Positions 1 through 64,000 of a DNA stretch of 64,000 nucleotides are shown here, in pieces (the first letter of the stretch is position 1; each line of letters starts with the position of its first letter). The stretch is from Neodothiora populina (Eukaryota). The position numbers and the translations under genes were made by a program. The stretch spans positions 930,001 through 994,000 of the forward strand of contig NW_027191402.1 in the NCBI RefSeq assembly GCF_041146345.1. Reading direction: 5' to 3'. Below the pieces are notes generated by a model, which saw nothing but the letters and a program-made list of their open reading frames with translations, made no database searches and was not told where the DNA came from.

Positions 1-1190
1 AAACATGTAGGTAATGTCATTCAGACCAGAAAGCCATCCCGATTTTTGCGAATCGTATCCTGCAATGCCGAAGATTGCTAGTATGGTCAGCATAACACAT
101 GTGATGCTCTTGCAACGTTAAGCAACTCACTAGGTGCGTATACGGTTACGCCCGCGATACCGACCCACTAATTCATGGTGTCAGTGAGGTTCAGACACGT
201 GTCGTTGGATGAGAGAGTCAACTTTACCTCTTGGATGATCTGCAACCAAATGACGAGTTGTACTCTCCTTCCCGTGTGCAGCTTCCCTGAGCTACCCAAA
301 TCGAAGAACATTTTCCAGTAGCTGTTTTGGTCTGACGTATCTTTCTCGAGAGCGATTACATTCTCGATCTCACGAAACTCCTTCTGGGCCCTAGCGCCAC
401 CGTCTTCTTCACCACGCAAGCGACCAAGTATATATCTCGCCTCTTCAGTTCTGCCTACTTTTGCCAACCATCTCGGAGACTCGGGGAAGAACCAAATGGA
501 CCCGAAGAGGAGCAAAAGAGGGATGATCTGGAAAGCTATAGGGAATCGCCATTGAAAGGGACCAGCACCGTCATCGATGAAGCTGAGACCAAACTCCAGC
601 CAGTATGCAACTGCCACACCGAAGATATTGAGAGTGAACTCGATTGCAACGAACTGACCTCTGGAGGTATGCTCGGCAGTCTCAGTTGCCCAAACTGGAA
701 CGATGGAGTTCAGGATGCCCGTGCCGATACCGTTCACTGCTCGAGCGCAGATCATCCAGTTGTGGTTCTGCGCCGAACATTGCAAGGCAGCTCCGAGAAT
801 CGCCCAGATGGCACCCAGGGCAATTGTCTTGATACGACCCTGCTTATCACCAACAAAGCCACCGAGAAACGCACCGAAGAGAGTACCCAGATAGTAGACG
901 GCTACAATTCCTCCTTGCAGCAGCGAATCAGTAACGACCACTGTCTTCGTCTCCTGGTTACGATAGCCGAATCCCATCAGCTCGGCATAGTCAGCACTAG
1001 TGTTGACACCACCCTTTGACATTTGTTAGCTCTGCTTTACGGTTCGATGTCTCTTGTCTCGCGAACTCACCATCATTCCTTGGTCGTAGCCGAAGAAGAA
1101 GATTGACAAGGCGCATGCGCAATTGATGGCAAAGAGCAGTTTGCGCTTTTCGAATTTGGAAGCTATGCGCCATCCTTGCATTTGATGCAT
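1..1190 (-). CDS. MFS sugar porter family transporter (STL1/hexose transporter-like); 3' end runs off the window
   Basis: Spliced model: exon 1190(or 1181)-1071 MHQMQGWRIASKFEKRKLLFAINCACALSIFFFGYDQGMM, intron 1070-1014 (GTGAGT..GCTAAC..AAG), exon 1013-228 with sugar-porter motifs (GDKQGR, RAVNGIGTG, ETAEHTSRG, WRFP, PESPRWL), then small exons WVGIAGVTVYAP and IFGIAGYDSQKSGWLSGLNDITYMF. Confidence 0.92.
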
Positions 1191-4100
1191 TTCTTTGATT
1201 CTGATCCTTTACCAAGTGCGTGGGGTCGGTCGTATTCATGAGCATCTGCAAGCCTGGAGTAACTTTTGAGGGAAGGGAGAGAAAACGACGACCGAGACAT
1301 GTGGAGGATCAGCACGTTAAGTATACATGCACCCTCGGAGCGCGAATGCTCAGGATCGTCACCGAAAACCATGTTGAGCTGCAGAGTTTGGGAGAAATAG
1401 GACCATGCCGACCGTGTCATCGTTGCTCGTTGTGCACCAAATGGCTTACCGGTTCCTGCCTTGCAGCAAACCTATCCCGATCCTGCCAGAAGGGTACGCA
1501 TCAATCAGACCATGCTACTACATCGGACTTTTCTGAGTATGCCGGCATTGCATTTCGGATCAGTCTAGCGGCGCAAATCTACCCTGAGAGACTGTAGCAT
1601 CGCGCCCACGGAAATATGAAATCGGGTGCTACAACGTCCGGGGTACCAGCTGGGGTTAGGTCTGGAGAAAAAGTGGACCTCGATTGCAGATCCTTTCCTA
1701 GGACGTCATGGCCGTTCGATTAAAGACGAGGATAATTGCGAGTCAGCCCGGGTTTTTCGATCGTTGACACACTCATTTCTGCTCATCGATGCCGCATTTG
1801 AGTTTCGGAGAGTGGGAATCGGGGTCCCCTTTCTGGGGACGTCACAGGTGTGATGATGTGTGTTTTAAGGCGGACCGCGTTTTCGTATGCAGTGTCAGTG
1901 ACTGAAGCCATTGGACCAACATTGAATGAATTGATCATTGGGAAATTGCGGTGCCAGTTGCTTGGAGACTGGATATCCTTACGACAATCGGTGTGTGTTT
2001 TCTGTGTTATCTAGCTTGCCCTGGTAAGAATCCAGCTCTTTGCATACTACCATAAGACGAGGCATTCGCTATGAGGATTACTAGTACCATCTATACCGAA
2101 AATAGCCTTACCAGCCCTATTGCAATACCATCAGTCTTCATACAGGAAGTAGAGGACTGGAAATAACTCGACTACAACCCAACAAGAAGGCTACTATTAT
2201 ACCCTGACACAATGACACTGAAGGTTAGATATATCTCATTACACAGTCTTGCGTCTTAAGCAATAAGTAAACTATGATCACCGCCAAGAAGAGATATCGG
2301 ATCAATAGTACATTATCTGAAAATGGCATAGGAAGCCTAGTATCGAGGGCAACCCTGTCCGGTCAACCCGATAACCTTATGTCAACAAGATCCTTTCTGT
2401 CGTAAAGTAACCACTCAGGATCACGATTTATTCTGGAGTGTCAAATCTCGATAGATACAACACGGGTATATCGTCCGTGATCGTCGTAATCAGGATGGTT
2501 CGTCGTTTCCGGTAGGAAATATTTAATCGAAATCAAGGCGAATCTCTACGGCGCATATGCCAAAACACACCCGCCAAGGTCAGACTTCGAAAAGGGAGCA
2601 ACGACGATCTACAGTAAGCCAGAATACTCTTATGCCATCGAAATGCTGTATCGCTATCACCCATCGCGTCCAGACACACATGCGCATGTGATCCATGGAC
2701 AGGGTGACCCTAACCAAAGCAGCATGAGCAACACCACTTCTGCTCAATTCAACCTAGGTCCTGTCACAGCATTGTATTAAGGAAGGTGCGATGCCGAAAC
2801 TCCATTTTGTGCGTATTGATAGGCGCACGCCGTCCTCAAGGGGGACTCACTACTCTCACAAGGTTTTGTTCAAGGTCTGATATGTCCGTGGAGTCCTTGT
2901 CTTATATCGAGGAGTGAAAATCAATGTTTCTGATATTGCTTGGGGGTCAATGTATGGAGTACTAGAGGGAAAGCTGTTTGCGAATATTGGACTCGAGTTT
3001 GTACTACTCTGATGGCCTTCCGCATTTTTCTTGTCTTCTATCTTGTGTCAAGCGGTAGATGTAGCGTCCTTGTGCAGGGCTGATGGAGTCATATAGCTAT
3101 GGCTTTTCCTACGAAACGAATAGGTCGTACAATGTACATTTGTTCTGGACAATATATGGAACCTGGACAATGTGTAAGAGCAGTGGACAGGGCATTACTG
3201 GTGAATGTACGTATATCTCTATTCGTCGAATCCGGTCCAAATTGATATAGGCATGTAATGTTTTTTTTTCTCGGGTTCCAATTCATGAATGCAAGATGCT
3301 GGATCTTCACCTGATGAGAGACCTTGGAGAACCTCTCATCGACCAGTCATTTTCATGACGGTTTCCCGAATACCTCATATGCAAGCTATTTTCATATAAT
3401 GGCGAATAGTTTCAGGATTTGAGCCTCACATGAAAAGCACATTCAATAATAGAGACCTGCTCGTCGTCTGCACGAATTCTTTCGAAGCAGCTTCAGTGTG
3501 TATCCTACGTCTTTGCCGCATCATGTGTCGGATATGCAGTATGGCGTTCTCGAAGATAGTAGGGGTAGAACTCAGCAGAAGCGCGTTCGAGCGAATTATC
3601 AACTTGCTAAAGGATGTTTTGAGGCGGAATGTCTGAATGACACGATACAAGTCCACGATGGCTCAATACCGGCGTGTCTGTTCTCTAATGGTTCTTCGAT
3701 CGAGGTGTTCTTGTGACCCTGCGTCTGACTCGAGTTCGAGTTCCATTTGTCCCAGAAGAGTCCACGCGACGTACCGCCTCCTAGAAGTTAGGTTTCCGTC
3801 AAGTGAAAAAGATGCTTAATCGTTTTGACGATCTGCGATGCCGGCGTCGTCCTTGATAATGAACTTTTGTCTTTCGTCGATGTTTTCCATGGATAGGTAG
3901 CCCTTCGATTGATGAGAGAGAAACCTGGAGACTGATGAGATACAGCGAGTGCTTCGGGCAAATATGTCGTAAGCTACATCGAAAAGTACCAATATACTCG
4001 ACAATTATTGATGAATCGTAAGGTGTTGACTTCGGCAGATGTCTAGATCGACAGCTTTGTCATCTGGCAGTGGTGTATCATCGCAAGAATAATGTACCTG

Positions 4101-4373
4101 GATCTTTGTGTTCATGTTACCGGATCGTGGTGTAGTTCTGCATGCAAAATCAAATAGCAAGACTTACAAAGGCACATATGGACAGGTCTATGAACACAGT
4201 TCAAATTATCAGCCATTTATGAAGCTGAGAAGACAAGCAGTTCGCGTAGGAAGTTACCAAAGTATCGACCAGCTAAAGCTGTGAACTCCTGCACGTAAAC
4301 GCCAGAGCAGCAGCCAACAACCGTCTCGCATGACCTGTTCGCGACTTCAGCAGTAAATAATTCAAGTATCATC

Positions 4374-4870
4374 TTACCTTCGGACATTTAGACTTCGTAG
4401 ACGAACCACGATAGCGGACGGCATCAGGCAACAATACCAGGCGAGTGTACGAAGCATTGCCACGCTAAAGCGCAGAGCCAAGTAGATATTCTCACATCTC
4501 CGGTCAACACTCCACGTACGGCCACAGGCAGCTGAGAACTGGGCATCCCGTCCGCTCTGCCAGACATAAGCAGTTGACCGGCTGATTAGTACTACGGTGG
4601 GTGACCACGTGGGAATCCCGGCTGCTGTACGTTTTTCTTTTTGTGTTTGCCATAGTAGTCGCAGATCATTCTCCCTTTTTGCTGGGCTTACCAGATCGAG
4701 CCACATGGTGTAAAGCTCGCAATACCGGCCGAGTGACACCGTCGATCGAACCGGAACGCTATCTTGTACAAGTAAGTTTTATCGTATATACCGAAGATCT
4801 CTCTACGTGAAACCGGATTGAAGCGAGCCACCATGGGCAGGTTTCCAAGTGAGTCAAAGTTCTGACACAT
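4374..4870 (-). pseudogene. Possible decayed fragment of a HET-domain protein C-terminal region
   Basis: Two overlapping frames give ..ARFNPVSRREIFGI.. then ..ELY..ENDLRLLW..GIPTWSP..QFSAACGR, resembling the order of motifs RDKIFG / DL.LL / LPSWVPDW / F.A.G in HET proteins; frameshifted, no start or end found. Confidence 0.3.
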
Positions 4871-5747
4871 GGTGTGTCTGCGTGATCTTCATGTTGGGAG
4901 GATCATCCGATCGACGAAAGAGAAGCTCTACAGTCGTGTTCCAACAGTCTTGAAACATGCCAATAGCTGACAAGAAAAGATATTGTATGAATGAAGAAGA
5001 GCATCGCGAACATACACCTACCACGCGGTAAATCCTGACATGACAGCGACGGACCAGACCGAAGTCATCTGTCCCACCTACCTCGCGCAGAGAATGTTCA
5101 TGACCAGAGGTCCATGGATCCAGTACATCGTAAAAGCCGAGTCAAGTCGTGCGTATAAGTATAGTACATTCCATTGACCGCCACGTCCTGACTGGGTGCC
5201 AAGTGACATATACCGTATTCGGCACGCAGCGGTTCCATCAGCAGCGATGACATATGCGCGATCTCACGTTTCTTCCCACCCCCGAGACTCGGAACAGAAA
5301 ACCTGGAAAACGAGTCGTCTCTCGTGGGAAGTGTTGAGGCACAGGACCAGGGCCAAGACCTTACGATATTGTATGTGTGGGGCGCGCGAGCGAGCGAGCG
5401 AGGAGTCGGTGTAGCGTTGGCTGTGCGACGACCACTTTATTGTGCTCGCTCCTCATCAGCATCATCACCATCGGGCGTGAGCCTTTGCCTGGGTAGTAGT
5501 AGCAGCTACGGTAGTATTGCGTCTTTTACAGTGCACAGGAGACAACCGGCAAGAGCGGAGCGAGGTGGGTTGTTGTGGCATGTCGAAAAGTAGCGCATAC
5601 TACCTACCTACGGGCTGCGTGATAATTATTCTGATTTATACAAAAGACGAAGATCCATCAAATAAAAGATAGAGCAGCAAAAGATCAATTTAGTAGGCTT
5701 GGTATGGAGGTCTAAAGTTGGGAACGAAAAGAGCCAAAAAGAGATAT

Positions 5748-5869
5748 TGACAAGAGTGGGGTTCGAACCCACGCGGTTTCCCACTGCGGAATTGTTGTAT
5801 ATTGATAACGATTGGAATCGTTACGCAGTGTACCTAAACGCAGCGCCTTAACCACTCGGCCATCTTGCC
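5748..5869 (-). tRNA. tRNA-Leu(UAG) with 43-nt intron (5790-5832)
   Basis: Reverse complement GGCAAGATGGCCGAGTGGTTAAGGCGCTGCG-TTTAGG-[intron]-C-CGCAG-TGGGAAACCGC-GTGGGTTCGAACCCCAC-TCTTGTCA; A and B boxes, cloverleaf, variable arm, downstream T5 run. Confidence 0.95.
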
Positions 5870-5979
5870 TGTTTCGATGATGTTGCGCCTATACGCCCAC
5901 AATATATACGTCGTACATCGAGGTGACATGATCATTCATTACTCCTCTCATCAATTGCCGAGGAGTTTGTCGCATATAA

Positions 5980-6166
5980 TGTTACGGGGTCTTAGTACGA
6001 AGACCCTGTTTCCTAGGGCTCGGCTAAGCCTCGCTTCGGAGCGCTCCGGCTCCGCACTTCGCTATTTCTCTTACTCGTTGGAGGAAAGCCCACCTTTCCT
6101 CCTTATCGAAACCTTCGTGTATTTAGGTAGACCCTTAGGTAGCATTCCTAGGGCTTTCCCCTAACA
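5980..6166. mobile_element. Solo LTR (187 bp) with 5-bp target-site duplication
   Basis: Begins TGTTACGGGG, ends CCCCTAACA (TG..CA ends, imperfect terminal inverted repeat); flanked on both sides by TATAA (5975-5979 and 6167-6171). Confidence 0.8.
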
Positions 6167-7453
6167 TATAATAGGTCATTTGGTGTTGCATGCTGATATC
6201 CTTAGATACTTCTACCATCACAGTCCAGACATATGATGTTATGTGTGATGACAATAAATCATCATCGCGCCCATCTTATCTTGTGAGCGCAATCTGGATT
6301 CTATGACTCGAAACCGTATAGGGCTGAACAGCTAAACTAAGGTACGATTATCAGGGGGCGAGCTCAATGTAGGAGAAGCAAAGACCGAAGATGTGGGTCA
6401 AGGCCAAAAACAGCGTTATTATTCAGTATCACACCAGAGGAACGCACTATGAAAGAAAGAGCATGCTTGGAGATGTTTTGAGAATGTCATTTCGCGTACG
6501 TCATACAGGCGTTCATTTTCCTTTCAAAAAAAGCCCTACTAAACCAAAAGAAAGCGCAACTCGTGTGAACCATAAAATCGTAAGGTAAAACTAATCGCTT
6601 TAATCATCAAGCGAATAGAAGATTGAACAGAAGAAAAAATAGCAACGGAAAAGCGTCCGCAGAAAAAGGTTATAGAATCCGATAAACAGAGTCAGGCCTG
6701 GCTAATGCACTTGGGGATCCCATCACCCGGTCGAGAAGCGTCATTCACAGCCCAAGCCTAAGCGCAAAGCCCGAGGTCATGCCAAAAGCCAGAACCGTGC
6801 TTGCGCCATTGCTGTTGCGCAACTTAGTACGGCGGACGCAACTCCACTAGTGTTCTGGCCCATGTTTTCTCTCTTTCTGAGCTGCATGCATGCATGAATG
6901 AATTTGAGTCATCCCGGGTGACCGAGGTAGCCAATCTTCACGCAAGCTGTGTAGCATGCCACACGTGAGACCATGAAGATTTGTGCCCCTTGCGCCTTTG
7001 GATGCAAGGTACTTGTGCTTGTACTCAAGTCGGGAGTCGGGCCGCTGCAGCACACGCGTGATGTGCAGATTTCTCCTGATCGTGGTGGACAAGGAATAAT
7101 CATTCGTTGTGTTTCGGTGATGCGCCACCCACCATGTCGGAGGTGGTTTGGTCGTCGACGATATTGCTCCTTGTCGTCGCAACCATCTGAATAGTGGTTG
7201 TGGACGTGCAATTGCTTGTCGAAGGAAAGCATAATACTTGAGAAGTGAAAATAAGTAGAGAGGAATAAAGTCCACTCCAAAGAAGTAAAAGGTTCATTCT
7301 TTTTGTTTCCCAAGGAAAAAGTGCGCCGTCGGAGTTCCCCAGTTGTTGATGCATTTTTGCCCGTTTTCCGATTCTCAGTAATATCAATGTCGAGCTTGAT
7401 AAATGTCGAGATGCAATTAAATATGTTTGCCAAGAAGAAGATGAACAAAAGCT

Positions 7454-7711
7454 TCAAGAGAGCTTTCTTCTAATAGACATAGCGCGCAGTCTGCTGATGG
7501 GTGATGTCGGAAGAGGCATCGACATCAACGAAGAAGTAGTCTTGCTGCTGGAATCGATACTGCTGTTGCTGCCATTGCTGCTAGCAAAAGAAGACGATGA
7601 AGAAGAGCGTTGTCTTGGTTCTGCTAGACATTCTTCCAGGCTGACGTTTGCTTCTGGCATCGATGGCTCCATGGATTCGTCCAGCAGCTCGGTGAATTTA
7701 GACATGGTCAT
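7454..7711 (-). CDS. Small Ser-rich hypothetical protein (83-85 aa)
   Basis: ATG in good context (CAAAATGACCATGTCT) after a C/A-rich leader; MSKFTELLDES..LEECLAEPRQRSSSSSS..SRLRAMSIRRKLS reads like a small fungal phosphoprotein. Confidence 0.65.
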   Translation of the reverse strand: MTMSKFTELLDESMEPSMPEANVSLEECLAEPRQRSSSSSSFASSNGSNSSIDSSSKTTSSLMSMPLPTSPISRLRAMSIRRKLS

Positions 7712-10700
7712 TTTGTGTGGAGTGAGTGAGGGGTGTGTGAGCAGTAAAAAGTTTAGTCCGACTTGCGAAATCGGTAGGAGATCTGCAGCCTTGTGTCGTA
7801 TATGTATCCAGACAGGTAATATGTGTCGAGTGAGTAGTGAGGAAGAAGAGTGGTAAGCGATTGATAATCAGACAAGAGGAAGAAAGAAGAGTCTCGGAGG
7901 GGGGATATGTAATCCAGGGCGATGGCGAGAGTGACTCGTACAATTACTGTACATACAAATCGACTATTGACGGTTTCGATTTCCCCTGCCCTCTCTTTAC
8001 TACGTGCAAAGCGTACAAATACTACTACGGCGCACACGCACAGCCTGCAGGGTCCACAAACCTTATTCTTTTCCTACCAAGACACGGGCCACGCGGAAAG
8101 TCTAAAAGGCTCCGTTTGAGGACCCTTGTCGCACATCATTGGGCACGCAACGGACCTTTTCTGGGCACCAAGTGCGCGGCCCTGTGGTCGATGGTCTTTA
8201 GAGGCTTGGGTGACACGACTAGAACAAGAAGACCCACACGTGCTTTCTGCTGCGTTGTACTGCCGTCGATGACGATGGTTTCTCTGTTAAGCAGACCCTT
8301 GCTGATCTCCTCTCGTGGGTGGTGCGCGCGCGGCCCCCTTTGTCTTTTTTTCTGCTGACCTTTCCTCAGTAATGCGGTGGCATTTCTCTGGAGACGCGAC
8401 ACGACGACGCTTGTCGCACTCGCTGGAATAGGTTGAGGCCTTGTCGGTGGATTGATTTTCTGTTACATGCGTCATAGGTTTTTGGTGCTGACGGGAAGGA
8501 TCGCAGTGCCATTGGGTCCTTTTGCAAGGGATCTGCTATCTACCTGTTCATGAAATTATTCTCCGTGTCGTAGCACATAATCTGTGTGTGTGCGTGGTTC
8601 CTTGCTACCCCTTCCGCCCGTACCGAACAATATAGTAGAGTCGACTAAATAACGCTCTAAACGTGTTTTTTGCTCTGTCTTGCTATATTTCAATTGTATA
8701 TACAAGTGTCCATCTATGTAATGCGACAGGGTACGACAAGCAATACAAGCGAGCCGTTGGTGTCGTTAACGTCGACTAAACAGCTCTAACGGTTTGTTCT
8801 ATTCACATGCATCTTCTTGCAAATGCGCAGGACTGCCGCGCCTCGGTCAGTAAGTTGCAACAGGACGGACAGACAGACAGACACCACGACGACAAGGCGC
8901 AGCAGTGGTAGAATGTCATTGTCTTCGCATCTTCGCAATCGTTCGTAAAATTCGCGATTGATGTTCACTCTGTCTTCTTCGTAATAGACATGCTCATCAC
9001 AAACCGACTCCAGTGCGGTCACGCGCCTGCGCCCGCGCTGCGCATTCGAACCATCGTCATAGAGACAAAAGCAGATTGCGCGTTTCCATATATCGATTTC
9101 TGCGTCTTCCCTGATGCCTACACAGCGTTTTCCATATACCAATATTTTATTTTATTGCTGCCTACGAATAGCGGTCACCTGCGCATAAAGAAGCGAAAAC
9201 ACCGCCTGCCTCGTGGCCCTTTGACCAAAGCATATCAAGAAATCATTCCAAGCTTGCCCGTGTAGGAAATGTAAAACCATCTTTGACGCACATGTGACAG
9301 TTCTAGACTGCTAAGCGAAGGTGCGCTCACGTGCTGGAGGAGCTGAGACAAACTCACATGTTGTCTTTGCTCTGCTATTCTGCTGCCTCGTTTCGTCGAG
9401 TTTCTGTAAAGGATGTCGCTGTATTTCTAATCAGTGGCTATTATGGACTAATACTGTATCGACGACTGACCCCGTCCCCCCTCCGTTCATTCGATATGTC
9501 ATATCCCTTTCCTTTTCTGCCCTCTTGTACACAGAGTAAGGGATGTGTGTTTTCTCGGTCCATCACAGAAACAATGCACTCATATTCTGGGGAAATGTAC
9601 AGCACAGCACAGCAGCACAGCACGGCACACCACCTCCACGACATCAGGCTGGAGCTTGGACAAAACATGTCACTTTTGCAATAGGTATGAAGGGGAGTAG
9701 ATACCCGTGGCCTTTTGCGTAATGTACGCGTACTATGCCACCACCAAACAACGATCTATCCTTCCCGACGGGATAGGATTACGACATAGCACAGCGAAAT
9801 GCGAATCAACAATAAGGTTAGTCGGAAGGTATGTATTTGTACTGTACTGTAGGTTCGTAAGCAGACGACGACAGAGTTCGAGGGAACAGAGCTTTTGCTG
9901 AAGACAATATGAGAGTACCTAAAATACCTTAGTGGTCGCAAGGGAAGCTGGATTAAACCCAGGCCGAGAGAGAGCGAAAGCGCGGCATGGCGGGATCCCG
10001 TTACTGTGCAGCGTCGTCTGCCTGCCTTGCTGTGAAAGGTGTGTGGCGACGGACGGGTGTTCGGTAGGCTGGCGGCGGGTAGGATAAGGCAACCTGAACT
10101 TAACGTCCCCTAAGGTACTGTAGCTACCTAGCTACCTGAATAAGGTACGGTACTGTAGGCAAAAATGACGGGAGGTAAGGCACCGAACGATGTCATCGTT
10201 CCGCTGCTTTATTGCCGCCTAAGGTACCTGATGTAATGTACCTTACCTTACCCTTTACCCTTAATCTCTTCCTTATTCCGAACCGTACCGTGGATTCGAG
10301 ATCAATAAGGTTAGGTAAGGTAAGGTAGGTAGCGAAGACAAAGAGGGACAAGAACGCCCCCCCAGCAAGCAGCCATGACGGCATATCGTCTTTTTCTGGT
10401 CTATACGTCAACGAAGTTTGTAGTGCAAAAGGTTATGCGGAAGATACGTCGACATGTCTTTACATGACCCTGTTCAATCTTAATGAGGTAGCCAAATAAA
10501 CCCTCGGCGAGAAAACCAATCGTTTCATCGCTCGAGACGGAGCCTGTGCTAAGTCGTGACGGGATGAGGCTGGCTTGTATACTGCGATATTTTGTCAGGG
10601 ACAGGTTCTGTGTTTATGCTTCGTAGACGAACTGAGGATGTGCATTAGGGTCAAGGAGAGAGGACGGCGTCGGAAGTTGATGGATGTTCACTTTTACATA

Positions 10701-10996
10701 CGGTGTGAAGACGACGAGGATGAGAGGGGGTCATATACTGTAGATTGTGAAGGGTCTTGGTTCGTATAGTCTCATAGTCCCATGTCCGCTAGGCTGTGGA
10801 CAAGTCTTCATCATGATTCACAGACTTCGAACGGAAAAGATTCAGATCTTTTTGAATACAGAAGAGGAAAAGGAAAAAAAGAAAAATCCTTTTTCGTCAT
10901 CATCTTTTTTATGACATGAAACTACTATTTGTGTTTTCGCTACACTGCAGCCTTTTATCCACAGCTTCGAGAAAAAAAAGAAACGCTTGCTGTAGA

Positions 10997-13900
10997 TCAA
11001 CGTCTTTGCTGCTGCTGCTGCTGCTGTTGTTGAAGCTGTTGTTGCTGCTGAAGTGACATCTGAGGCATTTGTCCACCGAATCCAGGAGGCATCATTGTGC
11101 CTGCGAAACCTCCTGCTCCTCCTTGTTGTTCGATGGGACTTCTCATGCCGCCGAGTAGAGAAGCGTGAATTCCAGGTCCGTCGATGGGACTTCCGATGCC
11201 TGATCTCATGCCAGGTCCACCGGGTCCTGCGTTGCCGCCGGCACCACCGCCGTTCATCAGTCCAGGAGGACTCATCATACCGGGCAAACCAGGGAAGCCG
11301 GGCGGTGGAGGTGGCATGCCACTAAAGAAACTGGGAGGTGGTGGACCCGGGGGCATGTTTGCAAAGAACCCTGGAGGAGGAGCTCCCATGCCTGGCATAC
11401 CCTGCATCGGACCCTGAGGAAGACCCTGTGGAGGAGGAGGTCCTTGTTGGGGAACGTGTCCCTGCATCTGCGCAAGACCGCCAGGCCCTTGCATCATGCC
11501 CGCAGGAAAATCAGCCGCTCCACCACGACCGCCTTGCTGCTGCTGTCTGTTGTCGCCAGGGTTGCCGCTCTGTTGTGGAGGCTGGAAGATGCCAGGAATA
11601 CCAGCGAAGCCCGGAGGATGTCTGATGCTTGGGTTGAAGCCAGGCGGCGGTTGGGGTAGTCTTTCACCTCCTTGAGGCGGAGGGCCGCCCATGCCAAACC
11701 CTGGTGGAGGTGGGCCGGCGAAAGCCAGATGCTCGGGCAGAGACTGAGGAGGCGCTTGTTGTAGAGGCTGACCTTGTCGGCGACTGTTCTGCATTTGCTG
11801 TTGCTGTTGCTGCTGCTGCTGCTGCATGTGGGCCTGATGCTGTAAGATTGCAGGATCTTCAAAGAAACCAGGAGGAACACGTTGTTGCTGACCCCTGGGC
11901 TGAGGCTGATCCATGCCGCGGTCGTTCTGGGGTCCCAGGTTCATCTGCGGGACACCCTTCTGCATGAGTTGCTCCTCGAGTGCACCAGGAGCGCGACGAG
12001 GCTGTTGAGGCTTGGGAGCGTGAGTCTCGAGAGCCGGCTGGGCCGACTTTCTCTGCGGCGGCGGCTGATCAAGAAACAGTTGGAAATTATCGTCAGGTCT
12101 GCCTGGCTGTCGTTGAGCTTGGTTTTGCTGTTGAGGCTGTTGAGGCTGCTGGTTCTGCGGCGCACTGCTCTTGTTCTTGTTGGCCTGGTTGATCAAGTTC
12201 AGCAAGAACTCAGAGTCCTTGTTGAGGCCGCCACTGGGAGGCTTCTGGCTTCTTCCACCAATGCTCATACTGTCAGGAGTCTGTTGCACCTGTCGTGATT
12301 GCGGAGGCGGTTGATCCATGAATGGAAACTGAGGTTGCGAGTGAGAAATAGACTCGGAGCGCAGCTGAGAGGGATTCGGCGAGGCGACATTGCTGGCAGG
12401 ATCACTGCCACGAGGGCCGGAGAACCTTTTGTCCTGGGACGGCAGAGTGCTCATAAAGGCATCCATACCCAGACCAGAACCTGGACGCATCGAAGAGGAC
12501 GATCTCTTGTCGACAAAAGCAGCAACGGTCCCTTGCTGAGCAGCAGAAAAGTCGGGTAATTTGTCGGGCTGCTGTTGTTGTTGAGGCTGCGATTGCGGCT
12601 GTGGAGGAGGAGGGGCGCCGAACAAGGCAGCCATACCACCTCTCTGAACCGGCGAAGACACACCACCCTGGCCGTCAAATGCAGGAGACATGGTAGGTTT
12701 GCCGAGCATAGCCATGATCCGAGCGAATCCTTCCTTGTCCTCGCTCGAGTCACCGGTAGCTTCAGCGGGAGCGGCAGCGGCAGCTTGCTTGAACATGGAA
12801 GGCGACGAGGACAGGGGCTCGTCGAACTGGCGGGAGGCTTCCTTCGGCGCAAACATGGACGCAAATCTCGACGACTTGGCCTTGCTTGTCGTGCCGGGCG
12901 CCTTGGGTTGTTTGTTGCCGCCTTCGACTGCGGGACTCTCGAGCGGTCTGGACTGTCCCCAAGTGCCGAAGATGCTGCTCAAGCCGGCGTCTTGGGCGAC
13001 AGGTGTAGCCGGAGTGTTGGAGGGTCCGCTTGATGTGATTGGTGTGGCTGCGACATCGGGTGAAGCGACTTGATCTGCCGCCTGAGGCTGAGACTTGCGC
13101 TTCATCGATTCCTTCCACTTTTCGAATTCGTCGGCTGGCCGTGACGGCATACCGTCTCCCTCGATCGAAGGCTCGTCCATCCACTCGGGTTCTCTCTCGA
13201 CCCGCCCATCTCTGCCGTGGTGGTTGTTATTGTTCTCATGCTTTGCTCTTTCGCGATCTCTCCATCCTCCGCTGCCACGTTGACTCTCGCCGAGTTTGCT
13301 GGTCTGGCGGTCTCCGTCTCTTGTCCATCGCTGATCAGCTCTCGAGCCGTAGCCGTTCCGTCGCACGCCAGAGTCCTCTTGAGAATCCGTGTTGCGCTCT
13401 CGACGGCCGTTGTGTCTCTCGCGATCTCCATTGCGCTCCTCCTCGTCCGCTAGTGTGCTTCGACCTGTGCGCCAGGCTGCCCGATCTGACTTGAGCGGCG
13501 TCGAGTGTTTGTTGCTGGAAGTGGTGGTGGCGCCGTCTTGGAAGAAGCGCGATCTGGTCGGGCCGGGGTTGTCGTCTTGATCGGCAGCGTCTTCGGCCGA
13601 CTTGTCGTCGGTGGTGAGTCTGCTGAGGTTGCGTGACGAGGCAAACGACGTCTTTGGCGGGCCGAGGACAATGTCTTCTAGCAGGCCATCAGCTTGGAGT
13701 GTGCGCACGAGATTGGTAGCGACCCTGGACAGGTCTTTGAAGTCTGACATACCGCTACCGGGCATCGAGGAGCGAGAGGTGTGTCTCGTGGATAGGATAG
13801 AGGGTCGCTGGGCGGTGAAGTTGCCCATCTGAGAGACGGCGCCGTCCTCACGCATACCGTTGCCGTTGGTGTTGCCGTTGACATTCTGAAGACGCGACTT

Positions 13901-14114
13901 GCGCTGCCCGTCCCGTTGCTGACTGGGCTGGGTTGCCTGTTGAGCGTCTTGAGGGATTTGTCTGGTTGGGTGATATTAGTACACACAGAAGCTTGTAAGA
14001 TCAACAGAAAAAGGCATACTCTAGCCATTGCTCGATAGAAGGAAGCTCGTCGGGTTTCTTGACCAGCGGAGAGTCGCGCAGAACCTTCAGCTCGTCTATT
14101 GTATATCTCGACAT
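10997..14114 (-). CDS. eIF4E-binding translational repressor, 4E-T/Eap1-like, disordered Q/P/G-rich protein
   Basis: Exon 1 14114-14020 MSRYTIDELKVLRDSPLVKKPDELPSIEQWLE, intron 14019-13962 (GTATGC..ACTAAT..CAG), exon 2 joins in frame to the 952-aa ORF; motifs YxxxxL, REPEWMD, EFEKWKESMK, SRFASMF, several PPGF. Confidence 0.75.
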
Positions 14115-14773
14115 GATCGAGGAGCCGCCTGGTCGGGGTGAGTCCCAGCGGCGTCGTGTGAAATATGTCGCAATATGTGAGTTGGACGAAGGTAACCAGA
14201 AGGACGTGGTTACAGCGACGCTGATTCGATTAGAGATGAATGGTCAATTGATTTGATGCTGGTTGCGGTGATTGCTCAGTTGGCTTGCTGGCTTGGATCA
14301 ATCTCGTCTCCTTATCGTCGGGTTTAATCTCAGTTCGTCTTGATACCCAAAAGGTCAAGGACTTGTTTCCACCTGGCCACGGCGCTGAATTGCTGTCCGA
14401 AGAGCGAAACCAGCCACTGTCTTTTAGAAGAAGGACAGAAAGGACAGCCCAGTCGGGCTGAAACGACCAGAGCGCGCGCTCTCGTCTTCTGCTGTTGTAC
14501 ACTGACCGCCAATGAACAGACGACGATGACAGTGTCAAATCCCGATGATGATGTTGATAATGCTTGTCGCAATAGAAGCAGTCAGGGCAACAGGAGCTGA
14601 AAGTGTTGTAAGTAATGTCCTCTCGATTGCACTGCTGCCGTCAGAGTCCCAAAAAGGGCAGTTCAGCTTTCGCAGAGTCGCCAAAGAGGAAGGAGCAGCA
14701 AGCAATGGCGCCGAAAGACAGAAAGTGGATGAATTTCCGTTGAGCTTTGAAATGTGCTGTTTGTGGTTTTATG

Positions 14774-14871
14774 TGTGCTGTGCTGTGCTGTGCTGTGCTG
14801 TGCTGTAGCTGTGCGGTTGCAATAACAGTACAAATGTGGATAGCTGGTCGTCTGTGTGTGTGTGTGTGTGT
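14774..14871. repeat. (GTGCT)n pentanucleotide and (GT)n microsatellites upstream of the 4E-T-like gene
   Basis: gtgctgtgctgtgctgtgctgtgctgtgctgt at about 14775-14806 and tgtgtgtgtgtgtgtgtgt at about 14853-14871. Confidence 0.9.
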
Positions 14872-15824
14872 ATGTGCTCAGGTGCTTCTGCGTCGTGTCC
14901 GTTGGAGAAATGATGGCGCGATAGATTCAAGGGAGCGGAGCGGACGATGAGGGGCAAATCAAACAAGACCCAAGCTTGACTCGAGTTTGTTTCTCTCTCT
15001 TCTTTTGAGCTCTGCTGTAAATACTAACTTCTGTATAGTGTTGTTGCAGCTTTTCAGGCTTCCTCTTTGCTGCAGCAAGCTTGTTCATCAAGTTCGGGGG
15101 GCCGAATATTAAACGACCTGCTGCTCGCCTCAGTTGAGCTCGGTGCTGTTGCTGCTGCTCTGTGTGTAAGACGAATAAGGTAGGTACCTCAGGCAGACGG
15201 AACGGGCGTGTCTCTTTCCTACGAGAGCTAGCTTGAAGTAGGACAAGTTCTTCTCGCTCAACAACTTCCTAATCCAACAATGTGAATGCTTTTTGTTCTT
15301 ATTCTCATATGCTACTCCAGAAAAGCAGATAAATCAAGAAGAGAAAGAAAAAAGAGTATAATCTGTCTCTATCAAGTGTATGTGTATGTGTGTGCATCCA
15401 TTACTCTATCATGCAGCTCCGAGAGACGAACAAGAGAGCTGAGAGCTTGCGAGTCTGCTTTCCCTCCTTCTCCTGCACCCGCTACTACTACCAAGTGGCA
15501 CGTGGGGGCCAGAGGCGGGGGGATTTATGACACGATACCTGACCTACAGCAAGGCGAGCGCTACGAACATCACAGTACCCATCACACAAAAGCTGAAGAC
15601 GAGTCAAGTCTGCCTGAACCGATCACGAGGCCTTCAACGTCTCTACATGTACATCTGAGTAAAGTAAAAACATGCACCATACAAATATTAGTGACTCTAG
15701 GTCCCTTCTGTCTTCAATAGACCATCTCCGCTTTATAGGCCTCCCAATCCATGCCTTTTACTCGTTTCAATAAATCTCTTCGTCGTCCCTTCATGATTCT
15801 CGTACAATACCGACACTTGATCTA

Positions 15825-18800
15825 TCAAGATACACCCCAAACAGCTCCTAGCCACCCGCCTCTACCAGCTCTGGCGAGCCCCTTTACCAGTTCGCCAATC
15901 TCAACACCGTCCACGAACGCCGCGAGATCATCCGCGCCAAAGGCCTTTTCGTATGCCATTAGCCATGCCTCGGGCTCTCTAATCTCCTTGTCCATCGGTT
16001 GTCTTGCCTGAATGGCCGCCGTGTATGCCGCTCCGGGTGCCGCGAAGAGCGATGGCACGTTCTCGCTCGGTCGTCTTGCGGTACTGTTGGGTGATGAAGC
16101 ATATGCATGATGTGGCTCCCTGACGGCACTGCCGCCATTCGTCGATGTCCATGATGTTGTATTGGGAGTGCCACCATGAGGAGAGGAATGAATTTGCCCT
16201 ATGCTTGGACTCGTTGCATCCGCTGGTCGGAAAGAGTGGTGCGCGTAGTTTGATGGCGTTGACGGCGAGGACGAAGGCGGTCCGTAGGAAGAAAAGAAGC
16301 GGAACTGCGCAGAGTTGGCCTGTTGTCCTTGACCTGCGGTCGTGGGAGGAGTCCCTTGGTTCGATGTCGCTGCCGACAGAGCCGAAGCGGCTGCCGCCAC
16401 CGAGTTGATTGCATTCCATCGTTCTTCTTGCTGCGCATGCTGATCGCCTGCGTTGTGAACCGCGCCCTCTTGTTTGACCCCGGGGCTGGCAGCATCAGAT
16501 CCTGGTCCAAAGGACATGCCACTGCTTTGCTGTGGGACATCTGCCATTTCGGTGTCGCTGTCGTCGTCTCCGCCGTCGAGCTCTCGAAGCACCCTTTCGA
16601 GCAACACTCTTGTGCTTTCGGCATCCGGCGGATGGAGTTGAGCGGTAGCTATGCTCTGATCGTTCCATATCTCGCGCTCCCTGCCGTGCATCATCCTAGG
16701 CGCGCTGTCGAACCACGCTGTCCGTAAACGTGAGAAGTATTTGCGAGACCGCTTGAGTGTCCTGAGCCATCCGTCGGCCATGTGGAGCCTTGTACGCATG
16801 GGTCCGACCATCTCCAAGGCCTTCCGGACCGCTTCCGCACCGTGTGGGATATGATCCTCACGGGCCGGGTTCGCCCGTCGTAGATAGCCGTTCGTGTCCA
16901 TCCAGGGGAAGTTGATCACGTAGACTCCTAGCAATGCCACGTTGTACATTGCGAATCCTACTATCGGCGTCTCGACAGAGACTCCCCATTCTTGACACGT
17001 CTGCAATAAATCAACAATGTCTCGAGCTGCCGAGAAACATGCGCGACCGCCTTCCTCCCAGAAGCCTGGAGGTGGCACGGGGTCGGCGATCGATGGCCGC
17101 GTCACTCCGTCGAGAGGACCTTGCGGTCTTGCGTGGCGGAATGGAATGAAAGGCAAAAACTCGCGATAGAGAAGAATATGGCATAACGAGACAGTGACGT
17201 GTACCAGCGCGTAAGGGCTTGAAGTGCGGATGTTGATATGTGCGGATGTGTTTTGAGGAGTTAGAAGATGTTGTCTGGGTAGAGTTGTCCGGAAGTCTTC
17301 CAGGGCTTGGCGTAACAAGAACCATTGAGATTGGCGGTTCCATGGTGGTAGAGCGTCGCGTCTGTTCTCATGTCAGCTGTTTCTCTTTGGTTGCTTGGCT
17401 GGACCATACCTTCTGCCACCGGCGCACGCCCAACTGACAACCTTGCCGTACATATCGAGAATCTTGATGTAACGACTGACGAGACCTTCCTCGGCCCCAG
17501 CCTCCCATTTGCTCTGCTCATCCGCGATTTTACCATTGAGCCCGTTCGAGGAGAAAGATTGCCGTCTCATGTGGTCGTTCATGACCTCACCGAAAATTGA
17601 AGCTCGACGTTGACCTTGCACATCTGAAGCTGGAGGCGTATCGGGAGATCTTTCCCCTAGCATCAATGTACGGACAGGCTCGCCGAACAAAAAGGCTTGC
17701 TCGCTTGCCGGTAACTGGATTCGGAGATCTGCCGCGTTAAGCGTCTGGATCCGAAACTTGCCATTGCTCAGATAGCGGTCGAGTATGAAGCAAGCCCAGA
17801 AGGTACGTCTCCGCACCTCTGCTTGAACAAAGACGTCGTTCGAGGAGCCAGCATGGAAAGATGCACGCGAAGAGGGGGGCACAGCCACCTTGCCCTCATC
17901 GTTGAGTGGCATACACCTAGAAAGGAGAGAATTGTCTAGGTCAAGTTCGTAGTGTAGACCCATGGCTTGAGCAGACCTGATGGCTACACCGAGAGAAGCC
18001 CATGCTCGCAGGCCTCGATTCATGCCCCAGTCATGGACTGCCAACATGAGGATGGCTTGTATCATTTCGAGGTCACAGATTCCAGGGGTGTCACGGGTGG
18101 CTGCACTGATGCGAGTGGTGGCTGCTGAAGCATAAAATTCAGAAGCGGTCAAAGGGTTGCTGGGACGATTGTCGACTGCCGGAGAGTGATGAGAAATTAG
18201 CTTGGGGTGAAAACGTGCAGTCAAGGCCAAGAAAGCAAGTAAGAACTCGTTCGAAGCCGGAGGCTGCACGGCTGACCCCTTGTCACTCGAGTATGGCTTG
18301 TACTGAGGGCCGAGATTGTTGGCCTGTCGTAGTGGCTTGAGAAAGGTAGGCGGATGGATAAAAGGTAGATCAGTCGAGAAATGTAACTGAAAAATATCGA
18401 ACTGTGATTCGTCAATGCTGTTTTGTCAGGGAAACAGAGAACGACTTACCAGTTCTTGCCATACGGAAGACGTAAGTAGGCTGGGATCTAGAGCATCCAC
18501 TGAAACACTGGTCGGCTCCGCCACGACTGGCACAGGCTGTCCAGGTAGACCTGCATTGCTCTTCCGATGTTGTCTGGGCTTCCGGGCCTGATCCTTGTGC
18601 GTTAGTAAAGAAAAGTAAGTATGCACAAGACAAATTACCTGATCTTCAGTCAACCCTTCTGGCCTGGACATCTGACCGACAGCGCTCTCCCTTCTCTTTC
18701 CACTGCTGACGGGAACAGGATATGTACATTCCCTGCCTCCCGCTTCGCAACTTCTACAAGCCGTACCAACTCCACTGTTCACACACTTGACCTTGGACCT

Positions 18801-18897
18801 GCGACAACGCACACAGGCGATCGACGAACGCATCCTGGCCTGCGCATTTCTTTGACTCGACTGGGCTGGTTGTTGCTGCTGCTGCTGCTGCTGCTGC

Positions 18898-18949
<52 letters not shown>

Positions 18950-19304
18950 GATGCTGCTGTTGCTGTTGCTGCTGAGATTGTTGACTGGCATGCTGAATGT
19001 CTGGACCAAGCAGTGGAAGAGCCGGGCTCGACTGCGATATGCTTGGCAATCGTACCGGAGTCAGATGATGATTATTAGGTCGTGGACTTTTTCGAGGGCG
19101 AGCATCGGAAGTATTCCCATACGAGTCACTGCCCTCTGAAATGTCGTCCGAATAGCGACGTTTGGGGGAAGCTGCGTTGACATTGAGCCCAGCGGATGCG
19201 GTAGTCGCGGCTATGGATGGTGATAGCGCGGGTTGCGGTTGGGGTCGCGGGGCTCCTCCGGCGGGCCCGGAGAGCAGATTCGACAAGGCAAATGAGGACG
19301 AAAT
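15825..19304 (-). CDS. Zn(II)2Cys6 transcription factor with fungal TF middle homology region; start uncertain (first in-frame ATG at 18833, reading frame open up to 19334)
   Basis: CVRCRRSKVKC-x8-CRSC-x6-C cluster; introns 18638-18588, 18449-18402, 17409-17362; PFIHPPTF and EVRRRTFWACFILDRYLS motifs. Confidence 0.9.
18870..18975 (-). repeat. (CAA/CAG)n trinucleotide repeat encoding polyglutamine
   Basis: Long pure (TTG)n flanked by (CTG)n on the + strand, in frame with the zinc cluster on the - strand. Confidence 0.95.
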
Positions 19305-20937
19305 GATGGCGACTTGCGTGAAGCGCGTCACGACTTATTCTCCTTGTCTTTCACGGGCGTGTATAAGCAAAAGAGAAGAACGCAAGATCATGCGAGTCCA
19401 CAATGGAAGACAAGAGGGAGCAAGGCGTGATAGCGGATTCGGCTATCTAGACGCGAGATGCCGAGCCGAAAGCTTTCCCCACTGCGCCGGACTTGAGGTC
19501 GGGAGATCGATCCGAGCTATCTCCTTGTCTGGCCTGATGATCGGCAGGACAGGAAACGACTCACAGGAACGACAAGTTACGGAATCTCGTTTTCGAGGTA
19601 CACTGTAATAGTTGCCCCGTGGAATCGAGGACAAGAAGTATGACAGAGCCCGGATGGGCTGATGTTGTTGTTGACACCACAAGACGCACTGTATAATTAG
19701 ACGAGTAAAACCCTGACCGTACTCTACTGTACACGCACGCCCTCGAGTCACTCCACCTACTCCCACTGAATTGACTGATCCTGAAGTCTAAACGAAGAGC
19801 GAGAACGGCGATAGCAACGACCAGGAAATCTACTAGGTAAGTCGAGCCCAAACATTGACCAGCTTTCCCAAGAAACGGCCCCACATCGGTCCGGGTGCTT
19901 CTAGGAGGAGCTACGAACGGTAAACCAACTTAGAGCTCTCATGAACCGGGCAAACCCTCTCGAATTGCATGTGAGGGCTCGTCATAACGATGATCACCGC
20001 CGTTCCCCACGTCTTTTTCCTATATTTCTGACTGTGACCACGTACCAAGGCATACACTTTTCTTTCCGACTGATTATCTTGATTGTCGCCATGATCTGAG
20101 TCGTGCGAGCTTGGCCATGACGTCCCTTGCCGTCTTGTCGTATATTGCTGCGGCCCGGGTCGCCTGGGTCTCGACAGAAAACCCCGCAACTGGAGTCTTT
20201 GCATTCAAGCGGTGATAACCCTCCACTCGGAACCGAACCCGCCGTTAAAGAGCAGCAGGGCAGGCGGCCTTGGGATGCGGCTGGTACGCAATGCCGACCC
20301 CGTCCTTGCTTGACGCTTTGACCGATCTTCGCTCCATTGCGGTCTCAAATGTCTTGAGGTATACAGTTGGACTATCAACCACCGAGTGCTTTCGCGTAGT
20401 TTGATTATGTGACGGGCAATTCAGCGCACGGCATCACAGTGACAAGCGATAATCGAGCAGGACAAGACAGGCACAGCGAGTATGAGTCCTGCTCATCAAT
20501 GATTGATTTTGTTCAGCAGTGGGGTCTCTTTACGGTAAGCACTAGCCCACGTGACGTATCTAAATTGTCCCGACGAACGCCATCTACGACGGAACTCTGC
20601 CGATTAGGCCGTACGGAAGGATTTTTATCCATTCCCGTCCTCTGTTCCCAATCTAGATTAGAAACAATAGAGACATATCCGCAGATGCAAGATAGTCACC
20701 TAGTGTCAATTCACCTCGCGTGTTACATATACGAGAACATCTGCATATCGACTTGCGCTGATCGTGTGACATGACTCGTGAACAGCTTCAGTTTTGTCAT
20801 GTGTGCAACATGACTAGCATAATGAGTCTCTGCACACACTAATCTTAAAGAAACGTCATAGTCCGGAAGACTGATCGACCAGGCCTCTCATTATTTTTCT
20901 TCACTGACCACCATTGAAGGAAACCCTTGGTAGACGC

Positions 20938-22455
20938 TCAAGTATCTGCAGTCCCGGCTTGTGGCTGCTGGGCCTCTCCCTCGCTGAACTGCTGGACAGC
21001 TTGAGCTTCATGTGGAGACGGCAGCGACTGCTGCACCAAATCAGCCTGAGTCTGCACCGGAGCCTGAGCCTGCTGCTTTGCCTTGCTTGCAGCAGATTTG
21101 CGAGGCGCGCGAATTCCTGCCCCCTTTCTACCACCACGTTTGTCTCCTGCCGCTTTTGGGCTACCATTGGCGAGACGAATGTGCTGAGTGACGTCTCCAA
21201 AAGTTGCACCAGTCGGATGAGTAGTGTCTGTCATGTATGGTGACTGAATGCCTTCGTGGCCGGTGTCGCGTGGCGCACCCTCGATAGTAGGAGCGACGTT
21301 AGACACTCTGTCATCAGACACAGCTGTCTTCAACTGATTGTGGTGCCCAGAGTCCTGATTGAAGCCCATCAGAGCTCCCGGTAAGTCCCCGCTAACGGCA
21401 ATCTGGTTTGGAATGAGGGACGAGGTCGACATTTGGCCAGGGAACCATGACTGTTCCATTCTAGCTTGGTCTTGCTGTGTGCAGTTTTGACTCTGCACTT
21501 GTTGGTGGACGGGATTGCCTTCAGAGACTTGACTGAACTCATGCTGCTGTGCACGAGCTCGGATGCCGCAAGAATTCGCATTGTCCGGCAATTGCGATGG
21601 TGTCTGGTGGACAGGCATGAGGCGACCCATGTCCCAAGACGGAATCTGATTAGGCATAGGGAGACGTAATGGGGCAGGTATAGGCTGCTGCAGTTGACCT
21701 TGATTACCAAGATAGGCCTGAGCCAAGTACGCAAAGATTTGTTGAGGTTTGTGCATGGCGACCATGTCCAAGACATCCTTGACGACGCTCATCTTCAAGG
21801 CATATACCTCCTCGGCCATGATAGGGTTGTAGAGCATCTGACGCGCACTGAAAACAGCAGATGTGTTACCAGATGAAGTGGTCACATTGGTAGACACAGC
21901 GGTAACGTTTCCAGATGATGCAGCCTCCGAAACCTCTCTGCTCATACGCCGGCGCTTGTTGCCTGGCTCATCGTCCGGAGTAGCAGTCAATGTGGCATTC
22001 GGACGGCGCAATGGAGTGATCGGACAGTAAAATGGCAAATGACCATAGGCATTGCAGGTCTTGCAGTAGACTTCGTTGTTCTTGCAGGGTTCCGGAAGGT
22101 GCTGGGTTTCTTCATCAGTGGGCAGTTCTCTCCAATCATTCTTGCAACAGTGATGCTTGCGAATGGGTTCAAGATGACAGACGGATCCTGAATAGAAGGT
22201 CGGGTTGGCTGCACTTACCCATGCATCGCAATTATGGCAGAGAGCAAAGTAGCGATAATCTGTCTGGAAACTCTGGGCTCCTCGATGACAGAAGTTCCAT
22301 GAATGGCCATCATTTCTACAGACGGCGCACGCCACTAGAGCGGTAGAGCAAGGCTGAGGAAGATGGCCTGCAGACCGTTAGTCACATCCAATTTCATCGA
22401 TGCGAAAACCTTTGAAGTACGTACAGGAGCCACAATTGTAGCATAAATCAGTCAT
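20938..22455 (-). CDS. CCHC zinc-knuckle protein with Q/S-rich disordered C-terminus
   Basis: Exon 1 22455-22425 MTDLCYNCGS, intron 22424-22368 (GTACGT..ACTAAC..CAG), then CAVCRNDGHSWNFC and CKTCNAYGHLPFYC (CX2CX4HX4C); NLS-like KRRR. Confidence 0.8.
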
Positions 22456-22813
22456 GCTGGCTTTGCGCGGTGTTTTTGATCCTAGATGGACTTGGAATCG
22501 TACTTTGCAGTCAAGGAAAATAGATCAAAGCATCGAACAAGACATGGACGAGCTGATCGGGCAGGATGTGAAAGTCTGAGGGAATGAACAAAGAGTGAAG
22601 GAACGGTTAACAACTCGCACTCGACAAGATTTCATGTCATTCTCCAAAACTGGAAGTCGCGTACTGGTGCGTCTGCCTTGGGAAGCAGCGACCTCGTGTC
22701 GTCATCTCTAGACATCTCCGCGCAAATCGATAGTAACAGAACTGCTGAACTTCACCTCGAGCCGGCTCTGAGATGCCCTGCAACACTGCACATATGGAGT
22801 TGCATATGCGAAA

Positions 22814-24178
22814 CTACTTGCCTTTAGCCCCGCCGCGTGGTTTGCCACGCGCACCTCCTTTCTTCTGATTCGGACCTGCGATTTTCCTCTCATATAACTT
22901 CTCCTTCCCAAAGCCTGCATCCGCAATCCTCAGATAGCTGGTTACTCCTTGGTCAACGACTGCAAGAATCACGTTCTTGTAACCGTTTCTAAATTTCTGA
23001 TACATCTGTCCGCTCTCTTGTGGCGGTCGATACGGCGTCGAGTCTAAGAGCGCACCAAGCTGAGCAAGTGTAGGAACACATGTCTCTCTCGCGTTGACGA
23101 CAGCTATCCGAAAGTCTGGTTGACCAGGATCACTTTTCTTGTAGGTAGTCGAGCCAGGCTTCCACAAATGGTAGGTGATCCTGAATGCAGGATCTGTGGG
23201 CGGAGAAGGTTCAGGCTTTCTTGCTGAAGGGTCATATCCAGGAACCAATGCTAAACGACGGTAGATATCGGCTGTCACTGTCAGTATGGTTGACATTTCT
23301 TACTACAATTTTTCAAAGACCTACCGTAGCTTCGATAACAACCCGGCTTTACCAAGGGGCCTTGTTTCTGTCGTTCTTCACTTGAAGACGTGCTCGACAT
23401 GAAAAGATTCCTCAAGCCACCAGCCAACAAGCCAAGACTCCACATTGAAGCTGATGGTGAAGGAGGAAGGCAGTCTTCGCCAGGTACATCACCAGAGCTG
23501 TTCCAACTTGGTGCTCGATGAACGACGTAGCCCATCCGTTTGAGACCCGCATACACTGAGTATCGTTCGAACGTCAAAGCGCCTCCAGTCTCATCTTCCC
23601 TGCCGATAAAAGCTGCATATGCACCTTGCAAACTCATAGGTACTCCAAGTTCCTCGTTGTCGTCTGCACTAGGTGGCCACCTGACGTCAATCGTACCACG
23701 CTCAAGAAGATAGAGAATCTCCTCCGGCAAGAGCCATAATCTGTTGGAATGACCGTCTCGATGGCCAAGAGGGTCTCTGTTAGAAGGGTACACTCTACCC
23801 ATGTTCTTGAAAAGTGGTCCTTTCGGATCGACAGTGTACGCCATGTTGGTTTCCGGATGATAATGGGCAACATTGTATCGTTTCGGTGCATGTGATCTTT
23901 GATATGATAATGCTGTGTGCATAGCTGCCCTAGACTGCTCTAAAACACTTGCTTGTAAATTCGTATGGTGAGGCTCAAAGTCCTTTTCACCACGCTTTGG
24001 AATTTTTGCATCATCGCTTCTACAGTATAAATCAGTATATAGTACACTTGAGATGATACACAGTTTTGACGCACGAGAATGCAAGCAAGAATCTGAAATC
24101 CTGTGTCTCATCTGATAGGTCTACGTCCTCTTCATGACTTGCGCCACGCGGTATCACATCCTCATCTACGTCGGCCAT
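22814..24178 (-). CDS. SEN54: tRNA-splicing endonuclease subunit Sen54
   Basis: MADVDED..DLSDETQDFRFL, IPKRGEKDFEP, LWLLPEEILYLLERG, MSLQGAY, YSVYAGLKRMGY, YKKSDPGQPDFRIAVV, VILAVVDQGVTSYL; two introns near 24073-24020 and 23324-23274. Confidence 0.95.
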
Positions 24179-24653
24179 TGTATCCAAGGGCCGCACTGTG
24201 ACAGGTATGGCCTGCTCTTTTCGCGCACGCCGTTATGATACAACGTCAGGTAGTTCCTGGGTTTGCAGAGACAAGCCACCAAGTCTCAAGCAAATACAAG
24301 TGTTCCTCTGATCAATTTGTGATCTTCAATAGCGGCATGTCTTTCACAAGAATATTTATGTCGTCTGGAAATCTTCTGAGTAGAGTGGTCCAAGCGCAAA
24401 ACACCTTCAGACCAGCTCCTTGGCAACCTCGCGTCGCCTACAGTGCTTAGTTTTGTAACAGAATAAACACACGACGTACACTTCAGATCCTGTTAACTCT
24501 CACTCGCACTTGATTGACACCTTGTTAGATCAACTGTACGAGGCTTTTACTGACATTCAACCTGTTGGTAAAGTAATACACTATTTGAGGATATCACAAC
24601 TTCTTTACGAGTTGCGTAACACCCAATTGACCACACCATTCTGACCTGTCATA

Positions 24654-25246
24654 ATGCGCGGACGGGCAAGCCACGCCTTTGCAGGCAATGGCGGCAAAGG
24701 TCTCGGCAAATCAACCAAACGCCATAGGTAGGTCCACTCAAGGTATCGTTGAGCAACTGATGTTCGAACTATCCTTAGGAAGATTCTCAAAGATAATATA
24801 CAAGGTGTAAGAATCGTCTTAGTGTATGCTCCATTAAGCCTGCTAATACCTATCGACAGCCGCCTTGCACGACGTGGAGGAGTCACGCGTATTGCTGCGC
24901 AGATTTACGACGAGATTCGTCTGACGCTGAAGCAGCGCCTGATTGAGGTGAGCATCACCACACCCCCGTTATGAAAATCATGTACTTACTTGTGGAATAG
25001 CTTCTTAAACAAATCGCCAATCTTCTTGGTTCGTCGCTTTTGTCCTATATCAATGCCCTGGGCGATTCTAACCATCTACAGAATCATCAGGGCCGATCGA
25101 CACAGGTCGTAAGACTGTGACGGTCCAAGATGTTGTTTTCGTCCTGAAAAGGATGGGACAGCCTATATACGTATGCTCCGACCTTGATCAACGTTGATAC
25201 GTAGCAACTAACAAAAATTCAGGGCTTTGGCGAGGGCGAACGCTAG
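24654..25246 (+). CDS. Divergent histone H4 variant (H4v-like), six exons
   Basis: Exons 24654-24727, 24779-24823, 24860-24947, 25001-25028, 25082-25170, 25223-25246 give [34 protein letters not shown](VRIVLV)[75 protein letters not shown]; the exon 2 donor is uncertain; absent from the ORF track. Confidence 0.88.
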
Positions 25247-26115
25247 TTGATATGCACAGAAACACGTCTGCAAGTGGCTATGCGTAATGGGTCTGGGCCC
25301 AGTTAAGTAATCGCAAGACTTGACTTGTAACATGGAGACTCGTCACAAAACCGCGCTGACGCAGGCTTGTCAAGTCATTCGCGAAATTGGTCTATCATCT
25401 GCATGAAGGTCTATCTTCCAACAGCGCGACTTGGTTGATTGTGAGATAGAAGGTTGGTGGAATTGAATAAGCACCAGACGTTGCTTGTATAACATACCTT
25501 ATCGACCACCAACAAGAATCTACTTCACTGTGCAAATTCTTCCTAATCAAAACCAGGCCTTCATGCCCGCTCTTGCTCTACATGCGTTGTGTCACATCGA
25601 AAGACAAGTCAAGTTCACATTGGTCATTGCCAGTCTGGATGCCCGATGATTGTCGCACTGTCCCTTATAAACACGCACTTTCAAAATGCCAACCCAGTAT
25701 CCGGTCTGGATTACACAGTAGCTCTTCGCAGGAACGTTGATCGAAGCACGGTAAAATTGTCTAGCTTGGGAAAAGAGAAGTTGCGACGCGGAACTATCGT
25801 GCTGCTCTAAGAATAGATGACACTCACACTTCGGTACAGAAAGTTATACATATACAAGATGGTAAGAGTTAGGACCATGAACATATATTGTCATCTCAAA
25901 CTAAATAGGTTGCAAAGTTGATGTCAGAAACGACAGACCAAGAACGCATAGACGCTCGAACCATCTTCTTTGGCTTGGAGGGGCAGAAATTAACTGCCGC
26001 GTTCGATACTCGGTGAAGATGTTAAAGTCTTGTCAACTTTGTCCCTCGGGCAGTAAGATCAAAGTTAGAAAGTACATTACCGTCCATCGTCTGCGCTTCA
26101 CAGTTTGACAGCATG

Positions 26116-26143
26116 CAAGAACACTGCCTCAAGAACACTGCCT
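26116..26143. repeat. 14-bp tandem duplication
   Basis: CAAGAACACTGCCT x2, exact. Confidence 0.9.
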
Positions 26144-26514
26144 CCTGAGTGTTATCCAGGAGGTTGTTCTAGTAAGTAGGCTGGCCGCCTGACCTTCGCG
26201 CCAACCAATGACATTTGATGCTCTCCATTGCTCTTGCTGCAGCAATGTCATGGACGATGCTAATTCGATGGTAACATGTTCCAGTGGGGTGACCCCGTTC
26301 GAGAGGCGAGAGATGATAGCTTAAGTGTATACTATTGGCCCCTGCTTCAATATATCCATATGCATGAGCTGCGCCATGCTATGCTGGCAGCCTGACTTCG
26401 TAAGATTGTGTATGGCATATGTAGCAGCTTCGCCGTCACCAGGAAACTCTTGGTTCATATATCACTCTCTCAAAAGTATTGTGACCTGACAGTGTCTCGA
26501 CAAGAACAACAGCA

Positions 26515-28819
26515 ATGGAAGTGGTTGGTGGCGTCGCCTCCGTAGTGGGCTTAGCTACTGTAGCTGTGCAAATCGCAGACAGTCTTAAGAAACTGAAAGA
26601 CTTCTGCGATCAGGTAAAAGATGCACCCAAAGAGCTCAGAGACACTCTCATCTATTTGAATCGATTTGAGCAGCACCTCAAGAATGTATCGAGATTCGCG
26701 GACGTGGAAACAGTCTTCTTCAATACCCATAGCATTGGACCTTATGTTTCTTTATGTCAGAAGGCTGCAGAAGAAATTCTTCTAGTCGCCCAGAAAGTTG
26801 AAATCGATTTGACAAACAACAAGAGATGGGCTTCTGTGAAGTGGGTGCTTAGAAAGAGATCTATCCAAGATCTAAACAATAAACTCTTCAAAGCCCTGCA
26901 GTTGCTGGACTCTCAACAAATCCTCCAAATCCTCCAAAGCTTGTAAGTCTCCTGCTGAGAACCAATTTGATCGACGCAGTATGTTGAGAACAGCGCTGAC
27001 AATGGTTAGGCCAACGATTGTGTATGAGGTTCGAAAGACGCAAGAACCGTGCACGACATCACGGGAACTCACGATTGAGAGCCCGCAGCAAGACAAGACA
27101 CTTACGACCACGGTCATGTCTTCTTGCTCAAATGAATTTCGAGGCATCTCTGACCACCCGAGTAGAGTTTCAGTGCAAGGGGTTGCATTCGAGAGCAGAT
27201 ATCGGACGAAGTCGACGAACAAAAGAGCTCGCATCCAATTTCCCGCCTTCATCACTAATACAGTATTCGAGTTTTGCTATTCCCGCTCGCTTACAGGGTG
27301 GAATATAAACCTCAGAAGTTATAGGATTGTCCCCAGCAACTCACTTCTCTTCGAGCTCGCTAAGAGAGGTGATGTAGAGAGTGTGAGGGAATTGATCCAA
27401 ACAGGACAAGCTTCTCCTTGGGATATTGACGAGTATGGCGCAGGCGCGATTGAGTACAGTCTTCAAGGTGATGTCTCTCGTTGCTGCGACTTCTTAGTAT
27501 CTTGGACACGGGGAATAGACCCCACGCCATCAATACGATATCAAAGTCTTAGAGACCTTGCTGCCATGGCAAGGGATAGTCCTGATGATTTTGAAAGGGC
27601 ATTACCCTTTCTCGACCAGGGGACGGAAGATGATCTGAAACGTTCCATGCTATACTATTGCAATTGGTACACACCATGGGCCATCCGTATGATCATGGAG
27701 AGACTTTACCTGCCGCTCTGTGATGGATCTCTGGCTGAAAGGATTTATCTCGCATTTGTTAGCCATATTTGGGTTTACCCCTTGATAACTCCAGATACAA
27801 TGGATAACATTAGCATGGTGTTGGGCTGCGAGCTCGACGAACCTGCCGTATTAGAGACTATCCTGATTGACTCTATGTTCACCACGAAATACTTGAGATT
27901 TCTAGCCATGGCCACCGCTCTCCACGACAAAAACGCAACCCGATATGTGAGGAGCGTCCTCCAGTTCGCCATCGATCATCACATAGATCTTGACGATCTT
28001 CTGGTACCCGGCTTTGGCGGCTCGACGTTGCAGCTTTTCAGTAAATGTTACGGCCACATGACAGTATATCACACGTACCATGAACAAAGAAATTGCGACG
28101 ATGACGGACACGCAAACGCCAGACAGTGCTTTGAAAATGCGCAATTTATTGGTATGCGCCTGTGGTTAGACTGTTTGGCAGAATCAGGGCATGATCTTGT
28201 GTGTCAGGGACGTAAGGAGAACGCAAAGATAAGGAAACGAACCAGCTCATCTCAAAGGCTTGATGAGATATTCAAAGAGGAATTCCTGTTCAGAAAAAAT
28301 CGGCATCTTTTGGGAGGGCTCAAATGCTCTGATGTCATCAAATACGAATATGGACCAAAGCCCAGCGACTGGCGTTATGATTGCACATGGGGATTGGAAG
28401 ATGCAGCTGTGTGGGAGCAATGGTCTCTCGGCTTTTGGCAGATGCTAGAATCACAAGTTCAAACGGTTCCTGGAGCCTGGGATGAGACTTGGGACGATGA
28501 TGATGACAGTTGTATAGATTGCAGCTATTTTAGGCAGAAGCGGTTGGGAAGGAAGTGGTTCCCGCCCCGAAGTTGGCGAGCTAATCAAGCTCGAATGCTC
28601 GCCGACGAAGAAGCGGCTATTTATGGACTGTTGACCACACCCAAGTCGCTTCTACGTAAGTATAAGGAGAGGCTCCGGCGTGGCTGCATCAGGAAGGCGA
28701 TTGACAAGGGAACCTTTTTTTCTCCCGGTTTTTGCGAGTCGAAACAATCATACGCGCCGGTGGAGCAAGTGGAAGAGTACGAAGCTCCGTGGCCAGACAG
28801 CCAGTATTATATGTTATAA
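26515..28819 (+). CDS. Fungal HeLo-like/STAND N-terminal domain protein with ankyrin-like repeat
   Basis: MEVVGGVASVVGLATVAVQIADSLKKLKDFCDQVKDAPKEL N-terminus; 37-nt intron 26943-26979 (GTAAGT..CAG) joins the two ORFs in frame; LFELAKRGDVESVRELIQTGQASPWDIDEYG; C-terminal VPGAWDE. Confidence 0.8.
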
Positions 28820-29304
28820 ATTCTCACTCTCTCGATGTATGACGTCCTTGAATTCTGGACCAGGTACCTTACCTAAATCGATGATGAAAATCAGGTAATC
28901 AACAATCGTTACTATCATTGCAGAGATAGAGAAGCCGCTATAGCTCAGGACGTAGCTAGCAGGGATCGCCAGTTGTAGCATGAGGAAATTGTCTTTGAGT
29001 AGTCTTTGCTAAGAACATGACGATATCTAGTCATATACAGCCATCTTGCACTCATTCGAACTATGATACCCTCCTCTGCGCATGGGTTTCTGGTCCACTC
29101 AATAGAAACATCTGCAGTTGAACTATGGTACATGTGCACGCCCCGTTCAAACCGGCGTCTACGAAACTCATCATAAGAATCGTCTTCATGTATGAAAACA
29201 AGGGGTTTTTGATGGTAGTACTCTTAGGAAGTCATATATGTACAACATGCGTACCAAAGAGATATCTTCGAGGACCAATAACGAAACACCAACACATGTC
29301 TCTT

Positions 29305-30486
29305 TCACGCCCGCACACTCGCAGATCCATCAACAGCAGCCAACCGATCCCCATCGACAGGCGCGACTCCTGCAGACGTCGACCCAGACAAAAGTGGATC
29401 CGTCTCCGTAGGCTCCCCGTCCCCATCCTCTCGCTCATCAACATCATCCTCACCAACAACCTTATTCGTCCTCGAGAAATAAAACGCCATGAGCAAGAGC
29501 GCAGCCTGCAGAGTACCAGTAACGCAGTACACCAGCCACGTACTCCAACCATGCCAGCCGACTCTAAGCCACAGACTGAACGCGAACACAAACGACCCAG
29601 GGACTTGAATCATCATCGTGAGCAGCGACAGCGAATAAACGTGCTTGAGCTTCCACGTCGTCCACAGCTGGGGCACGTATTGGACTATAGAGAGGATACT
29701 GGCCATGATGCCCAGAGTGTTCGCCCAGCTGTAGAGCAGGTCGCGCGAGTTGAGCAGGAATACGGTGCTCAGGATTATGACTGTTAGGAACGTGATGAGG
29801 GTTGTGGCTGCTACGATCACGGCTGATGACTTCTTGGGCATGTCGGGGTCGTGCGGCTCGTCTGGGTGGGTCAGGGCTTTTCGGGGGAAGAAGATTAGGA
29901 AGAGCGCCCATCTTTTTAAGGTGTATATATATTAGTGCTCATATTCAATAGACGAGAGTGGTATAATGACTGCACGATTACTTACATTCCTGTGAAACAA
30001 AGCCATTGCATGCCCACTTGAATCACACCGAGCAGAGCAGCGGCGCAAGCAATACCGGAGATCTTACGGCAGCAAGCCATGTCATTTTGGCTGGTTGGCA
30101 AGACGAAGATACTCGCTGCGGCGAAGATGGAGGATAGAGCACCGAGCAGTACCCACCATGGCGAGAGACCTGCTGATGATGCTCGATGGATAATCTTGTA
30201 GTGCTGAGGGAGGTATGAGCCCAGAATTCCAGCGACTAGGAAGCTACACCAATTATTAGCCATTTTCTCATCTGGGTTTAGCTATAGTAGATCATGATAT
30301 AGTGGCATAGGCAGCAGATTATAGAGGACGCCAAACACCAAAAGACAGACACAGAAGCACGAGAGATGAATAGATTGAGTCTTACACTGAAAGTCCGAAG
30401 CTGAACTTGTTTGGCACTGCTAGATGGCCGCAGTCTAGTTCCTGAGTTGTGGTAAAGACAATTGCTGGGTTCGTGGATGTAGCCAT
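29305..30486 (-). CDS. PQ-loop repeat membrane protein
   Basis: Three exons; SYLPQHYKII..SSAGLSPWWVLLG and QYVPQLWTTWKLKHVYSLSLLTMMIQVPG; C-terminal ETDPLL dileucine-type sorting motif. Confidence 0.92.
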
Positions 30487-30930
30487 TGTCTTGGCGTTCG
30501 ACGTCCAGCCTCCCGGAGGTGTGTTTGAGTGAGTATCTACTATTATTTGCTGATTGATATGAGTCAAACAGAGTATGAGCTTGTGAATGACGCTGATGGG
30601 TGGCAAGAGCAAGTTATCAGACAAGATACGAAGACTACATACAACACACTGTATAGAGCAGAGGACGGTAGAGGTTGAGAGGTGGTTGGCTGCAACGGAT
30701 TTTAGCTACAGTACTTGCCGTTACGAGTCTTAGCGCCGAACTCTAAGCACAAATGCCAAGACACGCATAATCGCGGCGAAACAATTTGGGTCAGCGACTT
30801 AATCTTTTGCGGGGCAGGATTGATATGGATTTTATTGTCCAAAGGTCAGCAAGGGTTCAGAGAGTTCAGATGTGACAGAGGAAGCAGTAGATCTTGTGGA
30901 AAAAGATCATCTGTAAAGAACAAGTCGATC

Positions 30931-33378
30931 ATGTCGACAGCAGCGAGCGTCTTGGATTTGCCACACGGTAAGTTCCTATATCTTCATACCAGAGATGGGC
31001 GCATTGAAAACAGATTGTGCGGGACTGACATTTCACGAATAGAGCTGCTTGTGCTGTGGCACGAACACCGCGTCTATGTCTTGATAGCGCTTGCCGCAGT
31101 GGCGACTGTGGTCAGAGTGTTGGTGGCATATCGTAGTGGACGAAGCAAGGCATCTGCGACTCCACTCGCATCACCTAAGCAGAATGCGACAGACGACAAA
31201 AAACCCATCCTGGAGCTGTTACAAAAGGATAGTGAGAAGGTGGAATTGAGAGATGCGGATCATTTAGTTGATGTTGCCGCTCCTGTCGTTCCCATCAGAG
31301 CTCCTTCCCCAAAGACCAAGGCAGGACCCAAAAGAGTGGCAGGCGTCAAAAAGCGCACAAAGTCAGCCAAGGAAGATGGGCCGCAAACTCCCCAGCAGAT
31401 TCAGCCTCTGATCTTCTTCTACTCGATCGCTGGAGGAACAGAGAGTTATGCAGAGAAGCTCGCAGAGCAGATGGTCAGCCCGGATGACAAGGACTACTTG
31501 AAGCCGCAGGTGCACGACTTGGCCGATACTGATCTCGATGAATTCTTCATTTCACCCCCCAAGGCTCATTCATCAGGCTTGCCAACTAAATACTTCTATC
31601 TTATTTTACTTCCAACCTACAACATCGACACCGAACTCAGCAACTTCATCGACCACTTGCAAGAGACACACAATGATTTCCGAATTGATACCGCATCCTT
31701 GACTGGACTGTTGGGCTATTCTGTGTTTGGATTCGGCGATAAAGAGGGATGGCCAAGTGAGGAAGAGGGCTTCTGCGAGCAGGCCAAGGTTGTCGACAAA
31801 TGGATGGCCAAGTTGACCGCCAGGAAGAGAGCTTTCCCTCTTGGTATGGGCGATGTCAAGAGTGATGCAGTGGAGAGACTCGACGAGTGGAGAACTGGAT
31901 GCATTGATGTGCTGAAAGACTTGGCTGCAGGTAACGGCTTGGGCGAGGGCGTGCCGGGAAGTGGAAACGCGGTAGAGAGTGACGAAGAAGACCTTGAAGA
32001 CGACGAAGACGAAAGCAGCGATGACTCGACCGCAGAGAAAAAGAAAAAGAAGAAGCAAGACGACGCCGCTGACTTGGAAGATCTCGGTAAGTCTGCTTCA
32101 GGAGAAGTTCTTGCCGTTGATTTCACCAACTTTGGAAAGAAATCAAGCAAAATCACGAAAACCCCTGCATCAACGGAGCCAAAGGAGATGGTACCCAAGA
32201 CATCTCCGACTTACACATCATTGACCAAGCAGGGTTATCAGATTGTTGGATCACATTCCGGTGTCAAGATCTGCCGCTGGACCAAGTCTGCCCTGCGAGG
32301 TCGCGGCTCTTGCTACAAGTATTCTTTCTACGGCATCCGCTCACATTTGTGCATGGAGACTACCCCTTCGCTGTCATGCTCGAACAAATGTGTCTTTTGT
32401 TGGCGCCACGGCACAAATCCTGTCGGTACTACCTGGCGCTGGAAGGTCGATCGTCCTGAGATGATTTTTGACGGCGTCAAGGCCGGCCATTACAAGAAGA
32501 TCAAGATGATGAAGGGCGTGCCGGGTGTCCGTGCCGAGCGCTTCGCAGAAGCCATGCGCATCCGACACTGTGCCTTGAGTCTCGTCGGAGAACCCATCTT
32601 TTATCCATATATCAACGAGTTCTTGCGCATGCTTCACGCCGAGCGCATCTCTTCTTTCCTGGTGTGCAACGCTCAACATCCGGATCAACTGGCTACTCTG
32701 GACCACGTCACACAGCTCTACGTCTCTATTGACGCATCCAACAAGGAATCTCTCCGTAAGATTGACCGACCTCTCCACCGCGACTTCTGGGAACGCTTCC
32801 AGCGCTGCCTCGAGATCCTGCGCGAGAAGCGTTTCATCCAGCGCACAGTCTTCCGCCTCACGCTAGTCAAAGGCTTCAACATCGACGAAGAAGCATGCGG
32901 CTACGCAGACCTAGTCGAGAAAGCTTTACCGGGCTTCGTCGAAGTCAAGGGCGTGACATACTGCGGCACGTCGACTTCTTCGTCCGCAGGTCTCAGCATG
33001 AGCAACGTGCCGTTCTACGAAGAAGTCTGCACTTTCGTCGAGGCTCTCGTGCGCGAACTCAACAAAAGGGAATTAGACTATGGAATCGCTGCCGAACACG
33101 CGCATTCCTGCTGTATCCTCATCGCGGACAAGACGCGCTTTTACAAGAACGGGAGATACCACACACTTATTGACTATGAAAGCTTCTTTAACCACTTGGA
33201 GAGCGGCGAGGAGTTTGGTCCTGATGATTATATAGGCGAGGCTACCCCTGAGTGGGCTGTCTGGGGAAGCGGCAACGGAGGATTCAATCCCGAGGATGAA
33301 AGAGTCGATCGAAAGGGAAGGAAGAAGGAGGACGAGAGGGTTAAGGTCAGTGGTGGACGTATCGTGGAGTTGTCATGA
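30931..33378 (+). CDS. TYW1: Radical-SAM tRNA 4-demethylwyosine synthase Tyw1
   Basis: ATG 30931, in-frame 75-nt intron 30968-31042; N-terminal hydrophobic segment, flavodoxin domain (YSVFGFGD), GSHSGVKICRWTK, CSNKCVFC, HCALSLVGEP, VEVKGVTYCG. Confidence 0.97.
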   Translation: MSTAASVLDLPHGKFLYLHTRDGRIENRLCGTDISRIELLVLWHEHRVYVLIALAAVATVVRVLVAYRSGRSKASATPLASPKQNATDDKKPILELLQKDSEKVELRDADHLVDVAAPVVPIRAPSPKTKAGPKRVAGVKKRTKSAKEDGPQTPQQIQPLIFFYSIAGGTESYAEKLAEQMVSPDDKDYLKPQVHDLADTDLDEFFISPPKAHSSGLPTKYFYLILLPTYNIDTELSNFIDHLQETHNDFRIDTASLTGLLGYSVFGFGDKEGWPSEEEGFCEQAKVVDKWMAKLTARKRAFPLGMGDVKSDAVERLDEWRTGCIDVLKDLAAGNGLGEGVPGSGNAVESDEEDLEDDEDESSDDSTAEKKKKKKQDDAADLEDLGKSASGEVLAVDFTNFGKKSSKITKTPASTEPKEMVPKTSPTYTSLTKQGYQIVGSHSGVKICRWTKSALRGRGSCYKYSFYGIRSHLCMETTPSLSCSNKCVFCWRHGTNPVGTTWRWKVDRPEMIFDGVKAGHYKKIKMMKGVPGVRAERFAEAMRIRHCALSLVGEPIFYPYINEFLRMLHAERISSFLVCNAQHPDQLATLDHVTQLYVSIDASNKESLRKIDRPLHRDFWERFQRCLEILREKRFIQRTVFRLTLVKGFNIDEEACGYADLVEKALPGFVEVKGVTYCGTSTSSSAGLSMSNVPFYEEVCTFVEALVRELNKRELDYGIAAEHAHSCCILIADKTRFYKNGRYHTLIDYESFFNHLESGEEFGPDDYIGEATPEWAVWGSGNGGFNPEDERVDRKGRKKEDERVKVSGGRIVELS

Positions 33379-33859
33379 GGTAAAGAACAAGTATGAGCGG
33401 GTCATATACACATTCACCGTAGCCGTACAAAAAGAAGCCATTTCGAAGTGCCAAAAAGCAACGACTGTCTTTTCATGTATCAATACTTGCCTGTATGTGT
33501 GATTCGGGTGTGAGCAATCCGAGCGCCTACCATCTTCACAGATTTTGTGAACCATCTAACCATGTAATAGTCAGTTCACTTCTTAACTCAGCCCAACTCC
33601 CGCTAGTCCAGAGATACAACATATTTACTATGCAGTGATGTTTATCAAATCCTCACAGAGCAAGGTGTCTCAGTGTCGATAAATCGGTACACATATGTAA
33701 CCAACACTATATGCTCCAAACCTCGACATTATCCCATGACCTCTCCAACCCAAAAGACATCTCATACCCTATATCATATATCCCGTCCCGACAACACCCA
33801 AAGCATCATACGAATAAGATGAAAGAGTTGAGAAGAACAAAAAAGAGCAAAAAGTAATG

Positions 33860-33930
33860 TGCATCGACGGGGAGTCGAACCCCGGCCAATCGCTTGGAAG
33901 GCGATTATCCTACCGTTGGACCACCGAAGC
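33860..33930 (-). tRNA. tRNA-Gly(UCC), intronless
   Basis: GCTTCGGTGGTCCAACGGTAGGATAATCGC-CTTCCAA-GCGATTGGCCGGGGTTCGACTCCCCGTCGATGCA; downstream T runs. Confidence 0.95.
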
Positions 33931-34791
33931 TTTTATAGGATTTCATGAAGGGATACATTCTGGTTACTCGAATATATTGCTTGTCTATTCCACTCTCCGC
34001 AGGCATTTATTCACACCAACGTTGTGCTCAAGAGTACTCAACGCACAGGGCTATCATTGAACCCGCTTCATACCCTGTCCTGTCCACGTAGTGTACGTCC
34101 TAGAGTCGTGAGAATTATGCCCAACCAGCAGCACTCGCAGCACCAGTACAAGCACCAGCAGAACCCACCGTCCTTATTCACAGGCACAAAACCCAATAAG
34201 ACAAGAAGAGACAACCCGACCCAACCGAACCCAAGCGAGCGCAAAAGGCACAGACCTACCATCTCCCATCCGAGTAAGGGTCAGAAGCGATCGCAACCCA
34301 AACGCCATCCCGTGCTCGAATCTCGATATCTGAAACGTAGCGAACCACGAAACAACCATCTACCGACCCACTCATCCCGTACAACACCGTGCCGTCCACG
34401 AAAGTACCGTTCGGTTGATGAGAGTACCGCGCGCTAATCGTAGATGATTGTATCGTGTGGCCCATTCGTTGCCCTATTTGAGCCTGTGCTGTGCTGTGCT
34501 GGTGCTTCACTGCTCGGTGTAGCCGATGTGTGGGGCTTGTAGGTATAGATAAGTACCGAAGTAGAAGAGGTATAAGGCACGGGTTGTGCGAGAGTGTATC
34601 TTGTGCGAGAGCACTTCCATAGTACAGCAAGACACGATACGAGACGCGAGTAAGGACCACACGAGCTGCGAGGAAGACGCGACACGAGTAAGAAGCAAAG
34701 CACTCGAGTAAGATTCCCTGTAAACTCAGTATGGTAGAAGACAAATGACCGAGGGGGCGATGACGAGTCTCCATTCTACCTTAATCGCTCA

Positions 34792-34853
34792 TGACATTCT
34801 TGACACTTATGACATTTGTGACAATTGACATCTGACACGGATGACATCTGACA
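34792..34853. repeat. Cluster of eight TGACA motifs at 7-9 bp spacing
   Basis: TGACA at 34792, 34801, 34810, 34819, 34826, 34833, 34842, 34849; includes the duplicated 16-mer TGACATCTGACACGGA. Confidence 0.85.
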
Positions 34854-36480
34854 CGGACAATGCAAGGCCCGATGAAGTGGATCCTTCTAGATCCACATTG
34901 ATTGCGAAGACGGTATCCACATCCACATTCACATCCACAGCCACGTTTTTTATACTAGACGGCAAGTTTTGGTACGCATCACTACCGGTGGAACGCCATT
35001 ACCGAGCAAATGTAATGCAGTCCCACACTACCGGTCGAGTTACAGATACAGTACAGTAATGGACGACTACCGGCTGAGTCTGAGGGTCGGGTAGCGAGTC
35101 ATTCGGTCGAGTGTCATCTCATCATCTTTTTTACTATCATTACGTTACTTGACTTTGCCGTGCTTTGCTCCTGCTTTACTGCTGCTGTAGGTAGTCATGT
35201 AGTCCCGAGGTGGATTGACAAAGCTAGACGAGAAAGATGAAGAGCCGAGTAGAAGGTACTCCTTTCATTCTCTCTCTATCTAGACTATCCCATCTAGATC
35301 TCATCGTCTAGGCTTTACGATCTACTAAAGTCTTCATCTTAGTGTGCAACAACCGGAGAACACTAGAAGAACTTATGCCTAAGCATCTAAGTCGAAAGAA
35401 ACAACTCAAGAGCACCGAAAAACCCCTTGAACGAGTAAATCTAATCAGGAAGAAATAAGATCCGGACTCGAATGACATTTCAATCAAAGCTCATCCTGCA
35501 GTACTTATGTATCTGCTTTGTGTGCCTGTTCGCTTGTGAGTGCTTGCGTCAACGTTTGATATTGTTTGGCCGCCCTCATCTACATAAATTCAATCTGAGC
35601 ACGTGGGCAACTACCTTAGATAAATGATACATTGACGTTATGGAGTAAGGCATCATACATAGACCGTCATATCCTGGTCAGAGGATAACGAATGAATGGA
35701 CATACAGTAGATACAACAACCTATTACTGAGAGTGGTGGAACATTCAAGTCGAGGGGAGCTTGAGGATCCTAGCACTTAGATATACACTTTCATACAAGT
35801 TTCCTCGAGCGCATGAACAAGATACCAGAGTCACGACAGAACAGTGGAGCCACTAAATTGCAAGCAGCGGAGAGATATAATAATTCATCACATCCAGTGT
35901 CTCATAAGAAAGCACTCAAAGACAACAAGAGCGAACGAAGTTTTGCTATTCAACCCCTTCCCTCTCCCCCGTTCTCCTCTCCTCCCCATATCATCATAAG
36001 CTCGGAAACAAAAGCAGTATCAAGAAAAAAAAAACGCAATGACTAAAATACTATAACAAAAGCTATTTTGCGCCCAGCAACCAGCCGTCCACAGAGGAAA
36101 AAAAAACAAAGAAGCTAGCCCACATGAACAAAAAACCGGGGGAATCTAGACTCGATAGCAAGAAAGTAGAAAAAGCCTTACCGAGGATATCAAGAAGAGA
36201 AAGAGAATAAAAAAGGTTTCCTCGGTGAGCGAGTGGTATAGTAGATGAGGGAGTGGACAAAAGAAATAGTAGTCGAAAGAAGTAAAAGGTCCAAACCCGA
36301 CAAGAAAGCGTCGAGGAGATATGAGTGTGGTCTTTTAGTGTTTGTTATCCAACCAAAACCCATGACTCGATCCGTATCCCTTAGACTGTATCAGAAAAAG
36401 AGAAAAGAAAAGAAGCCCTGTCCAAGCGCAAGTTTCCCTTCTTTCCCGTATGTCATACAAAATAGTAAAGGGAGAAAAAA

Positions 36481-39395
36481 TTAAGCAACGCTGATTCTTA
36501 TGCGTCCGCCGCTTCGGCGATGGTCCAAACCCTTGTATTTCGTCATGGGCTCCTCGGCGCCCAGATCACCCACGACTCCGGCATCTGTAATGGTGCCGTC
36601 TTCGTCGCGGACAATCCTCGTGGGCACTTCTGGAATGTCTTCCTCTTGGCCCCCTCGCCACTGACTTTGCACCGAGTGTCGGTCGGGAGTGGCGGCGCTG
36701 CTGACGCTCATGCTCGTGCTCGAACGGTTCAGGCTGTGCACGAGATCCGGGGTGGGCGGAATGGATGAATCGCGGCCGTTGCCGCGAGAGGCGCCGAGAT
36801 AGTCGTTGCCTTCACTGTAGTCGGATCCAGAAACGAGAGATCCGTCCTCGCTGGCTGGGGGCGGTCGGATGGGCTTCTTACCCTGGCGGGACGAACGGCG
36901 GCTGGAGGGCGTCATTGTAATGTCTTCCTCTATGCGGTCAGCTGGGGCTGAATCAGCACGCTGTGCGAGGTGCAGACCTTCGACTGCGGCGGCGCATTGC
37001 TCGCTGATGTTGCGAATGATGTACGCAATCGCATTTGTCTTGTCACGGAGGTTCCGGTCGGCGGGATCGTTCATGCTGATTGCGCTGAGGCGACGACGGG
37101 TGTCTGCTCTGTTCAGGAGACGGCTCTCCATGTCGGCGACGTTGTCGTCGTCGGAGGCGCGAAGAGAGTGACGGGTGCTGGCGCGGGACGAGGCACGAGA
37201 GCTGCGACGACTGGCGGGGAGAGCAGTCTCAGAGGCCATCTGCTGCTCTTCTGCCATCTGAGGGTTGTCGCCGAGGTTGCGAACGATGTGCTCCATGTGA
37301 TGGGCTTGTCCATCGATGAGCGCTCGGAGATGCAGAACAACACGTTGCGCCTCGTCACGTGACCTGAGCAGGGTGGCATTTGCGTGCTGCAGGTTTGAAA
37401 GCTCTTTCTTGTTGCGCTTCCTTTCGCGCTCGAGTTCTTCGGCGATCTCTTGTTGAAGAACAAGGGCCTCGAGGGCGTCGTCGCGCTGCTTCTCTGTGCC
37501 GCCAAGACGCACCGTGAGACGTGCCGTGTCTTCCTTGTGTTGGTCGACGAGGCCAGCAAGTCGTCTGTTTTCTCTCTTGTGACCCTCGATCTTGACCTTG
37601 AGCTCCTGCGTTTCCTTGGTAAGCTGCTCTGCAAAGGCTTGGAACTTGAGGAATTGCTGTTTCCACGAATCCAACTCTTCTACCAGGAAGTTGTTGCGCT
37701 TCGTGACCTTGTTGAGTTCAGTATCCATACGAGTTTTGAGATTGATGAAGTCCTGCCACGCCTCCAATGCATCACGGGAGTATTGGTTGCGTTCACGAAT
37801 GATCTCATTAAGATGACGCGTGGACACTTTGGTCATAAGAGGCTTCTTCTGGGAGTGGCCAAAAACCGCCTTGATGCCGCTGTTGCGTCCCTGTAGTGAA
37901 TGTTCAGTATATGTTGCAGATAGAAGTTTGACCAAGCTTACAAGTTTTTCGCAACCATGATCCATGACACTCATGACGGCATCCTGGTTCCACCAACCCG
38001 GGTCTTGTACACTCTCGACCTCGCCGCGCATGACAATGATCTGTCCAGCGGGGATGAGCTTGCCGCCGCCATAAGCAGAACGAAGATGCTGCGGCACACC
38101 GGAGGGAGCGACGTCGCCGTTCAGCGCTTGAGTCAGGCGATTGATCGTCTTTGTGCGCTGACTGGGGCTGAAAGCAGTGGGAGGACTAGAAGTAAGAACA
38201 AAATTGCGATCGAGGTCTACGACCAGGGCATCGCTCGGAGCAGTGAACAGAGTACGACATTCGGCGGTGATACCGAGAATATAAGGACCGGGCTCCTGCA
38301 CAAGGTCCTTGGCGTGTCGAGAGTGGACGACAGGGACATACAGACCACTCCACTCGTAGACACGCACACAGAAGCGAATGGTCTCGGCGGCAATGGTGAG
38401 CATGGCTGGGTAGTGACTGACAAAGATGATGCGTCGAGTAGGAGAGACTGCTGCTTCGACAACGCCGACGATGTTGGGGATGGACAGACAGCAGAAGAGC
38501 GGCCACATGGCGAAGTTCTGGAAGCCGGTCGGTGACGAGGGGAACTGGTAGCAGAGAGCATAGTCCTTCATGTCAATGCGCACCAGATCGTTCAGACGCG
38601 GAGCAGGGAAGCTGAGGATGCGCGACACTTCTTCGGCATGAAACAGATTGGTGGCTTTGTTCCAGTGAATCCACATACCACGGAGGTAGTCGCCAAGGAG
38701 GTTGTAAAGAGGATATCTCGAGAGAAAACTAAGACAATACGGGATCCAGTACGTCTCGCCAGGCGTGTCGTAGTAGTCCTGCTCTGTCCGCCGACGGAGT
38801 TCTCGTATGGTCTCGGCGCGCTTCTCGTCGGCACGAGACCACACGCGCAACGCGATACCGTACAGAGTGTGTGATGAATCCTGTTGCAGCACGAAAGCGT
38901 GGTGCACGCAATGAGGTTGACTGGTTCCGGTGCAGATCTCGACATCGTGGGGAAAGCATGCCTGCAAGTGACTGATCAGCGATGATTCATACATGGTAAT
39001 GCGACTGGTGGTCCACGTACGCGCATGGCAGAATGCAGCGAGCGGGCTATCTCGTTGTCCTGCTCCAGTCGCGGGCTGCTGCCCAGGATCTCAGGCAGCC
39101 AGAATTGACCAACGGCGCCCTTCATGTGGCCGACTTTGCCCTGGCTTGGTTGAGGTGCCTTGACCCATTGAGATGGTTCGCGACCAACACCACACACCAT
39201 ATAGGCGTGGGTGAGAGTCTTTGGCGCTCGCTGTCCATTGCGCGGTTGGGTGAGTTGTGAGGCAAGAGGTTGTGTGATGCGTGAATGCAGCGATGATGTG
39301 CGATTGGGGATGGCAATGTCGCTCTCGGCGCGACTCGTGGGTCGAGACACTCTCGACTCTCCACTGCGAGGTCGCGATGTCACAGAGAGAGGCAT
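36481..39395 (-). CDS. DENN domain protein (putative Rab GEF) with C-terminal coiled coil
   Basis: MPLSVTSRPRSG..THAYMVCGVGREP; introns 39020-38962 and 37941-37891; HHAFVL..LYGIALRVW, YCLSFLSRYP, RRIIFVS, YVPVV, PGPYILG, LVVDLD; long coiled coil. Confidence 0.92.
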
Positions 39396-41348
39396 CTTTT
39401 GTATATATCTGTCAACCCCAGATGTTTGGCCTGCCTCGGGGGTGAGGCGTAGACGGTGCAACGTCTTTTTGTCTCGGAATTCAAGGAAACGGTCCTGCGC
39501 CTTGAGTATATAACAAAGCTGCTTGCCAGGCACGACCGGCGTCACCGAGCAGTAGTAGTGAGCAGTGGGTCTGTCCGACTTGGGTATGTCGTGTAATGGA
39601 AACCACCAGCAGAGGAACCCAGAGACGCTCGCCAACAACAATCAAACCGTCCCACCCGTAAAGATTGGCAGCTAATTTGGAAATTGGGAAAGGAGAGTCA
39701 GTGGGCGATGGGCAAGGGAAAGTCATGGGCATAAGTCCGTCCCCGGGCCAGCTGCTTAGACGACCTTTACTAGCCAACAGTAAGGCTCTAGGCTAACTAG
39801 GGAGACGGGGACGGAGACCCTCATACGATGCGGCAGCGATCTACAACCTGCATATGCCTATCCACACACTAAGCGATCAACTTTCCCACCTTCTTGGCGA
39901 CGACAAGGTCTGTGAACTGGAGACTGAGCCTTCTGATTTGCCGAGTGAGAGCCGCGGGAGACAGTGCTCGACGCAAGCAGCCAGCCATGCCACCGCGCTA
40001 CACCTGCAAGCTTTATCAGAGACGAAAGACCCGAATGCACTCTTTGGACATCCGGGAGTGGCGGGGACACCTTTCCGTTCATGGAGTGTGCAGGGAAAAG
40101 TCAAGCGCCTGTCCGTCTACGTTGGGACGAGCAGCAGGTTTCTGCAGCGACGGCTAACCTTGGAAAGAAAACAGAAAGAGCGCGGAGGACTGGGATCAAA
40201 CACGCTGCTGCAGTCCGCAGACACACTCGACAATCGAGGCGACATGAATCGCGATTGCGAGATAATCTATAAGAAATGAGTGTGGACGAAATGGGACAGC
40301 CTATCTCCAGGTTTCACAGTGTCGGTACGACGGTAAGCCCCTGGTGGTCCAATTTGGGTCATATTCTGATTCGCCGAGCAATCAAACATCCTGTCACTTG
40401 GCCCGACTACTGCAACCCTGCTCTTTTACGTGTATTTTGACATATACAACCGATCCACGTTCGTGTGTAACGAGATTGGCTTTTTCAGTGGTTCAACATG
40501 CCCGACCACCCCTGTTCATATGCTTGCTTGACTACAGTGGTGACGACAAACGTTTTCTTCTCACATCTCCATGGGTCTGGCCCTCGTGGCACGAGCGGCG
40601 AAGTGGGGGAGCCGTCAGGGCATTCTCGCGGATCGATCGAGCAGAAAAGACTCCAGAACAATTGGATGAAATAGCAGCGCACGCCATGTACAAGATAATT
40701 GATGAGCATTTGGTGGATGGCTGTAACAAATACAGTAGTGACCTTTTCAATTGCACTTTCTCCTCACCCTGCCTGGATCCGAGGTGCTTCCTCATCGTTT
40801 GTCCGATCACAGGATCAAGGCGAAGCGAGCGGGAGAACCTTCGACCGTGCTGATTCGTCGTGTCTTCCATAGAGCATTACAAAGAGCACTCGAGCCACTT
40901 TACGGTAGCCGTGCCAAGATTCCTTCAAAAGGGTTATTCTTTTATGAAGCACTTATTCCAAAACTTGAGTATTTCATAGCACGGCTGTAGGTCTACTGTA
41001 CAGGCTTTTACGCTGATTCTTCATGTACAAGTAGTATCACACAAGCATTACTCGCTAGGAAAAGAGTAGGAACATTGACTGGATATACTTATTCAAACAT
41101 GCATTCGATGGATCTACGCTTATAGTTGTATACATAGGGCAGGGTCAGTCTCGAAATCCTGTTAGTTTAGTGAGACCTAGCTCGATGACGAGTCTGTGGG
41201 CTGTAGAGCCAGGAAGTCAATGTTCGTCACGTTATCCGTTTCTAAACTTGTCGTAATTACTGGAGTCACCGGCACTGCTCTAATCACCTCAGTCAGTGCT
41301 ATATAAGATGCCCAAGTAAGATGGTCTGCGACATCCATGCTTCCTTCT

Positions 41349-42460
41349 TCACAAAGTACCCTCTTGCCAATACGGATGGGCTAGCACTTGGTCAATAGTC
41401 CCACAGGCTGTAGGATCGAGATTCGTCATCTTAGAGAGCAAATCCACGGCTGTCTCGCCCAAGTCCTCACCCCAGACCCGTAATCTAAGGTTGGGTTGTA
41501 CCTTTACCTTTTCTTCTGCCACTCTTGATGCGAGTCGTAGAGCAGACGCCCAGTCCTCATCCTCAATTTGCTGGTAAAGGGTTTCCGGAACTGGGCCGAA
41601 GTAACAGAAGTGATTGATTATTACTTCTTGCTCTGCTGTGAAGCCTGCCTTGACAAGGTTTTGGTAATCATTCAGTATAAGTTCTCCCCCTCCTAGGGTA
41701 TAGATGTACTGTAAATAGGGATTAGATGCGTAATTGCGCTTTGTACATATCCAGGACTTACTACTAGCCCTCAGGAATAGATGTCAGATGCTCTTGGGGA
41801 AAGACTCGCCTGTCCTTCGGGACTTCGCCACATGGCGTTACCCACAGCATATGGCATACGACGTGTCTCCCCTTTTTTGAGCTTACAGGCGATGTCAAAA
41901 TCACCTAGTGCTACATTTGTGACTTTCTTGTTGCCCTCGCTGTCGCATGTCCAGTCAATCAGGATGTTGTCTGGCTTAACATCTTTCAGAACCAGTCAGC
42001 TTGGAAGCCCATTAATCAGCGCGCAAGACAAGCCAGTATGAACCCAGTCCTTCGCATGGAGTTCCTGAATTGCCTCCCCAACACCTCGCATGATTTTGAA
42101 TCGTTCATCCGGCAGAAAAGCCGGATCACCTTCGATCAAAGCAAGCAGGGTATCCCGAAAATAAGGATAGACAAGGATCGATTCTTTGCTGTTGCAGTCT
42201 ACATGCATGCGAAGTCTTTGGGATGATGGAAAGTCATTGGCGATACGGTGAGATAGATCGAAGAAGTATTTCGATACACGTTTGAAAATGAAGCTCTTGT
42301 CTGCGGATCTGCCTAGCTAGTTAAAGCATAAACGTCTGTCTTTATATCATAGAACAAACTCGGCTTTGAATATGTCACATCTGTTGTCCTGAGGATGCCG
42401 TTTGAGCACTTTGCCATCAGTATATGTGCGACCAGAGTTGCCGACGACAGTCGAGTTCAT
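41349..42460 (-). pseudogene. Protein kinase-like gene with in-frame premature TGA (probable recent pseudogene)
   Basis: Four exons with intact splice sites: FIFKRV, WVHTDVKPDNIL, LGDFDIA, GNAMWRSPE, SDIYS*GLV (TGA at 41773-41771), final exon ..MTNLDPTACGTIDQVLAHPYW; alternative ATG at 42526. Confidence 0.8.
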
Positions 42461-43446
42461 TCTGATGCTGAAGATCCGTCTAGGTAGGTACACGTTTGGA
42501 CAAGTAGCGCAGTGTCGTCGCAACATCGGATAGAAGTATGACGTAGTGTAGCCCGGCATAAGGTGTTGAAACATGTGATGTTGACACAACGAGGAAGAAA
42601 AGTCAGGAGATTTAGGCGCTTTCACGCTGGGTTTATTAGAGGAAGAAGGGGACGGGAGATTTTGTCGCTGTGTGGCAGACAGAACAAGTCCAACGTCGTT
42701 CACAGCAACCGCTTCTCCGCAAGTTTTTATGGGTCAGATGGAAAGCCAGGTGGAAAAGTTGTATTATTCCCGTCATCAATTATTGACACGCATTATAAAA
42801 GAGGTAAGTGTTGGAAGATTGCGCAGCTTTCCGATGGTACCTTTCTGTCCAAGGCTAATAATGGTGTAAGCGGATATTGCTGCGTCAGCACGCTGCACGT
42901 CTGTCCACTACCGCAGAGGGCAGTGGAGTTCCAAACGACGAGATCCTTCTAAGTTATTGGAGATGCTGAAGAGGCATGTGCCAGCATAGGATGTAGCATA
43001 GGCCCTCTTTGGCTAAACCCAAAGTGAGATCAGATAGAGTAAGAAAAGTCAAAGTACCAACTTCATTGACACCTTATCTACAATTTGTGACTTGCGCTGT
43101 AGCCATCCCTGTACGAACAAAACCCTGTTACTCGGCGACGCCTTCGCTGTCAGAGAATATGATCCTACCCAAGATCGAAACGAGATCCTTCGATTCAATC
43201 CGATCTTGCTTACGTTCGTTCTCGCACCACTGGCCGGGGTTCCTACCAACCTCGTCCTCGGAGTCTTGGTCCTTGGAATGGCCGTCACTCAACGACTAGG
43301 AAAAGAGTTTAGAGCATCTGATTCAACATGTCAAGTACTCACGTAGGTAGAAAGCAGTGTAGGAAAAACAAAGGATGAGCATAGGTTCATACAAGTGATT
43401 GTAGAACAAAATAGAGAAGGTGGGATGCACAAAACCAAAGAAAACT

Positions 43447-43538
43447 TTCCCATGCGGGGAATCGAACCCCGGCCTTGTCGGATCCTCTCTACTGTTGTAC
43501 ATGAAAGCGACAAATCCTAGCCGCTAGACCACATGGGA
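43447..43538 (-). tRNA. tRNA-Glu(UUC) with 20-nt intron
   Basis: TCCCATGTGGTCTAGCGGCTAGGATTTGTCG-CTTTCA-[TGTACAACAGTAGAGAGGAT]-C-CGACAAGGCCGGGGTTCGATTCCCCGCATGGGAA. Confidence 0.96.
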
Positions 43539-43983
43539 ATTGATAAGTAAACTCGTTTGTCATGATCCCATATGATCTCTAGCAACAGCAAAATCATGGT
43601 TGCTTTGTAGATTTCTTGTGTCGAAGTGGAAGTATATGTGATACACCGTCCGAAAGAGAGACATAGCAAGAGAGAGGGTGTGTGCCGAACGCCTTCAATT
43701 GTAATAATGTATACACAGTATAGAACTAGTCAAGCCTGCATTCGTCGCTTACTGTCAAGCAACACTACACGCAAAACCTGCATGCACTTCCAACCCACCA
43801 ATGCGCAATATTACTGTGACTACTAAGAAAGGACCTCGGACTCGAGACAAAGCAAGACTCCAATAGCTCTCTAGCGACCGACAAACAAATCGACCGGAAG
43901 TAATAACCCAAGGTCAATTGCCTGATACAATGTAAAAAGATCACAAGATATGAGCAAAAAGAAGTTGATTGGAATCAGTCGAT

Positions 43984-44054
43984 TGCATCGACCGGGAGTC
44001 GAACCCGGGCCAATCGCTTGGAAGGCGATTATCCTACCGTTGGACCATCGAAGC
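43984..44054 (-). tRNA. tRNA-Gly(UCC), intronless, second copy
   Basis: GCTTCGATGGTCCAACGGTAGGATAATCGC-CTTCCAA-GCGATTGGCCCGGGTTCGACTCCCGGTCGATGCA. Confidence 0.95.
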
Positions 44055-44390
44055 CGAAGCTTAGTTTTACTCAAATTTCTCGCAATAATATACTTTCAGA
44101 TACAGGCCACTTATAGTCAACTGTCGTTTTTACATAAATATCCAGCTCCATTATCTGGCAACGGAAGCATTGAGAGCAACAATAGCATATCGTGCAAAAT
44201 TTGTCATGGAAGTTCATCATGTGATACACTTTTTACTTGATTATGTGTTGGACAATCGTCTTAGACTGGGGACACCAACGAAATGCCACACAGTTTCTCT
44301 TGGACGGACTCAAAACACCATGCAATATTTGTTCAGATACAGCATTTACTCATGTTACATACCAACCATCATCATGTAGCCCACGGGAAT

Positions 44391-46133
44391 CTACCTGTAC
44401 AAAGTGCCATTACCAGTAAAGTTACCGGTCTGGGTAGAGTAATCACCAGTCTGCTCCAAACTGCTAATCCTACCGAGCAAAAACTCAAGCTGTCTGTACG
44501 ATGCGCCGGGGACATACTGAGGGATCTCGTGGCCCGCGCCGTTGACGGTGCAGAATGTCAATCCACGCTCGGAGTGAGTGACGCCCAAGAGACCCGCGCC
44601 CGCAGTGTCGGTCTGGGGAGTGGTCGTGGATGGCTGGTACTCGATGTCGTAGACGATGGTGCCGAGAGACTCGTGGTAGGGAACGTAGAAGTTCAGAGAC
44701 GTCGATGGAGCGGTCTGAAAGCCTTGCTTGCCGCCCCAGGTCATGTTTTGGATCGTGGCAAGAGTGCCGTTGGACATGATGAGGAAGTCGAAGTTTCCGT
44801 TGCCGATGACGACGTTCTTGGTCTTGTCGATGACTTTGGGCAGGGGGTCATAGGACGAAGGCGGAGATTGGTCGCCGCCGTGAGGGAAGAGTCCGCCGTC
44901 GCCACAGGCCATGTAGTTTGTGCTCTCGGGTACGTGGAGTGCTGCCTTCACGTCGCTTCGATTGAAGTAGTTGTTTGGTCCTGGCGCGAGCGAAGGGAAA
45001 CCCATCTCGTCCCAGAGGAAGGGGCAGAAGTCTATCAGATGGTAAAGGTTGAAGCAAGGGTTCACCAGGATGGCAGCAGACAGGATGTCGTCGTAGACGT
45101 CGCATCCCTCGACACTAGGGTCAGGTGCGGCACCGAGAGGTCCAGCAGGAGGGAATGTGAGGGCTTTCTCGTTGAATGCCTTGTAGCCACATGACTCGTA
45201 ACGCTCGTTGATCTCGGTCATGAAGGTGTCGTTCAGGTTGAAAATGTTGGAGTACTTGTTCAGCATGGGTACAGCAGGTGCTAGCAACCAGTTAGCCCTA
45301 ATCATCACGGGATGGCAGAAGTAATAAAGTACCATAGATTAATGCACCGTCGTCACCAATACTGGGGTCATTGATCTGAATACCCTTGACATTGTAGTAC
45401 TTGGTATCGTTGGTATCCAACATGGCCTCAGCAATGTAAGGAATGTATTGGCCAGCATAGCTCTCTCCAGTGATGTAGACCTTGTTGTGCTCCATGTCGA
45501 AAGTCTTGATGAAGTTCTTCCAGAAGCCCATAAAGAGTCTTGCGACATCATGCTCGTCGAAAATTTGTTCAGGAGCTCCAGGCGCAGCAGGCGAGAGACC
45601 GGTTCCAATAGGCTGGTCGATCCAGACCATGTTGGTCAAGTTCGTCCAGCTGTAGGAGTTTGGGAAGGGTTTATAGGTACCAGACTGCCACAAGAAAGGT
45701 CCGTTTTCCTGTAGCAGACCATCCAGTGAACTGCAACCAGGACCACCATTCAACCAAATGGTGATCTCGTCCGAGGCCAAAGGGTTCTCCGAAGGGAAGA
45801 ACCAGAAGAACAATTGGTTGGGGTTGCTTGAATTTCCATTGACACTCAGAGTACCGGCGTAACTCTCACCGACGTCAAAGTCGACTTCAGGGATTCCGGT
45901 ACCATTGACGGCGAAAGCTGGTTGATGGTCAACCATGTGATCTGAGTCTATTGCGGAAACCATGACTTACGCTTAGTTTTTGCAGTCAAATAGCTAGCCG
46001 TACTGTTCTTGGCCTGCACTTTTCTTGGAGCCAATTCTCTTCTCTTAAGAGCATGAGCTTTCCTGTGAGGGCTCTGGAGAGCTACGGTGGAGGAAACACC
46101 CAAGAAGGCGGTGAGCCACAGCGAGTGATGCAT
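44391..46133 (-). CDS. Secreted serine carboxypeptidase (peptidase S10, CpdS/PepF-like)
   Basis: Signal peptide [21 protein letters not shown] processing site, [23 protein letters not shown] (catalytic Ser), [13 protein letters not shown] (catalytic His); two introns. Confidence 0.95.
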
Positions 46134-47783
46134 AACGACTGGTATTAAGAGTGAGTGAAAGAGAAACTCAACCTGCACGCAACTCTCTCTACCATGGGGA
46201 GTAGATCATTCATTTATAAATCGTCGGCCTCATAAGGTTGCCTACCTACTGTACGCTATCTTGCAGCACTTACGAAAAACAATCTACCAACTGACGTGCC
46301 CGCGCTTGTCAATCTAGATCCTATAAGGAAGGTCAACTGACATATCACCCTGATAGACTAAATAGATTGACTCGACTATCGAGCTCGAATTCGCTACTTC
46401 GGCCGCTCTTTGCGGCCCCCGCTCCATTTCACCAAAAGAACAAGCAATTCGCGGGTGGTCGGGTCGAAAAGTACAAGCATCCACAAGCTTTAGACAAGAC
46501 TTGAGGGTTTAGTGCGAGATTCATGCAGGCACCACCGGATTGAAAGCTTGTGATTCGACCAGTGGATCTGCAAGAGGAATGGCTTGAAAGATTGTTGGTG
46601 GGCGTATCAAGTTGCCTTGTGTGCTCGGGTGCGCTCAGACTATCATGACGACAGTGATGCGGCAGGCACAGCTTTGCGTATAGTACATGTGACCTGCTGA
46701 ATGAGGAAAGTGGTTATGTGACAGAAAGACAAGACCACAGGATCCGGTGCAGAGTACAGTAGGATAACACTTGAGAACATTGCTACTACTGAGCCGGCTT
46801 GAATCTTGTTGATATATGCTTCTACCGTATCGTATTCGGCATGCTAAAAATGATGCTTGTACTGGAGAGCATGACGCGCGCACGAGGTAAGACTGCTCGG
46901 GTGGCCCACCTCACCTACCTTATTGACCATACCTTACCCTGCAATAGCCGATACCACATATCGCTCTAGCCATCTGAAACAAGAGGGCAACCCTGTTCCA
47001 TGTCTCAAAGACAATCACCTGAAGAACACCCTGTGGACCAACAGTAAGAAACAGTCGAGCTCATGATTTTGTTTCTGTTTACCTTTTCTTTCGCGTGCAA
47101 GAATTAGACATATCATACGGCATAAGCACGATCATAATTATAAAACCCTTGGGTATCCTGCGATCAAGCAATTGGTTCCTGTCAATCGATCTTGCCTTAT
47201 TCGCAACTTATCAACACGAGCTGTTGTTAGATAAGGATGCAACATGAAGATGACGTCCTTCAATGGAACATTTACAGAGCTCGTATAATAAATTGATTGA
47301 CACAAAATGAGCTGCGATTCCGTGATCGATACCATGCGCAAAGTCATTTCGCGCCTATCAGAGGTTGTCTTACGAATATGCAAATCTCGCGAATGCCCCA
47401 CCCTATTATACTGGAGGTATGCAGAACATCATCATGCACTGGAGAAAGAAGACAAAGGGGTTTGCGTTGATCGTGTCCTATTTCATGTTCGTCTACGTCT
47501 AGCATCGCTCTATCTATATCGTTCTATTAATATGAGGCTCATCATCGGAGAAAAGCCATGAAGGCTGTCAGCGGCCGAAACAGAAGAACTCCAAATTCGA
47601 GAACCTGACCACCGAAGAGAAAAGACATTAGTGAATGATTAGTCATTTTTTCCCAGTCCCTGTAACCCAAACGCCATGCACGCCACGCTCAACCTTGAAA
47701 TGTTGCGATGTTTTTATTCTTTTTGTCCCGTCACGATACCACAACCACACAGAAGGGAGGGAAGGATGGCAAGGAGGCGTCAA

Positions 47784-49575
47784 TCACTCCAGCTTGCTTT
47801 CACCACTCTCCTCGTCGCCCAACGAGGCACTCCTTGGTGGAGCGAGATCGGTAGGCGCGAATTTACTCATCTTACGGAGGCGTTCGCCGAAAATGTAGAA
47901 CAGGAACGGGATGGGTAAGAACGCAATAGCAAGGAAACCGACCAGAGATCCAGCCCATTCGACACCAAGGTTGTGGAACATTTGAGTTGCGAACAATGGG
48001 AATCCAGCGCCAAAGAAGGAACGGAGGATTGTGTTTGCAGCGATGGCAGAGGCAGCCACCATCAGGTAGGCATCGACAAGGTAATTCAAGGCCTGCAAGA
48101 AGATGAGGACGATGCCAGTACCGGTGACGATGCCAGAAACAGCAGGAGCTGCCCAATTGACGCTTGCATAATTACCGGTCCATCTAGGTAGCCGTTAGTT
48201 TGTAATAATTGAAGGTCCGATGGAGGTTGACACTTACGCAAACCAGAAGAGTCCAATGGGGAAAAGCGTTGCACCAAGCATCATAGGAACGAGACGAGCT
48301 TCGGGAACTGGTAGACCACCATTGGCTTTCAGCTTGCGGTTGTAGCCTGGCTCGAATAGGATGACTATGCCACAACCACAGAGCACACCAATGATAAGAC
48401 CGATATAAGGAAGAGTGGCCACAGCCGGATTGATGCCTCTCTTTTCTGCGAAAACGATCGGATAGGCCTCGAGGAAAAGGTACAGGATTCCGTAGATGAA
48501 CTGCACTTTTTGGTTAGTATAGTTGTGGATGATGTTCTGACGATATTGCTTACGGCTGTGTAAATGGTGATTAAAAACACGATCGGTTCACGGAAAAGCA
48601 GCTTCAGCGGTAGAGCCATGTGCCTGTTTATCAAGTTTTTGAGATCAAGGTTTTCTTCCTCGGAGACGTGATGGATAGCAAAGTTTCCTGTCTCAGCCCT
48701 GATGTAGGCGGCACGATCCTGGAGCAATGTCTTCGTAAAGGTTTCCTCGAGAACAAATACGTCGAGGACAAAAGCCAAAGCGCCCATGATACCAGTGATA
48801 TACTCAGTCCAGCGCCAGCCCAGGTAGCTTTGGGTGATGAAAGCTAGAGTTGATCATCAGTCATATTCTGATCAATTCAATACTGGGTTACTTACCGCCA
48901 ACGATAGGGGAAATGAAAGGTCCAATAAAGACCAGCGCACTGAAGCCGGCAATAGCGATTCCTCTAGTCTCGTTTCCGAACAGGTCTGCAAAAGCTCCGC
49001 CTACTACCGCCAGTGGGCAAGAGGCGAAGACACCAGCAAAGAAACGACACAACATGAGCGTCTGCAAGTCTTTGGCAGTAGCGCAACCAAACATGAAACA
49101 AGTCTGCAAGAAAGAAATGGTCAGTAAGCTTCGCAAAGGACGCAAGGCGAGCTCAACGTACGAAAACCAAGCAAGCAGCAGTGATGGGCTTCTTCCTGCC
49201 GTAGAGCTCAGAAATGGGAGCAAATGCCAGCGGACCAGTCGCGAAGCCGCAGATGTACAAAGTCAGACCCAAGATGGACACTACAGAGCTGACGTGAAAC
49301 TCGGCAGCGACGGACTCGACGGCAGCCGAATAGACAGAGGAACCCCACGAAGCAACCAATGTATCAAAGCCCAGCACCAGGCCCGCTCTCATCTTGCGGG
49401 AGAATCTCCATGACTTTGCGTCGGCTGGGTCGTCGTCACTCGTGAGCTCCACCAGATATACATTTGTGTCGAAGGGTAGAGGCGGCGGTAGTCCTCTGTC
49501 TTTGCCCAATTGGAATCGCTTCGATGTCTGTGTCCGACGAATTGGATTTGTGTAAACTGGGGCCAAATCGAACAT
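47784..49575 (-). CDS. MFS drug:H+ antiporter DHA1 family (Tpo1/Flu1-like)
   Basis: DDPADAKSW, GPLAFAPISELYGRK, CRFFAG, GPFISPIVGG, WRWTEY, LEET, EPIV, PEARL, YLVDAY..ASAIAANTILRS; four introns. Confidence 0.93.
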
Positions 49576-51370
49576 TTTCCTTTGGATCTTCCGGATCTGC
49601 TACTGGATTTCTTTCAATAAGTCACGCGGAAGTCGAAGTGGCTATCTCTTGTCCACAGTCCTATCTTGTTCACAAGCAGTATGTCTAGAGTGGGAGAAAT
49701 ATTGCAACCCAATGGAGAGAAATTTTTGGAAATGGAAGTTTTAGTATTACAAAGAAATGTTTCAAAGACGCCTTGCGGATATTGGATCCCTTTTTAGTAT
49801 TTACAATTGCTTCACTCGGGATGTCTGTAGGGTGGCCCAGCCATGACCACCTTTCTCTCGACCAGAAAACTTTCGATTGAATTATGCTATCATTGATGAG
49901 TACAAATGTATGACGTGGGTGTTTATCGACCTCCGCCACAAGCCGAGTATCCGAAACCTCGGGTTATGCTGATGTTATAGATAAACTCGACTTTTACGGC
50001 CGAGGTATAATTGACACTGCATTATCGTCATTATCTCAAGATAGTTGTATATTTGTTGTAAAACCCTTACTGCCCTACCAGAATCCAACTTAATCTTCAC
50101 GAACAGCCTGCGTCAATTATCCAATACGCAATGTGTTGCAGACAAAGCAACAGCTGAAAGCCGAAAGCGCAAACGGATAGCGGACAGCAGCGGACATTCG
50201 GTTTACCCGGTCAGTTTATCACAGCGTCATTCCACACGACACTTACGAGCCAAAGTCCACTCGGTCGTCGCAATAAAGTCCCACGATCCGAAAAGTACAT
50301 ACAGACAGAGGGAACTTTTGCAGTATCTTACTCATCAAAAGAGGCCATAAGCACGATCGCTCGCCTCCCCGTCCCGGATAGAGTGTATCCGAGACGCTAA
50401 GATAGCGATCCGTTCCTCGTTGGACCAAAACCTAAACGTAAGGTAAGGTACTGTGCCTTAGTTTACTTTTCCTCTGGTTGGGGAGGATAACGCCAGAAAA
50501 ACTGCTTACGTGCTTGAAGTGGTGAGGTGGTTCGCCAAGATCTTAAGCCGACGACATCGACATCGACTCCTCACTGACATGACAAGATGCCGTCCGTACC
50601 TATGCAAAAATAATGCATTCCGGCTTCATCTCTACCTTGCCTTCACTTAAACGACGGGGAGTATGGCGGCGCTCTGGTTCTTGGGTATCGAACGAGTGGC
50701 TCTCGTGGTGTGTCAATCCGGCTGGCCCGGAGATTCATTTTTTCCTTTTTGTCCACTCTCGCACATAACTACATCTTCAGGCTTCAATGCAATAACCCTC
50801 TCGTATCGAAGCAAGAGAAAATCAAAACTTCTGCCAAGACATGTAGTACTATGTGTGATTCGCTTTTCGCGGGGTAGAACTGCGAAGTGGTTGATATGGC
50901 GGTGAGAGAGATTTCGAGAAAATTCGAAAGAGTGAGATTAGAGTACTTGTGAAGGATAATGCGGCTGCTCCGTCTGTCGCGGGTAATCAGATCTACATTT
51001 GATCGTCTCTTGATCTTCTCGTTTGTGCGGCGAAACAACATACAAGAAGGAAAAGAAGAAGAGAATGAAGTGATGGTCAAAAATCAAATGAACGTAGTTG
51101 GGTATATACATTGAAAACTAAGTACAAGAATAATAAATACAAACGGATATATCATCAAATGGACTCCCCGGAGCTCATCACCAGGCCCATATGCTTTTTG
51201 TGCAAGACGAGAAAACATTGCTATGAAATGATAGAAGAAACACAAAACTATACGCCATTTTCGAGGGCTTTCTGTTGTACACATGCCCACACAGTCGTCC
51301 CTTTTCACCATCGGATCCACACATGAATAAATCAACTCCTTGAACCTTTTCCTTTTTTTGTCCTTCCCAA

Positions 51371-54300
51371 TTAAGGTGCCATCACAAGAGCCAAAAGGGC
51401 CATGCGTACGTACATGCCGTACTTCATCTGCAAAGAAAGTCAGTGGAATGGTCAAAAGATAGAAATGGGAAAAGGCACCCACCTGTCTGAAGTAAGCGCA
51501 TCGGGGGTCGTCGTCGACCTCGGCACTCAACTCCATGTTTCTGGGCAGAGGATGCATGACAATCATGTTCTTCTTGGCGTGAGTTAAGGTGGCTGCAGAG
51601 ACGATGAGACCGTCCTTGTATTTCTCGTACACTTCCAAGTCATCGAAACGCTCCTTTTGCACACGAGTGCAGTAAAGAACGTCGGTCTTGGCAATAATCT
51701 CAGGGGTCAAAGACTCGCTGACAACGGAGAGTTGACCGCGGGCCTCGAGGCCTGCTCTGACCTTTTCGGGGAGTGCGAGTGCTGCAGGCGAGGCAAGTTG
51801 CACAGTGACATTGTAGTGCTTGAGCAACGCGCAGAGGGAGTGCACAGTACGGCCGTACTTGAGATCACCAGTGAAGGTGATGGTCAAGCCGTTGACAGAC
51901 CCAAGCTCCTCACGCATGGTGTACAGGTCAAGGAATGCCTGAGTAGGGTGCTCGCGGCTGCCGTTGCCGGCGTTGAGGACGGGGTGGTCGGCATACTTGG
52001 CAGCAATGTCGGCAGACTCATCGCTGGGGTGGCGAAGGACGATGGCATCCGCGTACTGGTCAAGAGTACGGACGGTATCCTGCAGAGTCTCGCCCTTTTG
52101 GGTGGACGAGTGAGCCTCGTTGATCATGAGCGTGGCACCGCCGAGACGCTTCATGGCTGCATCGAAAGATCCAGAAGTGCGAGTGGAGGGCTCGTAGAAC
52201 ATGAGCGCGAGGACACGGCCCTTGAGGATATCAAGCGATCCGTCACGCTCCACGCCGAGACGCATTTCCGATGCGATGGTGAGGAGAAGGTGCAGTTCCG
52301 CCTTAGAGAACTGTTGCACGGAAATGATGTCACGACTCTTGAGCGGCGAGTTGTGGAGAAGCTCGGCCAGAGACTTGTTCTGCTTCTTGCGCTGGGTGGG
52401 AGGGCTCATAGGGGTAGATGGCTCGTCGACGAAGCTCTGGAAATCGAGCTTGCTGATCTCGAGGTCGTAGTTGCGGGCGATGGCCTCGATCAACAACTTG
52501 GCGTTCTTGACGTTGGTGACCAGAGGGGTCTGGTAGTCGACGGCCATTCTGCGAGTGCGGTAACCCTTGGACATGTAGTTGGCAGGTCTGCGGAAGCGGT
52601 TGCTTGAGGGCAGGTTAATGTACAAGTCGATGAGGTTGTTGGCAAGGGCATGAGTGAGAGAGTACTCTGCTCTCTGGGTATCATCAGAAAGAGCCTCCAA
52701 GAACTTGCAAGAAACGCCGTGCTCCTCGAGGAAGTCGGCGGTACCTGCAGTTGCGTAGATGTTGTAGCCGAGCTTGTGGAGCTTCTCAACCGAAGGAAGC
52801 ATCTCCATCTTGTCCTTGAACGAACCAATGGACAAAAGAATGTTCTTCTTGGGCAGACGGAATCCAGTGGCGATCAAACCCTTCATGTAGGCTTCGTACT
52901 TGGTGCGACCGAAACAAGCGACCTCACCAGTGGAAGCCATCTCGACACCCATGACGGGATCGGCTCCTGACAGACGGGAGAAGGAGAACTGAGGGACTTT
53001 GATACCGACGTAATCCTTGGGCATGGTGGTTGGGGGGTAAGGCTGGAGAGGGATCTCGGCCATGGCCTTGGTAGCCAACTCGATGAGGTCGACACCAGTG
53101 ACCTTGGAGACAAATGGGAAAGACCTCGAGGCTCTGACGTTGCACTCGATGACCTTGATGTCGTTGTCCTTGGCGATGAACTGGATGTTGTAAGGACCAG
53201 TGATGTTGAGAGCGTGACCAATCTTGCGAGTGGCCTCCTCGATACGTCTGACAGTCTCGGGGTCAAGATCTTGAGGAGGCTGGATCAGGGTGGCATCACC
53301 GGAGTGAACACCAGCGTTCTCGACGTGCTCGGACACAAAGTGGCCAATCATCTTTCCGTTCTGGGCAACGGCATCCATCTCAATCTCCTTTGCGCCTTCA
53401 ATGTACTTGGTGATGACGACAGGGTACTCCTTGGAGACTGCGGCGGCTTGGTTCAGGTAGTTGGCCAAGTCGTGCTCCGAGTAGACAGTGTTCATGGCGG
53501 CACCGGACAAGACATAAGAAGGACGGACGAGCACAGGGTACTTGACCTTGTCACAGAACTCCTTGGCTTCCTCAATGCTGGTAAGCTCCTTCCATTGAGG
53601 CTGGTCGACCTCGATTCTGTCGAGCATGCGAGAGAACTTGTATCTGTTCTCGGCGGTGTCGATCATCTCGGGAGAAGTACCCAGAATCTTGACATTAAGA
53701 CGGTGAAGAGGCAATGAGATGTTGTTAGGGGTCTGTCCACCCATGGACAGAATGACACCGCTAGAGTTCTCTAGCTGGTAAATGTCAAGGACAGTCTCGA
53801 GAGTGATGTTCTCAAAGTACAAACGGTCAGCCTCGTCGTAGTCAGTGGACACAGTCTCGGGGTTGTAGTTGATCATGACAGTCTTGTATCCGTTCTCGCG
53901 GAGGGTACGAATGGTCCTGACAGAGCACCAATCGAACTCTACGGAAGAGCCAATACGGTAAACTCCCGAGCCCAACACCATGACACCATTGTCGTTGAAG
54001 TCGATATCGCTCTCGACGCCATTGTAGGTGGTATACTGTTACGTGTTAGCGACTGCTGCAAGCAAAAAGACATAAAAGGATACACACTAGATAATTCGTA
54101 AAAGCAGGGAACTCAGCAGCGACAGTATCGATTTGCTTGACAACAGGCATGAGCTTGTTGGCGAGTCTGACCTTGCGGACCGTCTGCTCGCTGGTACCCC
54201 AGAAGATGGACAATTGCTTGTCAGAAAATCCAAGCTCCTTGGCTTGACGGAATAGGGTAGGGTCGATGGTGTTGGCGGTCTTGGTGCTCATGAGCTTGCC

Positions 54301-57043
54301 GAACTCGCTGAGGCCCTTGAGCTTGCTCAGGAACCACTTGTCGATCTGGGTCAATTCCCAGATTTTGTCGACGGTGTAACCAGAGTGCATAGCGTTGGCG
54401 ATGGCGAACATGCGCTGATCAGAAGGAGTCTGAAGCTCTTGGTCAATGGACATGAGCGCACTAGTCTCCTGGAAACCCAGGTTGCTGACATCGACAGCAC
54501 GAATAGCCTTCTGGATGGCCTCCTCAAACGTCCTACCGATGCTCATGACCTCGCCGACGGACTTCATAGAAGAGCCGAGGAGTGTCGAGACACGAGTGAA
54601 CTTCTTGAGATCCCATCTAGGGATCTTGACGACGCAGTAGTCGAGAGAAGGCTCGAAACATGCGACGGTGGACTTGGTGACGCTGTTCTTGATCTCGTTC
54701 AATGGGATGTTCAGACCAAGTTTAGCAGCAACGAAAGCGAGGGGATATCCAGTGGCCTTGGAGGCAAGAGCGGACGAACGCGACAGACGTGCGTTGACCT
54801 CGATGATGCAATACTCTCTGGATTCGGGATTCAGAGCGTATTGGATGTTGCACTCTCCGACGACACCAAGATGGCGAATGACGTTGACCGCAGTGGTTCT
54901 GAGCATGTTGTAGTCTTGGTCGGAGAGAGTCTGCGAGGGGGCGACAACGATAGAATCACCAGTGTGGATACCGAGGGGGTCAAAGTTCTCCATGTTACAG
55001 ACAGTGATGCAGTTGTCGTTGCAGTCGCGTACGACCTCGTACTCGATTTCCTTCCAGCCCTTCATACTCTTCTCGACAAGCACCTGGGGACTTGCGGCGA
55101 AAGCCTTGTTGCAGAGCTCACGGAGCTCGGTCTCGTTGTATGCGAAACCACTGCCAAGGCCACCAAGAGCATAGGCTGCACGAACAATGAGAGGGAAACC
55201 AATCTCCTTGCCGGCGTCCATGGCCTCGTCGATGTTGTTTGCAGACCTAGACTTGGCGCACTTTTCACCAATGGAATCCATGGAGCGAGCGAAAAGCTCA
55301 CGGTCCTCGGTGGTGATGATGGTGTTGATGGGAGTACCGAGAACCTTGACGCCGAGAGACTCGAACTCGTCCTTGAGAGCGATTCCGACGGACAGAGCAG
55401 TCTGGCCACCGAAAGTGCAGTAGATGGCGTCGGGCTTCTCCTGCTTGATGACTTTTCTAACAAAGTCGGGGTTGACAGGCAAGAAGTAGACCTTGTCTGC
55501 AAGACCCTTGGATGTTTGGATGGTGGCAATGTTGGGGTTGATGAGGATTGTGTAGATGCCCTCCTCTTTCAGCGCCTTGATGGCCTGAGATCCAGAGTAG
55601 TCAAACTCACCGGCCTGACCGATGGAGAGACCACCACTACCGAGAACAAGAACCTTCTTGACGTGCACTCTGGGGTTGATCTTTTGGTTTTCGGCAATGT
55701 CGCCGCCGGGGAACTTGACGGGCTGGTGCATGAGGCTGGGGTTCTCGATCGTCTTCATGATGGTGTCGATGAAGACATCGAAGAGGAATTCGGTATCCTG
55801 AGGACCAGGAGCGGCTTCGGGGTGGAATTGGACGGAGAAGTAAGGACGGCTGACGTGTCTGATACCCTCGTTGCTGCCATCGTTGGCGTTGACAAAGAGT
55901 TCGGCCCAGTCCTGGGTCAGAGTGCGTGCATCGACGGCATAACCGTGGTTCTGAGAGGTAATGTGACACTTTCCAGAAAGCATGTTTGTGCAAGGGATGT
56001 TGTGGCCACGGTTACCAAACTTCATCTTGAGGGTGCTGGCGCCAGAAGCGCGCGCGAGAAGTTGGTGTCCCAGACAGATACCGAAAATGGGAACCCTGGC
56101 TTCCTTGATGTTTGCCTGGATGTTCTTGACTGTCGTCTCCATCATGGCTGGATCACCGGGACCGTTAGAGATAAACAGACCATCGTACTCCTTTCCTGCG
56201 AGGGCAGGGAAGTCGTAGTCCCAAGGCACTTGGATGACTTCAACGCCTCTCTTCACGAGACATCTCAGCTGGTTGAATTTGAGACCAACATCGACAGTCA
56301 CCACTCTGACCGGACGGCCTGAGGGGTGCTTCAATGCATTTGCTGGATCAGGGGAGTATGTCTTGGGGGCCTTGATGGAGACTGTTTCTTCGGTCAGTGG
56401 CCGGTCACTCGAATTGAGCAACTGGAGTCTTACCATCCGCCACCAGGTTTGTCGAGTTGGGGTTCGACCACTCAATGTCTTCGTATTCGGGCTGCTTGCC
56501 GTTGGTGCAGGTGGTGCCATTGGTCATGGTGATGCCGTTTGTGATGGGGGCGGCGACTGCAGTGCCGGCGACCTGCATCCTCAAACGTCCAAGCATACTT
56601 CCCTGTTCTCGGATCTTCTTGGTCAGGGCTCGCGTGTCGACTCCGCAAATGGCAGGCACGTCCTGTTCCTTAAGCCATTTACCCAATGAAGAGGTGGCCA
56701 AGTGATGCGAGTAGTCCTCGCCGCAGTATGAGGCTACGACAAGACCGGCAATGTGGATCTCGGATGCTTCAAAGTGAGCAGGCACATCTTTGAGGAGAGC
56801 GTCCATCTCCTCCCTTGATGGCACGCCGTAGTTACCGACGAGAGGGTATGTCATGACCAGGATCTGGCCACGGTATGAAGGGTCGGTGACAGACTCAGGG
56901 TAGCCGACCATGCCAGTCTGGAAGACCAGCTCGCCGGCCACGCTCTTCTCTGCACCAAAGGATTTTCCCTCGCAGAAACGGACGACATTGTCTCCGTCTC
57001 TGACCTCGAGGGCGATTAGCTTGTCTTCCGAATGGCCAGCCAT
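51371..57043 (-). CDS. URA2: Pyrimidine-specific glutamine-dependent carbamoyl-phosphate synthetase / aspartate transcarbamylase fusion (CAD-like), about 1837 aa, without a DHOase-like domain
   Basis: Exons 57043-56434, 56381-54088, 54035-51483, 51427-51371; GATase ([13 protein letters not shown]), CPS ([32 protein letters not shown]), MGS-like domain, ATCase ([19 protein letters not shown]). Confidence 0.97.
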
Positions 57044-57237
57044 TGTGAGAATTACTAGGCCAGGGTTGACTATTGCTCGGAAGAGAGGAGAGAGAAGAAG
57101 AAAAAGAAATCGTGTCTCTCCGTACCTGAAAAAAGAATCACCAGAAACTTTTTCCCCACACTTTTTTTTGCGTGACGAAAGGCTTTTGACGTCTTTGCTT
57201 GGCGCGGCGCCTCTCTTTTTCCCTGCAGTACCTTAAT

Positions 57238-57270
57238 TAAAAGTGCAGTAAAAGTGCAGTAAAAGTGCAG
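57238..57270. repeat. Three exact 11-bp tandem repeats upstream of URA2
   Basis: TAAAAGTGCAG x3, about 200 bp upstream of the URA2 ATG. Confidence 0.9.
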
Positions 57271-58318
57271 AAATAAAGTCCCGGAGCTTTGACTTGCAGT
57301 GGAGACGCCATGATCGGCCTGCCAAGCCGTGCCGTCTCTTTTCAGCTGCCACACACTCAGGGGTCGCTTTGGTTCTTGTGGTCTGTTGGAGTCGCTACTT
57401 GTACAGTATCAGCACACTCTCGCTGTCGTTCTAACGAATGAACATTGGTAGACGATTCCATCGAGTGCTTTCCCTGTGTTGATTGGTTCAGAGAGAAGGA
57501 ATGGATGCAGGGTGTCGATCGTGACAGAAAGTTTCTTTGGGTTTTCACTTCGCCGTTACTCAATCGAAACTGTTTTTGCTGCAAAAAGAGGAAGTAGCGG
57601 TGATCGAACCTCACATGCGGAAAGAGCGAGCTCGATGAGTTCTGGCCATCGATCGTTGGGACCCACTCGAGTTTCCCGATAGGACTCTTTCTTTGCTTTC
57701 TCATATCATCTTCAGATCGGGCAAGGTAAGTTGCTGTGTTTACTTACGGCTGATCGGTGAACGTGGAAGCTGTAGCCATCAAGCAAATATGCCGCATTAT
57801 CAAGTACCTCTATACCTCGATATTGACCAAGTCTGCACGTACGGAGCATTTACCTCTCTATATAATAAGAAGGAGCGTGGTCAGACATCTACGAAGCATT
57901 AGAGCTAGATATAGTCACCGAACCTTCACTCTACCTCTACCAAAACTATTTCAGAGCAGTCATCGAGCTCTCATCTGACATTCGAGCGTGCACGCTCTGT
58001 CGTGAAAATTATGCTCAAGAAGATGATTTGCTTTCCAGTCGTTCTCCTCTACATGACATGCTCTATACGCATGCATGCATGCATGCGAAACATGTCTGAG
58101 CGAGTCGCCATAGCTCCCGCCTGTATGCTCAGGGGGTTGATTGACCAGTGCAATATATATTACAATATGGACCATTCCTAGCTCGTATTTACACTGTAAA
58201 GCGGCCCGTCTCTCCACAGTCCGGCTCTTGCTTCAGCATTGATCAGTGCAAAGCTCGAGATCAACTGCACTCCACCTCAACAACTTACTACTTGTACACC
58301 GCCCGCCAAAACATGCAT

Positions 58319-58852
58319 TCAAAACTCCCAGACCCCGCCTCCCTTCACATCATCACTACCAGCCCTGAGACCATGCTCCCCCAGGCAAATCTTGACTCTG
58401 TCCGCAATGACGGTCGGTAGAAGCGTGCCCACGCTCAACAGCGCCTTCGCCTTCATATACGCCGTAAACTTGTCATCGTCAGGTAACAGCCAAGCCACCC
58501 GACCTTTGGCATCTGCATCTCCCGCCCGTATGATTTCGTGCATCTCGTCTGAGGAGAAGCCTTTTCCTATGACCACTGCTTTAGGGATTGAAACAGTGTT
58601 GGTCGCCGAGACTGTGCTGAGGTCTGATGCAGGCGTTATCGACTCGCCGCGTAGTAGCGCTGGAATCTCTAATAATGCGGTTTCGAGCGTGTGACATGCG
58701 TGTATGACTATAGACAGTACTCGAATCAGAACCGAGAAAGAGGGATAGAATGATCACTCGCCACCTTTGTAGTCGGCTCCATCTAGTCCAGCGATGAAAC
58801 TCTTGGCCATCATGGGCGACTTGCCACATAAGACAAGTGGAACCGCAGCCAT
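58319..58852 (-). CDS. Small fungal hypothetical protein (about 158 aa)
   Basis: Exon 1 MAAVPLVLCGKSPMMAKSFIAGLDGADYK(G), intron to 58708 (CTGAT..TAG), exon 2 VIHACHTLETALLEIPALLRG..PKAVVIGKGFS..VAWL..IADRVKICL..GVWEF. Confidence 0.8.
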
Positions 58853-59873
58853 TCTCTTTTTGCTATTCCTCTATCTGAAGGTCTACCTGTTGCAGCAAGG
58901 ATATACGTCGTGTTTCTGCCCAAAGATGGTACAATAACAAATGTGCTAGGCGATGCGGTTTATAACTTGACGAAATCTATTGCAGGTATCTTGGAGATTA
59001 GGCATCTCCGATTTGACCGAGCATCTCGGAGATAATTGCAACAAAAGTAACAGAGTTCACGAGAGACGCTAATTACTGTCGACCGATATCACTCTACAAA
59101 GTACAGCTCAGTCATCACGCTCATTATTACCACTCAAGTCTAGTAGCAGCAACAATTTCATGACGAGTATATACACGCATTCCGCCATGCAAGGGTACCG
59201 TGTCCGAGTTCCGAAGTCCGAAAAGTCATGTTGGGTTGTTTGTCGGGCGGGGTAGAACACAGTGCTCGCCTCGAGCGCGAGAACGAAACACTCAGACATA
59301 TTCTATGCATTCTGTATTTGTGTGTGACTTGCTTATATATCATGTCTAGTGGATCCGTCTCCACTGTCTAATACTCCGCAGATGTGTTGTTTGTGTGAAG
59401 AGGCTTGCGTACGATATGCAGCACCAATAGCAGACTTATATTAAGCACATGAACTTGGAATATTAATACACTGGTTGATCGTCTCCATATGGGGTAAAGC
59501 AAAGCTTCGGGAAGCAGTATCATTGGTCTCGGAGTAGAGTTCACAAATTCGTGATATATTGAATGTTTGTACAAAACCGCCAGAGGACAATCGCTGAGGC
59601 GGTCGCTCGTTTAAAGCTCCATTACGCCGAGAAGTAGAGACCGAGGTGGATATCGTGTCATATGCCGAATACATGCGTCGACTTGTTTCTTGTGGCCCAA
59701 CAAGTGAAAGGTAAGAAGAACCAGCTGCGAAGAAAAAACTCCACCTGGACCCAGTGATGATATTTATAGAAAGTGAGAGAGTCGTGCTTCGTCGTAATTC
59801 GGCGTATGATTTCGTGAAGTCGACTCATCGTCGTGTAAGAAAAAAGGTCGTTATCCATGGGGCTGGTGTTGTT

Positions 59874-61913
59874 TCAATCACTGTCGCTGCTTTCGCCTTC
59901 GTTACCTCCGAGGTATGCGAAATCATGGAGATCAGGAGGGGTCTGCAATTCCTCTTCGTCGTATTCATCCTTGAGTTTCCAGAACGCCGTGGGGCCTGCT
60001 GGACCGTGTACATCGTAGTCTCTGCAGGACATGTCAGTATACAATCAATAAACAGTGTTGTTGAGATTCGGCTTACTTGTCAAACCAATTACCAAGCACA
60101 CCCCGGCCAGATCGAGGGCCGCCTATCTGGACACCCTCACTTCGCCATCTTTCTTCACTGTAAAAAAAACCGTTAGTGTGATGTGCTGAATTATCAAATG
60201 GTGAGTGAGGGTTGGTTCAAGTGCAAAAGAAAAGTATTCCCATGCGGGGAATCGAACCCCGGCCTTGTCGGATCCTCTGAGCAACTGCACATGAAAGCGA
60301 CAAATCCTAGCCGCTAGACCACATGGGAAAGACGATAAAAATAATGTGGATCAAAAGATTAATGAAAGCGAGAAACAGTGTTGCACGTACCCATGGAAGA
60401 TCGACCAAGTGGTCCATCTTATTTCTCCCTGTGGGGTCTGGCGTACGACGCCGCGGATCGCGGAATTCGCATTCGGATCCCAGCTGTTGTGGAGACTCCA
60501 GCTCGTACCTTCAAACCAGACAATGGGATAATCTTTGCCATCTTCTTCGCCAGACTCTTCGATTTTGGTGACACGGAGCTTCAGTTTAATCATTCGGATC
60601 GCTTCTCGCGTATCAATCGGCTCGCGAGGCTCTCCCTGCGCCGGCGGAGGTCGTGCAAAGTTGAAAGCATAAAAATCATGGTAATCTAGATTTGTCAGTC
60701 TTGTGCAGTAGTGCCGCCTTTTGCGATTCTGGCATACCTAAGAAGCATACAACCTATTCCACAGTCAGACATCGTTTGCGAGAATGGACTCTTGTTGTTT
60801 TGCTTACCCTCATCCACGTGCCGGATATGCCGTATGGGTCGAGTTCATCCAGTCGCCGTTGCTCGTCCAATCCTGCAGTGATGGATGGTGCTCTGAACTT
60901 TTCGACGTTTACCGCTGTCCTGTCGAAACAACTGTCTGGTTGCGAAACGTAGCTGTCCTTCTGGGCGCCGATCCACGGCTTTTCCCACATTGGGTCAATC
61001 TCGAACTGGGCACGTTCAAGGAACATGCGCAAGTTGTATCCTAGCACGACCATGATGGCCTCCATTTTCTCCCAGTCCACATCTTGGGTTCCATCGCTCT
61101 TGAATGGACCCCAGAAGCTACCTGCGGAGTATTGCCGGAGATCGTAAACCTTGGAGCGAGCATAGGAGTTTGTTGGTATGCTTATCATTTGCGATCGAGT
61201 TCTTCGGCCTTCGCATTCGAGATTAGATGGACGTGCAGGGGAAAGCGCGCGGTGTGAGGTCCGCCCTTCAATGTCGTCTCGCAGATATGAAGAAGAGCTG
61301 GGACAGTCGATTGGTACGCCGTATAAGCAATGGAGCTGTGCAGATACTTGTCGCAGAGCTTCGGTCGCTGCAGGTTTTTGTGTAGAGGAGCCAGCATGTT
61401 TGAATAGACTTGATGCAGCAAGGAAGGCGTCAACGTTCTTTTTGGACTTAAAGTACGGCTCAAGCAGAGGTATGTTAGATTGACACTTTGTCGTCTTCAT
61501 CATTGTAATTATGACATTTGCGACAATGTCAAGGTTGTTGCGCTGCGCCCGTACATGTCAGTATCTTGTTCAGCTTGACATTCGATCATCACAAGCTCAC
61601 CTTTAGCTCCATGTTGTCACTTTTTAATAGTCTCAGCATTTTTATCACATTTCGTACTTCAGTCTCCCAGTCACGGTCTTGAGATTCAGGCGGGCAGCCC
61701 TTAGACATCTGTCAGTACATACAATGACGGATAGACATGAGAGACAAATCATACCAGATTCTCAATGTATACATCCTTAAATAACAGCTTGTTATCGGCA
61801 ATGTATGATTTGAATGGAGAGCAAGTGTTGCTCAAAGAGGGTAGGTCTTTGGGGCTAACATATTTGAGGATATTGTGGAGCACCTCCGCGCTCATGTCAG
61901 ATAGGGATGTCAT
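59874..61913 (-). CDS. F-box domain protein (fungal family with YDLR / DWE / WRSEGVQIGG / GPAGPTAFWK motifs)
   Basis: MTSLSDMSAEVLHNILKYVSPKDLPSLSNTC F-box; seven exons including 16-nt micro-exon 60753-60738 and exons 60157-60077 and 60021-59874. Confidence 0.9.
60237..60328 (-). tRNA. tRNA-Glu(UUC) with 20-nt intron, nested in an intron of the F-box gene
   Basis: Exons identical to the 43447-43538 copy; intron TGTGCAGTTGCTCAGAGGAT; followed by TTTTCTTTT terminator-like run. Confidence 0.96.
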
Positions 61914-64000
61914 TGTTTGATTGATAGATTTTGAATGGGAAAGGTCAGCTCTGGAGCTCTGGAGGAGCGGTATCTTATAATTTTCCTTGGGACATAGCCG
62001 ACCAGGTCATTGGCGGACTGCCGCGCTTCTAGGCGATGCTGGAGGGTCTAAACTCCGCATCATGGGATCACTATCACAGACCCTTGAAGGATCGACTATG
62101 TGTTAGCGGGGTTAGTTGAAGTTGCCGTGCGCCCGACAACACCAGTTGGCTAACACTTTACGTCGGCAAAGTAGAAGATACACTTGCCCTAGCTAAATTG
62201 GCTTACGATGCATGTCTTGGTCCACCGATACCAACGCCTTTATAATAAACATGTCTCTGTCCGAGACGACGTGCATCTCAACATTCTGCAACATGGTTTA
62301 GCAGATCCCTCGCAAACCTCTTGATTGTCTCGCATTTGCATATGCAATGTCTAAAGCAGCGCACAGACTTCTAGCACTATTTTTGCCCTCAATATAAGTA
62401 AGCCATCACACAGTTGTACAACACTCCGGTCAGGTCACTACTTGGGTTGAGCTCGAAACGCAATGAAAGGCTCGAAAATGAGCCCCTTGGACGACACACA
62501 TGACCTTGTAGCTTCCTAATGCAGTAGGAGTTAATGGCCTTTATTTCCGGGCGGAGCCACGCGCTTCATTATTACTGATGTACAGTCCCCATCGAGGCAA
62601 AATCAAGAGCGAAAAATGGTCACTTGATATTGACTAGAGTCATCCCAAGCGACCCATGTGCCGGTTTCATCCAATCGATTCCAGATCTCGGAGAACAAAG
62701 ATCTGGCATAAAGCGAGGGCAACGTGATCACCACCAAGCTGTGCATCATTTTCCAGAAACAATGCTCCGGTACGTCGCGAAATCTCGTGATATAACAGTC
62801 ACAAGCAGTCAAACTAGACTATGTCGATTTAGTTGTCCTACGAGTATAAAAGAAAAGTGCTAGTGCTACGTTGGTTTGTTTTTTGGACCTCGCGACAATT
62901 AGGCTCTCACATGCTGCCACATCCCAAAGGCCTCCTGGACTTGTTTGTGTGTTTCCGTCCTCGAAGCGATTAGACACCACAAAAAGGCGGTCCTCCCAAA
63001 TTGCCTACGATCGATCACCTTTTCCTCTATTCTGTTCCGCTGCTTTTTCTTGGCCTTCCGCCGCTATAGCAGCTCAAGTCCGCGCAACCCGCGCGCGCCC
63101 AATAGATCCGCATGATCCGCGTTCGATTCGTCCAGGTTTGCTACAACGGCTCCACGAAAATTTGCGGGTGATCGAGGTGCACAGCTGTCTAGCTGGCTCT
63201 GCTGGTTCCAAATTTGTTCGAAAAGAACATAATAAAAACTGACGACCTCATCACTCCACCGTCGAGAAGCGTTGTTGCGGAGTGGAGCGCGCCGCTTCTA
63301 GACTGCTCCACGGGCCAGGCTGCAGCACTGGAGGCGGCTGGAAAGGGCCTCCGGTGTTTTCCCTAAGGTCAATAGGTCCTGGATTGAATTGGTTTTCCTA
63401 TCGGCGTGGCCGCTTGACCTCTTGCCTCTGGTGACTGTTTGGTGTACATCTGGACGTAATCCAAGCGTGGCATCGATTCTGCCCCAGGTCACGGCAAGGC
63501 ACCCGGAATGGAGGGGGTCGACACTGGGGTGATCTGAAATTGTCTGATGTTCTTCTGGCGTGACGCGACGATGAAATTGAAATCAAGACTAACACCACCG
63601 GAAGAAGGGGCAATCGCAAGAGACCTTTTTCTGTCGCTGTACAGTCGCAAATCTCTCTCACAGCAGGACACATATCAGTGATGATACAGTCAGTAGATCA
63701 GCTTCTGTACAGATATCTCGTCGTCATGTTGAGTGTCCTACCATCAGTACGCAAGATTTCGCATGACCGACCAGCCACGACACCATCTCCACAACAAATG
63801 TTCCGGACTCCACTCCACTCATCCCCATGGTTCATGTGAGAGATGTTCCGAGTAGTGCCGAGCTTGCCATGATGCGGTTATCACGACTCGAGGATCGGCA
63901 TATGTAAGATGGCTGTGGGGGATCGGAACTGATGATGCAGCAGTTCGGCATGCATACAACCCTTTGAGTTTTTGCGTTTACTGTTCACTAAGAATTCATT

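Follow-up and report, generated by a model that had tools for sequence, protein, structure and literature searches.

Animal CAD is a fused multienzyme for the first pyrimidine steps, and the fungal CAD-like proteins, such as Ura2 of S. cerevisiae and the protein of Chaetomium (Thermochaetoides) thermophilum, share with it the CPSase and ATCase domains. The architecture published for these proteins is a "dimer of trimers", in which ATC trimers are bridged by dimers of the DHO or DHO-like domain (PMC8442968, PMC9863657, 10.1101/2024.07.30.605799). The same sources describe the dimerising DHO or DHO-like domain as the hexamer's keystone and treat it as common to fungi in general; the domain is catalytically dead there and is said to have been kept for its dimers, through which two ATC-linked trimers are joined into the hexamer. 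The DHOase step itself is assigned to a separate fungal enzyme (PMC8442968, PMC9863657). For the human protein, DHO dimerisation was reported to be essential for the function of CAD in a human-cell assay (10.1101/2024.07.30.605799). Regarding the CPSase, two proposals can be found: in the newest model, it contacts domains of its own subunit only (10.1101/2024.07.30.605799), and in an older proposal made for Neurospora, dimerisation takes place through the CPSase (cited in PMC8442968).

In a literature search covering subscription-free journals and the main text of bioRxiv preprints, no published account of a fungal CAD-like protein lacking the DHO-like domain was found. The same search gave no statement that any fungal class lacks the domain, and the specialist papers generalise it to "fungi". 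Here, we describe a URA2/pyrABCN-type gene of the fungus Neodothiora populina that encodes GATase, CPSase and ATCase without this domain. The gene lies in a stretch of 64,000 nucleotides of contig NW_027191402.1 (positions 930,001 to 994,000), which is referred to as the window and from whose first letter all positions are counted. What is new is not the sequences themselves, which were already known, but the apparent lack of the DHO-like domain throughout a class, a case in nature against which the model of CAD assembly can be tested.

Gene model and domain layout

The gene occupies positions 51371..57043 of the minus strand, on which all features given below are located. Its model was rebuilt from the minus-strand sequence and consists of four exons, with the start ATG at 57043, a stop codon ending at 51371 and three introns, each of the GT..AG type; it gives exactly 1837 codons, the length to which the exon sum of 5514 nt (1837 aa) in the preliminary description had amounted. 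Exon 1 (56434..57043) encodes the CPSase small-chain N-domain (PF00988, CPSase_sm_chain, approximately 56585-56977, residues 23-153, Pfam E 8e-46), and the removal of intron 1 (56382..56433, 52 nt) joins NLVAD|VSIK. Exon 2 (54088..56381) contains the GATase (PF00117, approximately 55765-56295, E 3e-51) and the first CPSase half together with the oligomerisation domain (approximately 54205-55662; PF25596, PF02786 with E 2e-83, and PF02787); it is followed by intron 2 (54036..54087, 52 nt), whose splicing gives TNYL|YTTYNG. Exon 3 (51483..54035) encodes, according to Pfam, the second CPSase half (approximately 53046-53990), the MGS-like allosteric domain (52515-52805, residues 411-507 of the exon 3 protein) and, behind a spacer at 52371..52472, most of the ATCase. 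The latter comprises the carbamoyl-phosphate-binding domain (PF02729, OTCace_N, 51909..52334, E 2e-45, exon 3 residues 568-709) and the exon 3 part of the aspartate-binding domain (PF00185, OTCace, 51483..51890, E 2e-23, residues 716-851). Intron 3 (51428..51482, 55 nt) separates this part from exon 4 (51371..51427) with the last 18 ATCase codons and the stop codon, and the tail of 18 residues agrees with the homologue consensus.

Pfam thus finds the N-terminal glutaminase (PF00988 and the class-I GATase PF00117), a complete CPSase synthetase (PF25596 twice, PF02786 twice, PF02787 and PF02142) and the C-terminal ATCase (PF02729 and PF00185). The stretches GICLGHQ and HPE, which we take to be catalytic motifs of the GATase, are found in the translated gene. 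The ATC part matches the ATC of C. thermophilum (5nnn) with an E-value of 1.4e-115 over 290 residues, and as it closely resembles the ATC of C. thermophilum (ctATC) and of man, whose structures are trimeric, its active sites would be expected between the subunits of a homotrimer. The fungal CAD-like proteins of S. cerevisiae and C. thermophilum correspond to this gene by descent and in the order of GATase, CPSase and ATCase, and their CPSase is likewise built from a pair of ATP-grasp halves, the oligomerisation domain and the MGS-like allosteric domain.

The difference lies between the CPSase and the ATCase, at the position taken by the DHO-like domain in other fungi. The spacer is found here in a single open frame (51084-54038) which runs from the second CPSase half through the ATCase, so that the intron-free passage noticed earlier is borne out, as is its location: the CPSase end (27 residues), the following 28 residues and the first 14 residues of the ATCase map, in this order, to approximately 52308-52514, against 52320-52500 as first given. 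The linker is indeed short, but with a measured length of 38 residues it is longer than the 25-30 residues originally estimated. An amidohydrolase-like domain gave no Pfam match at E<=0.01 in exon 3, and PF01979 (Amidohydro_1, the active-DHOase type) gave none in the gene. The gene product is thereby confirmed to consist of GATase, CPSase, a spacer of 34-38 residues and ATCase, without a DHO-like domain. Animal CADs, which are among the wider-family relatives in the homologue search, have an active DHOase (the precomputed Pfam annotation lists PF01979 and PF12890), whereas the window's gene has neither match, and their spacers measure 362-923 residues in comparison with its 38.

The short junction in homologues and reads

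When longer proteins were searched with the MGS-spacer-ATC piece as query, 2418 matches were obtained, of which the best 120 were examined. Each of these aligns with the query over its full length (100%) in a single local alignment with an identity of 67-89%, and the spacer, measured as the distance from the end of the CPSase piece to the start of the ATC piece, is 36-42 residues long in 120/120. The best match is a protein of 1838 aa from Delphinella strobiligena, which is 89% identical over the C-terminal 472 residues. Three homologues are considerably longer and still have the short junction, with 59-61 residues from MGS to OTCace_N: P0047 (2237 aa) owes its length to additional sequence inside the CPSase, P0056 (2206 aa) to a fused C-terminal glycosyltransferase-17 (GT17) domain and P0035 (2092 aa) to an N-terminal extension.

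The taxonomy look-up placed all seven named genera queried in the Dothideomycetes, namely Delphinella (Dothideales), Zymoseptoria (Mycosphaerellales), Elsinoe (Myriangiales), Parastagonospora (Pleosporales), Aulographum (Aulographales), Viridothelium (Trypetheliales) and Cryomyces (without an assigned order), each with the short form. Aureobasidium, Cercospora, Hortaea, Plenodomus and, apart from one record labelled Quercus suber, the other named matches are presumably Dothideomycetes as well. Judged from these sequences, the short form appears to be class-wide in the sampled Dothideomycetes and no peculiarity of the Neodothiora populina genome, with the proviso that a long-form Dothideomycete could rank below the best 120 of the 2418 matches. 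The natural minimal GAT-CPS-ATC fusion proposed in the preliminary description is therefore natural and intact, but it is not special to this genome, as all 120 closest homologues share the junction. Its novelty for the clade did not hold either: more than 100 short sequences are already present in the databases, where this form is normal for the clade, though a published description was not found in the literature searched.

The junction was also compared with contigs from sequencing runs over 51300-53400. A contig of 7058 nt from run X2 covers 51300-53036 without any difference and retains intron 3; in a contig of 5853 nt from run X1, 51300-51427 is joined directly to 51483-53400, so that precisely intron 3 is left out (55 bases, whose ends read CT..AC on the plus strand and hence GT..AG on the gene strand). 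The intron-less contig has the form that a spliced transcript would have; as the type of run X1 is a guess ("DNA?"), it may or may not be one. Neither contig has a joint at 52320-52500, and runs X3 and X4 contribute small shares only (0.10 and 0.06), in short pieces that do not bear on the junction. An artefact, be it a loss of approximately 1.2 kb at this point of the assembly or an overlooked exon with the domain, is exceedingly improbable. X1 and X2 derive from one sample, possibly the source of the assembly, so that they are not independent of it and could not on their own exclude a systematic collapse. However, the frame is open and continuous over the junction, contigs from both runs cross the site without joint or difference, and the stronger, comparative argument for a real junction is that all 120 homologues, from many independent assemblies, agree on the same spacer length, the three longer proteins included. 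The missing DHO-like domain is not an assembly error.

It is hardly more probable that the gene is a decaying or specialised extra paralogue, with a canonical long URA2 kept elsewhere in the genome. Against this stand the close identity to the Delphinella protein, a frame that is intact through all four exons, and the lack of any long form among the best 120 of the 2418 homologues. In addition, the alignment of the 472-residue piece (49 rows) contains 57 invariant columns, including the ATCase stretches STRT, HPTQ and TRVQKERF. The gene is intact and apparently functional.

When 100 distinct segments around the junction are aligned, the CPSase end (YD..IS.VDYQ.F) is conserved and is followed by 15-25 variable residues and a second conserved block, S.SL..LL..SPFKGK.I.SV.QF, which leads into the ATC. 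The MGS-spacer-ATC piece of 472 residues was modelled with AlphaFold2 from the 49-row alignment (mean pLDDT 88.8), and the model contains two confident domains with a coil between them at residues 143-176. The pLDDT falls below 50 at residues 158-171 (14 residues, 52386-52427), and a short helix is predicted just before the ATC at residues 177-182 (LAELLH). The tether of 34-38 residues between GATase-CPSase and ATCase is accordingly predicted to be largely disordered. The window's STPMSPP and RKKQNK stretches are located in the variable part of the spacer. As neither this S/T-P-rich stretch nor the RKKQNK motif is conserved across the class, a conserved phospho-site in the spacer, as had been suggested for the S/T-P-rich linker, is unlikely.

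The missing domain and the number of losses

The nearest full-length long form in a search with one representative per 50% cluster is P0123 with 2239 aa, whose flanks are 60-75% identical to the window's gene. In the BLASTP comparison, the CPSase tail is 75% identical up to residue 1501 of P0123, and identity becomes clear again at the conserved SL..LL..SP motif near residue 1925 (the printed HSP begins at 1887) and continues to the ATC end with 60%; Pfam places the MGS domain of P0123 at 1377-1474 and OTCace_N from 1938. Because the alignment breaks at 1501 and resumes near 1925, approximately 400 residues are absent from the window's gene, which agrees with the absence of the pseudo-dihydroorotase domain noted at first sight. 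Residues 1502-1905 of P0123 are 65% identical to the "inactive dihydroorotase-like domain" of PDB 5NNL, and because of this identity the missing piece is recognised as the DHO-like domain known from structure, which other classes of the Pezizomycotina keep. Since the conserved block on the ATC side has its aligned counterpart in the residues that immediately precede the ATC in P0123, the deletion would have kept the last part of the old DHO-ATC linker. Fungal long forms carry both the inactive DHO-like domain and this linker, whereas the window's gene is without approximately 400 of these residues. Across 35 representatives containing both flanking pieces, 24 have long spacers (272-535 residues), eight have short ones (27-49) and three are intermediate.

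Instead of being lost, the domain could have been split off, so that a separate gene makes a DHO-like scaffold which joins GATase-CPSase-ATCase in trans. There are precedents in bacteria, whose ATCases associate non-covalently with DHO or pseudo-DHO as separate chains, as described in two reports on ATC-DHO and ATC-pseudoDHO complexes (PMC7053772, PMC3880350). A search of shorter proteins (30-1230 aa) with residues 1502-1905 of P0123 gave 369 matches, and the best 120 of these are pieces of long CAD-like proteins, almost all of which include MGS/CPSase or OTCace domains at the side of the region. Six of the best 120 of the 369 are named, and none of the six is a Dothideomycete: Pseudogymnoascus, Gyalolechia and Haloplaca (both Lecanoromycetes according to the taxonomy look-up), Sporothrix, Penicillium and T. 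thermophila (5NNL). The Pseudogymnoascus match is 97% identical to the DHO-like region of P0123 and thereby identifies the kin of the latter. The 24 other large ORFs of the window contain no amidohydrolase either and are ordinary fungal genes. These results, from the best 120 of 369 matches and the ORFs of the window, argue weakly against a split, which is considered unlikely, if less so than an artefact or an extra paralogue.

We regard it as highly likely that the gene is the URA2/pyrABCN orthologue, that an old in-frame deletion removed the DHO-like domain of approximately 400 residues in a single loss, and that steps 1 and 2 were kept. To place this deletion, quick maximum likelihood trees were calculated with the MGS and ATC pieces. 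The window's gene pairs with Delphinella (SH-aLRT 99), and the Pezizomycotina CAD-like group that includes it has a support of 100 and 99 in two quick trees, which points to a CAD-like orthologue of the Pezizomycotina. All forms with 36-42 residues cluster with an SH-aLRT of 91, which is below the 95 mark in a quick tree, apart from the long forms of the Leotio-, Sordario-, Eurotio- and Lecanoromycetes. Since all sampled Dothideomycetes share the deletion, the domain was most likely lost once, at or before the base of the class, the sample not extending to the sister class Arthoniomycetes.

Besides this cluster, further proteins with reduced spacers were found, all positions of which are taken from the quick trees. 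P0124, with a spacer of 77 residues, stands beside the long form P0125 in the Leotio/Sordario group, P0127 (100 residues) falls with the Eurotio/Lecanoro group, and P0137, with a P/Q-rich spacer of 133 residues, is placed outside the Pezizomycotina. In BLASTP against the window's piece, no DHO-like domain was found in these three, which have low-complexity linkers instead. P0141 and P0147 (spacers of 27-29 residues) as well as P0178, P0199 and P0268 (35-49 residues) show the same three-part GATase-CPSase-ATCase architecture with a short spacer, but are just 35-43% identical to the window's piece and represent at least two lineages far from the Pezizomycotina and from fungi, and would therefore have arisen separately. 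Similarly short spacers, with 46-50 residues, are found in eight relatives of P0178. P0124, P0127, P0137, P0141, P0147 and the P0178 group are environmental sequence predictions, and the distribution as a whole suggests that the domain was lost, or never gained, several times. The ESM Atlas assigns P0178 to a cluster labelled mostly Ascomycota, without usable taxonomy. Outside the fungi, the CAD-type gene reportedly treated by Nozaki et al. in 2005 for the red alga Cyanidioschyzon merolae may be of the DHO-less type.

Assembly and function of the short form

According to the proposed course of events, the old in-frame deletion would have taken out the inactive DHO-like domain together with the greater part of the DHO-ATC linker. 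From the families present, GATase and CPSase would form carbamoyl phosphate in a glutamine-dependent reaction controlled via the retained MGS-like domain, the ATCase would, probably as a trimer, convert it to carbamoyl aspartate, and step 3 would be carried out by a separate DHOase, as in other fungi. The bridge of DHO dimers in the "dimer of trimers" would then be impossible, and the particle would be either a trimer or held together by another contact. If the CPSase contacts domains of its own subunit only, a protein without DHO has no obvious route to a hexamer, and by the model of the 2024 preprint the Dothideomycete protein would be a trimer; the dimerisation through the CPSase proposed for Neurospora would allow a hexamer. 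A predicted complex of two copies of the MGS-like allosteric domain, a possible dimer contact of the CPSase, received a score of 0.00, which speaks neither for nor against such a contact.

We tentatively propose, at less than an even chance, that the Dothideomycetes have ATC-centred trimers without a hexamer, that the keystone is dispensable and that it was lost repeatedly, at the base of the Dothideomycetes and in P0124, P0127 and P0137. Should the protein form trimers only, as the preliminary description had considered possible, the DHO or DHO-like keystone would be dispensable for the hand-over of carbamoyl phosphate and for control by UTP, and fungi would have discarded it repeatedly, independently in at least these three further lineages. 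A species-rich class without the domain, which includes Aureobasidium, Zymoseptoria, Cercospora and the Pleosporales, would provide a natural experiment to learn what the hexamer is for and whether channelling and feedback control need it. Full CAD particles are reported to have disintegrated on EM grids (PMC9863657), and the smaller protein may be better suited to structural study than full CAD.

The short proteins are named in databases as [quoted passage not shown], "protein pyrABCN" or even "CAD", and the labels "CAD" and "pyrABCN" overstate their domain content. One short-form record is labelled Quercus suber, and its sequence is fungal-like.

Homologues without the DHO-like domain

Among the homologous proteins found in searches with the MGS-spacer-ATCase piece of the window's gene, the fungal-like CAD-like sequences P0124, P0127 and P0137 lie outside the Dothideomycete group and also lack the inactive dihydroorotase-like (DHO-like) domain. 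Their low-complexity linkers comprise 77, 100 and 133 residues, respectively, and are longer than the 38-residue linker of the window's protein. That the neighbour of P0124 in the quick tree is a long form suggests independent and recent losses of the domain. GATase-CPSase-ATCase fusions without DHO were also found in a set of 13 proteins (P0141, P0147, P0178, P0199, P0268, P0298, P0300, P0315, P0324, P0328, P0349, P0357 and P0362), with spacers of 27-50 residues and an identity to the window's piece of just 35-43%. In a quick tree, this set falls into at least two lineages distant from fungi.

Some homologues with the short junction are unusually long or oddly labelled. P0035 is labelled Quercus suber, but its sequence is of the Dothideomycete type, so that it is probably a fungal contaminant of the plant assembly. 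The fusion to a glycosyltransferase-17 domain in P0056 (Recurvomyces) and the additional length within the CPSase of P0047 (Meristemomyces) are likely gene-model errors.

Sequencing runs and the coding region

Two sequencing runs of one sample, X1 and X2, were compared with the gene. Run X1, whose type is given as 'DNA?', contains a 5853-nt contig that lacks exactly intron 3 (51428-51482), whereas the intron is retained in X2. X1 thus appears to consist of transcript data or to be a mixed library. At 53007-53080, the long contigs of X2 split into several contigs of 41-48 nt, some of which omit a single base at 53032 or 53050. This break is an assembly-graph bubble within the CPSase coding region. 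Sequencing error or a difference between alleles could account for it, and the undisturbed X1 sequence across these positions makes a real frameshift unlikely.

Exon 1 also encodes a T-, N- and G-rich stretch of low complexity (56440-56560, reverse strand), which includes [29 protein letters not shown]. It separates the CPSase small-chain domain from the GATase, and the homologue consensus is undefined over it.

Neighbouring genes

The CAD-like gene's neighbours within 171-45966 are ordinary fungal genes, encoding a sugar/MFS transporter (171-1025), an Eap1-like protein (11000-13975), a Zn2Cys6/Fungal_trans factor (17376-19334), Sen54 (23284-24120), a TYW1-type flavodoxin/radical-SAM/wyosine enzyme (30706-33375), a DENN-domain protein (36484-39090) and a serine carboxypeptidase S10 (44394-45966), together with a PQ-loop protein within the same interval.

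Follow-up and report, generated by a model that had tools for sequence, protein, structure and literature searches.

The closest described systems are the following. In Caenorhabditis, complete Pol III tRNA genes reside inside introns that belong to protein-coding genes (Sagi et al. 2016, PMC4999229). There, 56% of the intronic tRNA genes are sense-oriented, and 32-52% of C. elegans anticodon-host pairs are kept in other Caenorhabditis species. The same work counts 44% of 609 nematode tRNA genes as intronic, a proportion that does not exceed the chance expectation from the intron share of the genome. In S. cerevisiae, a TFIIIB roadblock was seen at 132 of 272 tRNA genes, with readthrough at none (Roy et al. 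2016, PMC5052057). The MIR in a Polr3e intron (Yeganeh et al. 2017, PMC5358760) and the nimtRNAs (Hoser et al. 2020, PMC7722341) have measured effects on host transcription or splicing. Yeast also carries intron-encoded snoRNAs, such as snR38, U18, and U24 (PMC3879985), and that paper makes no mention of a tRNA gene in a fungal spliceosomal intron. Our literature search, whose coverage leaves out most subscription journals, likewise found no report of a nuclear tRNA gene in such an intron.

The locus described here lies in the window, the whole 64,000-nt stretch of Neodothiora populina DNA that was analysed, and is likely an autonomous nuclear tRNA-Glu(UUC) gene nested in the sense orientation in intron 5 of a conserved F-box gene. 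The host gene, AAFC00_001918 (59874..61913, minus strand), encodes an F-box protein of 510 aa. Its CDS has seven exons, at 61913-61755, 61699-61601, 61542-60808, 60753-60738, 60685-60391, 60157-60077, and 60021-59874, the fourth of which is a micro-exon of 16 nt. The spliced seven-exon model (1533 nt, minus strand) translates to a protein identical to the deposited P0001 (510 aa), which was a 100% match in a protein homologue search that gave 70 homologues. The N-terminus of P0001 contains a Pfam F-box (PF00646, residues 4-45, E = 3.7e-08, 33.4 bits versus a cut-off of 20.5), and PF12937, likewise N-terminal, is also above its cut-off (26.2 versus 24.3 bits). The conserved C-terminal part matched no Pfam family at E <= 0.01. 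In a 28-sequence alignment, 23 invariant residues (E437...K477) are encoded by exons 6 and 7, and all of them are kept in the window. These two exons, which lie 3' of the tRNA, are the best-conserved part of the family.

Intron 5 (60158..60390, minus strand) is a spliceosomal intron of 233 nt in phase 2, assigned from its splice signals and from the identity of the spliced model with P0001. The donor GTACGT is found at 60390-60385 (cat gg|gtacgt). ACTAAC, the branch site, lies at 60177-60172 and is followed by a T8 tract at 60169-60162; the acceptor cag ends at 60158, its AG occupying 60159-60158. Taking out exactly 233 nt joins GG and T into a Gly codon and gives the reading ...WSIFHG-EERWRSEGVQIGG.... 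The borders and branch site are those of a GT-AG intron, and its removal restores the conserved frame. The initial annotation had placed this intron between 60390 and 60158, with ACTAAC ahead of its 3' end and a length of 233 nt, all of which holds. It had also given about 50 nt for the other introns of the gene; the measured range is 52-58 nt (55, 58, 54, 52, and 55 nt for the five). Of the 70 homologues, 52 read through the junction FHG|EERWRSE without a break, and the 18 without a contiguous junction are fragments or visibly broken models. In Aureobasidium the corresponding junction reads FHS|EERW. Judged from these features, intron 5 is a real intron, and its phase-2 position between FHG and EERW is old and shared by many homologues.

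In two relatives, the deposited models (P0002 and P0003) are broken exactly at the intron 5 junction. A search for a transcript-derived Aureobasidium protein spanning the junction, with P0003 as the query, gave nothing but fragments of ORFs ending within introns (P0071-P0074 and P0078). When the C-terminal exon of locus L008 was used as the query for such a protein, P0003 was the only match at high identity. A search for sequencing runs containing this locus listed no RNA run; the single run listed, X1 (word share 0.26), contributed five short contigs with unspliced introns and no joints, and is DNA-like.

The nested tRNA-Glu(UUC) gene occupies 60237..60328 on the minus strand, 92 nt including the discriminator, and was identified by ARAGORN and Rfam RF00005. 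It lies on the sense strand of the host, with 62 nt of intron 5 before it and 79 nt after it. Its 5' exon spans 60328-60292, its 20-nt tRNA intron 60291-60272, and its 3' exon 60271-60237. ARAGORN calls a tRNA-Glu(ttc) with a 20-nt intron on the minus strand at 60236-60329, with the anticodon UUC at 34-36. The tRNA intron falls between positions 37 and 38, reported by ARAGORN as i(39,20) with the gene started 1 nt early. The match to RF00005 is full length (model positions 1-71), at 50.1 bits versus a gathering score of 29 (E = 5e-10); the two intron-less tRNA-Gly genes of the window score 60.5 and 64.6 bits. A complete same-strand tRNA-Glu(UUC) with a 20-nt intron, as the initial annotation had described it, is confirmed. 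The nested gene and a second copy elsewhere in the window were missed by a whole-window Rfam run at gathering thresholds and recovered by a permissive run, the miss of the nested gene presumably reflecting the speed filters and its tRNA intron. The nested tRNA-Glu forms 21 of 21 cloverleaf pairs, as does every one of the 6 distinct sequences. In the predicted minimum-energy fold, U34-U35-C36 pair with a GGA of the tRNA intron, and this GGA is common to the intron of the second copy.

Putative Pol III signals surround and occupy the gene. As putative elements of an internal A- and B-box promoter, the tRNA contains GGTTCGATTCC and carries TGGTCTAGCGG at the A-box position. The presumed Pol III terminator, TTTTCTTTT (60225..60233, minus strand), starts 3 nt after the discriminator. 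A T-run had been noted here at the outset, and it is present as TTTT-C-TTTT, two runs of four rather than one long run; a further T8 follows at +67. Pol III of budding and fission yeast prefers five or more T. A terminator of only T4-C-T4 is a point against the explanation we favor. Upstream, the 62 nt that separate the 5' splice site and the tRNA (60329..60390, minus strand) are a putative TFIIIB site and contain ATTATTTTTAT at 8-18 nt upstream of the tRNA. By analogy with the yeast footprint quoted in PMC5052057, we infer that TFIIIB would sit within 60329..60390.

The second tRNA-Glu(UUC) copy, called by ARAGORN at 43447..43538 on the minus strand, lies 17 kb away and serves as a comparator outside the nested unit. 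Its exons are identical to those of the nested tRNA-Glu, but the two 20-nt introns differ, and the flanks of the second copy are unrelated and contain no long ORFs. Shared flanks of the two copies as the mark of an inserted segment were considered and rejected, the flanks being unrelated. The window's other four tRNA genes look intergenic, as read from the ORF layout only.

The initial annotation had proposed a search for a tRNA in the orthologous intron of relatives. The comparison set comprised 80 orthologous metagenome loci (353,531 bases), out of 139 confirmed relatives. At the intron 5 site, 37 loci are intron-less, 35 have a short intron (48-99 nt), 6 have a long intron (278-554 nt), 1 is cut, and 1 is unresolved, so that an intron is present in 42 of the 80 loci when the cut locus, L015, is counted. 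L020 resembles a cDNA form of L047 minus the short intron at this site; this concerns an unrelated lineage. ARAGORN found seven tRNAs in total among the 80 loci, all Glu(ttc), all in the sense orientation, and all past the orthologous 5' splice site. Six lie inside the 278-554-nt introns at the same phase-2 site, and the contig of the seventh is cut. Rfam confirms all seven at 51-60 bits. Three of the seven loci (L014, L015, and L055) are nearly the same, and L011 is 90% like L014; the seven thus represent some four separate lineages in addition to the window. The orthologous intron carries a sense tRNA-Glu(UUC) in 7 of 80 loci, all in one clade. The initial annotation had also named a lack of conservation, next to a lack of effect of tRNA deletion, as the mark of a neutral passenger. 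The lack of conservation does not apply, because the orthologous introns of clade relatives hold the same sense tRNA-Glu(UUC), which indicates that the nesting is old. Chance origin of the nested gene is excluded by its tRNA score together with the presence of the same tRNA in the same intron of relatives.

The conserved elements of these introns are few. Between the 5' splice site and the tRNA there are 62 nt in the window and in L008; the spacing is 57 nt in L009, L011, L014, and L055, and 123 nt in L041. Each of the six relatives whose intron was measured has a T-run of 4-6 located 4-16 nt past its tRNA. In the tRNA stems, 124 of 124 cells form standard pairs, and five pairs are changed on both sides (compensatory), a number reached by 4 of 500 shuffles, with at most one pair in slid controls. 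Apart from the tRNA and its trailer, no likeness can be recognised among the introns of the window, L041, and the Aureobasidium-like group, and whole-intron identity is 0.36-0.59 with the tRNA included. Across the tRNA-bearing introns, these comparisons show conservation of only the tRNA, the T-run, and the splice signals. The host proteins across this conserved nesting diverge down to about 50% identity. Relative to the window, L011 lacks introns 3, 4, and 6 and has one extra intron (single HSPs 64-418 and 429-484). The other introns of the F-box gene have turned over, and the tRNA-bearing intron has stayed.

Quick trees from FastTree and IQ-TREE both place the window and all seven tRNA loci in a single clade of 16 rows, with a support of 100. 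The clade also includes Aureobasidium pullulans and Dothideomycetes sp. NU459. The analysis covered Myriangium, Elsinoe, NU459, and the named A. pullulans record at the protein level. Three sub-lineages of the clade form a trichotomy, and one sub-lineage, L001, L002, and L005, has neither intron nor tRNA and has kept the host gene. The nested tRNA-Glu, from this distribution, appears to be an old and retained Pol III-type gene. By parsimony, the tRNA gene would have been inserted once, into a pre-existing short intron, in the ancestor of the Dothideales-type clade. Selection has probably since kept it as a working tRNA gene, and the sub-lineage of L001, L002, and L005 would have dropped the whole intron and lost the tRNA along with it.

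Our studies suggest how such a locus could operate. Pol III would transcribe the nested tRNA from its internal promoter and end transcription at the T-run. The Pol II transcript of the host gene would carry the tRNA in intron 5, and splicing would remove both. Interference between the two machineries is likely to occur to some degree but not in full, since the most conserved part of the protein is encoded by exons that lie downstream of the tRNA. The initial annotation had proposed that RNase P, RNase Z, and the SEN endonuclease could cut the pre-mRNA in competition with splicing, and that TFIIIC/Pol III could block Pol II and so couple F-box expression to Pol III activity. Published work makes interference plausible. 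To us the nesting looks tolerated, not demonstrably regulatory; the conservation of a needed tRNA gene is not proof that coupling is used for regulation.

An adaptive role for the arrangement must be weighed against this reading. The tRNA could act as a Pol III-dependent roadblock or processing switch, with full-length F-box mRNA made mainly when Pol III factors leave the tRNA and the protein level tracking the growth state; this is the coupling put forward in the initial annotation. In S. cerevisiae, the 3' ends of Pol II transcripts accumulate ahead of tRNA genes, ~65 bp upstream (PMC5052057). In 6 of 7 measured sequences, 57-62 bp separate the 5' splice site from the tRNA downstream of it, so a stall of this type would fall at the border of exon 5 and the intron. 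This spacing may, however, only be the room required for a Pol III promoter complex, and in L041 it is 123 nt. Five nuclear tRNA genes placed in a reporter intron reduced mRNA in human cells (PMC7722341). Expression of intronic tRNAs in C. elegans is affected by host promoters, and Pol III occupancy is lower on sense-oriented intronic tRNAs (PMC4999229). The arrangement is also old, with a clade support of 100, but the need for a tRNA gene explains its retention equally well. Moreover, L001, L002, and L005 lost the intron and the tRNA and kept the host gene, and most of the wider family has no tRNA at the intron 5 site, which indicates that the host gene does not need the tRNA. We therefore consider regulation of this kind unlikely. 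In its most specific form, a built-in sensor, Pol III factors on the tRNA-Glu would stop Pol II at the end of exon 5 during fast growth, or the pre-mRNA would be cut at the tRNA before splicing. The F-box protein would then rise only under Pol III repression, and the gate would have been kept since the Dothideales-type ancestor. We judge this version quite unlikely; if it were true, turnover of the F-box protein's substrates would rise only when Pol III is repressed.

Alternatively, RNase P and RNase Z could release most of the mature tRNA from the host pre-mRNA or from the excised intron, in the manner of intronic snoRNAs or mirtrons, rather than from a Pol III transcript of its own. The sense orientation in 8 of 8 cases (the window and the seven loci) is consistent with this route, and the possibility has been raised for C. 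elegans intronic tRNAs (PMC4999229). Yet T-runs stand directly after the tRNA in all lineages while the remaining intron has diverged, and they argue against a tRNA made by Pol II only, which would not need them. The second copy in the window, with the same exons, looks free-standing. In human cells, mitochondrial-type intronic tRNAs were not processed from a Pol II intron (PMC7722341). These points make a main supply from the host transcript very improbable. That the tRNA is a dead relic (a pseudogene or SINE-like remnant), or the arrangement an artefact in which exons 6-7 are foreign to the F-box gene, is hardly credible: the P0002 and P0003 models do break at exactly this junction, but the tRNA forms a full cloverleaf with compensatory changes and scores 50-60 bits in Rfam beside 60.5 and 64.6 for the tRNA-Gly genes, the two sides join seamlessly, and no part of the family is better conserved than the downstream exons.

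The tRNA gene within intron 5 has practical consequences for annotation. The deposited proteins of A. pullulans and NU459 are wrong at the intron 5 junction, and the intron breaks automatic models. A tRNA in a long intron of an otherwise short-intron gene should not be read as a gene boundary. A. pullulans, in which the arrangement is probably also present, is widely grown in laboratories and in industry. Data from budding yeast suggest that Pol II does not get past an active tRNA gene, and a sense tRNA has here long stood before the most conserved exons, which makes the locus a compact natural test case. A single stretch of 233 nt would have to serve Pol II and the spliceosome as well as Pol III and the tRNA-processing enzymes.

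Intronic tRNA genes with conserved hosts are already known from nematodes; what is new here is the state of the intron 5 site across the 80 orthologous loci, with the tRNA in seven of them. As in Caenorhabditis, a complete tRNA gene lies in an intron, and the pairing of anticodon and host is conserved across species. In contrast to Caenorhabditis, the introns of this genome are about 55 nt long, and an intron that houses the tRNA is four to ten times the usual length; the window's four remaining tRNA genes look intergenic by ORF layout, and conservation extends to ~50% protein identity. The S. cerevisiae roadblocks resemble this locus in that a tRNA gene stands in the path of Pol II, and the predicted ~65-bp stall point would correspond here to the exon/intron border. 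The yeast cases, however, are intergenic and terminate non-coding or readthrough transcripts, whereas the tRNA here lies inside a coding gene whose downstream exons are needed. The Polr3e MIR is likewise a Pol III-type element in a Pol II intron that is conserved across species, but it is an antisense SINE, whereas the fungal element is a sense-oriented and apparently functional cytoplasmic tRNA gene. The nimtRNAs are also conserved intronic elements of Pol III type; they differ in being mitochondrial-derived look-alikes that are not matured into tRNA, whereas the gene in intron 5 appears to be a functional cytoplasmic tRNA gene. Like the fungal intronic snoRNAs, the tRNA-Glu would give a small stable RNA from within a spliceosomal intron and is conserved with its host. 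Those snoRNAs are promoterless and host-dependent, whereas the nested tRNA-Glu has a putative internal promoter and a presumed terminator of its own.

The host gene, AAFC00_001918, lies on the minus strand, and its exon borders were located in the minus-strand reading of 59500-64000. Seven exons (61913-61755, 61699-61601, 61542-60808, 60753-60738, 60685-60391, 60157-60077, and 60021-59874) give a spliced coding sequence of 1533 nt, which encodes precisely the deposited protein P0001, a 510-aa "hypothetical protein AAFC00_001918 [Neodothiora populina]" that a protein search with exon 3 recovers at 100% identity. The F-box (PF00646) is found by Pfam at the N-terminus with E = 3.7e-08; the same search gives no match for the conserved C-terminal part. 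Exon 4 is a 16-nt micro-exon (VVCFL plus 1 nt) between introns of 54 and 52 nt; it supplies part of a conserved RVVCFLDY motif, and the same stretch is unbroken in Aureobasidium-like loci. The introns measure, in order, 55, 58, 54, 52, 233, and 55 nt. Intron 5 (60390..60158) splits a Gly codon (GG|T), begins with GTACGT, and carries ACTAAC at 60177-60172, followed by a T8 tract and CAG. Its excision fuses ...WSIFHG to EERWRSEGVQIGG... The initial annotation had proposed this 233-nt intron against about 50 nt elsewhere in the gene; its borders are confirmed, the others being 52-58 nt and the spliced model being P0001.

Among homologues from the exon-3 search, the junction motif is unbroken in 52 of 70; the other 18 are metagenome ORF fragments or visibly broken models. 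Exons 6 and 7 contain 23 invariant columns (E437 to K477) in a 28-sequence alignment, and the window retains all 23. This pattern indicates that exons 6-7 are under purifying selection as part of the host protein. It implies in turn that intron 5 is spliced. The only sequencing run listed for the locus, X1, is DNA-like and shows no joints; record 3 of that run, which maps to window 60236-60278, represents a different tRNA-Glu locus and may come from a second organism present in the run.

Intron 5 contains a tRNA-Glu(UUC) gene with a 20-nt intron at 60237-60328, on the minus strand and therefore in host sense. It is found by ARAGORN (ttc) and, as a full-length match of 50.1 bits (gathering score 29), by the Rfam tRNA model; when Rfam was run on the whole window at gathering thresholds, the gene was not listed. 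The 5' splice site lies 62 nt before the gene and the 3' splice site 79 nt after it. Its own intron (60272-60291) sits between positions 37 and 38, and in the minimum-energy fold a GGA of this intron pairs with the anticodon. The trailer is TAC-TTTT-C-TTTT, and no further T-run occurs until the T8 in the polypyrimidine tract, right ahead of the acceptor. The two programs and the trailer bear out the claim of a sense-strand, intron-bearing tRNA-Glu(UUC) followed by a T-run.

A second tRNA-Glu(UUC) copy (43447-43538, minus strand) has exons identical to those of the nested gene and unrelated flanks. Its 20-nt intron is different, and the intron ends are conserved in both Neodothiora copies. This copy and a tRNA-Gly(UCC) gene, both on the minus strand, are spaced 445 nt apart within 43446-44054. 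Another tRNA-Gly(UCC), 10 kb off at 33859-33930 (minus strand), differs from the first by two substitutions at paired sites of the T stem and one in the acceptor stem. From the ORF layout alone, the tRNA-Glu copy and both tRNA-Gly genes appear intergenic. Elsewhere in the window, a 5S rRNA gene (4514-4633, plus strand, 77.9 bits) and a tRNA-Leu(UAG) gene (5748-5869, minus strand), with a 43-nt intron by ARAGORN or a 46-nt insert by Rfam, are separated by 1.1 kb, with no long ORFs around either.

Metagenome contigs were scanned with a 28-protein alignment; of 139 confirmed relatives, 80 were recovered as orthologous loci (353,531 bases), and both sides of the junction were anchored at each locus to score the state of the FHG/EERW site. 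Among these loci, the site has no intron at 37, a class in which some contigs may be cDNA, a short intron (48-99 nt) at 35, and a long intron (278-554 nt) at 6. The contig of L015 is cut just past the 5' splice site region, and L054 is not classed by junction pattern but has an intron of ~58 nt by anchoring. ARAGORN detects seven tRNA genes across all 80 loci, carried by the six long-intron loci and L015; all seven are Glu(ttc), sense, and in the orthologous intron 5, and all are confirmed by Rfam at 51-60 bits. The synteny check called for in the initial annotation thus finds the tRNA at 7 of the 80 loci. The intron phase is the same in all tRNA-bearing loci, with a split codon of AG|C or AG|T (Ser) in L008, L009, L011, L014, L015, and L055 and of GG|A (Gly) in L041. 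The split-codon Gly corresponds to column G435, invariant in 28/28 aligned family members, and is also Gly in the window and L041; in the Aureobasidium-like loci L008, L009, L011, and L014, Ser replaces it at the equivalent of window 60391-60392. Locus L020 is probably cDNA from a metatranscriptome because its protein is nearly identical to those of L044-L047 yet it is intron-free throughout; L047 has several introns, including one of 60 nt at FHG|EERW. If L020 is cDNA, the pair documents splicing of the short intron in that lineage. The intron-less loci L001, L002, and L005 (the last on a 160-kb contig) retain other introns and are genomic.

The cloverleaf was compared among the window tRNA, the second copy, L041, L008, L009, L011, and L014. 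All 124 pair cells are standard pairs, with double-sided changes at five pairs (acceptor 4-69, 5-68, and 7-66; anticodon stem 28-42; T stem 50-64). Five such pairs were reached in 4/500 shuffles, and slid controls give 0 or 1. In every sequence compared, a T-run of 4-6 is found within 4-16 nt of where the tRNA ends. Apart from the tRNA, trailer, and splice signals, the intron sequences cannot be aligned between the three lineages. The tRNA begins 62 nt past the 5' splice site in the window and L008, 57 nt in L009, L011, L014, and L055, and 123 nt in L041. Other host introns have turned over; L011 lacks window introns 3, 4, and 6 and carries an additional intron after ...IRG. The intron within the tRNA gene measures 20 nt in Neodothiora and 10 nt in L041 (939-1021), and the Aureobasidium-like loci (L008:4451-4522) have none; this variation suggests that a tRNA intron was gained or lost, or that dispersed tRNA-Glu copies have evolved in concert.

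At the level of sequence, these comparisons establish an intact tRNA gene, kept by selection and sense to its host, in a real and old intron. Pol III would transcribe it from a predicted internal promoter and stop at the T-run; the host Pol II transcript would include the tRNA as part of the intron, to be removed by splicing. Interference between the two polymerases is plausible. In S. cerevisiae, according to extracts of PMC5052057, 3' ends of Pol II transcripts are most abundant ~65 bp upstream of tRNA genes, with a TFIIIB roadblock at 132/272 tRNA genes and readthrough at none; a stall of this type would here fall on the last bases of exon 5. Extracts of PMC7722341 describe reduced mRNA from a reporter whose intron held five nuclear tRNA genes in human cells, and those of PMC4999229 describe C. 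elegans intronic tRNAs influenced by host promoters, with lower Pol III occupancy on sense ones. An adaptive gate, in which the nested gene controls host expression, is nevertheless unlikely, because the host gene persists without the tRNA in L001, L002, L005, and most of the wider family. Tolerated nesting is our main reading.

Host-protein trees were built from named NCBI proteins and HSP-joined locus translations, excluding loci below 250 aa and six exact duplicates (FastTree, 103 rows; IQ-TREE quick run, 42 chosen rows). In both, the window and every tRNA locus long enough fall in one 16-row clade with support of 100. L055 (165 aa) was excluded; its intron length, spacing, and flanking sequence match L014. 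The IQ-TREE run gives three groups as an unresolved trichotomy: Dothideomycetes sp. NU459 with L041; Aureobasidium pullulans P0003 with L008, whose C-terminal exon is 100% identical to it, then L009, L011, L014, and L015; and Neodothiora with intron-less L001, L002, and L005 and with Myriangium, Elsinoe, and Sphaceloma proteins. In the FastTree tree, Capnodiales-type loci have no intron at the site, and loci grouping with lichen-forming and Leotiomycete proteins have a short one. In the simplest history, the intron position would be old, a single tRNA insertion would have occurred in the ancestor of the 16-row clade, and a later single, precise loss would have removed intron and tRNA together. 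The tree by itself would also be compatible with three lineages having acquired this isoacceptor independently, in identical orientation and in the same intron, a history that is much less likely.

The deposited models of P0003 and of the NU459 protein P0002 are wrong at exactly the FHG/EERW junction. P0003 omits a 20-aa micro-exon (...VRQTPEGEIRWTTFSIFHS) that is flanked by a small intron on one side and the tRNA intron on the other (L008:4370-4690, L011:1541-1600), and P0002 lacks ERWRSEG. Automatic annotation seems to be defeated by the tRNA-bearing intron.

The nested tRNA is a real feature, and intronic tRNA genes are a kind already known because they are common in nematodes: extracts of PMC4999229 give 44% of 609 tRNA genes as intronic and 32-52% of anticodon-host pairs as conserved within Caenorhabditis. 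The literature searched, of limited coverage, yielded no fungal case of a tRNA gene in a spliceosomal intron. In contrast to the nematode examples, the introns of the N. populina genome are tiny, the tRNA inflates its intron four- to ten-fold, and conservation reaches across protein divergence to ~50% identity. The arrangement also contrasts with S. cerevisiae, where tRNA genes stop Pol II, whereas in N. populina a tRNA gene is nested in its host gene.
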